Shown: one piece after another, positions 1 to 64,000 of the stretch
Numbering within the stretch: the stretch's first letter is position 1
How the letters are laid out: every line of letters starts with the position of its first letter
IMG/VR virus record: IMGVR_UViG_3300047560_000921
Coordinates: 124,001 to 188,000 of that record
Length of the DNA stretch: 64,000 nt
Strand: one strand, 5' to 3'
The notes under the pieces: generated by a model
The model's database searches: none
Seen by the model: only the letters and a program-made list of their open reading frames with translations
What the model was told of the DNA's origin: nothing
Made by a program: the position numbers and the translations under genes

Positions 1-1
1 C

Positions 2-616
2 AACAATGTCTGGACAAATAGCTTCTTCCCATTTCTCGCCACTAGCACTTAGTTTAGCACTAACACTGAATGTCACAAAGCGACTTTGCTTTTCGCCTAG
101 TGCAGGTTGTTGCCAAGCATTTAAGAAGTCGCGGAATCCTGGCTGTAGCTTTTGAGTGCCGTTAGTTTCAAAAGTAATGTTTCTAAGATTGTGCATCTTA
201 GGATTGCTAATTAGTTCTTCGTACGCACGTTGCCAACCTAGTAACGGTTCGCCACCTGTAATAACTAGATGCACATCATTGCCGTTGTCCTGTAGCCAAT
301 CGCCACTAGGGCAAATTGCTCGCATAGAATCAACTAGCTCTTCTGTAGTGTATGTTGGACTTAGTTCTTTAAATGCAGGATGCCAACTTGCATAACTGTC
401 ACAACCAGTATTAACTAGTGGTAGCTCTTCAAATGTGTTGTACATGTGTACGACTTGTGCTACATCGTCTGCTTCGGTACTCTTCTCGCCTGGCTTGCAT
501 CCAAACCCTGCACAAGTAAAGTTACAACCAAATGTACGCAAGAACACACTAGGTACACCAACAAAGCGACCCTCGCCTTGCAAACTATAAAATTTCTCAG
601 ATACCTTGATCTTCAT
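2..616 (-). CDS. queE: 7-carboxy-7-deazaguanine synthase QueE-like radical SAM protein (5' part; runs off the left edge, absent from the ORF track)
   Basis: Manual translation: MKIKVSEKFYSLQGEGRFVGVPSVFLRTFGCNFTC...CDSYASW...HLVITGGEPLL. SLQGEG, FLRxxGCN and ITGGEP are QueE hallmarks; FolE and a QueD-like gene are in the same operon. Confidence 0.85.
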   Translation of the reverse strand, partial: MKIKVSEKFYSLQGEGRFVGVPSVFLRTFGCNFTCAGFGCKPGEKSTEADDVAQVVHMYNTFEELPLVNTGCDSYASWHPAFKELSPTYTTEELVDSMRAICPSGDWLQDNGNDVHLVITGGEPLLGWQRAYEELISNPKMHNLRNITFETNGTQKLQPGFRDFLNAWQQPALGEKQSRFVTFSVSAKLSASGEKWEEAICPDIV

Positions 617-998
617 AATACTTCCATTTCCATCCTAATCGTTTCAAATCGTTTTCGATTTCTTCTTTAACTTGACCTTCGTTGGCAAACGTTCTGCCTT
701 CGTCGCCCATTTCGTCGCCGTCATGATCCGCATCACGAATGCCACTACAGTAATAGTCTAAGTAGTCTTCGTCGCGCTTGCCCAGACCCGCAACAAAGCC
801 ACCTGCCCAACGCCAACTGCAACTCCATTCGTTGTTACCAGTTAATACAGGCAGGAATTCTGTTTCTTTGTACCAAATAATGTTGCACAATGCCGCATAT
901 AAGTTTTGTGCATATATCCTGTCGTGAATTATTTTACCAACAACAACGGGGTCGTTGGTAATGTCGTCGCTTAAACTAACGTGTTCTTCAAGGTCCAT
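597..998 (-). CDS. hypothetical phage protein
   Basis: 133-aa ORF in operon orientation, directly downstream of a sigma70 promoter. Confidence 0.7.
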   Translation of the reverse strand: MDLEEHVSLSDDITNDPVVVGKIIHDRIYAQNLYAALCNIIWYKETEFLPVLTGNNEWSCSWRWAGGFVAGLGKRDEDYLDYYCSGIRDADHDGDEMGDEGRTFANEGQVKEEIENDLKRLGWKWKYYEDQGI

Positions 999-1003
999 GT
1001 CGT

Positions 1004-1032
1004 ATTATAACTTATAATGTCTTTTGCGTCAA
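1004..1032 (-). promoter_or_regulatory. sigma70-type promoter
   Basis: TTGACG-N17-TATAAT on the minus strand just upstream of ATG 998. Confidence 0.75.
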
Positions 1033-1604
1033 GTCCACATTTTCTTACAAGCATCGATGATTTGTTGGTTCCGGATAAAAGCCCTATCCACTAATCCAAT
1101 TTGTTTATCAAACCATTCTGCGCCAACACTAGCACTAGTAGGCGTAGGAATACTGATTTTGGCAGTACTGTCGGGACCTTCTCTTACGATACCAATGTTA
1201 TGCTTGTGCAATAGCCTGACCATTTTGTCGTTGTAGCTCAAGCAATGCATATAGACCCAATTGTAATTTCTATTCTGGCACCAGCGTAAAGCAAACAGTA
1301 ACAAGTCACTGCCAGCGCCGTGTCGCTGATACTTCTTATCGATGCTTAGGCCAATCTCGGCTTCTTCGTCGTTGTTAATTGCAATGTGACAAATACCAGC
1401 AATGTTGCCTTCAATGTCTTTAACTGCAATAATTGTGTCAACGTCTTTGGCCGCCCACTCATCAATCATTTTGTCAATCATGTATTCGGTAGCATGGTAA
1501 CTAAAGCGACATGTTAGACTATCTGGATCTAAGCTCTTTAAATGCTTGCGATAAATTTCCCACTTGTCTGTTGTTAAGACAAATGGGTGTGTTAAGTTAG
1601 GCAT
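1029..1604 (-). CDS. GNAT family acetyltransferase
   Basis: AEIGLSIDKKYQRHGAGSDLL acetyl-CoA motif A; MHCLSYNDKMVRL. Confidence 0.8.
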   Translation of the reverse strand: MPNLTHPFVLTTDKWEIYRKHLKSLDPDSLTCRFSYHATEYMIDKMIDEWAAKDVDTIIAVKDIEGNIAGICHIAINNDEEAEIGLSIDKKYQRHGAGSDLLLFALRWCQNRNYNWVYMHCLSYNDKMVRLLHKHNIGIVREGPDSTAKISIPTPTSASVGAEWFDKQIGLVDRAFIRNQQIIDACKKMWT

Positions 1605-1824
1605 TGGCTAGTACCGAGGCAACTGACTTCATTTCTTCTGGGTTTAGAAAAAACTCGTAAGTGCTTTCGTTGATTTGTTCGCCTTTGTCGTTAAACTCTT
1701 CGCGAACAAAGTAAACAGCTTTAAGGTTAGATGGACGTAGTACGTCATTGACCTTAACAGTCATTTTGAAACTAGGTGTGTCAGTAATAACTGCTTGTCT
1801 TGTGTTTAGGTTAAAAGTTGTCAT
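1597..1824 (-). CDS. hypothetical protein
   Basis: 75-aa ORF overlapping both neighbours by a few bases. Confidence 0.65.
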   Translation of the reverse strand: MTTFNLNTRQAVITDTPSFKMTVKVNDVLRPSNLKAVYFVREEFNDKGEQINESTYEFFLNPEEMKSVASVLANA

Positions 1825-2249
1825 TTCTCTGCCTTCTTGTAATTTCCTTTTGACGGGATTACATGTCTAACGCCGCCAGTAGGATCCTCCATATCACCGT
1901 GATATCTAGGAATAAGGTGTACGTGAGGCCAATCAACAGTTTGGCCCGCCGCCTTACCGTAGTTAAGTCCAATGTTAAAGCCGTCCCATTCGCCGTTCTT
2001 AACACGTTCTTTACCGTGGTCGATTGCATCTTCAAATGCATTGTTTAAAACTCTTGTGTTGTTATATTTTGGGACAAACAACAAATGTCCGTAGTTAACA
2101 GGGTACTTGTCTCTGTATACAGCAACGTGAAAGTCTTCCCACACTAACTCTGTCCATGGTGCGGTGCTATCTTCTTTACTGTCTGGTATCCCTGGAAAAA
2201 TCTTTTCGTCACGCATTTTTAATTTCTCTAAATCTTTCAAGAAACGCAT
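1821..2249 (-). CDS. HIT family nucleotide hydrolase
   Basis: DKYPVNYGHLLFVPK; GFNIGLNYGKAAGQTVDWPHVHLIPR (HxHxx HIT motif). Confidence 0.9.
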   Translation of the reverse strand: MRFLKDLEKLKMRDEKIFPGIPDSKEDSTAPWTELVWEDFHVAVYRDKYPVNYGHLLFVPKYNNTRVLNNAFEDAIDHGKERVKNGEWDGFNIGLNYGKAAGQTVDWPHVHLIPRYHGDMEDPTGGVRHVIPSKGNYKKAEK

Positions 2250-2391
2250 CGATTAAACATTCATACATTTTTTCAGTGCGTTCGTTGGAGTAGGTTACCC
2301 ATACTCCTGCATCATTTTCGTAGACCATTTCAACTTTGAACGACTCAAAGTTTGATCCTGACCATCTACTACCTGGATTTACTCTATTCAT
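2209..2391 (-). CDS. hypothetical protein
   Basis: Likely start ATG 2391 (TAATG coupling with the PRTase stop). Confidence 0.6.
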   Translation of the reverse strand: MNRVNPGSRWSGSNFESFKVEMVYENDAGVWVTYSNERTEKMYECLIDAFLERFREIKNA

Positions 2392-2888
2392 TATTCCCAC
2401 CAATTTTCCCAAGGGAAGACTAACCACTTGTCTTCTTCTGCCTTGTTAACATAGCTAGCGGCGTAGTCAACACGTTTAAATTCGCTAGCTTCGTTGTTAA
2501 TTAAAACAGCAAAGCGAACATTTTCATGCCATACACCATTCCACGCTACATCATGTGGGAAACAGCCACTAGGCCAATCATTTTTAATCCATTCTAATGT
2601 TGCGCCACTATCATTAATATCGTCAACAATAAGAATATTCTTTCCTGCCAATGCATCTTCGGCCATCCATAAGTTTGACTCTGGACCAAGTTCACTGCCA
2701 TCGCGCAAACTAACGTTCAGTGTATGCATGGGAACCTGTAACCAATGACTTAACATAGTAGCAGGTACAAGCCCGCCGCGAGTTAAGCCAACAACATAGT
2801 CTGGACGCCATCTGGCAATGGTAATTTGTCTAGCAATGTTTGACACATAGCTTTTCAAAAGTTTATCGTCAATATATACTTTGTTCAT
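2391..2888 (-). CDS. type I phosphoribosyltransferase (xanthine/guanine PRT-like)
   Basis: VVGLTRGGLVPA and ILIVDDINDSGATL PRPP-binding motif. Confidence 0.9.
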   Translation of the reverse strand: MNKVYIDDKLLKSYVSNIARQITIARWRPDYVVGLTRGGLVPATMLSHWLQVPMHTLNVSLRDGSELGPESNLWMAEDALAGKNILIVDDINDSGATLEWIKNDWPSGCFPHDVAWNGVWHENVRFAVLINNEASEFKRVDYAASYVNKAEEDKWLVFPWENWWE

Positions 2889-3376
2889 TTAAGTCCTCTT
2901 AACATCCATTCGGCCAACATGTCTCGAATCTCGGGATATTTGTTCATTAAGTCTTCGTTGTTTGACATTGTCATAAACGCACGTTTAATTGCGTAAATGT
3001 CTTCCACCAATCTGTCCCAGTTAACAGTATGTTCTTTTGTTTTAAAAATAACCTGTTCGTCTTCTACATCTATTTGTAACTTGGCTTCCATATTAGTAAA
3101 GGTACCATTCCAACCAGCATTACTGCCTACAGCGCCAATGCCTACGTTGTAATTACTGCTCAATGTAGCAGTAGTAGTACCGCTGGCACCAATGCTAATG
3201 TAGGACGGAACTGTAACAGTGCCACTAGCCATGGTTGAATTTGTAATAGTAGAATTCAAAATGGCATCAATGTCTGCGCTATTAATTGTAATTGTATCCG
3301 TACTATTAATAGTGTACTCAGACTCGTCCTTCCAATCAAACTCCAAAGGAGTTAAATCATCTAATGGATGAGTCAT
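2885..3376 (-). CDS. hypothetical protein (Ser/Thr-rich middle)
   Basis: 163-aa ORF tightly packed in the operon. Confidence 0.65.
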   Translation of the reverse strand: MTHPLDDLTPLEFDWKDESEYTINSTDTITINSADIDAILNSTITNSTMASGTVTVPSYISIGASGTTTATLSSNYNVGIGAVGSNAGWNGTFTNMEAKLQIDVEDEQVIFKTKEHTVNWDRLVEDIYAIKRAFMTMSNNEDLMNKYPEIRDMLAEWMLRGLK

Positions 3377-3378
3377 AG

Positions 3379-4074
3379 TTACCTCGGTGCAAACTCTTGT
3401 TGGAGTTTAATGTTATCAAAAAACTCTTTCTTTGTACCTTGGTCAGTGTTAAATGCACCTTTAAGCACAGTAGTCTGGGTTAACGAACTATGTGCCATAA
3501 TGCCGCGATTCTCACAGCAACCGTGTGTAGCTTGAATGTAAACGGCTACATTTTCCGAGTCTGTTGCTTTGGATATTTCTCGTGCAATGTCATTACAAAG
3601 TTCCTCTTGAAGAGTACCACGACGAGCACACCACTGAGCAATACGAGTATACTTACTAAGGCCAATAAGTTTGTTGGCAGCAATAATGCCAATATAAGCG
3701 ACACCACTAACAGGCTGGTGGTGATGGCTACACATAGAACGTAGTTCACTACGAACAACCAACATGCCTTCGTATCTATCTTCGCTATCATTCGGGAAAG
3801 CAGTCGCGTCTGGTGCTGGTTCATATCTACCTGCCATAATTTCGTTAAAGTACATTTTAGCTAGACGCTTCGCCGTACCGTGCGAGTTAGGATCGGTTTC
3901 GCGGTCAATAAGCAATGAGTCTAAGACTTGTTCAAATGCTTGAGTAGCTTCACTGATTAATGCTTCTTTTTGTTCCTCGTCAACATAATCGCTGATGTTG
4001 TCGCCTGCCCAGAAGCGTTTGCCCTGAGACTTCATTTGTTCTCTAATTACTTGCGATAAATTCTTTTCACTCAT
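3379..4074 (-). CDS. folE: GTP cyclohydrolase I
   Basis: SMCSHHHQP, IGLSKYTRI, LQEEL, HGCCENRG: FolE zinc/active-site motifs. Confidence 0.95.
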   Translation of the reverse strand: MSEKNLSQVIREQMKSQGKRFWAGDNISDYVDEEQKEALISEATQAFEQVLDSLLIDRETDPNSHGTAKRLAKMYFNEIMAGRYEPAPDATAFPNDSEDRYEGMLVVRSELRSMCSHHHQPVSGVAYIGIIAANKLIGLSKYTRIAQWCARRGTLQEELCNDIAREISKATDSENVAVYIQATHGCCENRGIMAHSSLTQTTVLKGAFNTDQGTKKEFFDNIKLQQEFAPR

Positions 4075-4552
4075 TGTTATTGTCCTTCAAAATGTTCTTT
4101 AAATTTTCAGCTTCGGCTACACGCTTACGTAAACTACTAGAGCTAAAGCTATGATCTCTACTGTTAAAAACTAACTGGATGTTCCTGGAGTGACACTCTA
4201 CTCGTCCAGTAAAGTTTTTATCTTCGTACTCGACTCCTAGTATTCTAACATCAATAGGCAGAATAAGCAAGAGGTCAACTAAGTCTTGCTCTGTGTTATA
4301 CACTACAATTTCGTCCACATAACGAACAGCGGCCAATTGGATTTGTCGTTCGACAATACTTTGGATTGGTGCGTTCTTCTCTGGACGATCCCATTGTGCA
4401 TTATTTTGGAGTCCTGCAATTAAGTAGTCACAATGATTCTTAGCTTCGGCCAGCATAGCAATGTGTCCGGCATGTAACATGTCAAACTGACTAAAGGTAA
4501 TACCAATCTTTAGTCCTTTATCTTTAAGCTCTCTGACCTTGCTAAAAATCAT
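4067..4552 (-). CDS. cytidylyltransferase (TagD/RfaE-II-like HxGH nucleotidyltransferase)
   Basis: FDMLHAGHIAML (HxGH), QSIVERQIQL, SSSSLRKR. Confidence 0.9.
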   Translation of the reverse strand: MIFSKVRELKDKGLKIGITFSQFDMLHAGHIAMLAEAKNHCDYLIAGLQNNAQWDRPEKNAPIQSIVERQIQLAAVRYVDEIVVYNTEQDLVDLLLILPIDVRILGVEYEDKNFTGRVECHSRNIQLVFNSRDHSFSSSSLRKRVAEAENLKNILKDNNNE

Positions 4553-5628
4553 TTAATGTTCCTTAATATACCTTCGGCAGTAAAGAAGTTGCTCTTAACA
4601 AGATCTTTAGTTTGTACAATAGTTTCGTAATGACCTTGATTCTTCAAAGCAGTCATTGTTGCTCTAATGTATTCGATCATACGATCCTTGTAAGTTAGAT
4701 AACTGTCAAAACTTTCTGTCCAACGAGAATCATACTTAAAGTCTTGCGGGTACATTTCTGTATAGCTAAGTCTGTTTGGCATCATAGGAAATGCGTTAAC
4801 ACACAATGCTTCGTAACAGCTAATGCCTAGAGTTTCTTGTAAGTTTGCACTAAACACAATTCTACTGCGACCAAGTAGTTCATGATATTCTTTCTTGGTC
4901 AATTGTTGTTCTTGTGCTACTACCCATTGGTACTCTGGCATTGCCGCCGCTAAGTCTTTAAAGATATCTAATTGTTTCTCTGGAGCAATACGATGTGGGA
5001 ACAGTATAATGTCTTCCTTAGGAATGTCTTTAAACGGAACTAACGTTTCGTCTAAGTATTCCATTGGCCAACCACTGCGTACAATTTTACCTGTGTGCAG
5101 TTGTTCCTTAACCCACCACTCTGCACCATCTGCAAAAACTTCTGCAAACAGTTTGATATGGAAGTCTGTAGCAAAGTAGTTATGGTCAACAGCACTAAAG
5201 AAACTGATCTCTGCATGACGTACCCACTTGGCATCGCCGATTAAGCGTCCTAAGAAGTCTTGTGGGTCATAGCTACCAGCGTGCCACAATGCGTGAATAG
5301 TTACAGGAATCTGCAACAGTTCACTCATGTACTTTAAGTTTATGATACCAGGGTGCCAAGCATCAGTAAAGATAAAGTGATCGCCGGCACGAACGGCTCC
5401 GTCACAAAATAACCTGCCCATTTGCTCAACTTGAGCAGACTTATAGATATTAGTCCCGCCAAAATTAAGAAAGGCGCCAGGAGTAGTGGCACTAGGAATG
5501 TCCGTAGGACCAGAGATAATTTGAACATTGTGACCTGCCTTTTGTAAGAGATCAGGTACATGGGTCTTCCATTGGCCCGTGTACCTTGTTTCAACGCTTT
5601 CTAAATCAACTAGAAAAACGTTCGCCAT
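4549..5628 (-). CDS. GT-B fold glycosyltransferase (GT4-like)
   Basis: FPHRIAPEKQ and SANLQETLGISCYEAL (E-x7-E GT4-type motif); start at ATG 5628 by TAATG coupling. Confidence 0.8.
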   Translation of the reverse strand: MANVFLVDLESVETRYTGQWKTHVPDLLQKAGHNVQIISGPTDIPSATTPGAFLNFGGTNIYKSAQVEQMGRLFCDGAVRAGDHFIFTDAWHPGIINLKYMSELLQIPVTIHALWHAGSYDPQDFLGRLIGDAKWVRHAEISFFSAVDHNYFATDFHIKLFAEVFADGAEWWVKEQLHTGKIVRSGWPMEYLDETLVPFKDIPKEDIILFPHRIAPEKQLDIFKDLAAAMPEYQWVVAQEQQLTKKEYHELLGRSRIVFSANLQETLGISCYEALCVNAFPMMPNRLSYTEMYPQDFKYDSRWTESFDSYLTYKDRMIEYIRATMTALKNQGHYETIVQTKDLVKSNFFTAEGILRNIK

Positions 5629-5939
5629 TACTTCTTCCACGAATCAGGAACTGCCACATGTGGTCGATTCCATGCACTCTTGTAAACACCAACGTGGATC
5701 TTGAGCTTCTTAGGACTGCGATCCTCGGTTAGTTGAATCACTGCATCAAATGTTACAGAGTTCTCTTTGTATTGTTCTTCTGGCAGGTCATAACCGTAAA
5801 TCAAACGGTCTTTCTGCAAGTCACGCAAGTATGCGTGGAACAAGTCTGCTACAAGGTAACCACTACCTTCGTACATGATACCATCGTATGGCTCTGCAAT
5901 TTTAAGTAGGTCATACTTAATATTGTCCATGCTCATCAT
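5628..5939 (-). CDS. hypothetical protein
   Basis: ORF between the QueD-like gene and the glycosyltransferase; start reassigned to MMSMD. Confidence 0.6.
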   Translation of the reverse strand: MMSMDNIKYDLLKIAEPYDGIMYEGSGYLVADLFHAYLRDLQKDRLIYGYDLPEEQYKENSVTFDAVIQLTEDRSPKKLKIHVGVYKSAWNRPHVAVPDSWKK

Positions 5940-5955
5940 GGGTCTAATCATTGGC

Positions 5956-6321
5956 TTAGTATTCTGTATATGCGCCATTTTCGTCGTCCTCGGAAATATC
6001 GATCCGGACACTGCGTCCTGGATACTTGGATGAAATTTGTTTGTACAAGTCTTCTGACATCATTTCGCAACTCTTAAAGTCTAGTTGCAATGTGCCATCT
6101 TTGTATAAGTTCTCTAGCCAGCGTTTAAACTGGATGAACTCAATATCCCTGTCATCGTGCGTTACACTAATGTAAACTTTGAAATGGAAGATATGACGAT
6201 GTGGGTAGCCAAGAAAGCTAACATCGTATTCGTCTCCTGTTGCAAGGTTAGGGTCCGTTAGTGCCGCTGGGTATTTGTGAATACCTTCTTTTTGAAATTT
6301 TACGTAAATCCACTTTTGCAT
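5956..6321 (-). CDS. queD: QueD-like 6-carboxytetrahydropterin synthase (T-fold)
   Basis: EGIH...PHRHIFH metal-binding His cluster, SCEM, C-terminal SEDDENGAYTEY; size 121 aa; folE/queE context. Confidence 0.7.
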   Translation of the reverse strand: MQKWIYVKFQKEGIHKYPAALTDPNLATGDEYDVSFLGYPHRHIFHFKVYISVTHDDRDIEFIQFKRWLENLYKDGTLQLDFKSCEMMSEDLYKQISSKYPGRSVRIDISEDDENGAYTEY

Positions 6322-6323
6322 GG

Positions 6324-6842
6324 TTACTCCTTAATTGGCGTGTCGCCAACATAATCTTTCCAGTCAGTGTAGACTGCTCTGGACTTTAGTGTTTCCAATG
6401 GATGGCACCAAACACCTGGGTTACTGTGTCCCCAAGTAGTGTCATCAATCTTCAACGTTGCGTTGTAATTGTACAATTTAATGTAAGGCAACTTAACGCT
6501 AATCATAGGAATGAATGTAAAGAATTCATTCCAACCTTCTTCATGAATGTCGTTGGCAAACTCAACGCCAAAGTCCAATGTAACCCAATAGCCCTTTTGT
6601 AGAAGTGGAGTGATCATAGCATCCCATTTGCGCCAATCTTCTTGACTCTTGGGTTGAAAACTTTGACTAGTTCCAAAATACAAATGTCTTAGGTTGTTGT
6701 CTGTGGCGTGCTTGATAATTTCTTCAATTGGTTGAACACCCACAACGAATAAAGTCTTTTCATCCTTCATTGCTGTGTGTTCGACTTCTGTACCAACAAA
6801 GTAAATTACTTGCTGACGACCTTGTGTATCAAGTTCAAGCAT
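6324..6842 (-). CDS. conserved hypothetical phage protein
   Basis: 172-aa ORF in the operon; no recognised motif. Confidence 0.7.
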   Translation of the reverse strand: MLELDTQGRQQVIYFVGTEVEHTAMKDEKTLFVVGVQPIEEIIKHATDNNLRHLYFGTSQSFQPKSQEDWRKWDAMITPLLQKGYWVTLDFGVEFANDIHEEGWNEFFTFIPMISVKLPYIKLYNYNATLKIDDTTWGHSNPGVWCHPLETLKSRAVYTDWKDYVGDTPIKE

Positions 6843-7740
6843 TGTTGTTCCATTTAATGTACCCTCTGGAATATCCAGCGGGACGATTTAATCCGTCAGT
6901 AAAAGCCTGTTGCCACTCTGTATCTCTATTATACTCCTTAGACCAGAAACTGTCAACACTAATGTCGCCATTAGTTATCCAGTACTCTGCATCCTTCATA
7001 CACTGATAAAACTTATCAGTTCTAGGACTAGGAAATATAATAGTGCAAGCCTTCCACAACAATGATGCAAATGTAGTTTCGATTTTCTTTTCTACGCCCA
7101 TAACAACTAATGCTTCGTTGGCAAGCATAGCGTTAACAAACACATCGTCATGTGGACTCAAATCAATTACAACATCAAATAATCCGTCGTATTGTGGACT
7201 GAGTGCATTGCCCCATAGTTCTTTGTTACTGTTACCGCATACAGTGATTTCAAAATCCAAATGATTCAACAGTATAGTATTGTAAGCTACCCAAGCTAAA
7301 AAGCCACTGCCTAGAATTAAGAGTCTTTTTCCGGGGCCGCTTCGTTCGGCAATTTCGCGTATGGGTTGTTGTACCACGTTAATGCCGCAAGCCACTGGCT
7401 CCAAAATATATCGTGGTAAAGGCTCTGGAACCTTAACATACTCTCTAGAACGAACATTGTATTCGTCTGCGTATCCTGGTTCTCCTCTTGTTGCGACATA
7501 GTCACCTACCTTTACATCGTTAACGAATTCACCAACTTCGAATACTTGACCCAAGCCTTCATGTCCGTGCATGTGTTCAGGAAGTGGACCAAATCCACCT
7601 GTCATCATATCAATGTCACTGCGACATACGCCGGTCATTACAGACCGTACGGCAATCTCATCTGGTTTACACAAAGGCCTTTCGTAAGTTGTTTCAATAA
7701 ACTCTCCGTTGCCTTTGGTAACTAAATGCCTTGTAATCAT
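6835..7740 (-). CDS. zinc-type medium-chain (sugar/polyol) dehydrogenase
   Basis: GVCRSD, GHEGLG (GHE motif), EPVACG, ILGSGFL Rossmann motif; start 7740 by ATGA overlap. Confidence 0.85.
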   Translation of the reverse strand: MITRHLVTKGNGEFIETTYERPLCKPDEIAVRSVMTGVCRSDIDMMTGGFGPLPEHMHGHEGLGQVFEVGEFVNDVKVGDYVATRGEPGYADEYNVRSREYVKVPEPLPRYILEPVACGINVVQQPIREIAERSGPGKRLLILGSGFLAWVAYNTILLNHLDFEITVCGNSNKELWGNALSPQYDGLFDVVIDLSPHDDVFVNAMLANEALVVMGVEKKIETTFASLLWKACTIIFPSPRTDKFYQCMKDAEYWITNGDISVDSFWSKEYNRDTEWQQAFTDGLNRPAGYSRGYIKWNNNA

Positions 7741-8615
7741 AAATCTTCTATTTGTTGGTGAATCCAAATGTCCTGTGTCAGTTGATTCTGCCAGAACGTG
7801 TCATTGTCTTTGTTTGTAATAGCATGTGACACCATGGCCTTATATGCACTTTCAGGACACAAGCCTAACGAATGTTTTACAGCACTGAATTTCATTCCAA
7901 AGCTAATATAAACATCGTCGGCTAAATCGTCTTTCCAGTTAGCACTTAAGATCCATTTAGTGTTGCCATTTTGATACTCTAACGTGCAGTAATCATCTAC
8001 ATTGTAAATGCCTTGCTTGTTTACAGTACCATAATCAGTATCAACAATACTATTTAGGTCATGGCGTTGTTCTGCCACTTTTGTTAGTGTAGTACCTTTA
8101 GTGATATCTGTCAATGCACAATAGTAACTTAACATGTGAGGAATTAAGTCTCTACTAACGCCACCAAATGCTTGCTCTTTATTTGTAAACCAACTACCCG
8201 GATTGGGTACTCTGTTTTTGCTATTCCAAACTACTCTGACAACTTCACATTGGTCTGCTAGTTGTTTAAAGTGGGTAATAGTGTCTCTATATTGATTATT
8301 CTTAACCATCATGAATCTAGTATTGGGAAAGTCTGCAACTAACTTAGCCCAAACATTATGATCCTTGACTCCGGGTTTCTCTACAAATACAATGCCTGCA
8401 TGTGGTGCAACTTCTCTGGCAATTTGTTCGTGTGTATAATTTGGAGTACAAATATTCACAGTATCAAAATAACCATGGGCGGCAACAGCGTATCCGATAT
8501 GTGTAAAGTCAGCATCACGAACTGGGTCAACGGTTACTACTTGATGACCCAGTTGTTCTAATACTGTGCGATAGACAGCGTTACCAAAGCCCATGCCCAC
8601 TATTAAACTTTTCAT
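7737..8615 (-). CDS. Gfo/Idh/MocA family oxidoreductase
   Basis: IVGMGFG Rossmann motif, ICTPNYTH, FVEKP, GGVSRDLIPH. Confidence 0.9.
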   Translation of the reverse strand: MKSLIVGMGFGNAVYRTVLEQLGHQVVTVDPVRDADFTHIGYAVAAHGYFDTVNICTPNYTHEQIAREVAPHAGIVFVEKPGVKDHNVWAKLVADFPNTRFMMVKNNQYRDTITHFKQLADQCEVVRVVWNSKNRVPNPGSWFTNKEQAFGGVSRDLIPHMLSYYCALTDITKGTTLTKVAEQRHDLNSIVDTDYGTVNKQGIYNVDDYCTLEYQNGNTKWILSANWKDDLADDVYISFGMKFSAVKHSLGLCPESAYKAMVSHAITNKDNDTFWQNQLTQDIWIHQQIEDL

Positions 8616-10144
8616 TACAGCATACCTTCTAACATTTGTTCGCCCTGTTCAACAGTTTCAGGATCGTCAAACATGTTACTGTCATTGTCCTTACCTGCAT
8701 CTTCAGTTTCAAACAAACTGTTAAATCCTGCAACAGTACTCTTAAGAGTCTTAGTGCCGTTAAAGTTAGCTAACAAATCTTGTGCTTTGTCTAACTCAGT
8801 AAACGGAGTTTGACTTGTAAACACACGATTAACAAGTTCGTTCATGTAAATTACATTACGTGGAACCCACTCGCTAAACTCATCTGCACCTTTCTTAACC
8901 TTGTGCCATGCACTTGGATCTGGTTGATGCATTGCACAAGCCGCATCGTTTAATGCGTTAGCACGTTGTACACTTTCAATGTGTTGGTAAACGTTGTGAC
9001 CCATCATTAGGAAGTAAGAGAAACTATCCCAAGATGTTCGACCTTCTTTACCTAACTTGTTTAGCATACCAGGAGCATACCAACACAAGTCACCCATTGT
9101 CATACGTTCGCCCACTGGACTGTTCCATGGCCAAGCAACTTTACTACCGCTCAATTTCTTATTATCGATAGCCTTAGTCATCAAGTAACTAAAACGATCA
9201 TTTTGATGAACGTGTTGTGTGTATACTTGTCCGTATGCAGTTGCCAAGAATGGACTTGCACAGTCAAATGTAACTTTCATGTTAGGGTTAACATGTTCAC
9301 GGATGTTACGTTGAACGGCCGTTAACAAGCAGGCAAGTTCAAGTTTACTAGTTCCCAGGAAGTGGATTACGTCTCGTCCAGGTTCTAGTAGTTTTTCGTC
9401 ACGTAGTTTAATTAGGCGTCGCAACATAAGGTCTACGTCCTTCATGTTGTTACCCCCCATGGCCCAACCTTCGAATGGATAATGCTTAACTGCATCATAC
9501 CAAATTTCTGCGTCAACGTTGTTACCGCCTTGTAGAACGTTTAGGAACTTAGTCTTGCCTTGGCGATGCTTTAAGAAGAAATCGTTGTTAAACAATGTTC
9601 CTTTTAAACAGTCGTTAAAGTCTTTAAGTCCTGTACGTGGTTGGTTAATAGGATTACTTGCCCATGTAGGTAAGTCAAGCACCATACTATAATCAGCAGT
9701 AAACTCTAACCAGTTAAGGATAGCCATACGAGTTTTATCTGCTTCGCCGATGTAGCCAGCATCGCCTTGCTTTTCCCAGAAGTGCTTCCAGTCAAAGTTA
9801 ATAACACCTTTACCAATCTGGAATCCACCAGAGTCTCCTAAGATAAAAGTATTAGGCTTGTCACGTTGTTGTACCATGCTTTCTTGCACCCAAGACTTTT
9901 TCAAATCTAATTGTGCATGTCCGGCCGAGTACAGTGCGTGACTATAATGAAAGTATGCCTTTTCCTTATTAAGGAAGTTCATACCTTCGATACCATTCTC
10001 AAACTCAGAAGGAATACGACTAGCTTCAATGTATTCACCTTCTTGTTGTTTAGAGATAAAGGTATTGTAGAATCCGCTAATACTAGGCAAGAATATTGCA
10101 TAGTCTTTATTGCGCGGATCTAAGTCCACTGTTGTTTTACTCAT
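8615..10144 (-). CDS. tRNA-guanine transglycosylase fold protein (TGT/DpdA-like deazaguanine transglycosylase)
   Basis: ILGDSGGFQI, MVLDLP, GWAMGG, IHFLGT, TFDCASP (nucleophile-position Asp), GHNV; co-located with folE/queD/queE. Confidence 0.85.
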   Translation of the reverse strand: MSKTTVDLDPRNKDYAIFLPSISGFYNTFISKQQEGEYIEASRIPSEFENGIEGMNFLNKEKAYFHYSHALYSAGHAQLDLKKSWVQESMVQQRDKPNTFILGDSGGFQIGKGVINFDWKHFWEKQGDAGYIGEADKTRMAILNWLEFTADYSMVLDLPTWASNPINQPRTGLKDFNDCLKGTLFNNDFFLKHRQGKTKFLNVLQGGNNVDAEIWYDAVKHYPFEGWAMGGNNMKDVDLMLRRLIKLRDEKLLEPGRDVIHFLGTSKLELACLLTAVQRNIREHVNPNMKVTFDCASPFLATAYGQVYTQHVHQNDRFSYLMTKAIDNKKLSGSKVAWPWNSPVGERMTMGDLCWYAPGMLNKLGKEGRTSWDSFSYFLMMGHNVYQHIESVQRANALNDAACAMHQPDPSAWHKVKKGADEFSEWVPRNVIYMNELVNRVFTSQTPFTELDKAQDLLANFNGTKTLKSTVAGFNSLFETEDAGKDNDSNMFDDPETVEQGEQMLEGML

Positions 10145-10366
10145 TTATCGTCTTTCGTCCTCGTCCCAATGATCAAGCGATTCTCGATCATGATCGTGTT
10201 GTAGTCGCTGTAGCCTAGCGATTTCGTCTTTAAGCATTAGCTTTTGTTTTTTCATCTCATGTAGTTTCTTTTCTTCTACATGAGGATGATTACGTTCCAT
10301 GTCTGCAATTTGCTTATCTAATAGATGATGGGATTCTGTTAGATGTTTGATGCGGTTCTCGTACAT
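10145..10366 (-). CDS. YdcH/DUF465-like coiled-coil protein
   Basis: HHLLDKQI...MKKQKLMLKDEI pattern, 73 aa. Confidence 0.7.
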   Translation of the reverse strand: MYENRIKHLTESHHLLDKQIADMERNHPHVEEKKLHEMKKQKLMLKDEIARLQRLQHDHDRESLDHWDEDERR

Positions 10367-10378
10367 GGAAGCTCCTTA

Positions 10379-11119
10379 TTAACGAGTCATTGCTGGAAGG
10401 ATGTAATCGTATGTACCAATGCCACTATCGACGCGGATCATACATGCACCCTGGTTGCTGAAGTTAACAGCACAAATACCACCCATGCCCAACTTAAGAA
10501 TGTTTAGGAACTGTGTAAGTGGGAAGCTAAGGTCACCTTTGATAGTGCCGCCTACATTGTTTGCAAATGTACGCTTACCAAAGTGACTGCCGCCGTTGGC
10601 GCTACCTAGTTCAAACACTAAGTTACCATTGTCTGTGCGAACAGTAAATGTTGGCTCAATGCTAGAATAAATGCTAGCAGCCTGTGCCAAGTCTTGTACT
10701 TTGGCTTTTGTAGGTTCAAATGTCACGTCCCATGTAGCACCTTTGAACTTAACAGTTTGGATCTGTGTATCGATAACTTCTTTGCTCATCAATCGATACT
10801 TGTCCGAGTTACCGTCTGGGTCTTTGAACACTAGTGTTTCAGGCAAGTCTACACCATTGCGGTTAGTCTTAACTACTTCTACAGTTGTACCATCTTTGGC
10901 ATACAAGTTACAAACACCGTTCAAGAAGCCTAGGTTACCCATACCAAATTCGCCGACAAAGTCGCCTTCTGGTTTGTGTAGTTTGGCATTCAGGATAACA
11001 GTCTTGTCCTGGTCAATGGCCGCAATTTGTGTTTCTTCTGCGGTTCCTGTTACCTTAAGACTGTCAATAATGCCAAGTCCGCTGGTATGTCTAACGATAT
11101 CTAATACGATGTCTTTCAT
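10379..11119 (-). CDS. DNA polymerase sliding clamp (T4 gp45-like)
   Basis: 246 aa, beta-rich, ends YDYILPA, directly downstream of the DNA polymerase gene. Confidence 0.65.
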   Translation of the reverse strand: MKDIVLDIVRHTSGLGIIDSLKVTGTAEETQIAAIDQDKTVILNAKLHKPEGDFVGEFGMGNLGFLNGVCNLYAKDGTTVEVVKTNRNGVDLPETLVFKDPDGNSDKYRLMSKEVIDTQIQTVKFKGATWDVTFEPTKAKVQDLAQAASIYSSIEPTFTVRTDNGNLVFELGSANGGSHFGKRTFANNVGGTIKGDLSFPLTQFLNILKLGMGGICAVNFSNQGACMIRVDSGIGTYDYILPAMTR

Positions 11120-11139
11120 CTGTGTATCTCCTTTGTGTG

Positions 11140-11168
11140 AGTATATAGGTTTATTTAGGTCATGTCAA
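11140..11168 (-). promoter_or_regulatory. sigma70-type promoter
   Basis: TTGACA-N17-TATACT upstream of the clamp/TGT operon. Confidence 0.8.
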
Positions 11169-11171
11169 CTA

Positions 11172-13817
11172 TTATTCAAATAATAGGTTGAATGTGTTTT
11201 TCATTTTTGTTGACTGTAAGTCCCATCCTAGAACGCCTAGTAGGTTGTCAATCTTGTTATCAATAATAGTTTCTTCCATTGCGTCTTCATCAAACGGAAG
11301 TTCTTTGAACCACATTGGAAGTCTCTGTTCGTCGGTTGGATAAGCGATACTGGTCATGTTTAATGGATTGCTTTTCAATTTGCAAACAACAACTTTCATA
11401 CCGTCAACTGCATCCATACTAAATTGGTCGCCGTGCATCTTTTTAATGCGATTCCAATTGATAGCCGCCATGGCATGTCCAACTCCACATTTACCAGTTT
11501 TGTTAAACACAGCAGTATGTTGAGTCAAATTGTTAACACGCTTCGGTGTACCTTTTTCCCAAGCAGCCTTGGCTTTAAAGCCTTTTCTAAAGTCCAAGAT
11601 TCTGTCTAGGATCTTTTGACGTTCTTCTCCAGTTAGCAACATAAGCAAAATCTCTTCAAGAAACTTTTGCATAAATTCTGGAGTGTCTGCTCGCTTAAGG
11701 TCGAGACCCATAGCTTTAACTTCGCCCGGCTCTCCGTCCAAGTCCTTGCGCTTGCCTTCCTTATCATAGATAAGAACAGCATAACGCTTCTTGGTCATGT
11801 AAATGCCTTTACTAGCAACAACTTCTCGACCAGCTTTAATAGGAGCCGCATATACGCCTGGCACATTAAACGCACGATTCATAAATGAAGGGAATGTATC
11901 GTTAACTTCGTTACTTACAGTATCGTATAGTTCAACAATCTTGTCCTTACTCCATTCAATCTCGCCACGTTCGGCTTCGCCTTTAAACACCGGCCATGCG
12001 CTAAAGTAAACAGAGTCAGTATCACCGTAGATAATAGTTTCACCTACGTGATTGTATTCTCCTGTAAACATAGCATTAACTTGTGCCGCCATGTGTCTAG
12101 CAATGCAACGACCTGTAAGAGTAGTTGATTGTCCTAGTCGTTGGTCGAAGAACCTGCTACCTGCGTTAAGCAAAGCGCCGTATGCAGAGTTCAAGTTAAT
12201 CTTCTTAACTAGCTGTCGCTTGTCCCAGAACTCAAACTCTTTTTCGTTGTCAATACATGCCTTGGCTTTCTTCTGCAAGTCTTTACGCTCACTGTACCAA
12301 CGCTCTAACAAGCCTGGAATAACACCCTTCTCGGTAAAGTTAAAGATAGTACCGTTGGCACTAATCATTAAGTTTTGTCCGCTAAGGAAAATCATTTCAT
12401 ACGCTTGCTTTCCGCTAACTTGTTCACTGCGACCATTTTCCCAGTCAATGATAACGTCTGTGCCAACATCTTGGTTCATTACAACTTCGTATTCCATTGT
12501 GGCAAATCTGCCGTCCCAACAGTCAGCAAAGCTCTTGCCAGCATCCATTCCATCGCGGATCATTTTCTTTGTCATATCAAGACGCAGTTGTCCTACGATG
12601 GTTTCTGGACTCATGTTAAGCGCACGAATAACAGAAGGATACAGTGAGTTCAAGTCCATTGAGCCAATCCATTCGTGAATACCTTTTTTGGGGTAAGCAA
12701 CGTATGCACCAGCGGCCTGTGTTTCTGCGTGATCCCTTGTACGGTCCGGAACAATAAGTCCACGATTGTGTGCTTCTCTGATAACAGCTTGGTCAGTTAC
12801 AGCAACAGCGCCCATGGTAGTTTGGAACAATACACAGTTAGCATGAGCCAACACGTTTACTAAGTCAATGTACTGTAGCTTTTTATCCAGCTTGACTAAC
12901 AGCATAACGTCTTGCCTGTTATACGCAATAAACTTTTCAAAGTCATTGTTGTATAACTGATCTAGTGTACCTTCGTAGTGAACTTTAGTTTCACCTAGTT
13001 CATATTCTCCCACATAGTCTAGGCGGTATGTATGAAGTTCATGATAAGTGTACTTGCGGTATAGTTCAAGATAGTCTAAGTGTACACGACCGATTAAGTC
13101 GTAGGTAACAGCAGTCTTGCCGTACTTTTCAAATTCACGTGCCTTAGGCTTTTGTCCCCACAAGCAGAAACGCTTGCAGTGGTCCTGCCCCATTACTCGA
13201 GCAATACGATTAAACGTATATGGAATGTCAAAGCCTTCACTGTTCCAGCCGCTAAGAATGTCAGCATCGTCGACTAGTTGAATAAACATATCCAACATTT
13301 CTTCTTCTGTGCTACACAGAACTGTATTGTCGAATCTGCTACATATATCTTCGGCTTGTGCCACAGACAATGTGTCTGGCTTTAAACAAAGAGTAATAAG
13401 TCTATCTAACCAGCTTAGATATAATGTGATACTGGTAATGTTGTTAAAAGGATCGCTGGGATCAGCAAAACCTTTTTCTTTATCGAAGTTAACTTCAATG
13501 TCGAAGAAGCATACGTTTAGTTCAGGAGTATCACCGTTTGGATACTCATCTTCTAAACAACGGAACACAGGCTTGATATCGCTTTCATACAGTTTCTTAC
13601 CACTGTAGATGCGCTTCTCTTTGTCAAAGGCCTTGTGATTGTTAACAGCTACTTTGCTCAGTGGCTGTCCATAGATGCTTTTGTATTTGCCCTTGGCGTC
13701 AGGATAATAAAATACATACTTGGCAGGAATGTCTTTGAACTTCCTTTGTCCGTTAATACGCTCGACAACTTGAATTAAGTCTTTTTGTTTATTGTAGAAT
13801 GCGTCTACATAACTCAT
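11172..13817 (-). CDS. family B DNA polymerase (T4 gp43-like)
   Basis: Exonuclease motifs FFDIEV, GWNSEGFDIPY, YNRQD; polymerase motifs MDLNSLYPS, KINLNSAYG, YGDTDS, KKRY. Confidence 0.97.
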   Translation of the reverse strand: MSYVDAFYNKQKDLIQVVERINGQRKFKDIPAKYVFYYPDAKGKYKSIYGQPLSKVAVNNHKAFDKEKRIYSGKKLYESDIKPVFRCLEDEYPNGDTPELNVCFFDIEVNFDKEKGFADPSDPFNNITSITLYLSWLDRLITLCLKPDTLSVAQAEDICSRFDNTVLCSTEEEMLDMFIQLVDDADILSGWNSEGFDIPYTFNRIARVMGQDHCKRFCLWGQKPKAREFEKYGKTAVTYDLIGRVHLDYLELYRKYTYHELHTYRLDYVGEYELGETKVHYEGTLDQLYNNDFEKFIAYNRQDVMLLVKLDKKLQYIDLVNVLAHANCVLFQTTMGAVAVTDQAVIREAHNRGLIVPDRTRDHAETQAAGAYVAYPKKGIHEWIGSMDLNSLYPSVIRALNMSPETIVGQLRLDMTKKMIRDGMDAGKSFADCWDGRFATMEYEVVMNQDVGTDVIIDWENGRSEQVSGKQAYEMIFLSGQNLMISANGTIFNFTEKGVIPGLLERWYSERKDLQKKAKACIDNEKEFEFWDKRQLVKKINLNSAYGALLNAGSRFFDQRLGQSTTLTGRCIARHMAAQVNAMFTGEYNHVGETIIYGDTDSVYFSAWPVFKGEAERGEIEWSKDKIVELYDTVSNEVNDTFPSFMNRAFNVPGVYAAPIKAGREVVASKGIYMTKKRYAVLIYDKEGKRKDLDGEPGEVKAMGLDLKRADTPEFMQKFLEEILLMLLTGEERQKILDRILDFRKGFKAKAAWEKGTPKRVNNLTQHTAVFNKTGKCGVGHAMAAINWNRIKKMHGDQFSMDAVDGMKVVVCKLKSNPLNMTSIAYPTDEQRLPMWFKELPFDEDAMEETIIDNKIDNLLGVLGWDLQSTKMKNTFNLLFE

Positions 13818-14116
13818 TTAATAATCATCCTAATTAGCCCAATAGAATCTATTGTAGTTAGTAGCAAGTAATTTGCTAGCATACCGAAACTACCTCTAGT
13901 CCAAGCCGCCCACGCATATAACGCACAACCACATATCCATATTGGATACAGTATTATAAGCGGTGGGTTGGGTACTGTCAACATCATTACAATGCTATTG
14001 CCAATACTAATGGTCCAGGCCAGAACTTCGATGTAAAATCGAAATGGCCATTCATGGTAGTCCTCTTTGATCCACGCCCATGTGGGCGCGAACCAAGATT
14101 TCAGTTTATTGATCAA
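13814..14116 (-). CDS. small membrane protein (about 3 TM segments)
   Basis: 100 aa with hydrophobic segments; overlaps both neighbours by 4 nt. Confidence 0.65.
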   Translation of the reverse strand: MINKLKSWFAPTWAWIKEDYHEWPFRFYIEVLAWTISIGNSIVMMLTVPNPPLIILYPIWICGCALYAWAAWTRGSFGMLANYLLLTTIDSIGLIRMIIK

Positions 14117-14373
14117 AGGGTAAAGCCTGAAGCTTCGAGCACTTCTTCGACTTCGCTAAATGCTTCTTGCTCGTCTTTAAGTGCGTTTTTGTGTGCGATT
14201 TTTAAAGCCTTATTAAGCACTGCTGGCTTCATATCCATTTCTTCCGCAATGGACTTAACAGTGTCTTTAAGACCTTCACGAAGATCCTCCATCTCGCGCA
14301 TTACACGCATACCTTCGTTGAATAGTTTCTTGAGTTTTGCAATATCTTCTGAATTGAATGAACGACCTGACAT
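14113..14373 (-). CDS. T4 DsbA-like dsDNA-binding protein
   Basis: 86-aa helical protein with LKDTVKSIAEEMDMKPAVLNKALKIAHK pattern; strong AGGAG RBS. Confidence 0.65.
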   Translation of the reverse strand: MSGRSFNSEDIAKLKKLFNEGMRVMREMEDLREGLKDTVKSIAEEMDMKPAVLNKALKIAHKNALKDEQEAFSEVEEVLEASGFTL

Positions 14374-14399
14374 AGGTTCTCCTAAAAAATTTATAATGT

Positions 14400-14429
14400 A
14401 TTATAATTTAGTAGACCTATGTCAGTCAA
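14400..14429 (-). promoter_or_regulatory. sigma70-type promoter
   Basis: TTGACT-N18-TATAAT upstream of the dsDNA-binding protein/polymerase genes. Confidence 0.7.
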
Positions 14430-14499
14430 GTCACATCTTAGATATTGGTGTTATTTCTTCGGGTGCTTGCCACCGCAGATTGGACAATCGTCATGCATA

Positions 14500-15036
14500 T
14501 TATTGATCCGGTGTTTCAAATAAGTCAGCTTCTGCGACTCTACGCTTAGTCAAACCAGGAAGTTCTTTTCCTCCTGCTTTGTTCCAACGCATAAACTGTT
14601 CGCGGCATCCTGCAAAGTTACCTGCGTTTACAGTCTTAAGCAAAGTGCTGGCACGTAAGTTACCTACACCTGCATTGTAAGCAAAGCTAACTAGCGCATC
14701 AAACATGTTTTGGGTGACGTGCGGGTTAGTTACCAATTTGTCCACATTGTGGGCAAACTCGTCTACTTCAGTTTCAAATAACTCGTTAGCATCAGCTAGC
14801 GAACATTCGTCACCGTCTGCTACTGGTGTATCGTCTGCCCAACGTGTATTGCCCCAACCAATGGTTGCAACGTTGGCACTACAGCGGTAGCTATATACTG
14901 TCTGTTCTGTGTTGATTAGGTTTGTTACTGGTTTTGGTTTGATCTTACCTAGTGCGGCAGATCCTGGGATTGAACTATAGCATCCTTCAAAATGCTTAAT
15001 TAAATCTAATCCATGTTGACCTATTGTTCTAGCCAT
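14500..15036 (-). CDS. GH24 lysozyme (endolysin)
   Basis: LIKHFEG...CSANVATIGWG, FDALVSFAYNAG, WNKAGGKELPGLTKRRVAE; ACAGGAG RBS before ATG 15036. Confidence 0.92.
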   Translation of the reverse strand: MARTIGQHGLDLIKHFEGCYSSIPGSAALGKIKPKPVTNLINTEQTVYSYRCSANVATIGWGNTRWADDTPVADGDECSLADANELFETEVDEFAHNVDKLVTNPHVTQNMFDALVSFAYNAGVGNLRASTLLKTVNAGNFAGCREQFMRWNKAGGKELPGLTKRRVAEADLFETPDQ

Positions 15037-15062
15037 ATGTGTGCTCCTGTATATCCTTATAT

Positions 15063-16241
15063 TTACCAAATATAGGGAAACAGTTGCTGGCTGTTTGTTT
15101 TCCTGATTGCGTCTAAGTCCGTTAAGTACTTACGGGTAGATTCTATTCCATTGCTGTGAGTTTTAAGCAAATTATCCACTAAATCAGGCATTTCAGAAGT
15201 TAAATTATGCTCTTTGAGCCATTGTCTGTGGAACTGAGTCATACGCCTTGCTTCGTCTCTATGTTCCATGGGCAGTAAATCAGCTTTTAAATTCTCTGGG
15301 AAACTGATAGTGTTGTATTGATAATTGTGTATGCCCGTAGCGGTGTAGATAGCACGTTCAATCTTGTCCAGGTCCAGGATGTTTAATATGCTAATGCTAG
15401 GGGTAATTTTAATGTCAATGTGTGGGCATTGGTTCTTAACCTGTGTTAAGTTTTCTAGTATTTGCTTCCAGCTGGCACCCCGACGAATGTAATCAAATCG
15501 GTCCCAGACGTTGTCTATGCTAACTAGCATACTGATATTGCTAAAGTTATTCCATAAGTCCAAGACATTCTTTTTCTTGTAGTTCAAGTTGGTTAAGTTT
15601 GTTATATAGGATATGTTAACTTGCTTTTTGTTTGCGGCAAAGTATTCTAGAATTTCATAGTGCTGATCCGTTACTAGTGGTTCCCCTCCGGCAAAGGTAA
15701 CGTTTTCTACGTCATCTAAATACTCTTCTTTTAACTGTTCCATAATGTCTAAACTTAATATTCTATCATGTCCGCTACTGCGTCCTAATTTAATCCAATC
15801 GCTATGCCATGTGCTACTAAACGTTGGGCCACAACTTACACAGGCCAAATTGCAAACGTTACTGAATCTAATGTCAAGATATTTAAGTTTAAAATCAGTA
15901 AAGTCTGTGGGGTGATATTTAAAGCTATTGATACGCATACTGTCCATACCAACAGCTTCTTGCTCATAGCATTTATAGCAAGTGTCTACAAGCTCACCCG
16001 CCAGCATTTTTTGTTTTATTTCTTTGAACTTGTCACCATTAACTATGTCTATGATTTTAGTTTGGTTTAAGTTACCAATGGGTTTAAGCGGATCACTCAA
16101 GCAACAAGGAAACGCTTTACCGTCGGGCCATGCATGTAAATGAACCCATGGTAAAGTGCAGATGCTTTTATTTGTAGTAGGATCTAAGGATCTCGTACCA
16201 CTCGGGGAAAGTGTCTTTAAAGCTCTGTTTACGATATTCAT
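15063..16241 (-). CDS. N-terminal twitch-domain radical SAM protein
   Basis: CTLPW..DGKAFPCC..CYKC twitch; CNLACVSC; FAGGEP. Confidence 0.9.
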   Translation of the reverse strand: MNIVNRALKTLSPSGTRSLDPTTNKSICTLPWVHLHAWPDGKAFPCCLSDPLKPIGNLNQTKIIDIVNGDKFKEIKQKMLAGELVDTCYKCYEQEAVGMDSMRINSFKYHPTDFTDFKLKYLDIRFSNVCNLACVSCGPTFSSTWHSDWIKLGRSSGHDRILSLDIMEQLKEEYLDDVENVTFAGGEPLVTDQHYEILEYFAANKKQVNISYITNLTNLNYKKKNVLDLWNNFSNISMLVSIDNVWDRFDYIRRGASWKQILENLTQVKNQCPHIDIKITPSISILNILDLDKIERAIYTATGIHNYQYNTISFPENLKADLLPMEHRDEARRMTQFHRQWLKEHNLTSEMPDLVDNLLKTHSNGIESTRKYLTDLDAIRKTNSQQLFPYIW

Positions 16242-17358
16242 CTTGTTCTTCGTTACGCTTCATAAACAAGCGCATCTTTTCTGGGTCTGGTTCACTGGCC
16301 ATGAAGTTTAATATTGGCAGTATCTCTGGCTGGTACTCTTGTAAAGGACTTAACTTCTTAACTAGAATTTCTTTAATAGCAGGATCTAATGCCGCAATGC
16401 TTTGGTCATAAGGTGCATGTAATATATTGTACCAAACGCTGGTACCAATGTTTTTTACAATCTCATTGGTAATTTCATCTAAGTAAAATATATTGTAGTT
16501 ACTTATAGTTGCGTTAGTACTTAATCTAATCCATGAATGTTCTTTGAACTGTAGTACATGGTCACGTACTCGTGCCCATTGGCTAGGATAACGTTGGTAA
16601 TGATGTCTATCGCCAATATCATCAACACTTACTTGTACATCTACCAGTTTAAACTGTTTCCACAATTCAATTTGTTCATCACTAGGCATGATACTGCCGT
16701 TGGTATTGTAGTGTATAGTTTGGCGTTTACTGTATCCTTTTTCCGCACTGTGCTCGAGTATGGTCCACATGTTTTCAATTAGCAATGGTTCACCGCCATA
16801 TAAGTCCATGTGTTCAATGTTAGGTAATGCTTGTTCTAAATTGTCCCAAATGTTTTGATCCTTTTTCCAAGCATCACGCATTTCCTTAAAGCTACGATGA
16901 AACTCTACTTTACTTTCAGTAGGTTTACGCAAGTCATACCATTCGTCAATCCACTGACTGCTATTCATAGGATTACATATACGACATTTTAAGTTGCACA
17001 AGTTACCCATCTTCAAGTCAACAATTTTAATAACATGTTCGCCGGGCATGATTGTTTTCTTGCCGTCTAGGTATTCTTTGCTGTCGCGCATACGCTTACT
17101 GTTTTGGCCAGCACGTTCTTCATCCCAACAACGTTTGCAGTTAGGATGCTTAAAGCCAATGTTCAAGTCTCTGCGTAGCTCGCTCATCCACTTACTGTCA
17201 AAGGCTTCCTGCATGTTGTCTATGCTGGGCTTAAATGGCGTACCGTCATCTTTTCTAATAGCCAGCTCGCTCATACAACATGTTTTGTAATGTCCGTCTG
17301 GCGTAGTGCTAATAGCCGCATTAGGATGAATACAGAATGTTTGTTTATTAATATACAT
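16168..17358 (-). CDS. N-terminal twitch-domain radical SAM protein
   Basis: CIHP..DGHYKTCC..CKRC; CNLKCRIC; YGGEP. Confidence 0.9.
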   Translation of the reverse strand: MYINKQTFCIHPNAAISTTPDGHYKTCCMSELAIRKDDGTPFKPSIDNMQEAFDSKWMSELRRDLNIGFKHPNCKRCWDEERAGQNSKRMRDSKEYLDGKKTIMPGEHVIKIVDLKMGNLCNLKCRICNPMNSSQWIDEWYDLRKPTESKVEFHRSFKEMRDAWKKDQNIWDNLEQALPNIEHMDLYGGEPLLIENMWTILEHSAEKGYSKRQTIHYNTNGSIMPSDEQIELWKQFKLVDVQVSVDDIGDRHHYQRYPSQWARVRDHVLQFKEHSWIRLSTNATISNYNIFYLDEITNEIVKNIGTSVWYNILHAPYDQSIAALDPAIKEILVKKLSPLQEYQPEILPILNFMASEPDPEKMRLFMKRNEEQDEYRKQSFKDTFPEWYEILRSYYK

Positions 17359-18571
17359 CGTACCATTCCTTAAACCATGGATGCAAGTCTAGTAAGTTTT
17401 GACGTCTATGTGAATCCATAAACTTCATACGCTTGATAAAGTCTTGCTTGTCTTGTTCACTGGGACTAGGTAGTGCGGCAATCTTTTCCAAACTCTTTAC
17501 CATGTTAGATAAAGCATAGTGTTCGCCGAACTTACTGTTAATGTGTTTGGCAGCATCTAAAGCAATACTAGCTCTAACTGAATCTGGTAGCACTTCGGGT
17601 CTCATACAAGTTGGATGATCCACGTTGATGACAAATATGTTAAAGTCTAGTTCGCCTACTAAAATGTCAGCAACCTTTTTCATGCTGGGCATAGTTAAGT
17701 TGCTTAGTGTAGTATGTATGCAAGTCTTGTTATTAGGACGTTGCTTAGACCAGTACTTTAGTTCTTGTAAGTTACTGTAAATCTTATCCCACTTAGCTGG
17801 CCAACGCACATACTCGTAGTATTCTTCCACACCGTCTATGCTGGCGTTTAAGTTTACTTCTTTAAAGTGGCTCCACTTGTCGTACCACTTGCTACCAATA
17901 GTAGTAATGTTACTGTTATACTCGAGCGAAATGTTTTTAGCAAAGTCTAGTTCAATTAGCAAGTCCAGAAACTCTTCTTGCTCGTCCATGATTAAAGGTT
18001 CGCCGCCAATGATGTATACGCTTTTTAAATCGTGCCCTTGTTCACGGACAACATCAAATAGTCTGCTACGCTTAACCCAACTAGTCTTCTCCAAGAAGTC
18101 CATGTCAACTTGTGTGTATGCATTGGCTGGGTCTTTGTTAATTTCCTGTGCTAGCAAACTGCTACTATACGGATGGCACATTCTACAAGCTAAGTTACAT
18201 TTGTTACCAAAGTCTAGTTCTAAACGTTCCAGCTTTACAGTGGCATCGCCTTGTAATAACTTATTGTAAGTCTCTGGGAATCTATATGTATTATTAATTT
18301 GTCTGTAGCTTTCAGCTTTGATGTCCTCTAGCTTCCAGCAACGTTCGCATTGTGCTGGTTTGTATCCTGCTAGCATAGTACTGCGTACTCGTTGCAATGC
18401 AGAATTGTGTTGCCATGTTAATTCAACTCGTTGCGTAACAGGAGCAGGCATATCGCTATTGCTAAGTCCACCATTGAGTGCATTACAACATAAACGCTGA
18501 TGCCCACTTTGCCCAATACTCAACGTATTAAAGGGCAGTACGCACAACGTATCATTTAACGTATTTTTCAC
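17348..18571 (-). CDS. N-terminal twitch-domain radical SAM protein
   Basis: CVLPF..GHQRLCC..CERC; CNLACRMC; IGGEP. Confidence 0.9.
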   Translation of the reverse strand: MKNTLNDTLCVLPFNTLSIGQSGHQRLCCNALNGGLSNSDMPAPVTQRVELTWQHNSALQRVRSTMLAGYKPAQCERCWKLEDIKAESYRQINNTYRFPETYNKLLQGDATVKLERLELDFGNKCNLACRMCHPYSSSLLAQEINKDPANAYTQVDMDFLEKTSWVKRSRLFDVVREQGHDLKSVYIIGGEPLIMDEQEEFLDLLIELDFAKNISLEYNSNITTIGSKWYDKWSHFKEVNLNASIDGVEEYYEYVRWPAKWDKIYSNLQELKYWSKQRPNNKTCIHTTLSNLTMPSMKKVADILVGELDFNIFVINVDHPTCMRPEVLPDSVRASIALDAAKHINSKFGEHYALSNMVKSLEKIAALPSPSEQDKQDFIKRMKFMDSHRRQNLLDLHPWFKEWYDVY

Positions 18572-19898
18572 AATCTTTTAAAAACTTTTCGTATTCTGGA
18601 AATGTAGACAAGAAATCGGTTCCTCGTCTGCGGTCATGCTCCATGAAGAATCTGTAGAAGTCTGCCTTGGCGTTTATTTCTCTAACCAATGACAATGTGT
18701 GTTTGCGGAAGTGACTGCGAACACGTTCTAGTCGTTCTATTTCAATAGCATTGAAACCTTTATTTAAATGCTCTTTCATAAATGCAATGTCTGCATCTAT
18801 GTAATGTACAAAGTCTGGAGGTAGTATTCCTATGCTCCAGTGGTCGGGCTCTTTAAGGTGCGGTGTAATAAACTCTACACGATTGCCGTAGAGCTGTCGC
18901 CATTCTAATATCTTTTTCAGTAACTGATTAAAGCTAGGCAATACCATGTTGTTGTATGTAACCATAATTTCAACACTGGCATTGATGTCCTTAAAGTTAT
19001 CCATTATAGTTTTAAAGTTCTGTTCCCATACGGCACAGTCTAATCCATAACGAATGTATTCAGCAGGCTTGCCCCAAGTATCTAAACTAACATGCATACG
19101 ATAATTCTTAATTGCACGTTTGCTTAACAATGTTTTAACACGTTCGCTTAATCGTTCTATTAACGCAGGCTTGACGCCCAAGTTACTATTGATTAGCAAT
19201 GTAAGATGCGGAGCAGGTTCTGCTTCTAACTTGTCTAACAGTTGCCATGTGTTTTGATTAAGCATGGGCTCACCGCCGGTAATGCGTAAAGTCTGTAAGT
19301 CTTTAATCAGTGTAGGCCACCAAGCCCAAAATGCTTTTACGTAAGGATTGTTTTCATCATCGCTTTCGTAGTATTCTCTGTCCTTGATAAAATCGATGCT
19401 GTATTGTTTTGTTAGTACAGGAAAGTTGCCATTGGTCTTAATGTCGTTGATCCAACTGTTGCTAACTGTGGGAGTGCAATAACCACACATAAAGTTACAA
19501 ACATTACCAAAGTTAACTTCGATGAACTTGGGGTTAAAATCATCAGTAGGACCTAAGCTACGCACAATGTCATAGACGTCCATGTCATTGGCACTGTTAA
19601 TAATCCTATCACTGATGTGTCCATTGTCTTCTACTTGCCAGCAAAAGTTACATTCTTCTGGACGCTTACCCGATAGCATTTGCTGTCTACGTTCTTGCTT
19701 GTGTGCAGTATTATGTAGGCCAGAAGGGCTACGCTTGATATCCTTAATATCAATCTTATGTGGGTGTGGATGATAACAACTATGGTTATCTCCTGTTTGC
19801 AAATACAATGTTTGCTGAGTCCATTTAAGTAAACAGAATCCTTGTCCTACTTGATCCAGTTTGGCTTTAACGGACTTTAGTCTATCTAGCTCATCCAT
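18552..19898 (-). CDS. N-terminal twitch-like radical SAM protein
   Basis: FCLLKW..NHSCYHP..CNFC; CNFMCGYC; TGGEP; likely start MDELD at 19898. Confidence 0.9.
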   Translation of the reverse strand: MDELDRLKSVKAKLDQVGQGFCLLKWTQQTLYLQTGDNHSCYHPHPHKIDIKDIKRSPSGLHNTAHKQERRQQMLSGKRPEECNFCWQVEDNGHISDRIINSANDMDVYDIVRSLGPTDDFNPKFIEVNFGNVCNFMCGYCTPTVSNSWINDIKTNGNFPVLTKQYSIDFIKDREYYESDDENNPYVKAFWAWWPTLIKDLQTLRITGGEPMLNQNTWQLLDKLEAEPAPHLTLLINSNLGVKPALIERLSERVKTLLSKRAIKNYRMHVSLDTWGKPAEYIRYGLDCAVWEQNFKTIMDNFKDINASVEIMVTYNNMVLPSFNQLLKKILEWRQLYGNRVEFITPHLKEPDHWSIGILPPDFVHYIDADIAFMKEHLNKGFNAIEIERLERVRSHFRKHTLSLVREINAKADFYRFFMEHDRRRGTDFLSTFPEYEKFLKDCEKYVK

Positions 19899-21195
19899 TT
19901 GTTTGTGTCTTGTGATGTTGGCTTCCCAGCTCACCGTTGTCTAGTTTGTTCCACTCTTTACCACAGCAAGTACTACATTGACGACTACGCATATTGTGTC
20001 CTTTGTATATACTGCGTGGCAGGAACCTATCAAAGAACTGTCCTTTAAGAACTTGGGCCAATGTGTTCTGGTGCAAGCTCAATGTATCCATACCGCCAGC
20101 AAGTTCAATCATTTGAATACTTGCATCATCGCTGATGTTCTTAAATGCCGCACCTTGCTTGGCAACTTCCCACGGTCTGTCGTCACTGATATGACGCCAT
20201 GGCTCGCCACCAATAAAGCAACATGGGAATACATGTCCGCTGGCACTGACAAAGATTTCGTTTAGTTGATTATTGCCGCCCTTTTCGTGATGCTGTGCTC
20301 TGCAACTAACTTCGATGTCATTGTGTTTGAACTTGACCCATTCGTTCTTTTCGTTGTCCCATTCTCTGTGCTCCAAACTAATTTGTTGCATCTTATCAAA
20401 CTCTTGATTAGTAATGTACATAGGAACAATACCAATAGTCTTTAGTTCTTTAAAGTTACTATCCCTAAAGTTTTCGTTGTCTGGTTGTTCTAATTTGTAT
20501 AGCACTTGCTTGTCTTTGTTAAGCACTTCGTAGAACCCGCGGCCAGCATCGTCCCACTTGTGCCAACGAGTAGTACGCTTAACGTTAAAGAACTCAAAGC
20601 CCAATTCATCTGCTAGTGCTCGTGCTTGTTCGACTTGATGTTCGTTATGTTTGAATACAATAAAGTCCCACTTGGCAACCCCACCAGCAGCCTTAAATGC
20701 TTTCATGTTAGCAAGGATCTTACTGAACTTAGTATTACGGCGATACAAGTGATTAGTGTCTTCTAACCCGTCCACACTAAACACGCAAAAGTCTCCACGC
20801 TCAAAGTTATTAACCACTTTACCTAGTTCAGTCCACCAAGCAGGTGTACGTGCGCTGGCATTGGTATGTAACGTAAGAGCCATGTCAGGATTATGTTCTC
20901 TCATGTACTTGAAGATTTCTAAACTGTCTTTGGCAACAATAGGGTCTCCGTAATTACCACATGCATACACACGCTTTAACTGCTTGACAAAGGCAGGTGG
21001 GAACCATGTTTTAAATTGTTCCAGGGTAATTTCAGTTTCTTGCACCTTAGGATTCATCTCTGCGCCGTTGTTAATATAACGTGGACACATAGGACAACCG
21101 GCATTACACTTGTCTGTTAGTTCTAAGTGCATACCTGTAATTTCGCCCGGGCCGTACAAGGCTGGCACATCATAGTTCATTAATCTCATTTCCAA
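19891..21195 (-). CDS. radical SAM protein with C-terminal SPASM/twitch domain
   Basis: CNAGCPMC; GNYGDP; C-terminal GHVFPCC...CSTCC. Confidence 0.9.
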   Translation of the reverse strand: MEMRLMNYDVPALYGPGEITGMHLELTDKCNAGCPMCPRYINNGAEMNPKVQETEITLEQFKTWFPPAFVKQLKRVYACGNYGDPIVAKDSLEIFKYMREHNPDMALTLHTNASARTPAWWTELGKVVNNFERGDFCVFSVDGLEDTNHLYRRNTKFSKILANMKAFKAAGGVAKWDFIVFKHNEHQVEQARALADELGFEFFNVKRTTRWHKWDDAGRGFYEVLNKDKQVLYKLEQPDNENFRDSNFKELKTIGIVPMYITNQEFDKMQQISLEHREWDNEKNEWVKFKHNDIEVSCRAQHHEKGGNNQLNEIFVSASGHVFPCCFIGGEPWRHISDDRPWEVAKQGAAFKNISDDASIQMIELAGGMDTLSLHQNTLAQVLKGQFFDRFLPRSIYKGHNMRSRQCSTCCGKEWNKLDNGELGSQHHKTQTNG

Positions 21196-22592
21196 TTCCT
21201 ATATACTTGTTCACACATATAAAAGAAGTCTGTGTATTCTGGGAAGGTAGCTAATAAGTTAGTACCTCTACGTTTGTCATGTTCTGTAAAGAACGTATAA
21301 AAATCTCTGCGCCCTTGTCTTATAACATCTGCATTTACTGGATTCTCTGCCATGTAATCAACTACACGCTTGAACTTTTCAATTTCTACTTTATCAAACC
21401 CATGCTTAAAGTCTGGCCTGCGTTCTCGATACTTCATATGACGCAAGTGGTCATACATATTGTCCAAGAAGTTCTTAGTTAAAATGTTAATCATCCAGTG
21501 AGGCGGTTCTTTTAAGTAAGGAGTATCAAAGCCAATGCGTTGGGTATACATGTTTTCCAGTGTACCGTATTCTTCTCTTAACGCTAGTATTTTGTCCAGT
21601 AACAATCTAAACTTAACTACACTAAGGACGTTAAATGTAATCATCAAATTGATTTTACTGTTTGGTACAGTGTCTAAGAATATACGTACATTCTTTTCCC
21701 ATAGCGCACAGTCTAAGCCATTACGCATATACTCTGCACGTTCACCCCAACTGTCAATGCTGGTAAACAGTCTAAAGTCTTTAATCTTTCCTTCTGCTAG
21801 CAACTTACTTACTTTCTCGCTCAGTTTCTCTACTAGGCTAGATTTCATGCCCAAGTTACTGTTGATATGTAATTGTAGCTCTGGCGCAGGATCTTCATCT
21901 AACATGTCTAACAGTTTAAACGTATTGCTATTAAGCAATGGCTCACCACCGGTGATCCGGAATACTTTTAAGTCCTTCTTTAGACTTGGCCACCACTCCC
22001 ACCATGCATCCACATAAGGGTTCGGCATATCAGGTTCGTAAAATACTCCGGCCTTTAAGAAGTCAATGCTGTACTGTTTGGTAGTAATGTCATAGTCGCC
22101 TTTGCGTTTGATTTCTTCCATCCATGCGCTACTAGCCTGTGGACAGCAGTATCCACATTTAAGTTGGCAAGCATTACCAAAGCTAACTTCAATGTGTCTG
22201 GGATTCCAATCTGCATCAGCATCTAAGTTTCTAATAGTGTCGTAGTCTTCGATAGCATAGTCACTGGTACTGTGTACAAATCTATCACTGATGTGGTCAC
22301 CTTGCAAGTCTTCGACGTTCCAACAGTAATAACATTCACTGGGACGTTCGCCTTCTAGCATTAGTTTGCGTTGTTGCTTTTTGTACTCTGTATTGTGTAG
22401 TCCACTAGGGCTTCTTTGTATATCTTCTATTTTAATCTTGTGTGGACGTGGATGGTAACAACTGTGGTTGTCGCCCATGTGCAAATACAATGTTTCCGTT
22501 TGCCATTTCATCAAGCAAAAGCCCTTGCCCACTGCATTGAGCTTTTCTTTTGTTTCTAATAGTTTGTCGTAATAGCTTTTAGGCTCTTGCAT
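21186..22592 (-). CDS. N-terminal twitch-like radical SAM protein
   Basis: FCLMKW..NHSCYHP..CYYC; CQLKCGYC; TGGEP; start reassigned to MQEPK (22592) because the longer ORF overlaps the next gene. Confidence 0.9.
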   Translation of the reverse strand: MQEPKSYYDKLLETKEKLNAVGKGFCLMKWQTETLYLHMGDNHSCYHPRPHKIKIEDIQRSPSGLHNTEYKKQQRKLMLEGERPSECYYCWNVEDLQGDHISDRFVHSTSDYAIEDYDTIRNLDADADWNPRHIEVSFGNACQLKCGYCCPQASSAWMEEIKRKGDYDITTKQYSIDFLKAGVFYEPDMPNPYVDAWWEWWPSLKKDLKVFRITGGEPLLNSNTFKLLDMLDEDPAPELQLHINSNLGMKSSLVEKLSEKVSKLLAEGKIKDFRLFTSIDSWGERAEYMRNGLDCALWEKNVRIFLDTVPNSKINLMITFNVLSVVKFRLLLDKILALREEYGTLENMYTQRIGFDTPYLKEPPHWMINILTKNFLDNMYDHLRHMKYRERRPDFKHGFDKVEIEKFKRVVDYMAENPVNADVIRQGRRDFYTFFTEHDKRRGTNLLATFPEYTDFFYMCEQVYRNWK

Positions 22593-24222
22593 TATAACTG
22601 TTCTCGCATTGTTTCCAATAGAGCTGTAGCTCTGGGAATGTCTTAACAAAGTTTGTACCTTTGCGATAATCATACTCTCTAAAGAAAGCATAAAAATCTC
22701 TACGCAATAATGCACGTTCGTTGTCAGTGTATGTACAACTCTTCATCCATGCAATGTTGCGTTTTAGTTTGTCTATTTCAAAATCTGCAAAGCCAATTAG
22801 TTCGCCGTGTACTGCTACACTGTTTGCTTCCATAAACTCAACTGCTTTATCTAAGATGCTGTGCATGTTAGCGGGCAAGTTTTGTATAGTTAACCAAACA
22901 GGAGTGCGTAGTGTAGGAATGTCAAACCATACACGTTGTCGGTCCCAGTAGTTATTAAACTCGGGATTCTTTTCTGGAATGTCCTTGAGACTGTTAACAT
23001 ACTTACGCATGTCTAAAATCATCTCTAAGTATTTTTGCAATCCAGGAACGCTTAATAGATTGAATGTGTTAATAAAATTAACAGTGGTCATATGAGTATC
23101 ATATAACACACGCTTAGTATTAGTTATCAGTGTATCATAGTTCATTCCATTGCGAATGTACTCTGCTTGTGCGCCATGACTGTCCACGCTTACATAAATG
23201 CCAATGTGTCTACACGCTTTTGTTCTAGTTAACTCGTAGCTAAAGCTACCGTCTGCGGGAACATGGTCAATGGTTGGCAAGCCATGTATCTGCAATCTAT
23301 GTAGTGTGTCTACATTAACTTGTGACTTGTTTAACACATGGCGCGGCCATTTAGTGTGACTTTTCTTTCCATTGTTAACTGCTATAACTGTGGCACTGGC
23401 ACTGTAGTTTTCGATGGCTTGTACGCTATTAACAAACTTGTCTAGTAAGTCTTGCGATGGCGGGCACATGTTGGTAGTAATACCAATCTCTAAATCACCC
23501 TTAGGGTTCGCCGCAATGTAATCTAAAACCTTAAACGTGTTCTTATCCATGAGTGGTTCGCCACCAGTCATACGGAATACAAGTAGTGTTTCATACAACT
23601 CAGGCCACCACTTCCAAAATGCCTCTACGTAAGGATTATCTCTGTTAGCTACCTTTAAGGGCATTAAGCCGTTGGCTTCTAATGCAGGGATAGCATTGTG
23701 TGGTGTACTAGTAGGATAAGGCCCGTACTCTTTAATTTCTTCTTCCCATGCAGTGCTTAAATGCGGACTGCAATAAGCGCATTTAAAGTTACAACTTTGA
23801 TTAAAGTTAACTTCTACATAAGTGGGGTTAGGTTCTAGATTACTGATACTATCGCGATAAGGCAACGCCCAGTGTTCGCTACTACGATAATGTCTATCGC
23901 TGGCACTGCCTTGTGCTTCTAAACTCCAGCAGTACGAACAACCTGCAGGCTTTTTACCCGCAAGCATTTGTTTTCGTTCTTCTATCTTTTGGTCAGTATT
24001 ATGTAATGCGCTAGGCCTGCGCTGTATTTGATCAATGCTAATTGCGTGAGTAGGCGGATGATAGCAACTGTGAGTTCTGCCATTGGTTAAATGTAGGCTG
24101 ACGTGGTACCATTTAGCCAAACACATGCTGTCACTTTGACTGTTAAGCCATTCAGTGCTAGACTCTCTTAGTTTGGCTACCTCAGTAGCGGTAAGTGGAT
24201 TTGTGTGTACGTATGGTCGCAT
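22579..24222 (-). CDS. N-terminal twitch-like radical SAM protein
   Basis: MCLAKW..THSCYHP..CSYC; CNFKCAYC; TGGEP. Confidence 0.9.
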   Translation of the reverse strand: MRPYVHTNPLTATEVAKLRESSTEWLNSQSDSMCLAKWYHVSLHLTNGRTHSCYHPPTHAISIDQIQRRPSALHNTDQKIEERKQMLAGKKPAGCSYCWSLEAQGSASDRHYRSSEHWALPYRDSISNLEPNPTYVEVNFNQSCNFKCAYCSPHLSTAWEEEIKEYGPYPTSTPHNAIPALEANGLMPLKVANRDNPYVEAFWKWWPELYETLLVFRMTGGEPLMDKNTFKVLDYIAANPKGDLEIGITTNMCPPSQDLLDKFVNSVQAIENYSASATVIAVNNGKKSHTKWPRHVLNKSQVNVDTLHRLQIHGLPTIDHVPADGSFSYELTRTKACRHIGIYVSVDSHGAQAEYIRNGMNYDTLITNTKRVLYDTHMTTVNFINTFNLLSVPGLQKYLEMILDMRKYVNSLKDIPEKNPEFNNYWDRQRVWFDIPTLRTPVWLTIQNLPANMHSILDKAVEFMEANSVAVHGELIGFADFEIDKLKRNIAWMKSCTYTDNERALLRRDFYAFFREYDYRKGTNFVKTFPELQLYWKQCENSYNARA

Positions 24223-24238
24223 AATTAACTGCGTAGAT

Positions 24239-24245
24239 TATTTAT
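24239..24245 (-). promoter_or_regulatory. T4-like late promoter box (ATAAATA)
   Basis: AATAAATA on the minus strand about 17 nt upstream of ATG 24222. Confidence 0.5.
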
Positions 24246-24268
24246 TCTACGCTAGTTAACTGAAAATG

Positions 24269-24661
24269 TCAAGACGTAACTTTAGGTGGATGTTGAGTTT
24301 TATTTGAACTCATCATGTTCGAACTAGTAGGATGTTGCTTCCAATGTTCGCTGTGTAATTCACTAGCAATATTAGGCTTGTGTGCAACTAGCCATTTCTT
24401 AATAACAGGAATACAGTCAGCTTTGGGATCCTTCTTTTCTTTGTAAAAATCAAGAAGTTCTTGATGTAAGTCAGGATAAGTCAGGCCTACTCTGCTCAAC
24501 GCTTTGATGCTATCATAAGCATCTTTACCAACAGCAACAGTTCCAAACAGAACCAAATGGCCCAAGCCGATAATATCAATTTTAGCACGTTCGACATCCC
24601 ATAAGTCACCAGAAGGTTTCCATACTCCTTCTTGTTCATTTAAAAATTCATGTGCTCTCAT
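24269..24661 (-). CDS. hypothetical protein with MRxxE[F/L] leader
   Basis: Starts MRAHEFLNE. Confidence 0.7.
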   Translation of the reverse strand: MRAHEFLNEQEGVWKPSGDLWDVERAKIDIIGLGHLVLFGTVAVGKDAYDSIKALSRVGLTYPDLHQELLDFYKEKKDPKADCIPVIKKWLVAHKPNIASELHSEHWKQHPTSSNMMSSNKTQHPPKVTS

Positions 24662-24677
24662 AATATACTCCAGTATA

Positions 24678-25421
24678 CTATTTAATCAATTTTATCATTA
24701 AGCCTGCAAAGTCAAATTCCCACCACTTTTCTTTGGTTGTGTAGCTAATGGGATTGTCGTGGTGATTGGCATGCCATCCCTCCCCAAAGAACAGTATAGC
24801 AGTAATAGGGTTATTGTAAGCATGATGTTTAGGGTTATCCCTGTTTCTGTAGCCAAACCAGTGGTTAATAGTGTTTACACTGCCGCCTATTTCCCATAGC
24901 AATGCCATTGGGGCTAGATATGCACAAATAAACAATGCAGGGCTAATCAGCAACCATGTAATGCCAATGATAATGTGTAGCTTGAAATAGTTTCTATTCA
25001 GCTTAGTTTGGAACTTGTCCTTGAGCATGTCTATAATATGCTCTCCGCCGGCTTGCCCAAACATGCCTAAGAACTGGACTCTAGCTAGGCCCAAGTGCTC
25101 AGGTCCATGTGGGTCACGTTCCGTATCTACAAACTTGTGATGTGCTCTGTGTACTGCGGTCCATACCATGGGACTACCAATGCCCGCATAAGCACCTAGC
25201 AAACTGCCAATCTTCCTGTATCTGTCACTGGCTGGCCAACTGTTGTGTGCTAGCAGTCTGTGGTAAGTCATTACTAGGCCAAAGCATCCGCACAGAACAA
25301 ATACAACCAGTGTAACTAACCACGCAAGGGTAGTGCCGTAGACAATTTGGTATACCAGGCCCATGTGTGCAAGTATTTGTAAGTACAAGACTTTCCAGCT
25401 GGTAGTGAGATATTTTTTCAT
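24678..25421 (-). CDS. membrane fatty acid desaturase (delta-9 acyl-CoA/DesC-like)
   Basis: His boxes HRLLAH, HRAHH, HANHH; TM segments; FGEGWH. Confidence 0.93.
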   Translation of the reverse strand: MKKYLTTSWKVLYLQILAHMGLVYQIVYGTTLAWLVTLVVFVLCGCFGLVMTYHRLLAHNSWPASDRYRKIGSLLGAYAGIGSPMVWTAVHRAHHKFVDTERDPHGPEHLGLARVQFLGMFGQAGGEHIIDMLKDKFQTKLNRNYFKLHIIIGITWLLISPALFICAYLAPMALLWEIGGSVNTINHWFGYRNRDNPKHHAYNNPITAILFFGEGWHANHHDNPISYTTKEKWWEFDFAGLMIKLIK

Positions 25422-26044
25422 AGGAATAAGTTACAAAGGAGAATCTTACGAGTTTGTTGTACTAGTGGTACACAGTGCCAAGTGACTTCAGTGTTAAGCC
25501 AAAAGGTTCCTGTCCACTTTTTATTTCTACCACGATGTATAATCTTTTCAGGATACTCGTGTTCTACTTGCTCAGGCATCCAACGCATAATACGTTCACG
25601 AGCAAATGTAGTTTGCGTTTCGTTGTCCTGCAAATTAATAATACCCGACAGCAAAACAAATCTGTTATCTAAATGCCAGCCTTGATGAAACCCCGGCTTG
25701 TCTATTACACGGCTAAAAGCAACTTTAGTTCTGCTAGCATAACGCTTTGTATACCATACATCAAAGTTAGGACTATCGAACAGTGGATAACGCAATGGAT
25801 CTAGGGCCATTAAACGTTGTGTAATTGTTTTAAGTGGATCATACATTTCCTTAGACAACTTGCTGAACTCGTCATTAACATCGTCTCTGGGAAATATACT
25901 TAAACGCTGTGGCTCAACTTCTAGATTACCATAATCAATTCTGCCAGGTTCGGCAGCAAATAGCAAATCAGTATCAAACCTTTCAAACTCTGGAAACTCA
26001 ACATCCAATATAGCTGGTTCTTTGGAAATTTCGAAGATATTCAT
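25418..26044 (-). CDS. putative 2OG-Fe(II) oxygenase-like protein
   Basis: WHLD (HxD) and distal TWHCV; the ORF track starts at TTG 26080, the first ATG is at 26044. Confidence 0.55.
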   Translation of the reverse strand: MNIFEISKEPAILDVEFPEFERFDTDLLFAAEPGRIDYGNLEVEPQRLSIFPRDDVNDEFSKLSKEMYDPLKTITQRLMALDPLRYPLFDSPNFDVWYTKRYASRTKVAFSRVIDKPGFHQGWHLDNRFVLLSGIINLQDNETQTTFARERIMRWMPEQVEHEYPEKIIHRGRNKKWTGTFWLNTEVTWHCVPLVQQTRKILLCNLFL

Positions 26045-26080
26045 TAGCACAGTATACACTAAGAACAAGTGTACAGTCAA

Positions 26081-26177
26081 TAGTTCCGGTTACTTTATCC
26101 GGAGCACACTACGCGGTGCAGTTCAATTGCGCGGACGCCTATATCCGTAGACGACAACGGCCCTAAGGTGGGTTCTG
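26081..26177 (-). ncRNA. candidate structured intergenic RNA
   Basis: GC-rich gap with stems CCC/GGG, CCGT/ACGG, CGCG/CGCG, GCAC/GTGC and TCCGG/CCGGA. Confidence 0.45.
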
Positions 26178-26477
26178 TTACTTGTCTAGCAAGTCTTTGT
26201 ATACTGTATTTAATCTTGTGGTGATCCAAATGCCAGGACTTCCGTGTACGCTTTTTGTAACGTCTGGCATCTTAGCGTGATAAAAGTCGTATAGTCTATC
26301 TTGGATATCGTCTGTAACTTCGGTGCTATTGTAGTCTAGATTATTGCTGGCTAACCGTTTTAGTATTTCTATCTCTTGCTCAGTAAATTGCTTACTTAAT
26401 TGATGAGCTTCGTTTGCTGGTACAGGTATATGCGGCTTCCGTGGCGGTTTATACCTTTGCTTTTTTAAATTGTTCAT
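26178..26477 (-). CDS. hypothetical protein
   Basis: 99-aa ORF. Confidence 0.6.
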   Translation of the reverse strand: MNNLKKQRYKPPRKPHIPVPANEAHQLSKQFTEQEIEILKRLASNNLDYNSTEVTDDIQDRLYDFYHAKMPDVTKSVHGSPGIWITTRLNTVYKDLLDK

Positions 26478-26490
26478 AACCGTTATAATG

Positions 26491-26513
26491 AAAAAGGCTA
26501 CTGACGTAGCCTT
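26491..26513 (-). terminator. rho-independent terminator after dps
   Basis: AAGGCTAC-gtca-GTAGCC followed by TTTTT on the minus strand. Confidence 0.75.
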
Positions 26514-26523
26514 GTGAAACTGA

Positions 26524-26964
26524 TTAGTTTCTACGTAGAATACTTCTTAACATCCACGCATGTTTTTTGTGTACATCCACACGGTCTTGGATAAAGTTGC
26601 TTAGTCCAAGTTCTTGTGCGCCTTCTGCAAATTCGTACACTCTGTACAATAGTCCTAAGATCTTTTCGTTGTCGTCATGAATCTTAGCTATCATATCTAA
26701 TGCAGTAGGAATTTTTAATTCGTCTTCGATGATTGTTAGTTCTGCAAAACGACTTAAACTGCCAGGTGCAAACGAACCTAACTTACGAATGTTTTCAGCA
26801 ATAGGATCTACTGCTTCCCATAGTTCAGTATACAAGTCTTCAAAGAATTTGTGGAACTGAGGAAAGTGAACTCCTTCTACGTTCCAGTGATAGTTGTGTG
26901 TTTTAAGATATAATGCAAAAGTGCTGGCGTGCAACACTTTCATTTCGTGTACTAGTTGTTCCAT
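26524..26964 (-). CDS. dps: Dps family ferritin-like DNA protection protein
   Basis: LKTHNYHWNVEG, HKFFEDLY, DPIAENIRKLG, KKHAWML. Confidence 0.95.
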   Translation of the reverse strand: MEQLVHEMKVLHASTFALYLKTHNYHWNVEGVHFPQFHKFFEDLYTELWEAVDPIAENIRKLGSFAPGSLSRFAELTIIEDELKIPTALDMIAKIHDDNEKILGLLYRVYEFAEGAQELGLSNFIQDRVDVHKKHAWMLRSILRRN

Positions 26965-26965
26965 A

Positions 26966-27136
26966 TTATACTCCGCCTCCTACTAGCTTACCGTTGAATG
27001 GATGTTTAGTTCCCCATTTAGCAACAGGAATCTTTTTAGCTTTATCGGTGGCTTTAACTTGGTCCGAAAACACCTTGTCTTTAGTGTAATCAGAACCAAG
27101 TTTACTTTTCGATTCTACTAGTTCGTAGAATCTCAT
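26966..27136 (-). CDS. 56-aa peptide with MRFYELVE leader (below the ORF track cutoff)
   Basis: Manual translation MRFYELVESKSKLGSDYTKDKVFSDQVKATDKAKKIPVAKWGTKHPFNGKLVGGGV; ATGA-coupled to the upstream gene and fills the gap exactly. Confidence 0.8.
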   Translation of the reverse strand: MRFYELVESKSKLGSDYTKDKVFSDQVKATDKAKKIPVAKWGTKHPFNGKLVGGGV

Positions 27137-28407
27137 AGCATACGTGCCGCAGTAACAGCCTTGCTTACAGATTCATGAAGCTTCTGTACAACTTCTGCTA
27201 CCTTAGGATTGTTGCGTTGACTTTCGCTCAAGCTGTCAATCTTACGTAGTGTTTCTTTAACTTGCTTCTTAAGAACAGACAAGCTAGCTTGTGCTTCTTT
27301 AACTTTCTTAGGACGACCGCGGCCACGTTTTGGAGCATTAGGATCTGGCAGTGGACGAGTACGCGGACGACCGCGGCCACGCTTCTCACCAGTACTAGTG
27401 TCCTTGCCGTCTGCTGTAGTTGTTTCTTCGCTATCAGCTCCGCCGTAGTCTTTTCTTGCACGGTGGATCATACCAGTTTTAGTATACTCTACTTCACCTT
27501 TGCTTGTACGCTTCTTCTCGCCTGCTTTTGGCTTGTCGTCGTCCTTGCGGTTTTTCCAGTCGAAGGCATTACCACTGCTGGCTTCCTTCATTTTCTTTTT
27601 GCCTTCGTTAATCATACTTACTCCGATTGTATATTGGAACATTTCATCCAATTCGTCAAATTGTGCTCGTGTCTCAGACACTAGCGTTTGTACATATTTT
27701 GTAGCACCTTTGATACTATCAAAAGTATCTGCTACGTTTTCGCCTACATACACTTTAAATGCACCAGCCGCGTTCTGACGAACAGAAATTTGCGTTGGGT
27801 CTGGCATACTTACTTCAGCTTCTACTAGGGTATCTTCTTCTAAGGTACCAACTTTAACAATGTACTCTCCGTTGCTTTCTACAAAGAAAGGAATAAAGTC
27901 ATTGCTAAACTGTTGCAATGTTTCTACAATGTCCATTGCAGTTTGTTTATTAGTAGTCTTAATAGCACCGTCGACGTAAAAGTCTACACCATTCTCTAGT
28001 AAATGGTCATGCAGTGTTCCTACAATCGCATCTTCTAATGTAGGGAACGATGTTTCATGAAATTGTGCTACACGGTCTTGATATGTCATAGCGTTGTCCT
28101 CTTTAACTTCTATAGCTTGTGCAACTGTGCCCATTGGTGCGCCCATTTGCTGATATTTTGCTTTAGCTTCCATTTCGTTTTTAGCGAATACATGGAATGA
28201 TCCATTTGGATCTTTTTGTGTTTTTAAACTGTATGCTTTCTCGCCAGGACCTTTAACCAACTCTTGTGCATTTTGTTGATTAGGATCGTTGGGATTCTGT
28301 TGACCTGGCTGTTGCTGAGCTTGCTGACCAGGTGCAACTGGACCTTGCGGCTTTGTAACACCAGGTGTTACCGGTTTAGTCGGGGTCATTGGAGTAGGTG
28401 TTGGCAT
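27133..28407 (-). CDS. putative internal head protein with two AT-hook motifs
   Basis: KRGRGRPR and KRGRGRPKK; Pro/Gln-rich N-terminus; many xxE sites. Confidence 0.6.
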   Translation of the reverse strand: MPTPTPMTPTKPVTPGVTKPQGPVAPGQQAQQQPGQQNPNDPNQQNAQELVKGPGEKAYSLKTQKDPNGSFHVFAKNEMEAKAKYQQMGAPMGTVAQAIEVKEDNAMTYQDRVAQFHETSFPTLEDAIVGTLHDHLLENGVDFYVDGAIKTTNKQTAMDIVETLQQFSNDFIPFFVESNGEYIVKVGTLEEDTLVEAEVSMPDPTQISVRQNAAGAFKVYVGENVADTFDSIKGATKYVQTLVSETRAQFDELDEMFQYTIGVSMINEGKKKMKEASSGNAFDWKNRKDDDKPKAGEKKRTSKGEVEYTKTGMIHRARKDYGGADSEETTTADGKDTSTGEKRGRGRPRTRPLPDPNAPKRGRGRPKKVKEAQASLSVLKKQVKETLRKIDSLSESQRNNPKVAEVVQKLHESVSKAVTAARML

Positions 28408-29360
28408 TATTTTTTACCTGCAAACATCTTTGCTACACGGGCTAGTGCTTCTGCATCTACGGATTCGTTGCTAGTAGAACGGGTTGTAGATAACTTGTAC
28501 TGACTCCATTCGTCCATTAGCGATGAAGTTTCGCCTAGCTTGGCTTCTGTTTCTTTTACGTGATCTGGCAAGCCTTTGTGCGTGGTCTTAGCATAGTCTT
28601 TGGCTGCTTTCTTAGGCATGTCTTTTGCTACTTTAGCAACTTCCTTGCTAGCAGGCTTTTCGCCTTTTTGTGCGGCATGGACCATGCCCATAAAACGTTG
28701 TTGTGCTTTGCTAACAGCCTTTTCCATTACAGCACTTTCTTTAACATCGTCGAAGATGAAGTTTGCAATGTGTTCAGCATTTTGTGGAGTAGTGCCTTCA
28801 ATCTTTTTAGTGATTAGTTTAACTAATTTTTCCTTATCGAACTCAGGATCTAAGTCGCCGCGATTCTTAGCATACTTTTGAATAGCTTTGATACCGCTTA
28901 ATACTGTGCTTAGGTCTTGTTCAGTTGGAGCAGGAGTTGCTGGCTCAACAGCTAATGCACCATCTTGTGGTGCTGGGGCAGGTGCCTGAGCAGGAGCCGC
29001 TTGATTTTGTGTTGGATCTTGTGCGGCGTTAGGATCTTGTTGCTCACCGTCTTCACTTAATGCGCTTTCTTCGTATTCGTGGTGGCCATGGCCCGCACGA
29101 TATTCGCCGTTAAGTTGAAATTCATTGCTATGTAAACTACGATATTCTACATAGTCTTTTACTGTATCAATATAGTCGGCGGCTAGTGCAATCTTTTCTA
29201 AGATCCATGGTTCTAAGCTATCAGTATCTTTGATAATTCTATGTAGTTGGATCGCATTTTTAATGGCATCGTATAAATTACTTTTTGCCATGAATCCAGC
29301 ATCATCGGAATCGTCTAATACGCTTTCGATTAACTGTTCTTGGATAGATTTTTTACTCAT
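28407..29360 (-). CDS. putative virion/internal protein with DUF3008-like domain
   Basis: AVSKAQQRFMGMVHAAQKGEKP...KTTHKGLPDHV; low-complexity Ala/Pro/Gln linker. Confidence 0.6.
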   Translation of the reverse strand: MSKKSIQEQLIESVLDDSDDAGFMAKSNLYDAIKNAIQLHRIIKDTDSLEPWILEKIALAADYIDTVKDYVEYRSLHSNEFQLNGEYRAGHGHHEYEESALSEDGEQQDPNAAQDPTQNQAAPAQAPAPAPQDGALAVEPATPAPTEQDLSTVLSGIKAIQKYAKNRGDLDPEFDKEKLVKLITKKIEGTTPQNAEHIANFIFDDVKESAVMEKAVSKAQQRFMGMVHAAQKGEKPASKEVAKVAKDMPKKAAKDYAKTTHKGLPDHVKETEAKLGETSSLMDEWSQYKLSTTRSTSNESVDAEALARVAKMFAGKK

Positions 29361-29436
29361 ATATGTTAGCTCGCAGAATTCTTACCCAATAAATGGGATT
29401 TTCATGTATTATTTAGCAGAAAATGAAATTAAATGA

Positions 29437-29898
29437 TTAAGCCAATCGACTCTCGGCAACTTGCTTAACTGCTTGAATTGCAGGTTGTACTTGGTTCTTT
29501 TTCAGTGTAACCGGGTAAGATTTGCCATTATGTTCGAATTCATCTTTACCAGACGCCGCGGCCCTGATGTGTGCAAATGCAAAATCTTCTTCGCTGCCGC
29601 CTAGCTTTTTTGCAGCCCAGTCCCATAATTGGTCAGCGCCCGCCATGGCAAACTTACTGGCATTATAAGCACCGGCGGCACCCATTCCGATGCCTAAAAT
29701 TGGACCTAGTATTCCTATTAATGCCGGCGTGCCTGCGGCAGCAATGCCGCCAACAGCTAGTCCAGCCGCGCCGCGTACTAATGCTGGAGCCGCCTCATCG
29801 GTTTTCTTTTTAGATACTCTACGTTGCATAGAGCCCATGGGCGTTGCTACTGCGGCAACGGCACCTGACGTGCATTCAACTAGTTCGTGTAATCTCAT
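29437..29898 (-). CDS. putative internal protein with MRLHELVE leader and Gly/Ala-rich hydrophobic segment
   Basis: Leader motif; late-promoter box immediately upstream. Confidence 0.65.
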   Translation of the reverse strand: MRLHELVECTSGAVAAVATPMGSMQRRVSKKKTDEAAPALVRGAAGLAVGGIAAAGTPALIGILGPILGIGMGAAGAYNASKFAMAGADQLWDWAAKKLGGSEEDFAFAHIRAAASGKDEFEHNGKSYPVTLKKNQVQPAIQAVKQVAESRLA

Positions 29899-29903
29899 AA
29901 TTA

Positions 29904-29911
29904 TATTTATA
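29904..29911 (-). promoter_or_regulatory. T4 late promoter consensus TATAAATA
   Basis: Exact TATAAATA 6 nt upstream of ATG 29898. Confidence 0.7.
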
Positions 29912-29976
29912 CGGGGCTATAAGGGTTACGGAACCTATCGTAGCCATCGTCCTCTGGAAAAACTGGATATTCGTTA

Positions 29977-30828
29977 TCACATGACATAAACATTACCCTC
30001 TGCGTTCCCTAATACATCACTAAACATCATGCCCATATCGTTGGCTAGTCTTGCAGTTGCTTCTTCTCTACTAAGTTCATCTGCATAGTCTTGCTTGATA
30101 CGCATACCGTTAGTTGCATTACCCCATGCTTTACGGCCGTAGCTTAATGCCACTGGCAATGGGTTAAGGGTTACATGTCCAGTCTTGATATACTGGGCAA
30201 ATAATTCGTACAAGAATTCATATGGACGTTTAATTTGTCCTGTTCTACTACTACGTTGGGTGCCAATGGCATTAAACAGTGCGTTGTATTCAGCTGACAT
30301 ATCCCAGTTAACGCTGGAATTATATGAGCTTCTTGTGTTCTTGCCATAGTACTCTTGCAATATTCCATTGACGGTATTAAAGAATAGCTTTTCTGTTTCA
30401 GTCCATGCATTAGTTACATTACCCATGCGGCGATTAGTGGCTTGGATAGCATGTCCAAACCTATGTGCCATGATCCATGGGGTCATCATAACTCTACCAG
30501 TGCCACTGTTACCCACAAACACAATAGTAATTGCCGATTCGTGCCCTTGCATGATTTGATTTACTTGCTCGGGACTAAACATTTGAGCCAATGTATCTTG
30601 TTTAACTAAACCTGTTTCAGCTTTCTTACCAGTTCCAGTAACATTACTGAAAAATAGTCTAAAGTCGTAGGGAGTGTTTTCTAAAAACTGTGCAGTCTTT
30701 AACTTGTTAGTGTCGTGGGTAATAAGTTTTCTATCAACTTCATGACGAAATGGACCACTTTTGTCAAAGTCGCCTAATGTGTCGTAGCTTGCCAATGGCA
30801 TTTCGCTGATTAAATCACGTAATCTCAT
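29977..30828 (-). CDS. hypothetical protein with MRLRDL leader; HRFGH motif
   Basis: TPWIMAHRFGHAI resembles a zincin HExxH helix with Glu replaced by Arg. Confidence 0.6.
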   Translation of the reverse strand: MRLRDLISEMPLASYDTLGDFDKSGPFRHEVDRKLITHDTNKLKTAQFLENTPYDFRLFFSNVTGTGKKAETGLVKQDTLAQMFSPEQVNQIMQGHESAITIVFVGNSGTGRVMMTPWIMAHRFGHAIQATNRRMGNVTNAWTETEKLFFNTVNGILQEYYGKNTRSSYNSSVNWDMSAEYNALFNAIGTQRSSRTGQIKRPYEFLYELFAQYIKTGHVTLNPLPVALSYGRKAWGNATNGMRIKQDYADELSREEATARLANDMGMMFSDVLGNAEGNVYVM

Positions 30829-31364
30829 AGTGTTGGGTTTCCAAATACAGTTTCTCTAACAACCTTACCGCCGGGCAGTCTACGGTCGTATGTATCATTG
30901 TCTACCATTTCTAAAAATGGATCATTGAACAATGCTTGCAGTGTTTTTAAATCTTCTACAGCCGGTATGCTGAGCTTTTTCAATATATGACGCATAGCGT
31001 CACTGGACTCTAACCATACACCTGGCTTAGTTAGCATTTGTTGTATCTTATTAATAGCTTTATCTTTGCTAGTTCTAGATCCATCATGCCCGATGCCTTG
31101 AATTTTAAAACCATGCCATGGTTCGCCTGCTCTATTGCGTCTATAAAATACACAAGCATCTACATCTGGATCATGATCCCAGTCTATTACGTTCCAGTCA
31201 CTGGGTATAACATCTTTAAGACTGTTAACAAAACTTCCTTGCGGAGTATTACTATATGCAACCTGCACTAAGCCCACAAGGTCATCGCTTACTTCATGCT
31301 TGTCTGCATTAGATATGTCAATGACCCATTGGTTCTTAGGAAGGTCTAGTTCAAATAATCTCAT
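30825..31364 (-). CDS. hypothetical protein with MRLFEL leader
   Basis: 179-aa ORF, translationally coupled. Confidence 0.65.
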   Translation of the reverse strand: MRLFELDLPKNQWVIDISNADKHEVSDDLVGLVQVAYSNTPQGSFVNSLKDVIPSDWNVIDWDHDPDVDACVFYRRNRAGEPWHGFKIQGIGHDGSRTSKDKAINKIQQMLTKPGVWLESSDAMRHILKKLSIPAVEDLKTLQALFNDPFLEMVDNDTYDRRLPGGKVVRETVFGNPTL

Positions 31365-32518
31365 TAATGGAATAGTAAGTAACTGCCCACAACATCATTG
31401 CGGTTAGCAGAGTTATCGCCATCACCTGGCATAACAATAACGTTCCACTTTGGCTTATCGCCTACTGGAAGTTTCATCATTTGATCGTATGTTAAAATGC
31501 TGTCTTTATCAATGTGATACTTTTGTGCCAGACGATCCTTAAAGCCTTCTAAGTTATTTGCACTTGCAAATTGCATACGTCCTTTAGAATCCTTTTTCAA
31601 CTCGTTACCATCACGTGCAATCAAGTCAAAGAACATGTCCTTAGGGACAACCTTACTATGCTTGGTACGTACTAAATCAACTTTCTTTTCTTGTCCACGT
31701 TTAGCACCTTGGGAAAAGTTCATGTTAAAGTTCTTTGGACGAGCGGCATTGGCAACATCACCCATCTTAGTGTAAGCATAGAAGCCAACGTCTGGGTTAG
31801 CTTCAGCAACAGCGTAGGCCATGTCCATGTACTCTGGGCTAAAGAAGTCGCCAGCATCATGCCACCGCACAACAATCTTCGCACCTTTTTTAGCATACTT
31901 GACTTTAGCGGCCGCAATTTCTGCGTTTAACTTTTCTGTAAAACCTTCTGGGTCGTTTAACAAGAAGTTAAGCATACGGGCCAAGCCCATGCTAACTGCT
32001 TTGAACATCACATAGCTACCTTTCATAGCATAGCAATAAGTTTGGCAAGCACCAGCGCCCGGGCAAGTGTCTACAACCACGAACTCACCGGTCTTTTCAT
32101 TTACAGCAAGACCCTTTAAGGCTGGCAAGCCAATATCAAAGATTGCTTCAGTACCAGTTTCGCTGTGTTGCATTTTAGCATTTTGTCCAAGAATGCTCTT
32201 TGGACGAACCATAATAGCGGCTTTTAGTTTTTCAGTATCAAATGTTTTACCGGACTCGTCTTTAACTTCAATGTTGCTACCGTGGATATATGGATAATCA
32301 TATTTGTCACGCTTGGTTTTTTGTTTGTTTTTACTGCGGCCCATTAGAGCTTGCATTTCATCGTCGGGTATTGAACGATAGTTTGCGCCTAGGCCAAAGT
32401 CGGCTTCGTCAAGATCTTCGTCGGGGTCAACAAATTGACCTAAGGACATTACAGTAAGACCGTTTAACTTACTTTCCGTTAGTGTTGTTTTAGATTCGAA
32501 TAGTTCGTAAAATCTCAT
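31364..32518 (-). CDS. GP88-like protein (Cys-x5-Cys-x3-Cys) with MRFYELFE leader
   Basis: TCPGAGACQTYCYAMKG, VRWHDAGDF, YAYTK. Confidence 0.65.
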   Translation of the reverse strand: MRFYELFESKTTLTESKLNGLTVMSLGQFVDPDEDLDEADFGLGANYRSIPDDEMQALMGRSKNKQKTKRDKYDYPYIHGSNIEVKDESGKTFDTEKLKAAIMVRPKSILGQNAKMQHSETGTEAIFDIGLPALKGLAVNEKTGEFVVVDTCPGAGACQTYCYAMKGSYVMFKAVSMGLARMLNFLLNDPEGFTEKLNAEIAAAKVKYAKKGAKIVVRWHDAGDFFSPEYMDMAYAVAEANPDVGFYAYTKMGDVANAARPKNFNMNFSQGAKRGQEKKVDLVRTKHSKVVPKDMFFDLIARDGNELKKDSKGRMQFASANNLEGFKDRLAQKYHIDKDSILTYDQMMKLPVGDKPKWNVIVMPGDGDNSANRNDVVGSYLLFH

Positions 32519-32527
32519 TGTATATCC

Positions 32528-33772
32528 TTACTTTACAGTTTCAACAGCATCAGCAAATGCTTGTGGTATAAGTTTTTGTAGCAATGCGCTAAGTTCGCCT
32601 TCAATGGTCATAGCACATTCAAACTCTGCTTCTTCGTCTTCAATATCTTCTAGCACTTCTTGAATGTAGAACCATATTTCACGGCCGCGAACAAAGTCAG
32701 TAATAGGTCCACTTATCTCGTCGTACAAGGCATCGTCGTCGTTAACTAGTTCAGGAGCCTCTTGAATCAGTTGTACGATTGATCTAGTAAGATCATTGAT
32801 GCCACGCTTACTCATCATGTCTTCTGCTAGTTCATAAATTTCTTCCATGCCGTTAAAGAACTTTACAGCCCTGCCCATTTCTTTAAAGATTTCTTTAGCT
32901 AGCGTTGTTCTATTTTGTTCAAGTAAGTGTCTTAGGGATTCACCAAACACTGGCATAGCTCTAATCATCAATGCTGGTAAGTCGGTGATTTCTGGATCTA
33001 ATGCAAGGATGTGATTTTCTTTTGCTTGTCGAGCAAAGATAGTTGCTAGTTGTGGGTAGCGGTTTCTTAGTTCAGTTAAGTTAACACGATGGTCCTTTTC
33101 ATTCATGAACTGTTTTGTTTGGAAGTGGAACTGATACTTCTCACCGGCATATGAAGGCTTCTTAGGAAGGATAATATACATTTCGCCTTCTTTGTTATAG
33201 CGATTGAACATGTTATTCTCTTTACCCGCTGTACACCACTTAGTACCCTGTCCATAATAACAAGCGGCTGTTTGGTCTTCGGGAATAAGAACACGAATAT
33301 CTGCATCTTGATAGTAAGGCTTAGCCTGCCCACGGTCAACATCTTTTGGCTCATCTACTACATCTGGATGTTGGTCAACAACTTGTACTAGTCCTGCTAG
33401 GTCTTTGATACGGCCAATGTCGTTGTTTGGTGCTGGAATTTGTTTTTTGTTTACTAACTTGAAGAACTTTTGTAGGGGCTCTGTTACTTTAGTGATAGCG
33501 TCTTCAAACTTTAAGGATGGGTTGTTAACGTAGTTGCGAATAATCCATGGCACATATTGTTTGTTCTTTGTTGGATCAGCTAGTTCAATGCGTCCTAGTA
33601 AATGATCTAAGACTACTTGGTCTTCTGCGCCAGCATTAACAATGCGTTGTTGCCACTGTGGCGGCTCTTTTTGGAACTTTGCTAGCAGGCCGGCACCCAG
33701 TTTTTGCGCTGTAACGTCGCGGCTGTACTCTAGTAAAGTTGATGTATTAGTAAAAAGTTCAAATAATCTCAT
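32528..33772 (-). CDS. PcfJ-like/GTKWC-domain protein with MRLFELF leader
   Basis: AACYYGQGTKWCTAG...YIILP...KYQFHF. Confidence 0.55.
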   Translation of the reverse strand: MRLFELFTNTSTLLEYSRDVTAQKLGAGLLAKFQKEPPQWQQRIVNAGAEDQVVLDHLLGRIELADPTKNKQYVPWIIRNYVNNPSLKFEDAITKVTEPLQKFFKLVNKKQIPAPNNDIGRIKDLAGLVQVVDQHPDVVDEPKDVDRGQAKPYYQDADIRVLIPEDQTAACYYGQGTKWCTAGKENNMFNRYNKEGEMYIILPKKPSYAGEKYQFHFQTKQFMNEKDHRVNLTELRNRYPQLATIFARQAKENHILALDPEITDLPALMIRAMPVFGESLRHLLEQNRTTLAKEIFKEMGRAVKFFNGMEEIYELAEDMMSKRGINDLTRSIVQLIQEAPELVNDDDALYDEISGPITDFVRGREIWFYIQEVLEDIEDEEAEFECAMTIEGELSALLQKLIPQAFADAVETVK

Positions 33773-33792
33773 AATAAATGGCTCAATTCATG

Positions 33793-33800
33793 TATTTATT
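33793..33800 (-). promoter_or_regulatory. T4-like late promoter box
   Basis: AATAAATA upstream of ATG 33772. Confidence 0.5.
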
Positions 33801-33822
33801 GAATTTAAGCCATTTAATTTTG

Positions 33823-34926
33823 TTACAGAATGTTGGGGTTTACACCCACTTGAACTAGCCTGTTGCGTATGGTTTCTTCCATGCTGGCAGCGATTTCATC
33901 ATCTTCGCGCCACATGTCGTCGAAGTTTAAGTCAGCATTTTCTAGAATTCCTAACTTGGCAAATGTCTTAGTGATTCTAGGAGTTAACAAGCCAATGTCC
34001 TTGATGATAGGAACAATGCGGCTCATCATGTGCTTTTTGACTTTGTGGTAAGCAACGTTTTCTTTAATCTGACGGCCAACATCTTTCATGTCCAAGTGAT
34101 GGTCCAGGATTTCGTTAAAGTCTAAACGTGCATACAGCCACATAACACAAGCAATCAAATAGTCCTCGCGGTCCATTAGTTCTTGCGGGGTTAGGCTCTT
34201 ATAAAAGTCTTTAAGAATGTAACGTCCAAATGCAATATGTCTGGCTTCGTCCTGCATGATATAAGCTAACATACTTTTAGCCAATGGGTTAGAAGCATTG
34301 TCACGCATTAGTTGCATACTACCGATACCCCACCCTTCTGCTACAACGTGACTATTAAGGAACACTAAGTCCCACTTGTCGCTTTTAAACGCAATTTCAT
34401 ACATCTTCATCAAGCTACGCTGTACAGGACGTACCATGTCAATGCGGTGTGCAAACTTACCAAACGCTTCGATGTGACGACTTTCGTCAATGGCCTGTGT
34501 AGTAGCTAGCCACTTAGCATCATGATCTGGTGCGCTTTCGATAATCTTAGCCGCACTAATCATAGCACCTTGCTCACCGTGAATAAAGGCCCCAATCAAG
34601 TAAGCATTATAATCGTAGACAATATCGTCTCTAGTCTTTTGACTTAGCTTGCCCCATAGCTCAGTGCCATATAAAGGAACAATAGTTTCGTCAATACCCA
34701 TTGGATTGCGTGGGTCTGTTTCAATGGACCAATCAATTCTAGTTTGTGCGTCCCACTGCTCTCGCTTACTTTTTTCGTACAGTGCTAGCAGTTCTTTTCT
34801 ATGGTCGTTGTATTCCCAGCTGAAGTTGGTGGGACAGCCATTGGCAATTTCCCAGTTCATTTGATAGCCAGCAGGTAGCTGGCTTTGTGTTGTGTGTGGA
34901 CCCAATGGGTGCTGTCTGTTTGTCAT
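33823..34926 (-). CDS. ferritin-like diiron oxygenase (AurF-like family)
   Basis: HGEQG...DESRH...EGWG...DEARH paired ExxH diiron ligands; YEKSKREQWDAQTRIDW. Confidence 0.8.
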   Translation of the reverse strand: MTNRQHPLGPHTTQSQLPAGYQMNWEIANGCPTNFSWEYNDHRKELLALYEKSKREQWDAQTRIDWSIETDPRNPMGIDETIVPLYGTELWGKLSQKTRDDIVYDYNAYLIGAFIHGEQGAMISAAKIIESAPDHDAKWLATTQAIDESRHIEAFGKFAHRIDMVRPVQRSLMKMYEIAFKSDKWDLVFLNSHVVAEGWGIGSMQLMRDNASNPLAKSMLAYIMQDEARHIAFGRYILKDFYKSLTPQELMDREDYLIACVMWLYARLDFNEILDHHLDMKDVGRQIKENVAYHKVKKHMMSRIVPIIKDIGLLTPRITKTFAKLGILENADLNFDDMWREDDEIAASMEETIRNRLVQVGVNPNIL

Positions 34927-34931
34927 AGTGT

Positions 34932-35555
34932 TTAGTCGGGTAAAATTTGATCAGGTGGTAGTGTAACAGCCACAGGGCACATTGGACGATTCATATGCTC
35001 GATTACTGTATTGCCGTGTCTGGCTCCCCACATTTGTTGGCTAAGGAAATTAATAGCTACGTACCATGAACCCGCAGGATTGTTAACTACAGTCTTGATT
35101 TTCAAGTCGTCGTTTAGCATAATGCAAGTGGTAAATGGTAAAGTTTCCACTAATTCGTCGGCATCGTTGTATAACTCCAGCACCATGTCATCGCAGCCTG
35201 CAACAGGAATAAACAATGTTACACGTAAATGATGCCAAATCCTTAATTGCAGATTTGCACGTTGATTAGCTACATGTTGTTTAGTTTCTTTTGAAATTTC
35301 AACAATGGGGTAATCTTGCTGTGGTAATCCAAATATTTGGAAATATGCAGGATGGATAGTATTGTTGCCGGCTAGTAACTGTGCAGGTTCCCAGGATGTA
35401 AGAGAATAGTAAAATTCTTCAGGCTGGCGTGTTTTAAACACTGGCACTTCACTAAAGGTATTAGTTTCGATAGGCGTATGTACGTACAAATCAGCCATCA
35501 TTTGCTGAAATTCTGCTAATTTGTGTAAGGCAATTCTTCTATAGTTATTCTGCAT
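34932..35555 (-). CDS. hypothetical protein
   Basis: 207-aa ORF directly behind a sigma70 promoter. Confidence 0.6.
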   Translation of the reverse strand: MQNNYRRIALHKLAEFQQMMADLYVHTPIETNTFSEVPVFKTRQPEEFYYSLTSWEPAQLLAGNNTIHPAYFQIFGLPQQDYPIVEISKETKQHVANQRANLQLRIWHHLRVTLFIPVAGCDDMVLELYNDADELVETLPFTTCIMLNDDLKIKTVVNNPAGSWYVAINFLSQQMWGARHGNTVIEHMNRPMCPVAVTLPPDQILPD

Positions 35556-35566
35556 GTTAAAATCCC

Positions 35567-35595
35567 ATTATATAGTATTTACCTGGATTCGTCAA
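35567..35595 (-). promoter_or_regulatory. sigma70-type promoter
   Basis: TTGACG-N17-TATAAT, with TAAATA inside the spacer. Confidence 0.7.
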
Positions 35596-35897
35596 CTCTT
35601 TTTGGGCATTGGGTCTTCGCCTGTCATGTCCTGGCGTGCAAACCATAACTTGAACCATTCATCTGTACCTGGACGAATGTTATGTTGTTGTTGATACTGT
35701 GCTTTGTTTGGTATTTTAGGTATGCTTGCAGAATCGCGTTTTTCTGTAAGTTTGTCCATGATGCCTAACGTGTCAATGCCTGCGGATTTTTTAAGTTCTG
35801 CTAGCACACTAGGGTCAACATAAGCATCTGGAATAGAAGGATCGTCGCCTTGCAAACGGAAAGTATCACTGGTAATTTTGTATTGTTTCATAGTCAT
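35592..35897 (-). CDS. hypothetical phage protein
   Basis: C-terminal IRPGTDEWFKLWF motif; start reassigned to avoid overlap with the upstream gene. Confidence 0.65.
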   Translation of the reverse strand: MTMKQYKITSDTFRLQGDDPSIPDAYVDPSVLAELKKSAGIDTLGIMDKLTEKRDSASIPKIPNKAQYQQQHNIRPGTDEWFKLWFARQDMTGEDPMPKKS

Positions 35898-35904
35898 ATT
35901 TAAG

Positions 35905-37935
35905 TTACCATTGGCCTTTGGTGGTATACCTGTACACAAAACTAAAGTCCATATTCTTACGTTGCTCGAGTAACTCTAAATGTCGATCCCGTTCCTTGTC
36001 ATCGTAGATAACTTGTCCTGTACTACCAGGCACTGCTAAACGCCTAGCCCTGCTAGCCGCGACGCTGGTTGCAGTGGAAAAATCGTTGAAACTCCAAGCA
36101 TTGTCTGCTTGCGTAAACTTATAAGAAAAGTCAGCGGTCCACTGCCCTTGTTCGTCGATATCAAACTGTATGTTGGAAATAAAATTACTGCTCAAGTTCC
36201 AACCGAACTCCATGGAATCTTGTTGTGGATCAAACATTAAGTTTAACTTAAACGCACCCCTAGTTCTCCACAGTATACGCAATAATGGCCATACTTCATT
36301 GACTACCGAGTCGGCAAACGCACCTTGCCCTGTGCTACAGATATTAAAGTCAAACTGCTCAAATTCTATTTCTTTTACACTGTCATTGGCAAACGATAGT
36401 GTGTAAGACTTTTTAATGTTAGGGCGGCTAGTGTAATCGTGTTGATCCTTGTTTACTAAGTGTATAAGCAATATGTTAAAAATCTTTAAACGTATTAGCC
36501 TATGTACTTTACTGTTAGCATAATCGTTGGTGATCCAGTTGTTTTCAAAATAGTTTTTGGCAACATCAAATTTGCCCACTGCCTGCGCTATAATAGTGTC
36601 GGGCGGAATAATAAATCCCATGCCTGGTGCAATACTACTAATCTTGTTGTTTCTGTTACGCCATGCTAGTTGCATACTGTCATACAAGTCTTGTGGGCGT
36701 TCGGTAGGAAAACCAATAATCCAGTTAGTAAATGCTTCTACGCCTACGCTGGCACCGTCACGTAAGTTTTGCTCTATTTCGTCTACAGTAACACCCTTGT
36801 CCATGTCCCGCAGTACTTTATTGGAACCCGACTCGATACCATAGTTTAAACTAAAACATCCGGAGTCCGCTAAGTCCTTGTAATAGTCCAAGTCCATTCG
36901 GCCATCGCAACGAGCATATCCTGTCCAGTGTAGCTTCATACCACGTGCTACTACACCTTTGGCAAATGCTCTAAGCTCTTTAAGGTTGCCGTTAACTAGA
37001 CTGTCAATGAACCATATAACATCTGTGCCACGATTGTAGTATAAGTCTACTAGCTCTTCTATAATGTTCCTAGCCATTCTGCCGCGATATTTCCAGTAAT
37101 GTGTTTCGCTACAGAACACACATTTGGCTGTACACCCCCTGCTAATTTCAGCATTAACGCCATTGGGCATTGTATAATCAGTAACTGGGAAATGGCTATA
37201 ATCTGGGCTAGGCAAGCTGTCTAAGTCTAGTCGCTGGCCGTCAGTTTGTTTAAACCATACTGGACGAGGTTTGGCCACACCTGCTTCGATTTCTCCTAAG
37301 GCTTCCAATAACATTTTCTCGCCTTCACCGGATACAATGTAATCGTATTCCTTGGGTGGTTCCCAGTAGCTTTGGTGGCAACTAGGTCCACCAACCATTA
37401 TAATGACATCGGGCAGTCTGCGTTTAAGTTCTTGTGCCATCCACAAGCTGGCTTGTTCATTGCAGTAGTAAAGTGTAAGCCCTACTACAGTTGGATTAAT
37501 TGCAACAATTTTATCTACATATTGTTGCAGGAATGGTTCTACATGCGGTTTTAGTTCTTGCTCATAGTGTGGTGTGCGCCACTTCCAATCTCTATTACCG
37601 GCCCATGGATTATAATCAAGTCCCCATGAGCTATGGTCTTGGTAGGCTTTGGCATTCAAATCAAATGCATGAGTTTCAAAACCTGCGGCTTTGGTAATTG
37701 CAGCCAAACGTGCAACATTATATGGGGGAAAGTTGTGTGCCCATTCTGGTAACAGTAAAAATACTATACTAGTTTTTCTACTAATATAATTAATGTCTAC
37801 TGGAGTTAAGTTACTTTGTGGGACTGCCCTAGCATAGGGCATGATAGCTTCTAGTGCAAGCCTATGCTTTTCGTCATAGTCTTCTTCTACTCGTTTAACG
37901 GGATTTAGGTTTCGAATCTCAAAGAGTTTTTTCAT
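35905..37935 (-). CDS. cobalamin-binding (class B-like) radical SAM protein
   Basis: B12-binding segment VVGLTLYY...IMVGGPS; SRGCTAKCVFC; GIESGS; IIGFPTE. Confidence 0.9.
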   Translation of the reverse strand: MKKLFEIRNLNPVKRVEEDYDEKHRLALEAIMPYARAVPQSNLTPVDINYISRKTSIVFLLLPEWAHNFPPYNVARLAAITKAAGFETHAFDLNAKAYQDHSSWGLDYNPWAGNRDWKWRTPHYEQELKPHVEPFLQQYVDKIVAINPTVVGLTLYYCNEQASLWMAQELKRRLPDVIIMVGGPSCHQSYWEPPKEYDYIVSGEGEKMLLEALGEIEAGVAKPRPVWFKQTDGQRLDLDSLPSPDYSHFPVTDYTMPNGVNAEISRGCTAKCVFCSETHYWKYRGRMARNIIEELVDLYYNRGTDVIWFIDSLVNGNLKELRAFAKGVVARGMKLHWTGYARCDGRMDLDYYKDLADSGCFSLNYGIESGSNKVLRDMDKGVTVDEIEQNLRDGASVGVEAFTNWIIGFPTERPQDLYDSMQLAWRNRNNKISSIAPGMGFIIPPDTIIAQAVGKFDVAKNYFENNWITNDYANSKVHRLIRLKIFNILLIHLVNKDQHDYTSRPNIKKSYTLSFANDSVKEIEFEQFDFNICSTGQGAFADSVVNEVWPLLRILWRTRGAFKLNLMFDPQQDSMEFGWNLSSNFISNIQFDIDEQGQWTADFSYKFTQADNAWSFNDFSTATSVAASRARRLAVPGSTGQVIYDDKERDRHLELLEQRKNMDFSFVYRYTTKGQW

Positions 37936-37960
37936 AGTGATACATTATATATCACTATAA

Positions 37961-38935
37961 TCACTTGCGAATTGTACGAACCTTACTAACTTTCTTAACC
38001 GGATCTTTATGAACAACTTTCTTTACCTTGTGCGTAATTGGATCACGTTGGTAAACAAAGTAATGCTCGCCATGTTTAACAGGAACACCCAGTGTTACGT
38101 CTCTGCCCATATACTTGGCTTCGTCTAAGCCCTCTTCTTTTTCTACGAAATGATTACCGTCACCGTCTAGTTGAATAATCTCGTCAATGAAGTCTTTTGC
38201 ATTAGTAATAAACTCATCATAGTCAGTGACATTAGTCATGTCTGTCTTGGTATACACCATACCGTCTAAGGAATATTCTACATCAGTAAATTCGCCAGGG
38301 AATATGAATACTGAACCTTTACGGACACGCCCTTTGTCATGGAATACAAAGTGAGCTTGCCTTGCACCGCTGTCCCCGTCATCTTCGTCCCCGTCATCAC
38401 CTGGGGCAAATTCATTTAATGAACTTTCTGCACCTTCATCGAACACACGGCCACCAAAACCTCTAGCAGGTTCACGAGTGTCAGGCACACCTGCTCTGCT
38501 TGGTCGTTTACCTGGATTAGCATCCTTCCACTTCTGGACTCGTTGTTTTTGTGCAGGAGTAAGTTCGTCAGGTGATACACGGGTACCATCGTCCCACTCC
38601 CATTTACCACGCTTGTTATTGAAGCTAAGACCTTCCGCCACACCTTTTTTGGCAAAGCCGCTATTGTGGAAACTACCTTCAATAAACCATTCGCAGTCGT
38701 CATCGTTTACTTTGACATTAAGCACGTGAACACTGTAGCCTTGATCTTCTAACCATGATTGCGCTTCTTGGATCATGTGTTGTTTAGACACAGCACCGCT
38801 GACATCTAAATCGTTCCACCAGCCATCGCCTACTAAGTCAGTCATTTGGTCGTCAGTGTACCAACGTCCTGATTCACCGTTACCCGGTGCAAATTCGTTT
38901 AAGTTTCGTTTTTGTGAAAATTCTCTATAGCGCAT
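37961..38935 (-). CDS. putative internal head protein, acidic, with repeated LNEFAPG
   Basis: MRYREFS leader; LNEFAPG twice, GVAEG, GLDEAKY. Confidence 0.65.
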   Translation of the reverse strand: MRYREFSQKRNLNEFAPGNGESGRWYTDDQMTDLVGDGWWNDLDVSGAVSKQHMIQEAQSWLEDQGYSVHVLNVKVNDDDCEWFIEGSFHNSGFAKKGVAEGLSFNNKRGKWEWDDGTRVSPDELTPAQKQRVQKWKDANPGKRPSRAGVPDTREPARGFGGRVFDEGAESSLNEFAPGDDGDEDDGDSGARQAHFVFHDKGRVRKGSVFIFPGEFTDVEYSLDGMVYTKTDMTNVTDYDEFITNAKDFIDEIIQLDGDGNHFVEKEEGLDEAKYMGRDVTLGVPVKHGEHYFVYQRDPITHKVKKVVHKDPVKKVSKVRTIRK

Positions 38936-38942
38936 ATGAAAA

Positions 38943-38971
38943 AACCCTTGATATTTTATTTATCAAGGGTT
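38943..38971. terminator. 11-bp perfect inverted repeat containing an ATAAATA box
   Basis: AACCCTTGATA-N7-TATCAAGGGTT, followed by a T-run on the minus strand; ATAAATA at 38957-38963. Confidence 0.6.
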
Positions 38972-38991
38972 AAGGGGTGAGCAGTTAGCTA

Positions 38992-39210
38992 TTACTTGCT
39001 GAATACTGCACGGGCGCTTTGCATAGCAAGGTCTTGCCAAGGCTTGTAAAAAGCATTTACTTTGTCTTGGTCATAGTGCTTGGTGAATTCGCCAGCTACA
39101 CGCTTGGCAACTGTAGATTGAGCTTCTACGATAGTTTTTGTGAATTCGAAAGCAGCCTTGTTAACGTCTGTAACGAAAGCGGTTGTTGTTTCTTTGAATA
39201 AGTCTTGCAT
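38992..39210 (-). CDS. small amphipathic helical protein (phasin-like)
   Basis: 72 aa, all-helical amphipathic pattern; TAGGAGA RBS; resemblance only. Confidence 0.45.
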   Translation of the reverse strand: MQDLFKETTTAFVTDVNKAAFEFTKTIVEAQSTVAKRVAGEFTKHYDQDKVNAFYKPWQDLAMQSARAVFSK

Positions 39211-39389
39211 AATATTTCTCCTAAAAAGCGAGGTTAATTTGGAACCCTATCATTAGGCGTTCCGTGTACTAGCAGTACATTCTGTAGTATAACATTATTT
39301 ATGTTGCAGTGCAACAAGATTTCACATCTTTTTCTAGTGAGTTGATACTAATCCAATTTTTTAGGTAAATATTGGAATAGGAGAATAAC

Positions 39390-40403
39390 ATGGCAGATAT
39401 ACCATTAACCAATTTAGACAATACACTTTATTACGATGCCAATGGCCTGATCTGCCAACGTGTGGGCATTAGCGGCGGGTCAGTAAGCATCACCGGCCCC
39501 GTGACAATTCCAGGAACTGTAACCGTACAAAGCTCACCTTCTGATCCTGTGCATGTTCACTTAACTGAAATGGGTGCAGTTGATTTAACAGCCGCAACAG
39601 CATTACCTATTAGCAGAACAACAGCACCAAACAGCACAACAAATAGACTTTACGTTAGTCAAGAAACAGATGCAGTTCTAGCAGATAGTAACTATTTCTT
39701 CAACGTTGCAAGGAACAAGATTCCGGGACATAAAGTCGTTGTACGCAATGCGTTTAACCCTAGTGTGCCACAAGACACTGAAACATCAGTTTGGGTAGAA
39801 GGCGGCATCTACCCTCACGGTGCTTGGACAACAGCACAGAAACTATACGTAATTTCCACAAGTGCCGCAGACACAGGACAAAGCATTTATATCGAAGGCT
39901 TAGATGCCAACTACAATATTCAAACAGAAATTGTCACTACCAGTGGCTTAACTGCGGTATCTACTACTAAAAACTTCTTAAGAATCTACACTGCTACTGT
40001 GGTTAGTGCAAGTAGCAACAGTGCTAATGCAGGCGAAATTACATTCCGTTTAGGTAGCGGTACCGGCACTGTGGTAGCACATATACGCACAGGCTTTGGT
40101 GTTACTAAGCTAAGTCAATATACTGTACCTGCAGGAAAGACTGCTTATATTATCTACGGTGCGGCAACTAGCTTCCGCGGCGGCTCAGGCAACATTGGTA
40201 GCCAAATCCGTATGATGGTTAGACCATACGGCGGCTCGTTTATTATGGCTTATATTGCTGAAGTAGTTAACGGGCAGTATCGTGATGACTTTACTGCACC
40301 AATGGAAGTACCTGCAAAGGCTGACATTGATGTTCGTTGTATGGCTGACAGCAACGGCAGTGTGTTCAGCGCAACCTACGAAATCATTCTTATAGACAAT
40401 TGA
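39390..40403 (+). CDS. putative virion structural protein
   Basis: Thr/Ser/Gly-rich beta protein; TAAATA box and AGGAG RBS upstream. Confidence 0.6.
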   Translation: MADIPLTNLDNTLYYDANGLICQRVGISGGSVSITGPVTIPGTVTVQSSPSDPVHVHLTEMGAVDLTAATALPISRTTAPNSTTNRLYVSQETDAVLADSNYFFNVARNKIPGHKVVVRNAFNPSVPQDTETSVWVEGGIYPHGAWTTAQKLYVISTSAADTGQSIYIEGLDANYNIQTEIVTTSGLTAVSTTKNFLRIYTATVVSASSNSANAGEITFRLGSGTGTVVAHIRTGFGVTKLSQYTVPAGKTAYIIYGAATSFRGGSGNIGSQIRMMVRPYGGSFIMAYIAEVVNGQYRDDFTAPMEVPAKADIDVRCMADSNGSVFSATYEIILIDN

Positions 40404-41403
40404 TCAGCGACTGGACAGCAAGGTTCTTACCCTTGCTTTCGCACATAATATCAAATTGCTCATTAAAGCTCAGAGCCCAGCGGTTAACTGCATTGTTCCA
40501 GTAAAAGTCGCTGTGTGCTCTGAGCTTTTGCTTTTTGTAACCTTGTGCCAGCAATGACGCATGGTCGGGCAGTGTTTCTGCACAATGGTCTACAAGATAA
40601 TCTTCCCTACTAACACTATAATGGCAAGTAGGCCGAACGCCACGCCACGAATCAATAACCCGTTGAACCCGAATATCGTCCGGCTGTATGTATTCCCCTT
40701 CTCTAACCCAGTGGTGATGTACATCCATGACAATAGGGAGAATATCACTAAGCTCAAGGCAGTCTGAAAGTCCATAACTTATTTCTTCGTTTTCGATTGT
40801 AATACAGTTTCTTGCTTCTGGCGATAGTTGTTGGTAGGCACGGCGGATACCTTCTGTACCGGCTCGACCCGAGATGTGGACGTTGATTTTGAAATCCTGA
40901 AAGGATTTGCCGTAACCCATGTAACGGGCCATATCCGCATGATACTCAAACTCCTCAATACTACGTTGTACAATTACATCAGATGCGCTAGCCAAGACAC
41001 AAAATTGACCGGGATGAAAACTAAGGCGTAGATTATTAGCCCTAGCACTGCTACCAATGTTATGAAAAACTCGCTCAAGATAATCCACAACATCAGGACG
41101 GCGCCAAAAATAGCACCAGCTAGGCTCGGTATAAGCAGGCAGGATATCACTGCTAAGGCGCACCATACGAAGGTTCGGTTCAAGACTGCCTACTCTTTCT
41201 ACTAGAAGTTTAGTTGCATTGAGGTTCTGGACCATCAGGTCCCAGAGCTTTTGTTCAGCCACTGACTTAGTTTGTCTATTTAACCAACTGATTGTAGTTG
41301 TGCCAGTATTATATTTTTTAGCATCATCCTTGGGCTTGATGCCATCAACTTGGCCTGCATGGTCAATCCACTTGCAGGCAAAACCGATTTTATTTTGTGT
41401 CAT
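40390..41403 (-). CDS. uvsE: UV damage endonuclease
   Basis: RLSSDILP, RLSFHPGQF, NVHISG, ITIENEE, DVHHH, HSD; start MTQNKIGFACK at 41403. Confidence 0.93.
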   Translation of the reverse strand: MTQNKIGFACKWIDHAGQVDGIKPKDDAKKYNTGTTTISWLNRQTKSVAEQKLWDLMVQNLNATKLLVERVGSLEPNLRMVRLSSDILPAYTEPSWCYFWRRPDVVDYLERVFHNIGSSARANNLRLSFHPGQFCVLASASDVIVQRSIEEFEYHADMARYMGYGKSFQDFKINVHISGRAGTEGIRRAYQQLSPEARNCITIENEEISYGLSDCLELSDILPIVMDVHHHWVREGEYIQPDDIRVQRVIDSWRGVRPTCHYSVSREDYLVDHCAETLPDHASLLAQGYKKQKLRAHSDFYWNNAVNRWALSFNEQFDIMCESKGKNLAVQSLINCL

Positions 41404-41767
41404 TTTTTGTAACAACTTTCCAAGAGCCCCAACAATGTTTGACGCCCTCACTCTTAACAATCCAATCAATAGTAACAATAGCCAACTTTACGTTATCGCA
41501 ATTGAACTCAATGGTAAGTGGCACGTTGACTTTTACAGGCCGACTAAACTTCAAATCCATTTTTGCACTTAATGCATACTTGATGTCTTTAAAGTATTCT
41601 TGTTCTGTAAATTTGCTCCACACTAACCATTGGGGTAGTTTGCTGATAATAAAGCCGCCTTGCACTACACCGTGAACTACGTGAATTTCCTGGTCGTCAC
41701 CGCTGATACGTGCAAAGTCCTGCACTTGCTCTAGCGTAAAACAGTCCGTGGCAATAAATGTAGTCAT
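41390..41767 (-). CDS. MaoC-like hot-dog fold dehydratase/hydratase
   Basis: FARISGDDQEIH (D-x4-H hydratase motif), LKFSRPV. Confidence 0.75.
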   Translation of the reverse strand: MTTFIATDCFTLEQVQDFARISGDDQEIHVVHGVVQGGFIISKLPQWLVWSKFTEQEYFKDIKYALSAKMDLKFSRPVKVNVPLTIEFNCDNVKLAIVTIDWIVKSEGVKHCWGSWKVVTKNDTK

Positions 41768-41772
41768 GCTGT

Positions 41773-41801
41773 ATTATACACTATTTTTGAATATTAGTCA
41801 A
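41773..41801 (-). promoter_or_regulatory. sigma70-type promoter
   Basis: TTGACT-N17-TATAAT immediately upstream of ATG 41767. Confidence 0.75.
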
Positions 41802-42072
41802 TAATGGTAATAGCTGTAACATTCATAATTTTGAAACTACGCCATTCCAATTTATCAGTACACCAAACGCTGAACACATTTGGATTTTTGGCTTTCGTTC
41901 CCTTGCTTTCCACAATGGGAAAACTACCTTCTTTTAGAGTACAAGGCATTACTCGTTGTGTACCGTCTACTTTGGTAAAAGTAACTTCGCAGTGGTTAAC
42001 TCTTAGCAAGTCGCCAATGGTTTCGGTACGTTGTTCTAGTGTGTCTGCTTCTGTAAATTCAATGGTAATCAT
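41794..42072 (-). CDS. T4-like WYL_2/DUF2693-type SH3-fold protein
   Basis: EVTFTKVDGTQRVMPCTL...VWCTDKLEWRSF. Confidence 0.75.
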   Translation of the reverse strand: MITIEFTEADTLEQRTETIGDLLRVNHCEVTFTKVDGTQRVMPCTLKEGSFPIVESKGTKAKNPNVFSVWCTDKLEWRSFKIMNVTAITIID

Positions 42073-42434
42073 TTGGTATGGTCCTTGGCTAGTTCGTAAA
42101 TCAAATCAAGTTCTCGTTTAGCTTGATCGACGTTGTCTAAGGCAGCTTGAACACTGGCGTGCTTTTGTGCCATTTCTTTCATTGCAGATTCCTTGGCCAT
42201 TTGTTCCATGACCCAGTTAATTGCAGTTTGTACAATGGGACTGAGTTCAATGCTACTGTATCCGCCGCCGATTGTCATCCACGACACTCCGTCATAGACT
42301 TCTGCTTGTTGGGTGTTGGTGTTAAAGCGCAACATGCCAGCACTTTGACTTCCAGGGCTGATATAAGGTTTGTTGCCTTGATATGTTTGTACGTTTATGT
42401 ACGGAGAATTTGAAGTGATATTGTTGATAAACAT
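42069..42434 (-). CDS. hypothetical phage protein
   Basis: GMLRFN..EVYDG..W motif; promoter upstream. Confidence 0.7.
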   Translation of the reverse strand: MFINNITSNSPYINVQTYQGNKPYISPGSQSAGMLRFNTNTQQAEVYDGVSWMTIGGGYSSIELSPIVQTAINWVMEQMAKESAMKEMAQKHASVQAALDNVDQAKRELDLIYELAKDHTK

Positions 42435-42439
42435 GCCAT

Positions 42440-42468
42440 AGTATAGCTAAGTTTAACTTAAATGTCAA
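42440..42468 (-). promoter_or_regulatory. sigma70-type promoter
   Basis: TTGACA-N17-TATACT. Confidence 0.75.
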
Positions 42469-42752
42469 ACGCTAGTACTGGCTTCAATGGTAAAATCAAA
42501 GGGTAATTTTGCCAATAGCTTTTTGGATATTACATCGCCGTCAATTTTACTTAGGTCACTGCTCAGTGGTATATCATAGCAATGTTCCATGTCACGTTCG
42601 TGATAAACCATTACAGCACCGTCTGCTTGCTGACTAATTAACTTGCCCACAGGACTGTCAAATACAATTTTGAAAAATGACTTTAGTGTGTCTTTGTCTA
42701 GTTCTTGATCCGATACTAGTCTAATAAAATGGTTAAATTCTTCTGCTATCAT
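42465..42752 (-). CDS. hypothetical protein
   Basis: 95-aa ORF, coupled to the upstream gene. Confidence 0.65.
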   Translation of the reverse strand: MIAEEFNHFIRLVSDQELDKDTLKSFFKIVFDSPVGKLISQQADGAVMVYHERDMEHCYDIPLSSDLSKIDGDVISKKLLAKLPFDFTIEASTSV

Positions 42753-43387
42753 TGTGAGTCCTTAGTATCGTAAGCCGCAGGGTTTATTAAATAGAAGCCC
42801 GCTTGTCCGCCTGTTAATCTTGTATGGAAGTCCCAGGTAGGAAGTAATCTCTTTACCATTCTTGCGTATAGCTTTGTACGTGAAGGTTCTGCAGAAGTAA
42901 ACTGTATCTCTTCTACTTTATCTCCATAGCTCGTTAAAAACGTGCGAGTAATATCGACCACAGTGGACATAACCTCTGCAGAGTTTCCTGTGCCTGCTAG
43001 GCCAAATTCTTTGTCGTAATCGAACTCGCTATCTCGTTGCTTAAATCCAATGGTCCATTGCTTAGGTCTGGATGTTCTCATTACCCTAGCATACCAAAGG
43101 TATTCTATGTCGCCAATCTTAAAACTAGCAAACGCTTCTTCACTGCCACGGAATTCCCAGTTCCAAGTCTTGCCAGATTTGAATAGCTCAGTTAGTGATT
43201 CGCTTTCAGTTACTTGAATAAGTCTGCTACTGCCAATTGGCTTAACTGGGAATATGTCGGCTATTTGTTGCTCCATGGTATGGATGCCCACATCAACACT
43301 AAGAGCACGTTCCCAGCGAGGATCTTGCGCTTCTTTTTCATTTTTAGGAATGTATCCACTACACTCTAGAAGTTCTTGTAATCTCAT
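42749..43387 (-). CDS. hypothetical protein with MRLQELLE leader
   Basis: ATG 43387 overlaps the upstream stop (ATGA). Confidence 0.7.
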   Translation of the reverse strand: MRLQELLECSGYIPKNEKEAQDPRWERALSVDVGIHTMEQQIADIFPVKPIGSSRLIQVTESESLTELFKSGKTWNWEFRGSEEAFASFKIGDIEYLWYARVMRTSRPKQWTIGFKQRDSEFDYDKEFGLAGTGNSAEVMSTVVDITRTFLTSYGDKVEEIQFTSAEPSRTKLYARMVKRLLPTWDFHTRLTGGQAGFYLINPAAYDTKDSQ

Positions 43388-44325
43388 TGGCCTCTCCACA
43401 CTGCATAAAGTCCAGTATCGGAATTATAGTTGCCATATACTTTGCTTAGGTTTGTATCAACATAGGCCTGTAGTTCTTTTTTAGTAGTGTTAGGTTGTAC
43501 ATCAAACGCAAAATATTGGTAGCCTTCGCGACCTTTGCCGAGATATTGACCACCTAGCTTGCCCATAATTGTATCTATTCTATTTTCAGCAGCTTTGTTT
43601 TTGCTAGCAATATACCTTTTATCACTTGCTCCTCTTGCATCAGCGGGATCATCAGTCTCTAAGTCCCAGTTATCAACCTTGAAAAACCCTTTCATTTCAA
43701 CTCCTGGGATTTGACTTAGACTCATCCAGTTACGACGACCACCTGGTGTTTGACTAGCTCCAGCAAGTAATGGACGTTTCATAATAGTTAAGACAATGCC
43801 ATATAAGGCTTTAGCTAGACCAACACCGCGATATTGTTCATCTACTGTAATAGTTCCAACTTGTAAGGCGCCACTAAGTGGAAACCTAAGTGGAAACCCG
43901 GGCCCTACGTTATGTAAACTTAATTTACCCACTAGTCTACCTGGCGCCTTGTCAAACTCTTCTTTGCGCCTTTCGTTTCGTTGTTTCCAGTATTCTACTC
44001 TGCTAGCATGTTCGCGACTATTATACCATGAAAGTTTCTTTGGTTCGGGTGTAAACTCGTACTCGCCTTTGTTTATTTTGTCCCATAGCTTAACTTCAAT
44101 GTCTCCGCTATCATTTGTTATAGAATAAAGTAACCCACTACCACCAGGTAATGGCTTAATTGTTTTAGTAGAACCGTATTCTACGTCTAAGTATTCCTTG
44201 CCGCCTTCGAACCCGCTCTTGCCTAAGCGTTCGATTTCAGTTAAGTTGGCACTTTCTACATTGTATCTAGGATCAGTTTTCTGACGATCCTCAGTTTGTT
44301 TTTTAAATAGTTCTCTTAATCTCAT
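43384..44325 (-). CDS. GNAT-fold protein with MRLRELF leader
   Basis: ITVDEQYRGVGLAKALY acetyl-CoA motif A; QTPGGRRNW. Confidence 0.7.
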   Translation of the reverse strand: MRLRELFKKQTEDRQKTDPRYNVESANLTEIERLGKSGFEGGKEYLDVEYGSTKTIKPLPGGSGLLYSITNDSGDIEVKLWDKINKGEYEFTPEPKKLSWYNSREHASRVEYWKQRNERRKEEFDKAPGRLVGKLSLHNVGPGFPLRFPLSGALQVGTITVDEQYRGVGLAKALYGIVLTIMKRPLLAGASQTPGGRRNWMSLSQIPGVEMKGFFKVDNWDLETDDPADARGASDKRYIASKNKAAENRIDTIMGKLGGQYLGKGREGYQYFAFDVQPNTTKKELQAYVDTNLSKVYGNYNSDTGLYAVWRGQ

Positions 44326-44326
44326 A

Positions 44327-45886
44327 TTAGAAAGTCACGGTTGTTACGGATGCAAAAGCAGTCCATTTAATTGTGTTGCTGGCCATACCAGTTGCTGTAA
44401 TAGTTAGCACATCGCCAGACACAGATACATCTGCGGCCAGTGTCGAACCAGTACTGGCTAGTATTTCGTTTACTGTTGCACCTACTAGTGTAACAACTCC
44501 GCCGTTATTAATCAATAAGCCTTTAACTATGCTAGCATAACGCTGTAGTGCATTGGCACCTACAAACTTAACTTCAAAGCTAGCACTTGCCCCTACTGGT
44601 ACATGGATCTTGTTAGTGCCCACAATAGTAAGCTCAGTTGGGATAGAATCAGTTGTTGTGCAAGTAAGAACATAGTTGCTGGTATTTACAGTTGGATCAG
44701 CATCACTGATTAAGACTTGTTGATTGTTTACTGTTGTCTTGCTATAAGTTGTCAGCCAACGATTTGTAACGCTACCGATATTGTAAGTGTCGGTACTTAA
44801 TGGAACAATGTCACTGTTAATTTCTGCGGCAAATGTTACAGTGTCAGTTGCGGCATTACCCAATTGAATGTTACCGTCTGCTGTAATGCTACCAGTTGCA
44901 TGAATGTTACCTGCAACGTTTAAGTTGCCGCCACCGATAGTTGTATCACCTTGAATGTTAACACTACCTGCACCTTCAGTAATAAGGCTAATACTAGTAT
45001 TGCCTCCGGTAGAGTTAGTACTAATAGGACCACTGCCAGTGCCGTCTTCGATATGTGTTACGCGGCCATAACTATCAACAGTAACGTTAGCATAAGCATA
45101 AACACCTGCAACAACACCACTAGCAGGAACATCAATTAAACCTGTTTGGTTGTTGTACAGCAATGGACCTTGTACGCTTAGACTTTCTCTGGCACGAATT
45201 TCAGTAAAGTAACGATTAACGCCTTCTGAAATGTCAGTGGTATTTCTAGGAATTGTAATTAAACCAGTACTGGGATTATAGTTTGCAACACCTGTAGTAT
45301 AGCTTAAACTGGCTTGTGCTCTAGCTTCTGTAAAGAATCTAGCAGTAGGTACTTCGATTAATCTATCGGTTCTTGGATTGTATCTAATCAAACCAGCAGT
45401 ACCGTCGTAGGTCAAGAAAGTTGGTTGAATATCATCGCCGACTACGTTGATACTATCGCGGGCCCTACTTGTTAAGAAGTATAAGTTGTTAGAGCCTTCT
45501 TCGATAAAATCAGTTGTTTGCTCATTTAGCTTGTATTCTACCCACTGTTTAGTTGTCGCCTCTAAGGGTAACAGCGGATCGCGGGACATAACTAGCGGAC
45601 CAGTCATAGTGTCCCCGGCCCTACTAACTGCGGAGTTAGCCAAGCTAGTAATATTTGTTATAAAATCGGGGTCATTGCCAATAGCAGTAGAAATCTCACC
45701 CAGGGTGTCTAATACACCTGGAGCACCGTTTATTAACTCGGCAACGGCGGTACGAACCCAACGAGTAGTGGCGACAACATTACTGTTTTCGCTTTGCGGC
45801 GGATCTTGTACTTCTACTGAATGAACAATAAGTTGACCTGTTGGGTCTAACTGTAAATTGCCCCTTGATTTTATAATTGTTGTCAT
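44327..45886 (-). CDS. virion structural/tail-fibre-like protein
   Basis: DTLGEISTAIGND, GDTMTGPL, repeated TTDxIxEGxNxxYFT..RAR units, Gly/Thr-rich. Confidence 0.7.
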   Translation of the reverse strand: MTTIIKSRGNLQLDPTGQLIVHSVEVQDPPQSENSNVVATTRWVRTAVAELINGAPGVLDTLGEISTAIGNDPDFITNITSLANSAVSRAGDTMTGPLVMSRDPLLPLEATTKQWVEYKLNEQTTDFIEEGSNNLYFLTSRARDSINVVGDDIQPTFLTYDGTAGLIRYNPRTDRLIEVPTARFFTEARAQASLSYTTGVANYNPSTGLITIPRNTTDISEGVNRYFTEIRARESLSVQGPLLYNNQTGLIDVPASGVVAGVYAYANVTVDSYGRVTHIEDGTGSGPISTNSTGGNTSISLITEGAGSVNIQGDTTIGGGNLNVAGNIHATGSITADGNIQLGNAATDTVTFAAEINSDIVPLSTDTYNIGSVTNRWLTTYSKTTVNNQQVLISDADPTVNTSNYVLTCTTTDSIPTELTIVGTNKIHVPVGASASFEVKFVGANALQRYASIVKGLLINNGGVVTLVGATVNEILASTGSTLAADVSVSGDVLTITATGMASNTIKWTAFASVTTVTF

Positions 45887-45888
45887 TT

Positions 45889-46056
45889 TTATTCTTTGAT
45901 AATTTCTACAACTACGCCGTTACCAACTAACTCTTGTACAAGCACTTCTAGGTTAGTTACAACATCGTGCCCAGCTAGTGGAACTACATCTGCTTCGCTA
46001 TCCTTAGTTAATCTGCTTAGTTTGATAACAACTAGTTCTTCGTGTATTTTTGCCAT
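45889..46056 (-). CDS. 55-aa hypothetical protein (below the ORF track cutoff)
   Basis: Manual translation MAKIHEELVVIKLSRLTKDSEADVVPLAGHDVVTNLEVLVQELVGNGVVVEIIKE; GGAGAG RBS; ATAAATA at 46074-46080. Confidence 0.75.
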   Translation of the reverse strand: MAKIHEELVVIKLSRLTKDSEADVVPLAGHDVVTNLEVLVQELVGNGVVVEIIKE

Positions 46057-46147
46057 ATCTCTCTCCAATATAGTATTTATTTGGATTGTATCGTAGTGAT
46101 ACTGTAAATATTTATGAATAAATACTCATATAATTTTAGGGACACAC

Positions 46148-47617
46148 ATGAGCTTCTTCAGCCAATATCCAGAATTTGTAGAGCAAGACTCTCGCAAAGA
46201 CCGCGGTTTCAGCCAAGTTACAATAGAAACATTAGACAACAGGCATCAAGTATCTGCACCATCGTGGTTAGTAGACGGAATGACGGTATTGGATTTGGGA
46301 AGTTGCCTTGGAGCAACAGGGCATTGGGTCCTTAGTCACGGCTGTACACATTACACAGGCGTTGAAGTGCAGCCAGAATTGGCTGCTACAAGCAGAACGT
46401 TATTGTCTAAATATTGGAAAGACACGCAATATTCTATTGTAGAACAAGACTTGCGAAGCTTCTTGGATCAAGAAATTGCCGCAGGTAAGAAGTATGATGT
46501 TATTGTTATGGTAGGAGTCATTTATGCTTTCCTTGATACATATAACATCCTGAGTAAGTTGGCAGAAATATGTGACTATTCCATGGTCATTGACAGCATT
46601 TATCCATGGAACATGACAACGCCCGATGTACCTATCATTGATGTAATACGCTGGCAACATATTAACAGTTCTGATTCCAATACTGCATTTCAAGGCGCAG
46701 GCAGTCGACCAGCACCTAACGCACTACGCATCATGATGGAAACTCTGGGCTATGAAAACAAAGAAGGCCTGTTATATCCAAAACCAGTAGAAAATAAAGA
46801 CGTACATGATAGCTATATTACTCCCATTGAGCGTCCAGGTTCTAAATCTTATAAATTACCTGCACGTTACATGATGCGTTTTTACAAAACAGAACAAACA
46901 TCTATCAAGCAAGTTGGCGATTATGTTGTATCGAACAACAAAGACAAAAAAGTAGAAATGGCCAAGGCGCCGCCTGTAGCAGTTGCAGATACCTGGGTGT
47001 TCGACGAAACGGTTGCTAAACGATTCCAGCAAGAAGCAGAAACACATATTCCCGATTATGCTAGAGTTATTAAAATGTGCATGGAGTACACTAACCAAGT
47101 CTACAACACTAATAAATCAATAAACATAATCGACGTTGGTAGTGCGTTAGGTAACACTATGGATTCTTTTATATCACAAGGATATACTAACGTAACAGGG
47201 GTAGATAACAGTCAATCGATGATTGCGTCTAGTAAGTATCCTGATCAAGTAACATTGTCTAATACATTCCCGCAAGGACAATACGATGTAGTGTTAGCTA
47301 ACTGGACCTTACACTTTGTCACTGAACGCAAACAGTATATCCAAGACATATATGATTCAATGACACACAATGGTATGCTTATACTAAGTGACAAAATGGA
47401 CCATAGTCTGGAAACAGAAAATTTATACTACGACTTTAAACGTGCAAACGGCGTGCCCGAAGATGTAATTCAAAAGAAGAAGACTGCACTAGTAGGCGTA
47501 TTAGTAACCAAGCCTTTGCAATGGTACTTAGACACGCTAAAGGAAATAGGATTTACTGATATCCAAGTTATAAATTCACGCTTTATGTTCTCAACAATCT
47601 ATGCAAGAAAACTATAA
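46148..47617 (+). CDS. tandem class I SAM-dependent methyltransferase fusion (CmoB-like N-terminal plus CmoA-like C-terminal domain)
   Basis: N: VLDLGSCLG, YDVIVMVGVIY. C: WVFDETVA..F...HIPDY, IDVGSALG, NWTLHF, LILSDK, YYDFKRANG. Confidence 0.75.
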   Translation: MSFFSQYPEFVEQDSRKDRGFSQVTIETLDNRHQVSAPSWLVDGMTVLDLGSCLGATGHWVLSHGCTHYTGVEVQPELAATSRTLLSKYWKDTQYSIVEQDLRSFLDQEIAAGKKYDVIVMVGVIYAFLDTYNILSKLAEICDYSMVIDSIYPWNMTTPDVPIIDVIRWQHINSSDSNTAFQGAGSRPAPNALRIMMETLGYENKEGLLYPKPVENKDVHDSYITPIERPGSKSYKLPARYMMRFYKTEQTSIKQVGDYVVSNNKDKKVEMAKAPPVAVADTWVFDETVAKRFQQEAETHIPDYARVIKMCMEYTNQVYNTNKSINIIDVGSALGNTMDSFISQGYTNVTGVDNSQSMIASSKYPDQVTLSNTFPQGQYDVVLANWTLHFVTERKQYIQDIYDSMTHNGMLILSDKMDHSLETENLYYDFKRANGVPEDVIQKKKTALVGVLVTKPLQWYLDTLKEIGFTDIQVINSRFMFSTIYARKL

Positions 47618-48527
47618 TTTTATTCAAGGTAAAGGTGTACAGTTGTATGTTAGGTGCATACCGTCTATAACACCAACGAACAAAGCAGTACTACTATTCA
47701 ATAGCCGTAGCCTTTGCGTCGAATCTAGCATGGGCATCTCAATGAGCAGTATCAGTTACGGTGATTACTTAGCCAGTAAAGGTATTGAAGTGTTTTTAGT
47801 TGATCTACGAGGATACGGACAAAGTACTATCATTCAAGAGCAACTTGCATCCACAAAAGCGCAAGTTACAGACCCAATGTCGTTACAAAAGTACTACGAT
47901 GATTTGTTATCCAGCGTCACCTATGTAAAACAAACCATGGGTGCAGATACGGAAGTGACCTTAATGGGATTTAGTTTCTTGGGTACATTAGTTGTCACGT
48001 TTGCTCATTTATATCCCGATGCCGTTAAGAATGTTATTAGCTTGAATCCAACCTGGCTTAGGGAGGAGCAAGACCCTACCAACGATTCATTTAATTTTAC
48101 TACAAATGTAGATAACAATGCTCCTTATGTAGAAGTTAATATGGCTAATATTAAGCATAGGTTAGAAGTTGCACAGCCTGAAGGAAAAAACTTTATTGAC
48201 CAAACATGGTTTGACCAAGCAAACACGGCATTGGCTATGCACCACAAGACATTTGACAGTAGCACACAGTCGTGGAAAATTCACAAAAAGATTAGTTGGA
48301 TCAAACATCTAACATCGTTGAATAGTATGAAGAATGTAAAGGCAAACGTATTGTTTATTACAGCACAGTATGATACTGAAAATCCTTTTTATCTTGTTAG
48401 GCGTATGTTTAACAGATTAGGAATTCATAATAAGTATCTTAGAATTTTACCTAATGCCACCCATCTTTGTATATGGGAAACGGCAAGGCACACACTTTAC
48501 GAATGGACAGCGGAGTTTATATTATGA
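47601..48527 (+). CDS. alpha/beta hydrolase
   Basis: VDLRGYGQS, GFSFLG nucleophile elbow, YD...ATH. Confidence 0.8.
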   Translation: MQENYNFIQGKGVQLYVRCIPSITPTNKAVLLFNSRSLCVESSMGISMSSISYGDYLASKGIEVFLVDLRGYGQSTIIQEQLASTKAQVTDPMSLQKYYDDLLSSVTYVKQTMGADTEVTLMGFSFLGTLVVTFAHLYPDAVKNVISLNPTWLREEQDPTNDSFNFTTNVDNNAPYVEVNMANIKHRLEVAQPEGKNFIDQTWFDQANTALAMHHKTFDSSTQSWKIHKKISWIKHLTSLNSMKNVKANVLFITAQYDTENPFYLVRRMFNRLGIHNKYLRILPNATHLCIWETARHTLYEWTAEFIL

Positions 48528-49162
48528 TGCCCGATATGAAATATTTGATTTTAAGCACTGAGAATTTTTGTGTTTATACTATGAGTCCCCGACACTTAAC
48601 TGCAAATGCATTAGTAGCAGGAGAAGGCGACAGCATGATTCGTGGTATTACTTGGAGCAATAGCGTTGAGTACAATCGTGTTACTAACCGAGACTTTTTC
48701 TACGATAAAATATACACAGTAGACACAGCACGAAATGCTTTTATTGAAGTAGATCCTGCTAATGTGTCCGATACATGGAAGCAAACTAGGGAAATTCTTC
48801 GATTAAGGCAAGATGCGTTTTTTAATTGGGAAACACATTTATCAAATAGTCTTGCAAGAGTTATGCGACATGGATGGGAACATTTTGATGTAGTGGCAGA
48901 ACAAGAAATTGCCAAGTCCGATCCTGCTAATAATAGCTACACATGGGTGTTAGAAGAATATGCTCGTACTATGGAAGTATCAGTACAGCAGGCCTACAAA
49001 GAATTAAAGTTACGCATCGAATCTGACAACATTACCAAATTTAGAATTCAAGCCCTTGGAGAAAAATGGCGAAATAAAATAAATCAATGTAATACATTCA
49101 ACGACATTGAAGCCGCAAGAAAAGAAATGGTACGAGAGTTTTGGCTTAACAGTTTAATATGA
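48524..49162 (+). CDS. hypothetical protein
   Basis: Start reassigned to ATG 48524 (ATGA coupling). Confidence 0.65.
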   Translation: MMPDMKYLILSTENFCVYTMSPRHLTANALVAGEGDSMIRGITWSNSVEYNRVTNRDFFYDKIYTVDTARNAFIEVDPANVSDTWKQTREILRLRQDAFFNWETHLSNSLARVMRHGWEHFDVVAEQEIAKSDPANNSYTWVLEEYARTMEVSVQQAYKELKLRIESDNITKFRIQALGEKWRNKINQCNTFNDIEAARKEMVREFWLNSLI

Positions 49163-50256
49163 AATCACTTTACTATTTTAATCCTATGACTGTTACTAAC
49201 AGCCTTTTTAGGAAGGATGCTATTGCATGGGGCAAGGTATATAATCTAATAGGCCGTGCAGTGGGTATGAATGATAGGTCGGGAACGTTAAGCCAGCCCA
49301 TATCATTGGCCACCTATGATAGATGTAAACTGCCAGTCCTTAGTTCCAACTATGTTTCTTATGATGAAGCCGCAGACCAAAGGGTAAAAGAAATATATGA
49401 ATCTAGTGTAAGGCTAGGTAAACCTATAGGCATTATGTGGAGTGGCGGCATTGATAGTACAACCATTGTTGTTGCCTTTCTAAGAAACTACAGTGTGGCA
49501 GAACTTAAACAACGAGTCAAAATTATTCTAAGTACAGAAGCTACGTTAGAAAATCCTACATTTTATTTGAATCACATTTTACCTAACTTTGAATTTGTTA
49601 ACAGTGAATACACGCCATGGCTATTTGACGGATCTATGTTAATTGTTACTGGGGAATTTAACGACCAACTGTTTGGTAGTGATTTAATTAAATTTTACTT
49701 AACTACATGCGGAGCAGAAACAGTCAATGCAAAATTTTCACGCGATGATATTTTTAGTTATATCAACAGCAAAATAAAAGATAGTAAAATATCAAACATT
49801 TTAATTGATGCAGTTATTGAGTCTAGTACCAAGTACGGCGTCAGCTTAGAAAAGAATAGTGATTTCTTTTGGTGGTACAATTTCTGCTTTAAATGGCAGT
49901 GCGTACATTTTAGATTTTATGCATTAACGTTTCCTAGATTAATCCCAACAATTAATGAAGAGTGGGACAGAACGTACATGATACATTTTTTCCAAACAGA
50001 TGCATTTCAGTTATGGAGCATTAATAGTCCGCAAGTAAGGTACATCGATGATTGGAAGAACTATAAATTTAAGGCCAAGGAAAGTATCTATAGATTTGAT
50101 AAGAACTATGAGTACTTCAGAAACAAAATCAAACGCCCTAGCTTACAAACAGTATTTTATCAGCGAATACTATCCGAAGCAGTAACTAGTGATTTTCAAA
50201 TATTGCCTACATTTGATCCGCATGAATATTATAACTCAGAAAATTCATTCAAATAA
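49159..50256 (+). CDS. PP-loop (adenine nucleotide alpha-hydrolase / asparagine synthetase-like) enzyme
   Basis: IMWSGGIDST, TGEFNDQLFGS; paralog of 62354-63274. Confidence 0.75.
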   Translation: MKSLYYFNPMTVTNSLFRKDAIAWGKVYNLIGRAVGMNDRSGTLSQPISLATYDRCKLPVLSSNYVSYDEAADQRVKEIYESSVRLGKPIGIMWSGGIDSTTIVVAFLRNYSVAELKQRVKIILSTEATLENPTFYLNHILPNFEFVNSEYTPWLFDGSMLIVTGEFNDQLFGSDLIKFYLTTCGAETVNAKFSRDDIFSYINSKIKDSKISNILIDAVIESSTKYGVSLEKNSDFFWWYNFCFKWQCVHFRFYALTFPRLIPTINEEWDRTYMIHFFQTDAFQLWSINSPQVRYIDDWKNYKFKAKESIYRFDKNYEYFRNKIKRPSLQTVFYQRILSEAVTSDFQILPTFDPHEYYNSENSFK

Positions 50257-50278
50257 AAAGCCCCGTTAGGGGCTTTTT
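50255..50278. terminator. bidirectional rho-independent terminator
   Basis: AAAAAGCCCC-gtta-GGGGCTTTTT between convergent genes. Confidence 0.9.
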
Positions 50279-50291
50279 AATTAGCAGTTAG

Positions 50292-50588
50292 TTAAACTGC
50301 TGAGTGAGTTGAAACAATGTTATTTGCAATCAAATATGCTTTTCTAGCTTGGAAGTCTGCGTGGTTAGCAAGACTTGCTTGGAATGCTTGTTGTGCGGCT
50401 TTATTTTCAAAAACCACAGCAGATTCCCACACATTTGCGTCAGTAGAACTTTGCGCTCCAGTTGACGAAACTACGCCCGGGAACGAGCTAACATAACTCG
50501 ACCAGCGTGTAGCTCCGGCGGCATCAACCTGATTCCACCATTGTACATTTGCAGGTTTAACTGTTCTTGTTGTAACTGTATATGCCAT
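50292..50588 (-). CDS. small protein, possible dimeric alpha-beta barrel fold
   Basis: 98 aa with AGGAGA RBS and ATAAATA at 50620-50626. Confidence 0.6.
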   Translation of the reverse strand: MAYTVTTRTVKPANVQWWNQVDAAGATRWSSYVSSFPGVVSSTGAQSSTDANVWESAVVFENKAAQQAFQASLANHADFQARKAYLIANNIVSTHSAV

Positions 50589-50618
50589 ATAAATCTCCTA
50601 TAGGATAGCTAACTATAG

Positions 50619-51353
50619 TTATTTATCTGTTTCCAAAAGTTCTCTATGTAAGATTACTTTGTAGACATCCATTTCGCTGGCACCAATCATTAGCTTGAGC
50701 ATAAGCAAGTCGCTTTCGTCATTAAAGTACATACTTAATGAATTCCACCAACTAAGCATATCTTGCTTCTTAGGATTTTTATGCAACAAAAGCTCTGCAT
50801 TTCTGCTTAGTTTATAGTCTTTTGAGTCTAAGTTCGCAAAGAAATTAGCTAGATTATCCCTTAAAGATTTAATCTCTGTCGTACCCCTTACTTGTACCTT
50901 ATAACGATATCCTGCACACATGCCCGATTGTTCGAACAATTTGGCTCTGAACAAGGGCGTAGCCATCATATCGCTATCGGCAATTTTAATTTGCTCAATG
51001 CTATACGGTACGTGTACTTCAACAATGTTATCTTTGAACTTTTTCAAGACTGCCCTGGCGTGTGATTCTTCTTCTAGGAAGATACTGATTTTGGAATTTT
51101 CAGTACGGCACCTAATTTTAGTTTCCAATTCCTTTTTACAGAATTTAGAAATGTCGCCGGCCAAATTCCTAGCCTTGTACCAAAGCGAGCGCCTAGAGCT
51201 AGGAGACATTGCCCATACATTCAGCTTTTCATCTTCTTTGGTTTTAACATCATATACTAACTTAAAGCACATGGTTCCAAAGTAAGGGCGTTGCACATAA
51301 TTGTGCGGTACGTTTACGCCCAAGTGGATTACTTTATTTTCGTTTTGACTCAT
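50619..51353 (-). CDS. hypothetical protein
   Basis: 244-aa ORF coupled to clpA. Confidence 0.65.
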   Translation of the reverse strand: MSQNENKVIHLGVNVPHNYVQRPYFGTMCFKLVYDVKTKEDEKLNVWAMSPSSRRSLWYKARNLAGDISKFCKKELETKIRCRTENSKISIFLEEESHARAVLKKFKDNIVEVHVPYSIEQIKIADSDMMATPLFRAKLFEQSGMCAGYRYKVQVRGTTEIKSLRDNLANFFANLDSKDYKLSRNAELLLHKNPKKQDMLSWWNSLSMYFNDESDLLMLKLMIGASEMDVYKVILHRELLETDK

Positions 51354-53586
51354 TGAATTTCCAACCAGTTTTAGTGCGAGATAGTTTAATGTTTAGATTT
51401 TTATAATCTGGACTAAACAGGATCTTCTTACTCAGCGGTTGTTTAATTTCAGAAGAAATCAAACGCTTCATAGGTCTCGCACCCATAGCTTCATTATAGC
51501 CATTTTCGATCAGCCAGTCAACTGCCGTGTCGTCCAGTGCAATAGACAAGTTACGTTCCGCAAGTTGTGCGTTCATTTCATTAATAAATTTGCCGACAAT
51601 GTTAACGATAATCTTCTTGTCCAGTTTGTTGAACTTGATAATAGCATCCAAGCGGTTACGAAATTCCGGAGTAAAGAACTTCTTCACAGCGGCATCTTCT
51701 GCACCTTGTACCTTACCAGCACCAAAGCCAATTGCGTTCTTTTCAGCATCGGCGGCACCTAAGTTAGATGTCATAATCAATACAATGTTACGTCCGTTAA
51801 CAGTTTTACCGTCACTGCCAGTAACAATACCTGCATCCATTAACTGTAAGAACACGTTGATAACACTAGGGTGAGCTTTTTCAATTTCGTCTAGCAACAG
51901 AACGCAGTTAGGGTTCTTTTCAATCTCGTTGATAAGTTTACCCGAACCTGCTTGTCCGTCACTATAACCAACATAACCTGGAGGGCTACCAATCAAGCTA
52001 GCTACCTTGTGTTGTTCTTGGTATTCGCTCATGTCAAACCTAATTAGGCTTTGTCCCATTGCTTGTGCCAGTTGTGTTGCCAGTTCAGTTTTACCTGTAC
52101 CAGTTGGGCCCAAGAACAAGAAGCTACCTAGTGGCTTGTTAGGATCTTTCAATCCAGCTTGTGCAATGTACAAGGCATTTAACAGTTCCTCGATAGCATG
52201 ATCCTGTCCATAAACACCTGACTTGAGTTTACCTTCGTAGTCAATCTTGCCCGCTTCTTTGTCATTAACAGTTGTCAGTCGATCCAAGGGAATCTTTGTA
52301 ATACTGCTAATTTCAAATTGAATCTCGGGAACATCAATTACAAGTTTTCTATCTGCTTGAGACTTGATGCGCTGACGTGCGGCACTAGCGTCAATAACGT
52401 CAATGGCCTTGTCTGGCAGTTGCTTGTCCAGCATGTACTTGCTACTAAGTTCAACCGCGGCATCTAAGGCATCAGCAGTAAACTTAATGTTGTGGAACTT
52501 TTCGTAGCTACCAATCAAGCCACGCAGAATTTCTTTACACTGAGCAACAGTAGGTTCTGTAACGTCTAGCTTATAAAAGCGACGATTCATTGCACGATCC
52601 TTTTCAAAGATCTTGCGATACTCTTCGTGTGTTGTGCTACCAATACAACGGATCTTGCCACTGTTCAATGCTGGCTTAATCAAGTTAGCCATATCAGCAG
52701 AGTTATTACCGCCTGATCCTGCACCCATAATCATGTGGATCTCGTCGATGAACAAAATGGCATTGTCGCGTGTTTCTAGGATATCAAGAATGTTTTTCAA
52801 ACGTTCTTCAAAGTCGCCGCGGTACTTAGTACCGGCAAGCAATGCTCCAATATCCAAGCTGAACACTTCGTGACCTTTGAGAAGGTCTGGCACTTGGTCA
52901 TGTACAATCTTATAAGCCAGACCTTCTGCAATAGCAGTTTTACCTACGCCAGGATCGCCTACTAGGACAACGTTGTTTTTCTTACGACGTGCAACAACTT
53001 GCACAAGGTTTTCAATTAGTCCATCGCGTCCAATGACAGCGTCGACTTTGTCTTCCATTGCGGCATCGCACAAGTTTTTGCAATACTTGGCAAGGAACTT
53101 GTCTTCATCTTTGCGATTGCCTTTAGCGCCTGCTTTAGTGGTAGGTGCAGTTTCTTCCTCGACTTCGTTTTGTGACTTGATATAGTCAATCAAACTTTCT
53201 TTTGTAATACCCTGCATGGCCAAGTAGTAAGCGGCATGGCTTTGCTTTTCGCTAAGGATACTTAACAGCACATCTGTTACAGCAATAAAATTGCGGCCAT
53301 TGAACAGGGCTTGTGTAAATGCACGATTGAAGCTACGTTCCAGTGTACTTGTTTTGCGTGGCTTGGCACCTTCTGCCTGCATCTTTTCTTGTACAGCTAA
53401 AAATGTAACTAGCTCTGAGTGTAGCGCAATGGGGTCGCCGCCTAGCTTAGACAACAAGTCTTTAGCAGTGTCGTCTTCTAAAATAGCAAACAGTAAATGT
53501 TCCAGAGTCACATACTCGTGCTTGTTATCAGAGGCTAAGTTAAAAGCCTTGCTAATCATTTCGTGGATCTTATCCTGATCGCTCAT
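51334..53586 (-). CDS. clpA: ClpA/ClpB family AAA+ chaperone
   Basis: Clp N-domain HEYVTLEHLL; GDPGVGKT, KYRGDFEERL, FIDEIH; GPTGTGKT, LLLDEIEKAH; no ClpB middle domain. Confidence 0.93.
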   Translation of the reverse strand: MSDQDKIHEMISKAFNLASDNKHEYVTLEHLLFAILEDDTAKDLLSKLGGDPIALHSELVTFLAVQEKMQAEGAKPRKTSTLERSFNRAFTQALFNGRNFIAVTDVLLSILSEKQSHAAYYLAMQGITKESLIDYIKSQNEVEEETAPTTKAGAKGNRKDEDKFLAKYCKNLCDAAMEDKVDAVIGRDGLIENLVQVVARRKKNNVVLVGDPGVGKTAIAEGLAYKIVHDQVPDLLKGHEVFSLDIGALLAGTKYRGDFEERLKNILDILETRDNAILFIDEIHMIMGAGSGGNNSADMANLIKPALNSGKIRCIGSTTHEEYRKIFEKDRAMNRRFYKLDVTEPTVAQCKEILRGLIGSYEKFHNIKFTADALDAAVELSSKYMLDKQLPDKAIDVIDASAARQRIKSQADRKLVIDVPEIQFEISSITKIPLDRLTTVNDKEAGKIDYEGKLKSGVYGQDHAIEELLNALYIAQAGLKDPNKPLGSFLFLGPTGTGKTELATQLAQAMGQSLIRFDMSEYQEQHKVASLIGSPPGYVGYSDGQAGSGKLINEIEKNPNCVLLLDEIEKAHPSVINVFLQLMDAGIVTGSDGKTVNGRNIVLIMTSNLGAADAEKNAIGFGAGKVQGAEDAAVKKFFTPEFRNRLDAIIKFNKLDKKIIVNIVGKFINEMNAQLAERNLSIALDDTAVDWLIENGYNEAMGARPMKRLISSEIKQPLSKKILFSPDYKNLNIKLSRTKTGWKFNESKRK

Positions 53587-54407
53587 ACCGTTCCTTTAAG
53601 TTGGTTAATTGTTTTGTTGGAATCTTCTTCCGAGACTGCTGGAATTGAAATGTTCAATTTGACCAACATATCGCCTTTTAATCCATTTGCACCGTAGGGC
53701 ATTCCGTAACCTTTAAGGCGCATGAATGTTCCGTGTTGTGTACCTGGGTTAATCTTCACTTCTAGTATTTTATTATCTATTGTATTAATTTGCAAGTCTC
53801 CGCCTGTCATTGCCGTCCAAACGGAAACTTTTTCAATTATAATCAAATCATTGCCATCACGTTCAAAACGAACATGTGGGCGTTGTCTAATAGTTACATA
53901 TAAGTCTCCCGGCGCCGCGGCACCTACTGCCTTGCTACCCAAACCAGTGTATCTAATTTTGGTTCCGTCTTTGTAATCGTGTGACAGTTTCAATTCCAAA
54001 TCCTGCATGGACATTGACGGAAGCCTCAGTCCTACTGACATTGTTTCACTGTTATACAGTTGCTCTAGGTCTACAGTAATGTCTACATGATAGTCTTGGT
54101 TCCTTGGACGTCCTGGATTTCTGAAGATATGTTCGAATGTGTCAAAGCCCGTGTGAGCTTGTCGTTGTCCAAAAACGCTGGCTAAGTCTTCCCAATTGAA
54201 TGGGCTGTCCCCAGGCCAAGATTGTTGTCCGGCAGACTGTTGATGATTTGGATTGGTAAGGGCTTCGTAGGCCGCTTGAATCTCTTGGAATTTGGCTGTA
54301 TCGCCGCCCTTGTCGGGATGATGCTTGCTAGCCAATTTACGGTAGGCTTTTTTAATTTCATCATCGCTAGCGCCAGGCTGAATGCCTAAAACTTTGTAGT
54401 AGTCCAT
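53583..54407 (-). CDS. dnaJ: DnaJ/CbpA-like co-chaperone (no zinc finger)
   Basis: J-domain DYYKVLG...HHPDKGG; C-terminal GDLYV, GYGMP. Confidence 0.9.
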   Translation of the reverse strand: MDYYKVLGIQPGASDDEIKKAYRKLASKHHPDKGGDTAKFQEIQAAYEALTNPNHQQSAGQQSWPGDSPFNWEDLASVFGQRQAHTGFDTFEHIFRNPGRPRNQDYHVDITVDLEQLYNSETMSVGLRLPSMSMQDLELKLSHDYKDGTKIRYTGLGSKAVGAAAPGDLYVTIRQRPHVRFERDGNDLIIIEKVSVWTAMTGGDLQINTIDNKILEVKINPGTQHGTFMRLKGYGMPYGANGLKGDMLVKLNISIPAVSEEDSNKTINQLKGTV

Positions 54408-54415
54408 GTTCTTAT

Positions 54416-54444
54416 ATTCTACTACTTATTGGCATTAATGTCAA
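54416..54444 (-). promoter_or_regulatory. sigma70-type promoter
   Basis: TTGACA-N17-TAGAAT upstream of dnaJ-clpA. Confidence 0.65.
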
Positions 54445-54456
54445 TTTTCGATGTTG

Positions 54457-54684
54457 TCAAAAATCAAACAGTCCTTTTCGCTTTTCGGTTTCAATGATGA
54501 ACTCTTTGGCGATTCGTGATCCTTCAAGACGTACACTTGGATCTGGACTGCCTAGCATTTCGTTTATCAATGCAATTTTGGCCATCTTCTCCATAGTGCG
54601 GTCTCTGGAAATGGATTTGTCAGTGTCAGTTGTAGAGCAACCAACTAATAAGAGTACAGTTAGTGCAACAATGTAACTTTTCAT
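54457..54684 (-). CDS. small lipoprotein
   Basis: MKSYIVALTVLLLVGC lipobox; start reassigned to 54684. Confidence 0.7.
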   Translation of the reverse strand: MKSYIVALTVLLLVGCSTTDTDKSISRDRTMEKMAKIALINEMLGSPDPSVRLEGSRIAKEFIIETEKRKGLFDF

Positions 54685-54947
54685 TTTACGCTTTCGTAAA
54701 TCTTTTTCTGTTCGTTGTACCATTCTTGCCAACCATCAACTTTGGTTGAGCATTCGTAATACAATGTATAATTTTGGACAATGACTTTGAGCATTTCGGT
54801 TATCGCAACACTATCGCCGTCAATCTTTTTTAAACGTTCGCAACGTTCCTTTAGAACTTCAGGAGCATCTGGAAACTTTTGCTTAATGGGAGCAGTGCCA
54901 AAGCACCCGGTTAGTAGTAGTGCTGTGAGTAATACTGCGTATTTCAT
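54681..54947 (-). CDS. putative o-spanin (Rz1-like lipoprotein)
   Basis: LLLTGC lipobox; Pro- and Cys-containing periplasmic part; follows the i-spanin candidate. Confidence 0.65.
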   Translation of the reverse strand: MKYAVLLTALLLTGCFGTAPIKQKFPDAPEVLKERCERLKKIDGDSVAITEMLKVIVQNYTLYYECSTKVDGWQEWYNEQKKIYESVK

Positions 54948-55453
54948 TTCTTACCCTCCGCGGCACGGTTAACTTCGTTTATAAAATCCGGAGGAGTTGT
55001 AGCCTTGTTATGCTCATCAATGATAAGTTTAGGCACTGGACAGTGTTCTACGTATTTGACAATTTCTTTGTCCTGAGTTACAACACGGTCAATGTATTCG
55101 ATTTGTGTCTTAGCACGTTCTTTAACTACTTTGACTTTTTCGACTACACGCTCTTGTATCTCTACATTCTTCTCGCCAGATTTTTCTTCTGCTAGTTTTA
55201 ATTGCTCTTCTAGGTTGCGTACTTTATCACGCCAAGCCATTTCTACATCAATGCCGCCGCGGAACCAAACACCTGCAACTAGTAAAACAATACCAAGGGG
55301 TTTTAGAACTTCGACATATTTGCCGTAGAAAGGAATCCATCGACCTAGCCAGCCTGCAAATAGGCCAGTTAGTCCTGCAATAATTGTAACCCAGCAGATA
55401 ATGCTTAACGCACTATCAGGGATTAAGCTGATCATCCATTGAATCTGCCACAT
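54944..55453 (-). CDS. putative i-spanin (Rz-like)
   Basis: N-terminal TM segments, coiled coil, C-terminal CPVP. Confidence 0.6.
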   Translation of the reverse strand: MWQIQWMISLIPDSALSIICWVTIIAGLTGLFAGWLGRWIPFYGKYVEVLKPLGIVLLVAGVWFRGGIDVEMAWRDKVRNLEEQLKLAEEKSGEKNVEIQERVVEKVKVVKERAKTQIEYIDRVVTQDKEIVKYVEHCPVPKLIIDEHNKATTPPDFINEVNRAAEGKK

Positions 55454-55454
55454 G

Positions 55455-55673
55455 TTATCTCCGTCTGTATGTGATGCGCCCTTTACTTAAATCGTAAGGA
55501 CTAATCTCAACAGTAACCTTGTCGTTAAGGCTAACATTGATATTATTTTTACGCATCCTACCATTTATTGTAGCTAGTAGTAAATGGCCATTTTCTAATT
55601 TTACTCTAAACATTGCGTTTGGTAAAACTTCTACTACTTGTCCGTCTGCCTGTATTAAATCTTCTTTACTCAT
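55455..55673 (-). CDS. infA: translation initiation factor IF-1
   Basis: [30 protein letters not shown]...[13 protein letters not shown]. Confidence 0.96.
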
Positions 55674-56197
55674 TAGTAGTTAAGCAAAAACTTAATTCTC
55701 TTTCTAAGTTTTTCTCTCTCTGCTTCATCTAAGTTGTGTCCATATAAGTGAGGCATTTGCGGCACCGTTGCTTCAAATTTTTCACGTTCCCACTTATACT
55801 TTTGGCTATGCGTATACGGTATAAACTCCCAGTCGGTAATGTTCGTAATATTACCGGCGTCACGGAGAATGTTGTCTACAGTATCAAACATATTGCGATT
55901 ACGCTTCAATTCGATGAACACAATAAAGTTACCGGTTTCATCTGGAGCTGGACTGTAATCGCAGTCATGAATACTATAATTGCCTTTGTCGATAAAGTCA
56001 ACTAAATCACTGGCTGCACCTTCTTCTTTGGCGGTCAAACTAACAACAACTGTTCGTTTCTCGTCGCCAAATTTTGGTTGGTAAGCATCTACTAGTAAAG
56101 TAGGGAAAATCATTTTGTGTAAATCGCCCTCGAATAAACTTTCGTTTAACTGACGGATTTTATTACGCAATTTATAAAGTAAGCTGTTATTGTTCAT
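55673..56197 (-). CDS. conserved hypothetical phage protein
   Basis: 174-aa ORF in the operon. Confidence 0.7.
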
Positions 56198-56199
56198 AA

Positions 56200-56805
56200 T
56201 TATTGTTGCGGGGCTTGTTCGGGAGCCGGTGCTTGAGCTTGTGTGGCAGCACCTTGACCTTGTTGGCCTGCTTGTTCTGCACCTTGCTCTTCAGCATTGC
56301 CTTTAACGGCTTCTTCTCCGTCCAGGCCTTGATCGTATGCATCGTCTACGGCATCTTCGTCGATTTCATCAGTGTCGACAGCACCAGTGTTGAATGTTTC
56401 TTCGTCGATAAATCTACGAGGCATTTCAATGGTAATTAACCATACTTTTTGAGTGTCAGTTTTTGGGATTCGCTTGCCTTCACCATTTTCTTCCAGGTCC
56501 TGGGGGGTTTTGATTTTCCTAGGAACTAGGTATTCTGCTTTTTTATATTCTACATGGCAGTCGTATTTTGTCAGGCGGTCGGCACCGCTTGGGTCAGGCA
56601 TCAATTTGTAAGGGTACATTAGTGTGCAAGTTACCCAATATCTGCTTAGTTTTGGACCTTCGACAATCTCGCCGTATTTCCAGTTTTTAAACCCATATAG
56701 GTTAACAGTGTCTAGCATGTTCTCAAATTCCATAAGAACATCTAGCACCGTTTTGCTACCTAAAATGTAGTCTAAATTTTTATCAATTTCTTTTTGATGT
56801 GGCAT
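56200..56805 (-). CDS. conserved hypothetical phage protein with acidic tail
   Basis: 201 aa; ATAAATA box at 56831-56837. Confidence 0.7.
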   Translation of the reverse strand: MPHQKEIDKNLDYILGSKTVLDVLMEFENMLDTVNLYGFKNWKYGEIVEGPKLSRYWVTCTLMYPYKLMPDPSGADRLTKYDCHVEYKKAEYLVPRKIKTPQDLEENGEGKRIPKTDTQKVWLITIEMPRRFIDEETFNTGAVDTDEIDEDAVDDAYDQGLDGEEAVKGNAEEQGAEQAGQQGQGAATQAQAPAPEQAPQQ

Positions 56806-56941
56806 GTTAATCCGTAATAATATACATTTCTATTTATCCTACTCGATTACATGCCTAGTTAGATAAACAGAAATCGAGTTAAATACTTTTGGGTGCTTGC
56901 ATCCTATAGTAAGCATCCTTTACTAAAATTGGAGGTCGACA

Positions 56942-57661
56942 TTGGCTAAACGTAATAGAAAACCTGTTCTCGAACAACAGGGTGTAATTGAGTTAGACGT
57001 TTATCGCAGAGAGCGTAACAGAGAAGTAGAAATCCTCCCAAGAAACTTAAAGCAAGAGCAATACGTAGATCTATTAGAAAATCGCAAAAAGCCCATTGTA
57101 ATCGCACTAGGGCCAGCAGGAACGGGCAAAACCTTACTAGCCTGCTTATATGCAATTCAAGAACTAAAAGCAGGACGTTGTAAAAAACTAGTTATAACTC
57201 GTCCAGCAGTTAGCGTTGATGAACAGCACGGTTTTCTCCCAGGCACTTTGGAACAAAAGATGGATCCTTGGACCCGTCCTATATTCGACGTCTTCGAAGA
57301 ATATTGGTCAATCAAAACTATCGCTTACATGTTAGAGGAAAAAACAATAGAAATTTGTCCACTAGCATATATGCGCGGTCGTACATTTAAAGATGCAATC
57401 ATCATTGCTGACGAAATGCAAAACGCAACACAAAGTCAGATGAAGATGTTACTAACCCGCATTGGTGACAGAAGTAAAATTATCGCCACAGGAGATTTGG
57501 CACAACACGACAGAGGCTACGAAGAAAACGGCCTTTGGGACTTTGTTCAACGAATGGAACAAACTCGTAGTGATATGATTGGCAGTGTACAGTTCGGACA
57601 CAAGGAAATCGAACGTCACCCTGCCGTAGCAGAAATTCTAAGGATTTACGACGAAGAATAA
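56942..57661 (+). CDS. phoH: PhoH family ATPase
   Basis: GPAGTGKT, ITRPAV, GFLPG, AYMRGRTF, DEMQN, TRIG, GDLAQHD; TTG start with GGAGG RBS. Confidence 0.96.
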   Translation: MAKRNRKPVLEQQGVIELDVYRRERNREVEILPRNLKQEQYVDLLENRKKPIVIALGPAGTGKTLLACLYAIQELKAGRCKKLVITRPAVSVDEQHGFLPGTLEQKMDPWTRPIFDVFEEYWSIKTIAYMLEEKTIEICPLAYMRGRTFKDAIIIADEMQNATQSQMKMLLTRIGDRSKIIATGDLAQHDRGYEENGLWDFVQRMEQTRSDMIGSVQFGHKEIERHPAVAEILRIYDEE

Positions 57662-58437
57662 ATCGCTTTGAGGTTAGTCTTTTCTAACCACTCATCACTA
57701 AAGACGCCATCCACTCTTAAGCTAAAAGCCGCAAGTGGGTGGCTGTCACTTCCATGCCAGTTACTAGTATCAAACATTGCAGTTTGATTTTTAATGTAAT
57801 GCTTATCTCCAGTTTGCCCGTCTAATATATAAAACTGTTTGCGTTCAGGAAACAAATTAATCCAAATAAACTGATCTGGCTTAGCAGGCTTTTTATCTGG
57901 ACTCCAGTCTCTGTGCAAGCCACATCCTTGTCCTTCATCGTTGTAAAAGATAATAATGCGACCTTGATCTTTAAAGATACCTTGTGCATTAACCCAATCT
58001 AAAATAGGTTGAAAGTCTTTTGCCCACGGAGTAAATGCAGTTGCTTCGCCTTTATCTTTATCAATATATCTGTTACCCACAATGTATCTCAGCATCATGC
58101 AGTTGCCTAGACCCATACTAGGTGTAACTAGTTTCATATAAGCATAGGCCAAGGGATAGTTTTCTTTGGCCAAGGGATTAGCAGTAGGCCATAATGGGCT
58201 TAGTTTGTTAGTAGCATGGTCCTTTAAGGCATCGCTTAACTCTCTATAAGGATGCTTGGGCACATACGGTTCGCTACCATCAGGCCAGTTAAGTGGATCG
58301 CCTGCTGTTGCTGGTAACAGTCTACCATAGTTTCTTGCAAAGGCCAAGCAAGTGGCTTCTTTGAGTTTGTTCAGGCCTGTAATGTCAACATGCTGATCAA
58401 ATCCAGCATAGGCGTGTCCGTTAATTGTCTGTATCAT
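57646..58437 (-). CDS. putative 2OG-Fe(II) oxygenase-like protein
   Basis: GLHRD (HxD), NWHG, FSLRVDG; start reassigned to MIQTING. Confidence 0.55.
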   Translation of the reverse strand: MIQTINGHAYAGFDQHVDITGLNKLKEATCLAFARNYGRLLPATAGDPLNWPDGSEPYVPKHPYRELSDALKDHATNKLSPLWPTANPLAKENYPLAYAYMKLVTPSMGLGNCMMLRYIVGNRYIDKDKGEATAFTPWAKDFQPILDWVNAQGIFKDQGRIIIFYNDEGQGCGLHRDWSPDKKPAKPDQFIWINLFPERKQFYILDGQTGDKHYIKNQTAMFDTSNWHGSDSHPLAAFSLRVDGVFSDEWLEKTNLKAIYSSS

Positions 58438-59014
58438 TGGTGATAATTTCGTAAATCTGTTTCCAGTTTTTAACCCTAGGGATAGCTGGATCTTCGTAGT
58501 CCATATTATGGCCATGCTCTACAAGCAAACTATTTAATCCTAAGCTGGTACCTACTTGACAGTTTACAATTTTATCTTCGATCCACCACAAGCCGCTACC
58601 TCGGTAAGGTTCAAGGGCTTCGTCCTTGTCTGCACCTGTGTCTAAGTATACAAACTTTTCAAAAGCAGTTGGGCCAAATAACTTTTGCAAGTTCATTTTT
58701 CTAAGCTCTTGTGCAGCCGGATCCTTGCTCAAGCTGGTAATGCAATGAAACACATATCCGTGTTCTTCATGCAGTCGTTTAACATAGTACATACTGTCTC
58801 GCAGTGCTGGCAAGAAGCCAATACTAGCCGACTCATTAAAAATCTTAATTAGTTTCTTGCCTTGGTCTCGGTCAATGCCATATCGTTTGCCAATGTCGTA
58901 TTTGAAAGCGCCACCTTCGACTTTGTTAAAGCCATGTGTACGCATCCAAACATCAAATGCGTACTCCCAGTCAAGTAGTACACCGTCTGCGTCTGTAAGG
59001 ATAATTTTGTTCAT
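58421..59014 (-). CDS. HAD-family 5'(3')-deoxyribonucleotidase
   Basis: ILTDADGVLLDW, ITSLS, WIEDK. Confidence 0.85.
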   Translation of the reverse strand: MNKIILTDADGVLLDWEYAFDVWMRTHGFNKVEGGAFKYDIGKRYGIDRDQGKKLIKIFNESASIGFLPALRDSMYYVKRLHEEHGYVFHCITSLSKDPAAQELRKMNLQKLFGPTAFEKFVYLDTGADKDEALEPYRGSGLWWIEDKIVNCQVGTSLGLNSLLVEHGHNMDYEDPAIPRVKNWKQIYEIITNDTDN

Positions 59015-59027
59015 AAGTAATTGTAAC

Positions 59028-59942
59028 ATGAATTCTGAAATATCGCAACCAGCTTACAATTCAATCTGCTTGTACTATGTAGTTTACAAATTGGATTGGC
59101 CTAATTTGTACATGAGTCTGCGCGGCCTAGCTAAACATTGGCAAGGACCAAAAGCAGTGGCATTTATTGCCGAAGACAATGATTATGGATTCATGAAATT
59201 TGTTAAAGAGATTTTGTACGATTGGACACTATATCAAGTTCCTCCAGTTGACACCAGCTTAGAAGGTTATTATGATATAGGTTGGTACCGGCAACAAATT
59301 CAAAAACTATACTTGCCCACACAAATAAAACATATCGATTGGTTCATTAGCTTGGACTGCAAAAACATTTTTGTACGCAACGCTAATCCTAGTAGCTTTT
59401 TAAATTTCAATCTAACTACGGGCAAAACAGAAATCAATATAGCTGGTGCATACCTAGAGTCACATATAAAAGAAGGTATAGAAGCAGATCCATGGCAAAG
59501 TCAAATATATAGGGAAGGTAGAGAAGTAGTAGGAGGTTTTGATATTCATGTTGTACCTTATACTATTAGCCCTTGGATCTTTAATGGGGGAGTTGTCCGT
59601 GGAATGTGGGAAAGACTGCGTCCAGACTTATGGACAGATATGAAGTCTACTGAATATATTTTGTATTGGTATACTGTAAATCACATATACACGTGGCGGC
59701 CTGATTTACAAATCATGGGCACTTGGAAGGACGAACAAGGCAAAGGCAGTCAAATAGATCAAATACAAGATAACATAACACTAATTTACAATAGTCACAT
59801 TTATCAGTTAGTCAAATACGCTCAAGAAATTGTCAGCGGTCTAGTACAACGCGGTATACTAGAGTTCGCTGACATTGACCCTATTTTTAAACTAATAATA
59901 GACTGTGAAGTATATAGAATTACTGTGGAGAAACCTCGGTAA
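59028..59942 (+). CDS. putative glycosyltransferase-like protein (DUF6492-like)
   Basis: GWYRQQIQKL..WFISLDCKNIFV; start reassigned to ATG 59028. Confidence 0.5.
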   Translation: MNSEISQPAYNSICLYYVVYKLDWPNLYMSLRGLAKHWQGPKAVAFIAEDNDYGFMKFVKEILYDWTLYQVPPVDTSLEGYYDIGWYRQQIQKLYLPTQIKHIDWFISLDCKNIFVRNANPSSFLNFNLTTGKTEINIAGAYLESHIKEGIEADPWQSQIYREGREVVGGFDIHVVPYTISPWIFNGGVVRGMWERLRPDLWTDMKSTEYILYWYTVNHIYTWRPDLQIMGTWKDEQGKGSQIDQIQDNITLIYNSHIYQLVKYAQEIVSGLVQRGILEFADIDPIFKLIIDCEVYRITVEKPR

Positions 59943-60171
59943 CTTCAAAGTCGTCTGCGTCAAAGAATGTTACGTGATATTCTTTGTCGCCGTACTTAAA
60001 GTAATCAGTGATAAATCTTTGGTTGTTAGTTTGCTTATAAGGCTCTAGCAAGCTAAGAATCAAAAACATACTGTGCTTTTCTTCGCCTTCCAGTGTACGT
60101 TCGTTGGGACGAATGATACCAGCCTTGACAAGAAAGTCGTATGCTTCTTCCTTGGTTTTATACACGGGCAA
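59920..60171 (-). CDS. hypothetical protein
   Basis: 83-aa ORF coupled to the clamp loader gene. Confidence 0.6.
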   Translation of the reverse strand: MPVYKTKEEAYDFLVKAGIIRPNERTLEGEEKHSMFLILSLLEPYKQTNNQRFITDYFKYGDKEYHVTFFDADDFEVTEVSPQ

Positions 60172-61099
60172 TTCTTTCTAGTTCAACCAGTGTGGCACTT
60201 AGATTAATCTCAGGATCTGCACACATACTGTGGTTTACAAGACCTTCCCTAATCTTAAGAATACTCATGTCTCTTTGGTCATCGCTAGCTCCCCAGAAGT
60301 CCAAGTTACGATACAAGAAGCGATACATGTCTTCATATTCGTCTAGGCTAATTTGACTGCAAATAAGTGCTCTTGCTTCTTTGAGTTTACCTTGTCTAAA
60401 CAGTGCAACCATTTCCAGTCTGTAGTCTTTGCCAGAGTCTTCTTCTACTGCTGGCAGGATCAATGTGCCTGTTGTGCTGTGCTGTTGAATAGCGTTAATT
60501 GTTTTACGCAAGTCTGGATAGTGTGCTTTGATAAATGCACGAATAGTATCTTCTTCTGCAACAACTTGTTCGGCAACTAAAATTTTAAGCACATAAACAA
60601 AGAATTCGTCTTCGTTCAAGCTCTTAAAGTTAAATGTTTGGCAACGACTGTGTAGCGCAGGAATAATTTTTTGCGGATAGTTACAAGTGATAATAAAACG
60701 CACAACATTAGCATACTGTTCCATAACCCCACGAAGCGCGGCCTGTGCGTTAGGACTCAAGTAATCTGCTTCGTCTAATAGGATAATTTTAAAATCACCA
60801 AAAGGCATTGTTTGACCAAAGTTGGTAATCTTATTGCGTACTGTGTCGACGTTGTTGTCGCGACTGGCGTTGATAACCATTACGTCTGCAGGTTCTACAT
60901 TAAGTGCATTGATTAGGACTTTGGCCAATGTAGTCTTACCAGTACCTGCCGCACCACTGAGCAATAATTGCGGAAGATAGCGTTCCTTGATCCAAGAATC
61001 AATCATCTTCTTTTGATTATTGTCGATCCATACATAATCGTCCATTGTGCTAGGACGATATTTCTCTACCCATAGTTGTTTAAGTTGTTCAGTTGTCAT
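60158..61099 (-). CDS. clamp loader subunit (T4 gp44/RFC small-like)
   Basis: LWVEKYRP, GAAGTGKTT, INASRD, LDEADYL, AQAALRG, LHSRC. Confidence 0.93.
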   Translation of the reverse strand: MTTEQLKQLWVEKYRPSTMDDYVWIDNNQKKMIDSWIKERYLPQLLLSGAAGTGKTTLAKVLINALNVEPADVMVINASRDNNVDTVRNKITNFGQTMPFGDFKIILLDEADYLSPNAQAALRGVMEQYANVVRFIITCNYPQKIIPALHSRCQTFNFKSLNEDEFFVYVLKILVAEQVVAEEDTIRAFIKAHYPDLRKTINAIQQHSTTGTLILPAVEEDSGKDYRLEMVALFRQGKLKEARALICSQISLDEYEDMYRFLYRNLDFWGASDDQRDMSILKIREGLVNHSMCADPEINLSATLVELERIARV

Positions 61100-61129
61100 T
61101 GCTGTGCCCGTAAAAAAGTGTCTAGTACA

Positions 61130-61158
61130 ATTATACATACTAGACACTTTAAAGTCAA
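61130..61158 (-). promoter_or_regulatory. sigma70-type promoter
   Basis: TTGACT-N17-TATAAT upstream of the clamp loader. Confidence 0.75.
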
Positions 61159-61166
61159 CGCAAATT

Positions 61167-62360
61167 TTATCGAATGTAATCTAAATTGGTGCCGCCGTCA
61201 GTACTGTTGCTCAATGTAGCAGTGGATCCAAACGAGTATTTGGTTTCTTGGCTAAATGGATCTTGATAAATTTCTGTGCTAACCAATTCCTTATTGACAA
61301 AACGCATACCGATAACTTTGTTTTGGTGTACACGAGCAGTTGGGCGCCCGTACAAGATAAAGTAAACGTCTTTGCCTTCTGCAATCAGTTTGGTAATGCA
61401 TTTGATTGCGCTGTAAGTAGTATCGATCCAAGTTTTATTGTCGACACTGCTTACAGTACTAGTAGCAAAACCAAAGCTGGTAATAAAGTAACTGTCGTAC
61501 TGATTATTGATACTGCTTAAAAACACATCAAACTGTTCCCATTTTTGCTGATCCAGCAAGTCTAAATACTGAAGTGTGTCAATTTCAAAATAAGGATCTA
61601 CGCTGAGAACAACATTGTCAGTTCTGGCAGTCTTAGGATCTAATAAGTCTAAGCTAGTTAGTTTTTTCCTAAACTGCATGGACAATGCAGGAGTGCAATA
61701 GCCGCCGCCCAAATCATACGCGGCCTCTGCATTGGCAATAACATCAGTTAAAACATTAAAGTCGCCGCTGGTAGTTAGCCAAGTATAGATACTGGTATTA
61801 GTAGCAGTTTCGCCAGAGATTTTCTTTAGGCCGCCTAGTGTAACACTGGCTTTGACTACGTTGTCGATTAGGTCTGTGCGAGACATTAAATCGCGAAGGT
61901 CTTGTTCTGTTTCTAACTTTCTGCTAAACATGTTTTTGAATAATGTCTTCAACAGAATATGAATGTAGGGAACTTTGTCACGAGACTGTAGGCCGTTAAC
62001 ATAGTTTACTAGTAGTCTTGTGTTGGCAAAATTTTCTTCGTACAAAGTAATAACCCATTGGTTGATAGGACTTTTATCAATCATCTTAACAGTGTTGGCC
62101 ATAGCACTGGATTTAGTGTCAATGGCATTGCTTTTCATATACTGCATCCATGCTGTTTTGTTACTTAATTTAACTTGGGGAACAAGGATAGGCTTTTTAG
62201 TTGCTAGCAGTGCTAAAAGTCTTGTTAGTAATTCATGATAGTCTTCGCTATCTTTGTCTAAGTTATTAATTTGTTCCAGCAATTCTGCATTAGAGTACGC
62301 TGTACCCTTGCTAACCTGTTTAACAAATTGTTGGTAAGTTTCATTAACTGCCATCAGCAC
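61167..62360 (-). CDS. putative class I SAM-dependent methyltransferase-like protein
   Basis: AYDLGGG motif I-like, SLDLLDP; helical N-terminal half. Confidence 0.45.
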   Translation of the reverse strand: MLMAVNETYQQFVKQVSKGTAYSNAELLEQINNLDKDSEDYHELLTRLLALLATKKPILVPQVKLSNKTAWMQYMKSNAIDTKSSAMANTVKMIDKSPINQWVITLYEENFANTRLLVNYVNGLQSRDKVPYIHILLKTLFKNMFSRKLETEQDLRDLMSRTDLIDNVVKASVTLGGLKKISGETATNTSIYTWLTTSGDFNVLTDVIANAEAAYDLGGGYCTPALSMQFRKKLTSLDLLDPKTARTDNVVLSVDPYFEIDTLQYLDLLDQQKWEQFDVFLSSINNQYDSYFITSFGFATSTVSSVDNKTWIDTTYSAIKCITKLIAEGKDVYFILYGRPTARVHQNKVIGMRFVNKELVSTEIYQDPFSQETKYSFGSTATLSNSTDGGTNLDYIR

Positions 62361-63274
62361 ACCTCATATTTAAAATTCTCGTCGATAGAACATTTAACTG
62401 GTCCTATCTTTAAACTGCCTACTTTTAGTTTATTATCTCTGTAATTTTCATCTTTGGTATACTCGAAGATATAATCTTTTGCAGGCCACTTGTAGCTTTC
62501 CAATGTGTCTCGTATCTTGTTGTCAGGATTATTCATACTCCACAACTGGAAGTACTCAGTATCAAAGTAATGTGTAATGCCGCCCCATGGTAACATAACA
62601 CTAGGATAGATGCGTAACTGTACGTTTTGGTACTTCATGCTAAAGTTAATCCACCACATAACGTCTTTGGTTTGCTTTAGTTCGTAAGGTGCATGTACCA
62701 TTTGTGGTTCCAATGCTGTCCATAGTTCAGGACTAAAATAATCTTGCGGATTGCTGAATAACTTGCCCACTTTCCAAGCATCAAAGAAAGCGGCACTACC
62801 AAACAACTGGTCGCCGATTTCACCTGTAATGTTAATATCAGCAAGAGTTAACAGTTTTTTGGCATCTTGCACTAGCTTGCAAGGAATACCTTCACGTTGT
62901 AACAACTCATAAAACGCAGGGTACTCGCCAATGCTTTTGTCTTGTAATAAGATTACTAATCTACTACGTGCTTTATTATTTTTTAAAAAGCTAACTGCGG
63001 CAGTGGTACTATCGATACCACCACTCCACATTAAGTTTATCTTGCAATTACGCTGTTCGGCTAAAGCACCTAATTCTTCTGCACGTAAGTCACATAAATC
63101 TGCAAAAGACGTATTCATAACAGTCATTGCAGGAATAGGAGTTAGAGTCTTGTAGGCAAAGTCCCCAAATGTTAATGTGTTTGTACGGTCAAGTATGTTA
63201 CCTCCGTATAAGTTACACAGAGATTTCCAAAACGGAGTGTAATCACATCTACAAGGCAAGTAATATGTTTTCAT
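62354..63274 (-). CDS. PP-loop (asparagine synthetase-like) enzyme
   Basis: LMWSGGIDST, TGEIGDQLFGS; paralog of 49159-50256. Confidence 0.75.
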   Translation of the reverse strand: MKTYYLPCRCDYTPFWKSLCNLYGGNILDRTNTLTFGDFAYKTLTPIPAMTVMNTSFADLCDLRAEELGALAEQRNCKINLMWSGGIDSTTAAVSFLKNNKARSRLVILLQDKSIGEYPAFYELLQREGIPCKLVQDAKKLLTLADINITGEIGDQLFGSAAFFDAWKVGKLFSNPQDYFSPELWTALEPQMVHAPYELKQTKDVMWWINFSMKYQNVQLRIYPSVMLPWGGITHYFDTEYFQLWSMNNPDNKIRDTLESYKWPAKDYIFEYTKDENYRDNKLKVGSLKIGPVKCSIDENFKYEVC

Positions 63275-63564
63275 TATTGACCGGCAGGAATAGGATCTGA
63301 TTCATTACCAGCCGGGTCAGTTGGTGCGGCCGCAGGTGGTGTATACGGTGCATTTGTCTGCACAACGATTTCGTAACCAATGTCGCTTAGTTTACCGTAG
63401 ATTAAGTCTACTAAACTGCTGTCGGAAATATCTAATACTCCGTCTAGCTGAATTACAAATGTATCGCGTAAACGCTGGATACCACTCAATACTTCAAAAA
63501 TGTCAACTGTTGCTACAGTGATTTTATTAATGAAGTCGTTTTCAATTTTTCTAATTTCAATCAT
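63274..63564 (-). CDS. hypothetical protein (possible tail-fibre-associated)
   Basis: 96 aa with AGGAG RBS. Confidence 0.6.
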   Translation of the reverse strand: MIEIRKIENDFINKITVATVDIFEVLSGIQRLRDTFVIQLDGVLDISDSSLVDLIYGKLSDIGYEIVVQTNAPYTPPAAAPTDPAGNESDPIPAGQ

Positions 63565-63577
63565 GAAATACTCCTAA

Positions 63578-64000
63578 TTAGGTTTCTTTAACTTTGCATA
63601 CTAACACATTGTACTCAAATGTATATGAATGAACATTACTGGCATCGTCACTGTACTGTGAACGTTGAAAGCGGAAGAACGCTTGATTGCCTGATGTGTA
63701 TATAGTTATCTGACTAGCTCTTTCTAGTTTGCCGTTGCTCTGTACGGCTTGATCAACTAGCAAGCTACCATTGGCCGCATACCAGCGGTTAGTTGGCATT
63801 CTCCAATAGTTATATGTATTTGGTGTGCCAGCCGCATTGCTACTAGTTAGTCTAACAGAACTTATGCAAAAGTCAACTGTTACACCAGCCGGGGCTGTGT
63901 AAATTGTAGTGAGACTGTCGATACCAGATGCGCTGTAACGTGTTTCGCTACCCGATCCTTCTCTACTAGGAATACTAAATGTATAACTAGACACAGTGTT
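63578..64000 (-). CDS. C-terminal part of a beta-rich protein (possibly tail fibre/structural), truncated by the right edge
   Basis: The frame stays open beyond GTG 63994 to the window edge. Confidence 0.55.
   Translation of the reverse strand, partial: NTVSSYTFSIPSREGSGSETRYSASGIDSLTTIYTAPAGVTVDFCISSVRLTSSNAAGTPNTYNYWRMPTNRWYAANGSLLVDQAVQSNGKLERASQITIYTSGNQAFFRFQRSQYSDDASNVHSYTFEYNVLVCKVKET

What the first reader, a model, noticed from the sequence alone, without database searches (positions are those of the whole stretch)
35905..37935. Cobalamin-dependent radical SAM enzyme in a phage, with a leader-like N-terminal extension
Seen: a B12-binding domain plus SRGCX3CX2C, preceded by about 45 residues starting MKKLFEI...VEEDYDE, located among the leader-bearing genes. 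Established: class B radical SAM enzymes methylate unactivated carbons or P/S atoms, often in RiPPs and natural products. Inference: a possibly packaged or virion-modifying methyltransferase that requires a B12-containing host.
Basis: partly seen in the sequence, partly recalled or inferred. Interest (0 to 1): 0.65.

Follow-up and report, generated by a model that had tools for sequence, protein, structure and literature searches.

The report
Phage B12-dependent radical SAM tailoring enzyme
The gene encodes a real cobalamin-type radical SAM enzyme from a large, almost phage-only family that most likely tailors a sugar in a phage glycan pathway, and its "leader" is a conserved part of the enzyme rather than a packaging signal.

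Summary
Window 35905-37935 (-) is a 676-aa ORF. It has a B12-binding domain, a radical SAM core with SRGCTAKCVFC, and about 55 residues ahead of the first Rossmann strand. The start codon is forced.

The window lies in a 231-kb T4-like jumbo phage. The gene does sit among genes with a shared MRxxE[L/F] N-terminus on unrelated proteins. That pattern matches T4 internal proteins with a capsid-targeting sequence.

The enzyme's own N-terminus is different:
- Residues 19-55 are conserved across more than 100 homologues, including a homologue on a Halobacteriovorax-labelled MAG contig.
- Residues 1-18 carry a family motif (K-I-x-x-I-K) that some homologues place internally.
- Related phages that keep MRAxEF leaders on other proteins have unrelated N-termini on this enzyme.

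Packaging is therefore unlikely, at about 0.1.

In 64 of 79 related phage loci the gene sits within 8 kb of other radical SAM genes (mostly N-twitch type), sugar-nucleotide enzymes, or both. These enzymes include DegT, RmlC-like, UDP-glucose dehydrogenase and carbamoyltransferase; SGNH-like proteins are frequent neighbours too. In this phage the N-twitch array lies 12 kb away.

Best reading: a class B radical SAM tailoring enzyme, probably a C-methyltransferase, acting on a phage-made sugar or glycan. The substrate is unproven. The C-terminal domain has no known fold match.

The parts
35905..37935 (-). Complete gene for the 676-aa cobalamin-type radical SAM enzyme (P0001), stop codon included
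   Evidence: ORF list and translation. More than 1500 homologues, with full-length identity of 47-87% among those listed.
37771..37935 (-). N-terminal element, residues 1-55. Residues 1-18 are variable and carry the family motif K-[IL]-x-x-[IL]-[KR]. Residues 19-55 are strongly conserved (D-x-K-H ... P-Y-A ... Q-x-N-L-T).
   Evidence: Alignments A1 and A2 with per-column conservation. pLDDT 78-89. Conserved in the Halobacteriovorax MAG homologue from residue 21 onward.
37246..37770 (-). Rossmann-type cobalamin-binding domain, about residues 56-230
   Evidence: Pfam PF02310 is above its cutoff. The model shows alternating strands and helices. Foldseek matches OxsB, TokK, TsrM and CysS.
36652..37161 (-). 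Radical SAM core, about residues 259-428, including the G-x-E-S-G-S block
   Evidence: Pfam PF04055. Invariant columns in A2.
37111..37134 (-). CX3CX2C motif for the [4Fe-4S] cluster: C268, C272 and C275
   Evidence: Translation. Invariant in 118 sequences.
35908..36648 (-). Family-specific C-terminal alpha/beta domain, residues 430-676, with no recognisable relative
   Evidence: The domain model has pLDDT 93.9. The best Z against 48,161 PDB representatives is 4.6, which is within noise. The Atlas search was uninformative.
37934..37958 (-). Short hairpin (7-bp perfect stem, 7-nt loop) that abuts and overlaps the start codon. No Shine-Dalgarno sequence is visible.
   Evidence: Sequence and inverted repeat I2. 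Its function was not tested.
15063..24222 (-). Array of seven tandem radical SAM genes, six of them N-twitch type. This is the probable pathway partner of the enzyme. Homologues of these genes sit in one operon with the enzyme in most related phages.
   Evidence: Pfam and NCBIfam NF033640 scores of 295-326 bits against a cutoff of 170. Synteny clusters c2 and c7.

Best explanation
The gene encodes a class B (cobalamin plus [4Fe-4S]) radical SAM enzyme that acts in the infected cell's cytoplasm. It most likely tailors a sugar or glycan intermediate made by a phage-encoded pathway. The probable mechanism is inferred from the enzyme class. The reduced cluster cleaves SAM to a 5'-deoxyadenosyl radical. 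That radical abstracts a hydrogen from an unactivated carbon of the substrate. The substrate radical then takes a methyl group from methylcobalamin, and a second SAM re-methylates the cobalamin. The pathway partners are the N-twitch radical SAM enzymes (encoded 12 kb away in this phage), glycosyltransferase-like proteins and sugar-nucleotide enzymes. Cobalamin must come from the host. The 55-residue N-terminal segment is an integral, conserved part of the enzyme. It is not a cleavable leader. What is shown: domain architecture, fold class, conserved motifs, the forced start codon, family-wide conservation of the N-terminus, and synteny with other radical SAM and sugar enzymes. What is inferred: cobalamin binding, methyl transfer, a sugar substrate, and the final destination of the product.
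For: Domains and motif. Fold: the full model has pLDDT 91.5, and the top Foldseek matches are OxsB, TokK, TsrM, CysS, AprD4 and MgmA. Family size and range: more than 1500 homologues and 311 IMG/VR loci. Among 185,579 prokaryote species genomes, only three MAGs hold a full-length or near-full-length relative. Synteny across 79 phage loci: other radical SAM genes lie within 8 kb in 51 loci, sugar enzymes in 39, and one or both in 64. The neighbours are usually on the same strand, and in the loci read gene by gene they abut or overlap the enzyme gene. Identified partners are N_Twi_rSAM, carbamoyltransferase, DegT aminotransferase, dTDP-4-dehydrorhamnose 3,5-epimerase-like, UDP-glucose/GDP-mannose dehydrogenase, a TPP E1-like protein, DUF6492, and SGNH/DUF6071 proteins. 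Four phage records whose copy of the gene has no adjacent N-twitch gene were searched whole. All four still carry N-twitch radical SAM genes elsewhere, with 2 to 21 matches per record. The same holds for this genome. Two distant cellular B12 radical SAM relatives (26-29% identity) sit in clusters with a CMP-sugar cytidylyltransferase. One of them also has epimerase, DegT, NTP-transferase and carbamoyltransferase genes. N-terminus.
Against: No substrate was identified. The best NCBIfam matches are peptide (RiPP) C-methyltransferases (ApyD at 122 bits, TIGR03975 at 112 bits), not sugar enzymes, although both are far below their cutoffs. In this phage and its closest relatives the gene is not next to sugar genes. 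It sits in the internal-protein-like locus beside an AurF-like oxygenase. Not all class B enzymes are methylases: OxsB and BchE are not, and AprD4 does not use cobalamin. The synteny survey had no negative control, because phages that have N-twitch arrays but lack this enzyme were not counted. Only two cellular loci were inspected. Fatty-acid-desaturase-like genes lie next to the radical SAM array and next to the second B12 radical SAM gene, which leaves a lipid substrate open.
Confidence: 0.5

Rival explanations
1. The enzyme is an internal (ejection) protein. Its N-terminus would act as a T4-style capsid-targeting sequence, the prohead protease would cut it off at about E17/E18, and the enzyme would be packaged and injected with the DNA or act inside the virion.
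For: The gene lies inside a locus of genes with a shared MRxxE[L/F] N-terminus on otherwise unrelated proteins. That is the pattern described for T4 internal proteins (PMC3012670). The phage has a T4-type head maturation protease, portal and major head protein. MKKLFEI resembles MRLFELF if one residue is inserted. The conserved part of the enzyme begins just after a possible V-E-E site. From my own knowledge, the T4 Alt enzyme (about 680 aa) is packaged.
Against: The strict leader pattern is not met, because one residue is inserted. The acidic residue that every strict leader carries is lost in the 74%-identical homologue, which starts MKHLFNV. The N-terminal motif is ancestral to the family, and one subclade places it 5-14 residues from the start. 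Related phages keep MRAxEF-type leaders on other proteins while their copy of this enzyme starts quite differently. In most relatives the gene lies in biosynthetic operons rather than internal-protein loci. The model predicts an ordered N-terminus. An oxygen-labile Fe-S and cobalamin enzyme is a poor candidate for storage in a virion (inference).
Confidence: 0.1
2. The enzyme is a peptide or protein C-methyltransferase of the RiPP or proteusin type. It would modify a phage structural protein, an internal protein or a small peptide, perhaps together with the N-twitch radical SAM enzymes.
For: The two best NCBIfam matches are RiPP C-methyltransferases, ApyD and TIGR03975. Among known families, one N-twitch paralogue also hits SPASM/twitch peptide maturases weakly. 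A small ORF of about 99 aa directly follows the gene in this phage and in L002/L003.
Against: Scores are far below family cutoffs (122 against 750, and 112 against 282). No small ORF is a conserved same-strand neighbour across the 79 loci: the conserved same-strand partners have median lengths of about 180 aa or more, and several are sugar-nucleotide enzymes. The small ORF is found only in the two closest relatives. No RiPP recognition element was seen; the N-terminus has only two short helices.
Confidence: 0.17
3. The enzyme modifies a nucleotide or the phage DNA, or alternatively a lipid, rather than a sugar.
For: By eye, the genome carries QueC/D/E-like genes, which suggests 7-deazaguanine DNA (not tested). 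Fatty-acid-desaturase-like genes flank the radical SAM array and the second B12 radical SAM gene. The third-best NCBIfam hit is a lipid-biosynthesis B12 radical SAM family.
Against: Neither nucleotide-modification genes nor the desaturase-like genes are conserved neighbours of the enzyme in related loci. The conserved neighbours that could be identified are sugar-nucleotide enzymes.
Confidence: 0.13

Closest known systems
Structurally characterised class B radical SAM enzymes: TokK, CysS, TsrM, OxsB
   Same: An N-terminal Rossmann cobalamin domain followed by a radical SAM core with CX3CX2C. These are the top fold matches (Foldseek E 1e-12 to 1e-14). A profile of the family hits TokK and CysS by sequence.
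   Different: Identity is only 14-17%. This family has an extra conserved 55-residue N-terminal element and a 43-residue insertion in the cobalamin domain. Its C-terminal domain matches nothing in the PDB. It is found almost only in phages.
RiPP C-methyltransferases ApyD (NF050148) and TIGR03975
   Same: These are the best-scoring curated families (E 3e-35 and 3e-32) over residues 127-424.
   Different: Scores are far below the cutoffs. Only the core domains align. No conserved precursor-peptide gene was found.
Sugar C-methylating class B enzymes of aminoglycoside pathways, such as GenK and GenD1 (from my own knowledge)
   Same: The proposed role is the same: radical methylation of an unactivated sugar carbon within a cluster of aminotransferases, epimerases and other radical SAM enzymes. 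The phage operons have that composition.
   Different: The pathway is encoded by a phage, and its product and target are unknown.
T4 internal proteins and Alt, which carry a capsid-targeting sequence
   Same: The neighbouring genes show the T4 pattern of a short conserved N-terminus on unrelated cargo, and a T4-type head protease is present (PMC3012670).
   Different: The enzyme itself fails the leader pattern, and its N-terminus travels with the enzyme family rather than with the phage's leader.

Membership tests
Class B (cobalamin-dependent) radical SAM enzymes | Rossmann-type cobalamin-binding domain N-terminal to the radical SAM core | tested here: met
   PF02310 scores 36.2 bits against a cutoff of 32.1. 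The fold matches OxsB, TokK, TsrM and CysS.
Class B (cobalamin-dependent) radical SAM enzymes | CX3CX2C cluster motif and SAM-binding blocks in a partial TIM barrel | tested here: met
   C268, C272 and C275 and the G-x-E-S-G block are invariant in 118 sequences. PF04055 scores 56.7 bits.
Class B (cobalamin-dependent) radical SAM enzymes | Cobalamin is actually bound and used, as in methyl transfer | not testable with these tools
   This needs purified protein (UV-vis, LC-MS of the cofactor) and an activity assay. AprD4 shows that the fold alone does not prove cobalamin use.
RiPP C-methyltransferases (ApyD NF050148; TIGR03975) | Score above the curated family cutoff | tested here: not met
   121.9 bits against 750, and 112.1 bits against 281.85.
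RiPP C-methyltransferases (ApyD NF050148; TIGR03975) | A conserved neighbouring precursor-peptide gene | tested here: not met
   No small ORF is a conserved same-strand neighbour among 79 loci. The roughly 99-aa ORF downstream occurs only in L002/L003.
T4-type internal proteins with a capsid-targeting sequence | The phage's own leader, M[RK]xx[ED][LF], at the extreme N-terminus | tested here: not met
   It fits only with a one-residue insertion. Two other ORFs in the genome fit that loose pattern.
T4-type internal proteins with a capsid-targeting sequence | The leader is shared within the phage while the cargo is variable and lineage-specific | tested here: not met
   The cargo is conserved in hundreds of phages, and its N-terminus co-varies with the cargo. 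Other phages with MRAxEF leaders have different N-termini on this enzyme.
T4-type internal proteins with a capsid-targeting sequence | Presence in virions and cleavage by the prohead protease | not testable with these tools
   This needs virion proteomics.

The most novel reading that the evidence does not exclude
In this lineage, a sugar-pathway enzyme has been captured by the hypervariable internal-protein locus. Its N-terminus has drifted toward the phage's capsid-targeting leader. A cobalamin and Fe-S radical enzyme would then be packaged in the head and injected with the DNA, able to act on a host target before any phage gene is expressed.
Probability: 0.08. Interest if true: 0.85.

Novelty: new variant of a known kind. 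Interest (0 to 1): 0.5.

Why it matters
Class B radical SAM enzymes perform chemically difficult methylations and rearrangements, and few have known substrates. This is a large, well-conserved family found almost only in phages. It has a distinct N-terminal element and a C-terminal domain of unknown fold. It is tied by synteny to arrays of N-twitch radical SAM enzymes and sugar-nucleotide enzymes in jumbo and huge phages. If the proposed role holds, these phages build a heavily radical-tailored sugar. That would make infection depend on host cobalamin, iron-sulfur supply and low-potential reductants. This is relevant to phage ecology and to the discovery of new sugar chemistry. The neighbouring leader-bearing genes are also a candidate set of injected proteins in a T4-like lineage that has not been studied.

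Tried and rejected
- Megablast of the locus against 50,697 phage records found nothing. tblastn found only Streptomyces phage SF3, at 29% identity over the core.
- The immediate neighbours are the AurF-like oxygenase, the 207-aa protein, the roughly 99-aa ORF and the 324-aa leader protein. They are conserved only in the two closest relatives, so they cannot define the function of the family.
- The C-terminal domain was folded alone and searched against 48,161 PDB representatives. The best Z was 4.6, which is noise. The Atlas feature search was uninformative.
- PDB sequence searches with the c4 partner protein and with an N-twitch paralogue gave nothing useful.
- A search for the T4 late promoter TATAAATA upstream of the locus genes found it at only one gene, and the motif is depleted genome-wide. 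No timing inference was possible.
- Literature searches found no paper on this family. The only related remarks were that eight radical SAM genes in one Aeromonas giant phage are 'highly unusual' (PMC12390700), and that pelagimyophages carry radical SAM cassettes in their host-recognition cluster (PMC7029224).
- The large representative protein search was not run, because no claim here rests on absence of relatives.
- Model coordinates are not exposed, so contacts of the N-terminal segment could not be measured. Only pLDDT was available.

Full report
**The observation**

Window 35905-37935 on the minus strand is a 676-aa ORF, P0001. Pfam finds a B12-binding domain (residues 132-211, above its cutoff) and a radical SAM domain (263-423, E 4.5e-15). 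The motif SRGCTAKCVFC lies at residues 265-275.

The start codon is fixed. A TAA lies four codons upstream of the ATG at 37935. No other in-frame start codon occurs before Met32, and Met32 falls inside a block that is conserved across the family. The extension is therefore translated. In the AlphaFold2 model (mean pLDDT 91.5, pTM 0.90) the first Rossmann strand is at residues 56-61, so the extension is about 55 residues long.

**Genome context**

The window is part of a single 231,384-bp phage contig with 41% GC. The phage has a T4-family DNA polymerase. Its nearest cultured relatives by that protein are Sinorhizobium phage Phosso and Agrobacterium phage Atu_ph07, at 47-51% identity. It also has a T4-type portal, head maturation protease and major head protein.

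**The leader-bearing genes**

Eleven ORFs in the genome start M[RK]xx[ED][LFI], and a twelfth carries the motif at Met5. Nine of these twelve lie within about 20 kb around P0001. One more is a 75-aa protein in the head module. Beyond the first 6-10 residues these proteins share no significant similarity.

The closest relatives, L002 and L003 (83% identity for the enzyme), carry nine leader-bearing genes each, and the set is partly different from this phage's. A short shared N-terminus on variable cargo is the pattern described for T4 internal proteins and their capsid-targeting sequence (PMC3012670).

**The enzyme's N-terminus is not that leader**

- MKKLFEI fits the leader pattern only with an inserted residue. 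Two other ORFs in the genome fit that loose pattern as well.
- In an alignment of 118 homologues, residues 19-55 are strongly conserved. Examples are A30 at 92%, P33 at 89%, Q40 at 96%, and N42, L43 and T44 at 96-97%.
- Residues 1-18 are variable but follow a family motif, with consensus x-x-K-I-x-x-x-x-K. One subclade places that motif 5-14 residues from the N-terminus.
- The acidic residue carried by all twelve leader-bearing ORFs is already lost in the 74%-identical homologue, which starts MKHLFNV.
- Other phages that carry the enzyme keep MRAxEF or MRIxEL leaders on other proteins, while their copy of the enzyme starts quite differently. An example is L001 with P0033.
- A 45-46% identical homologue lies on a contig of a Halobacteriovorax MAG. 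By eye that contig is flanked by dnaX-, ybaB- and tadA-like genes. The homologue aligns from residue 21 onward at 41% identity over the N-terminal region.
- The model gives the first 50 residues pLDDT 78-89, which suggests an ordered segment.
- The second B12 radical SAM enzyme of the same genome (515 aa, 23% identical) lacks the extension.

Together these points make the N-terminus an integral element of this enzyme family. Packaging through a capsid-targeting sequence remains possible for this lineage only, and I put it at about 0.1.

**What the enzyme is**

NCBIfam's best matches are ApyD and TIGR03975, both RiPP C-methyltransferases. Next come lipid, P-methyl, BchE and hopanoid B12 radical SAM families. 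All are far below their cutoffs. Foldseek's best matches are OxsB, TokK, TsrM, CysS, AprD4 and MgmA at 14-17% identity. A profile of the family hits MgmA, TokK and CysS by sequence.

The three cluster cysteines and the G-x-E-S-G block are invariant. The C-terminal 247 residues fold confidently (pLDDT 93.9) but match nothing among 48,161 PDB representatives, with a best Z of 4.6.

The protein is therefore a class B radical SAM enzyme of an uncharacterised subfamily.

**Distribution**

The word-based search scored more than 1500 homologues. Those listed are full-length at 47-87% identity. IMG/VR holds 311 confirmed loci. Among one genome for each of 185,579 prokaryote species, only three MAGs hold a full-length or near-full-length relative. 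Everything else is at most 31% identical over part of the protein only. The cultured-phage collection holds only one distant hit.

**Function by association**

I called ORFs in 81 related loci and clustered the proteins. The window's own neighbours are conserved only in L002 and L003.

Across the 79 loci that carry the enzyme:
- 53 have N-twitch radical SAM genes (NF033640) within 8 kb.
- 40 have a DUF6071/SGNH-like protein.
- 39 have a protein family I call c4.
- 29 have a further radical SAM family.
- 18 have a carbamoyltransferase.
- 16 have a DegT-type aminotransferase.
- 9 have a dTDP-4-dehydrorhamnose epimerase-like protein.
- 8 have a TPP E1-like protein.
- UDP-glucose/GDP-mannose dehydrogenase and DUF6492 proteins also occur.

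The neighbours are mostly on the same strand as the enzyme gene, and in the loci read gene by gene they abut or overlap it. Restricted to loci that carry the enzyme, 51 have other radical SAM genes, 39 have sugar enzymes, and 64 of 79 have one or both.

In this genome the same families are dispersed. Six N-twitch genes and one further radical SAM gene lie at window 15063-24222. The c4 family, another N-twitch gene and the c10 family lie after the tail-fibre genes at genome 94.6-100.6 kb.

Four phage records in which the enzyme gene stands alone all carry N-twitch genes elsewhere, with 2 to 21 matches per record.

Two distant cellular relatives sit in clusters with a CMP-sugar cytidylyltransferase. 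One of them also has epimerase, DegT, NTP-transferase and carbamoyltransferase genes.

The most economical reading is a radical tailoring step, probably C-methylation, on a sugar made by a phage-encoded pathway. I do not know whether the product decorates virion proteins, DNA or the host surface.

**Limits**

- No substrate is identified.
- The nearest curated families act on peptides.
- The synteny survey lacks negative controls.
- Only two cellular loci were examined.
- Desaturase-like neighbours leave a lipid substrate open.
- Cobalamin binding is inferred from sequence and fold only.
- No paper in the searchable library describes this family.

**Verdict**

The class B assignment is supported. 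The leader and packaging interpretation is not supported. The enzyme belongs to a large family found almost only in phages, with family-specific N- and C-terminal parts, and synteny links it to sugar tailoring. I rate it a new variant of a known kind, with interest 0.5.

Noticed in passing
window 15063-24222 (-): Seven radical SAM genes lie in tandem (392, 396, 407, 460, 434, 509 and 547 aa). Six score 295-326 bits on NF033640, the N-terminal twitch radical SAM family (cutoff 170). Related huge phages carry up to 21 matches to this family in one record.
   Followed up: partly
window 24269-24661, 29437-29898, 29977-30828, 30825-31364, 31364-32518, 32528-33772, 37961-38935, 42749-43387, 43384-44325 (all -): Nine genes begin ATG-AGA or ATG-CGC and encode MRxxE[L/F] N-termini on otherwise unrelated proteins. 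One of these proteins has a GP88 domain and one has DUF6934. The locus looks like a hypervariable internal-protein locus with a T4-like capsid-targeting sequence.
   Followed up: partly
window 37961-38935 (-): The 324-aa leader-bearing protein contains the heptad L-N-E-F-A-P-G twice, at residues 12-18 and again mid-protein. These may be two cleavage sites for the head protease (read).
   Followed up: no
window 33823-35891 (-): An AurF-like diiron oxygenase (PF11583, E 3e-21), a 207-aa protein with no family match, and a roughly 99-aa ORF that starts 8-14 nt after the enzyme's stop form a block with the enzyme. The block is conserved only in L002 and L003.
   Followed up: partly
window 24678-25421 (-); L082 12232-14546 (genome 103232-105546): A fatty-acid-desaturase-family gene sits next to the radical SAM array. 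A second B12-type radical SAM gene (515 aa) elsewhere in the genome also has a desaturase-family neighbour.
   Followed up: no
window 26524-26964 (-): By eye, the N-terminus of this 146-aa ORF looks like a Dps or ferritin-like iron-storage protein. That would suit a phage with so many Fe-S enzymes. No tool was run on it.
   Followed up: no
window 40390-41478 (-): A UvdE-type UV endonuclease (PF03851, E 3e-35) lies near the enzyme gene here and also in L001, L002, L003 and L051.
   Followed up: no
window 37934-37958 and 38943-38971: A short hairpin overlaps the enzyme's start codon. Just upstream of the 324-aa gene there is a perfect 11-bp stem with a 7-nt loop, followed by a run of T on the coding strand, which looks like a terminator.
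   Followed up: no
L083 (Halobacteriovorax MAG contig, 80.6 kb): A 45-46% identical homologue of the enzyme sits with several genes that look by eye like N-twitch radical SAM genes. The cluster is flanked by dnaX-, ybaB- and tadA-like genes, which would make this a cellular copy of the module in a predatory bacterium, unless the contig is mis-binned.
   Followed up: partly
window 51334-54407 (-): A 750-aa ATP-dependent protease (phrog_4871, E 4e-252) is followed by an ORF whose N-terminus looks like a DnaJ J-domain by eye.
   Followed up: no
genome 123744-124616, 200251-200754, 73335-73970 (outside or at the edge of the window): ORFs whose N-termini look like QueE, QueD and QueC suggest a 7-deazaguanine DNA modification pathway. 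This was read by eye and not tested.
   Followed up: no
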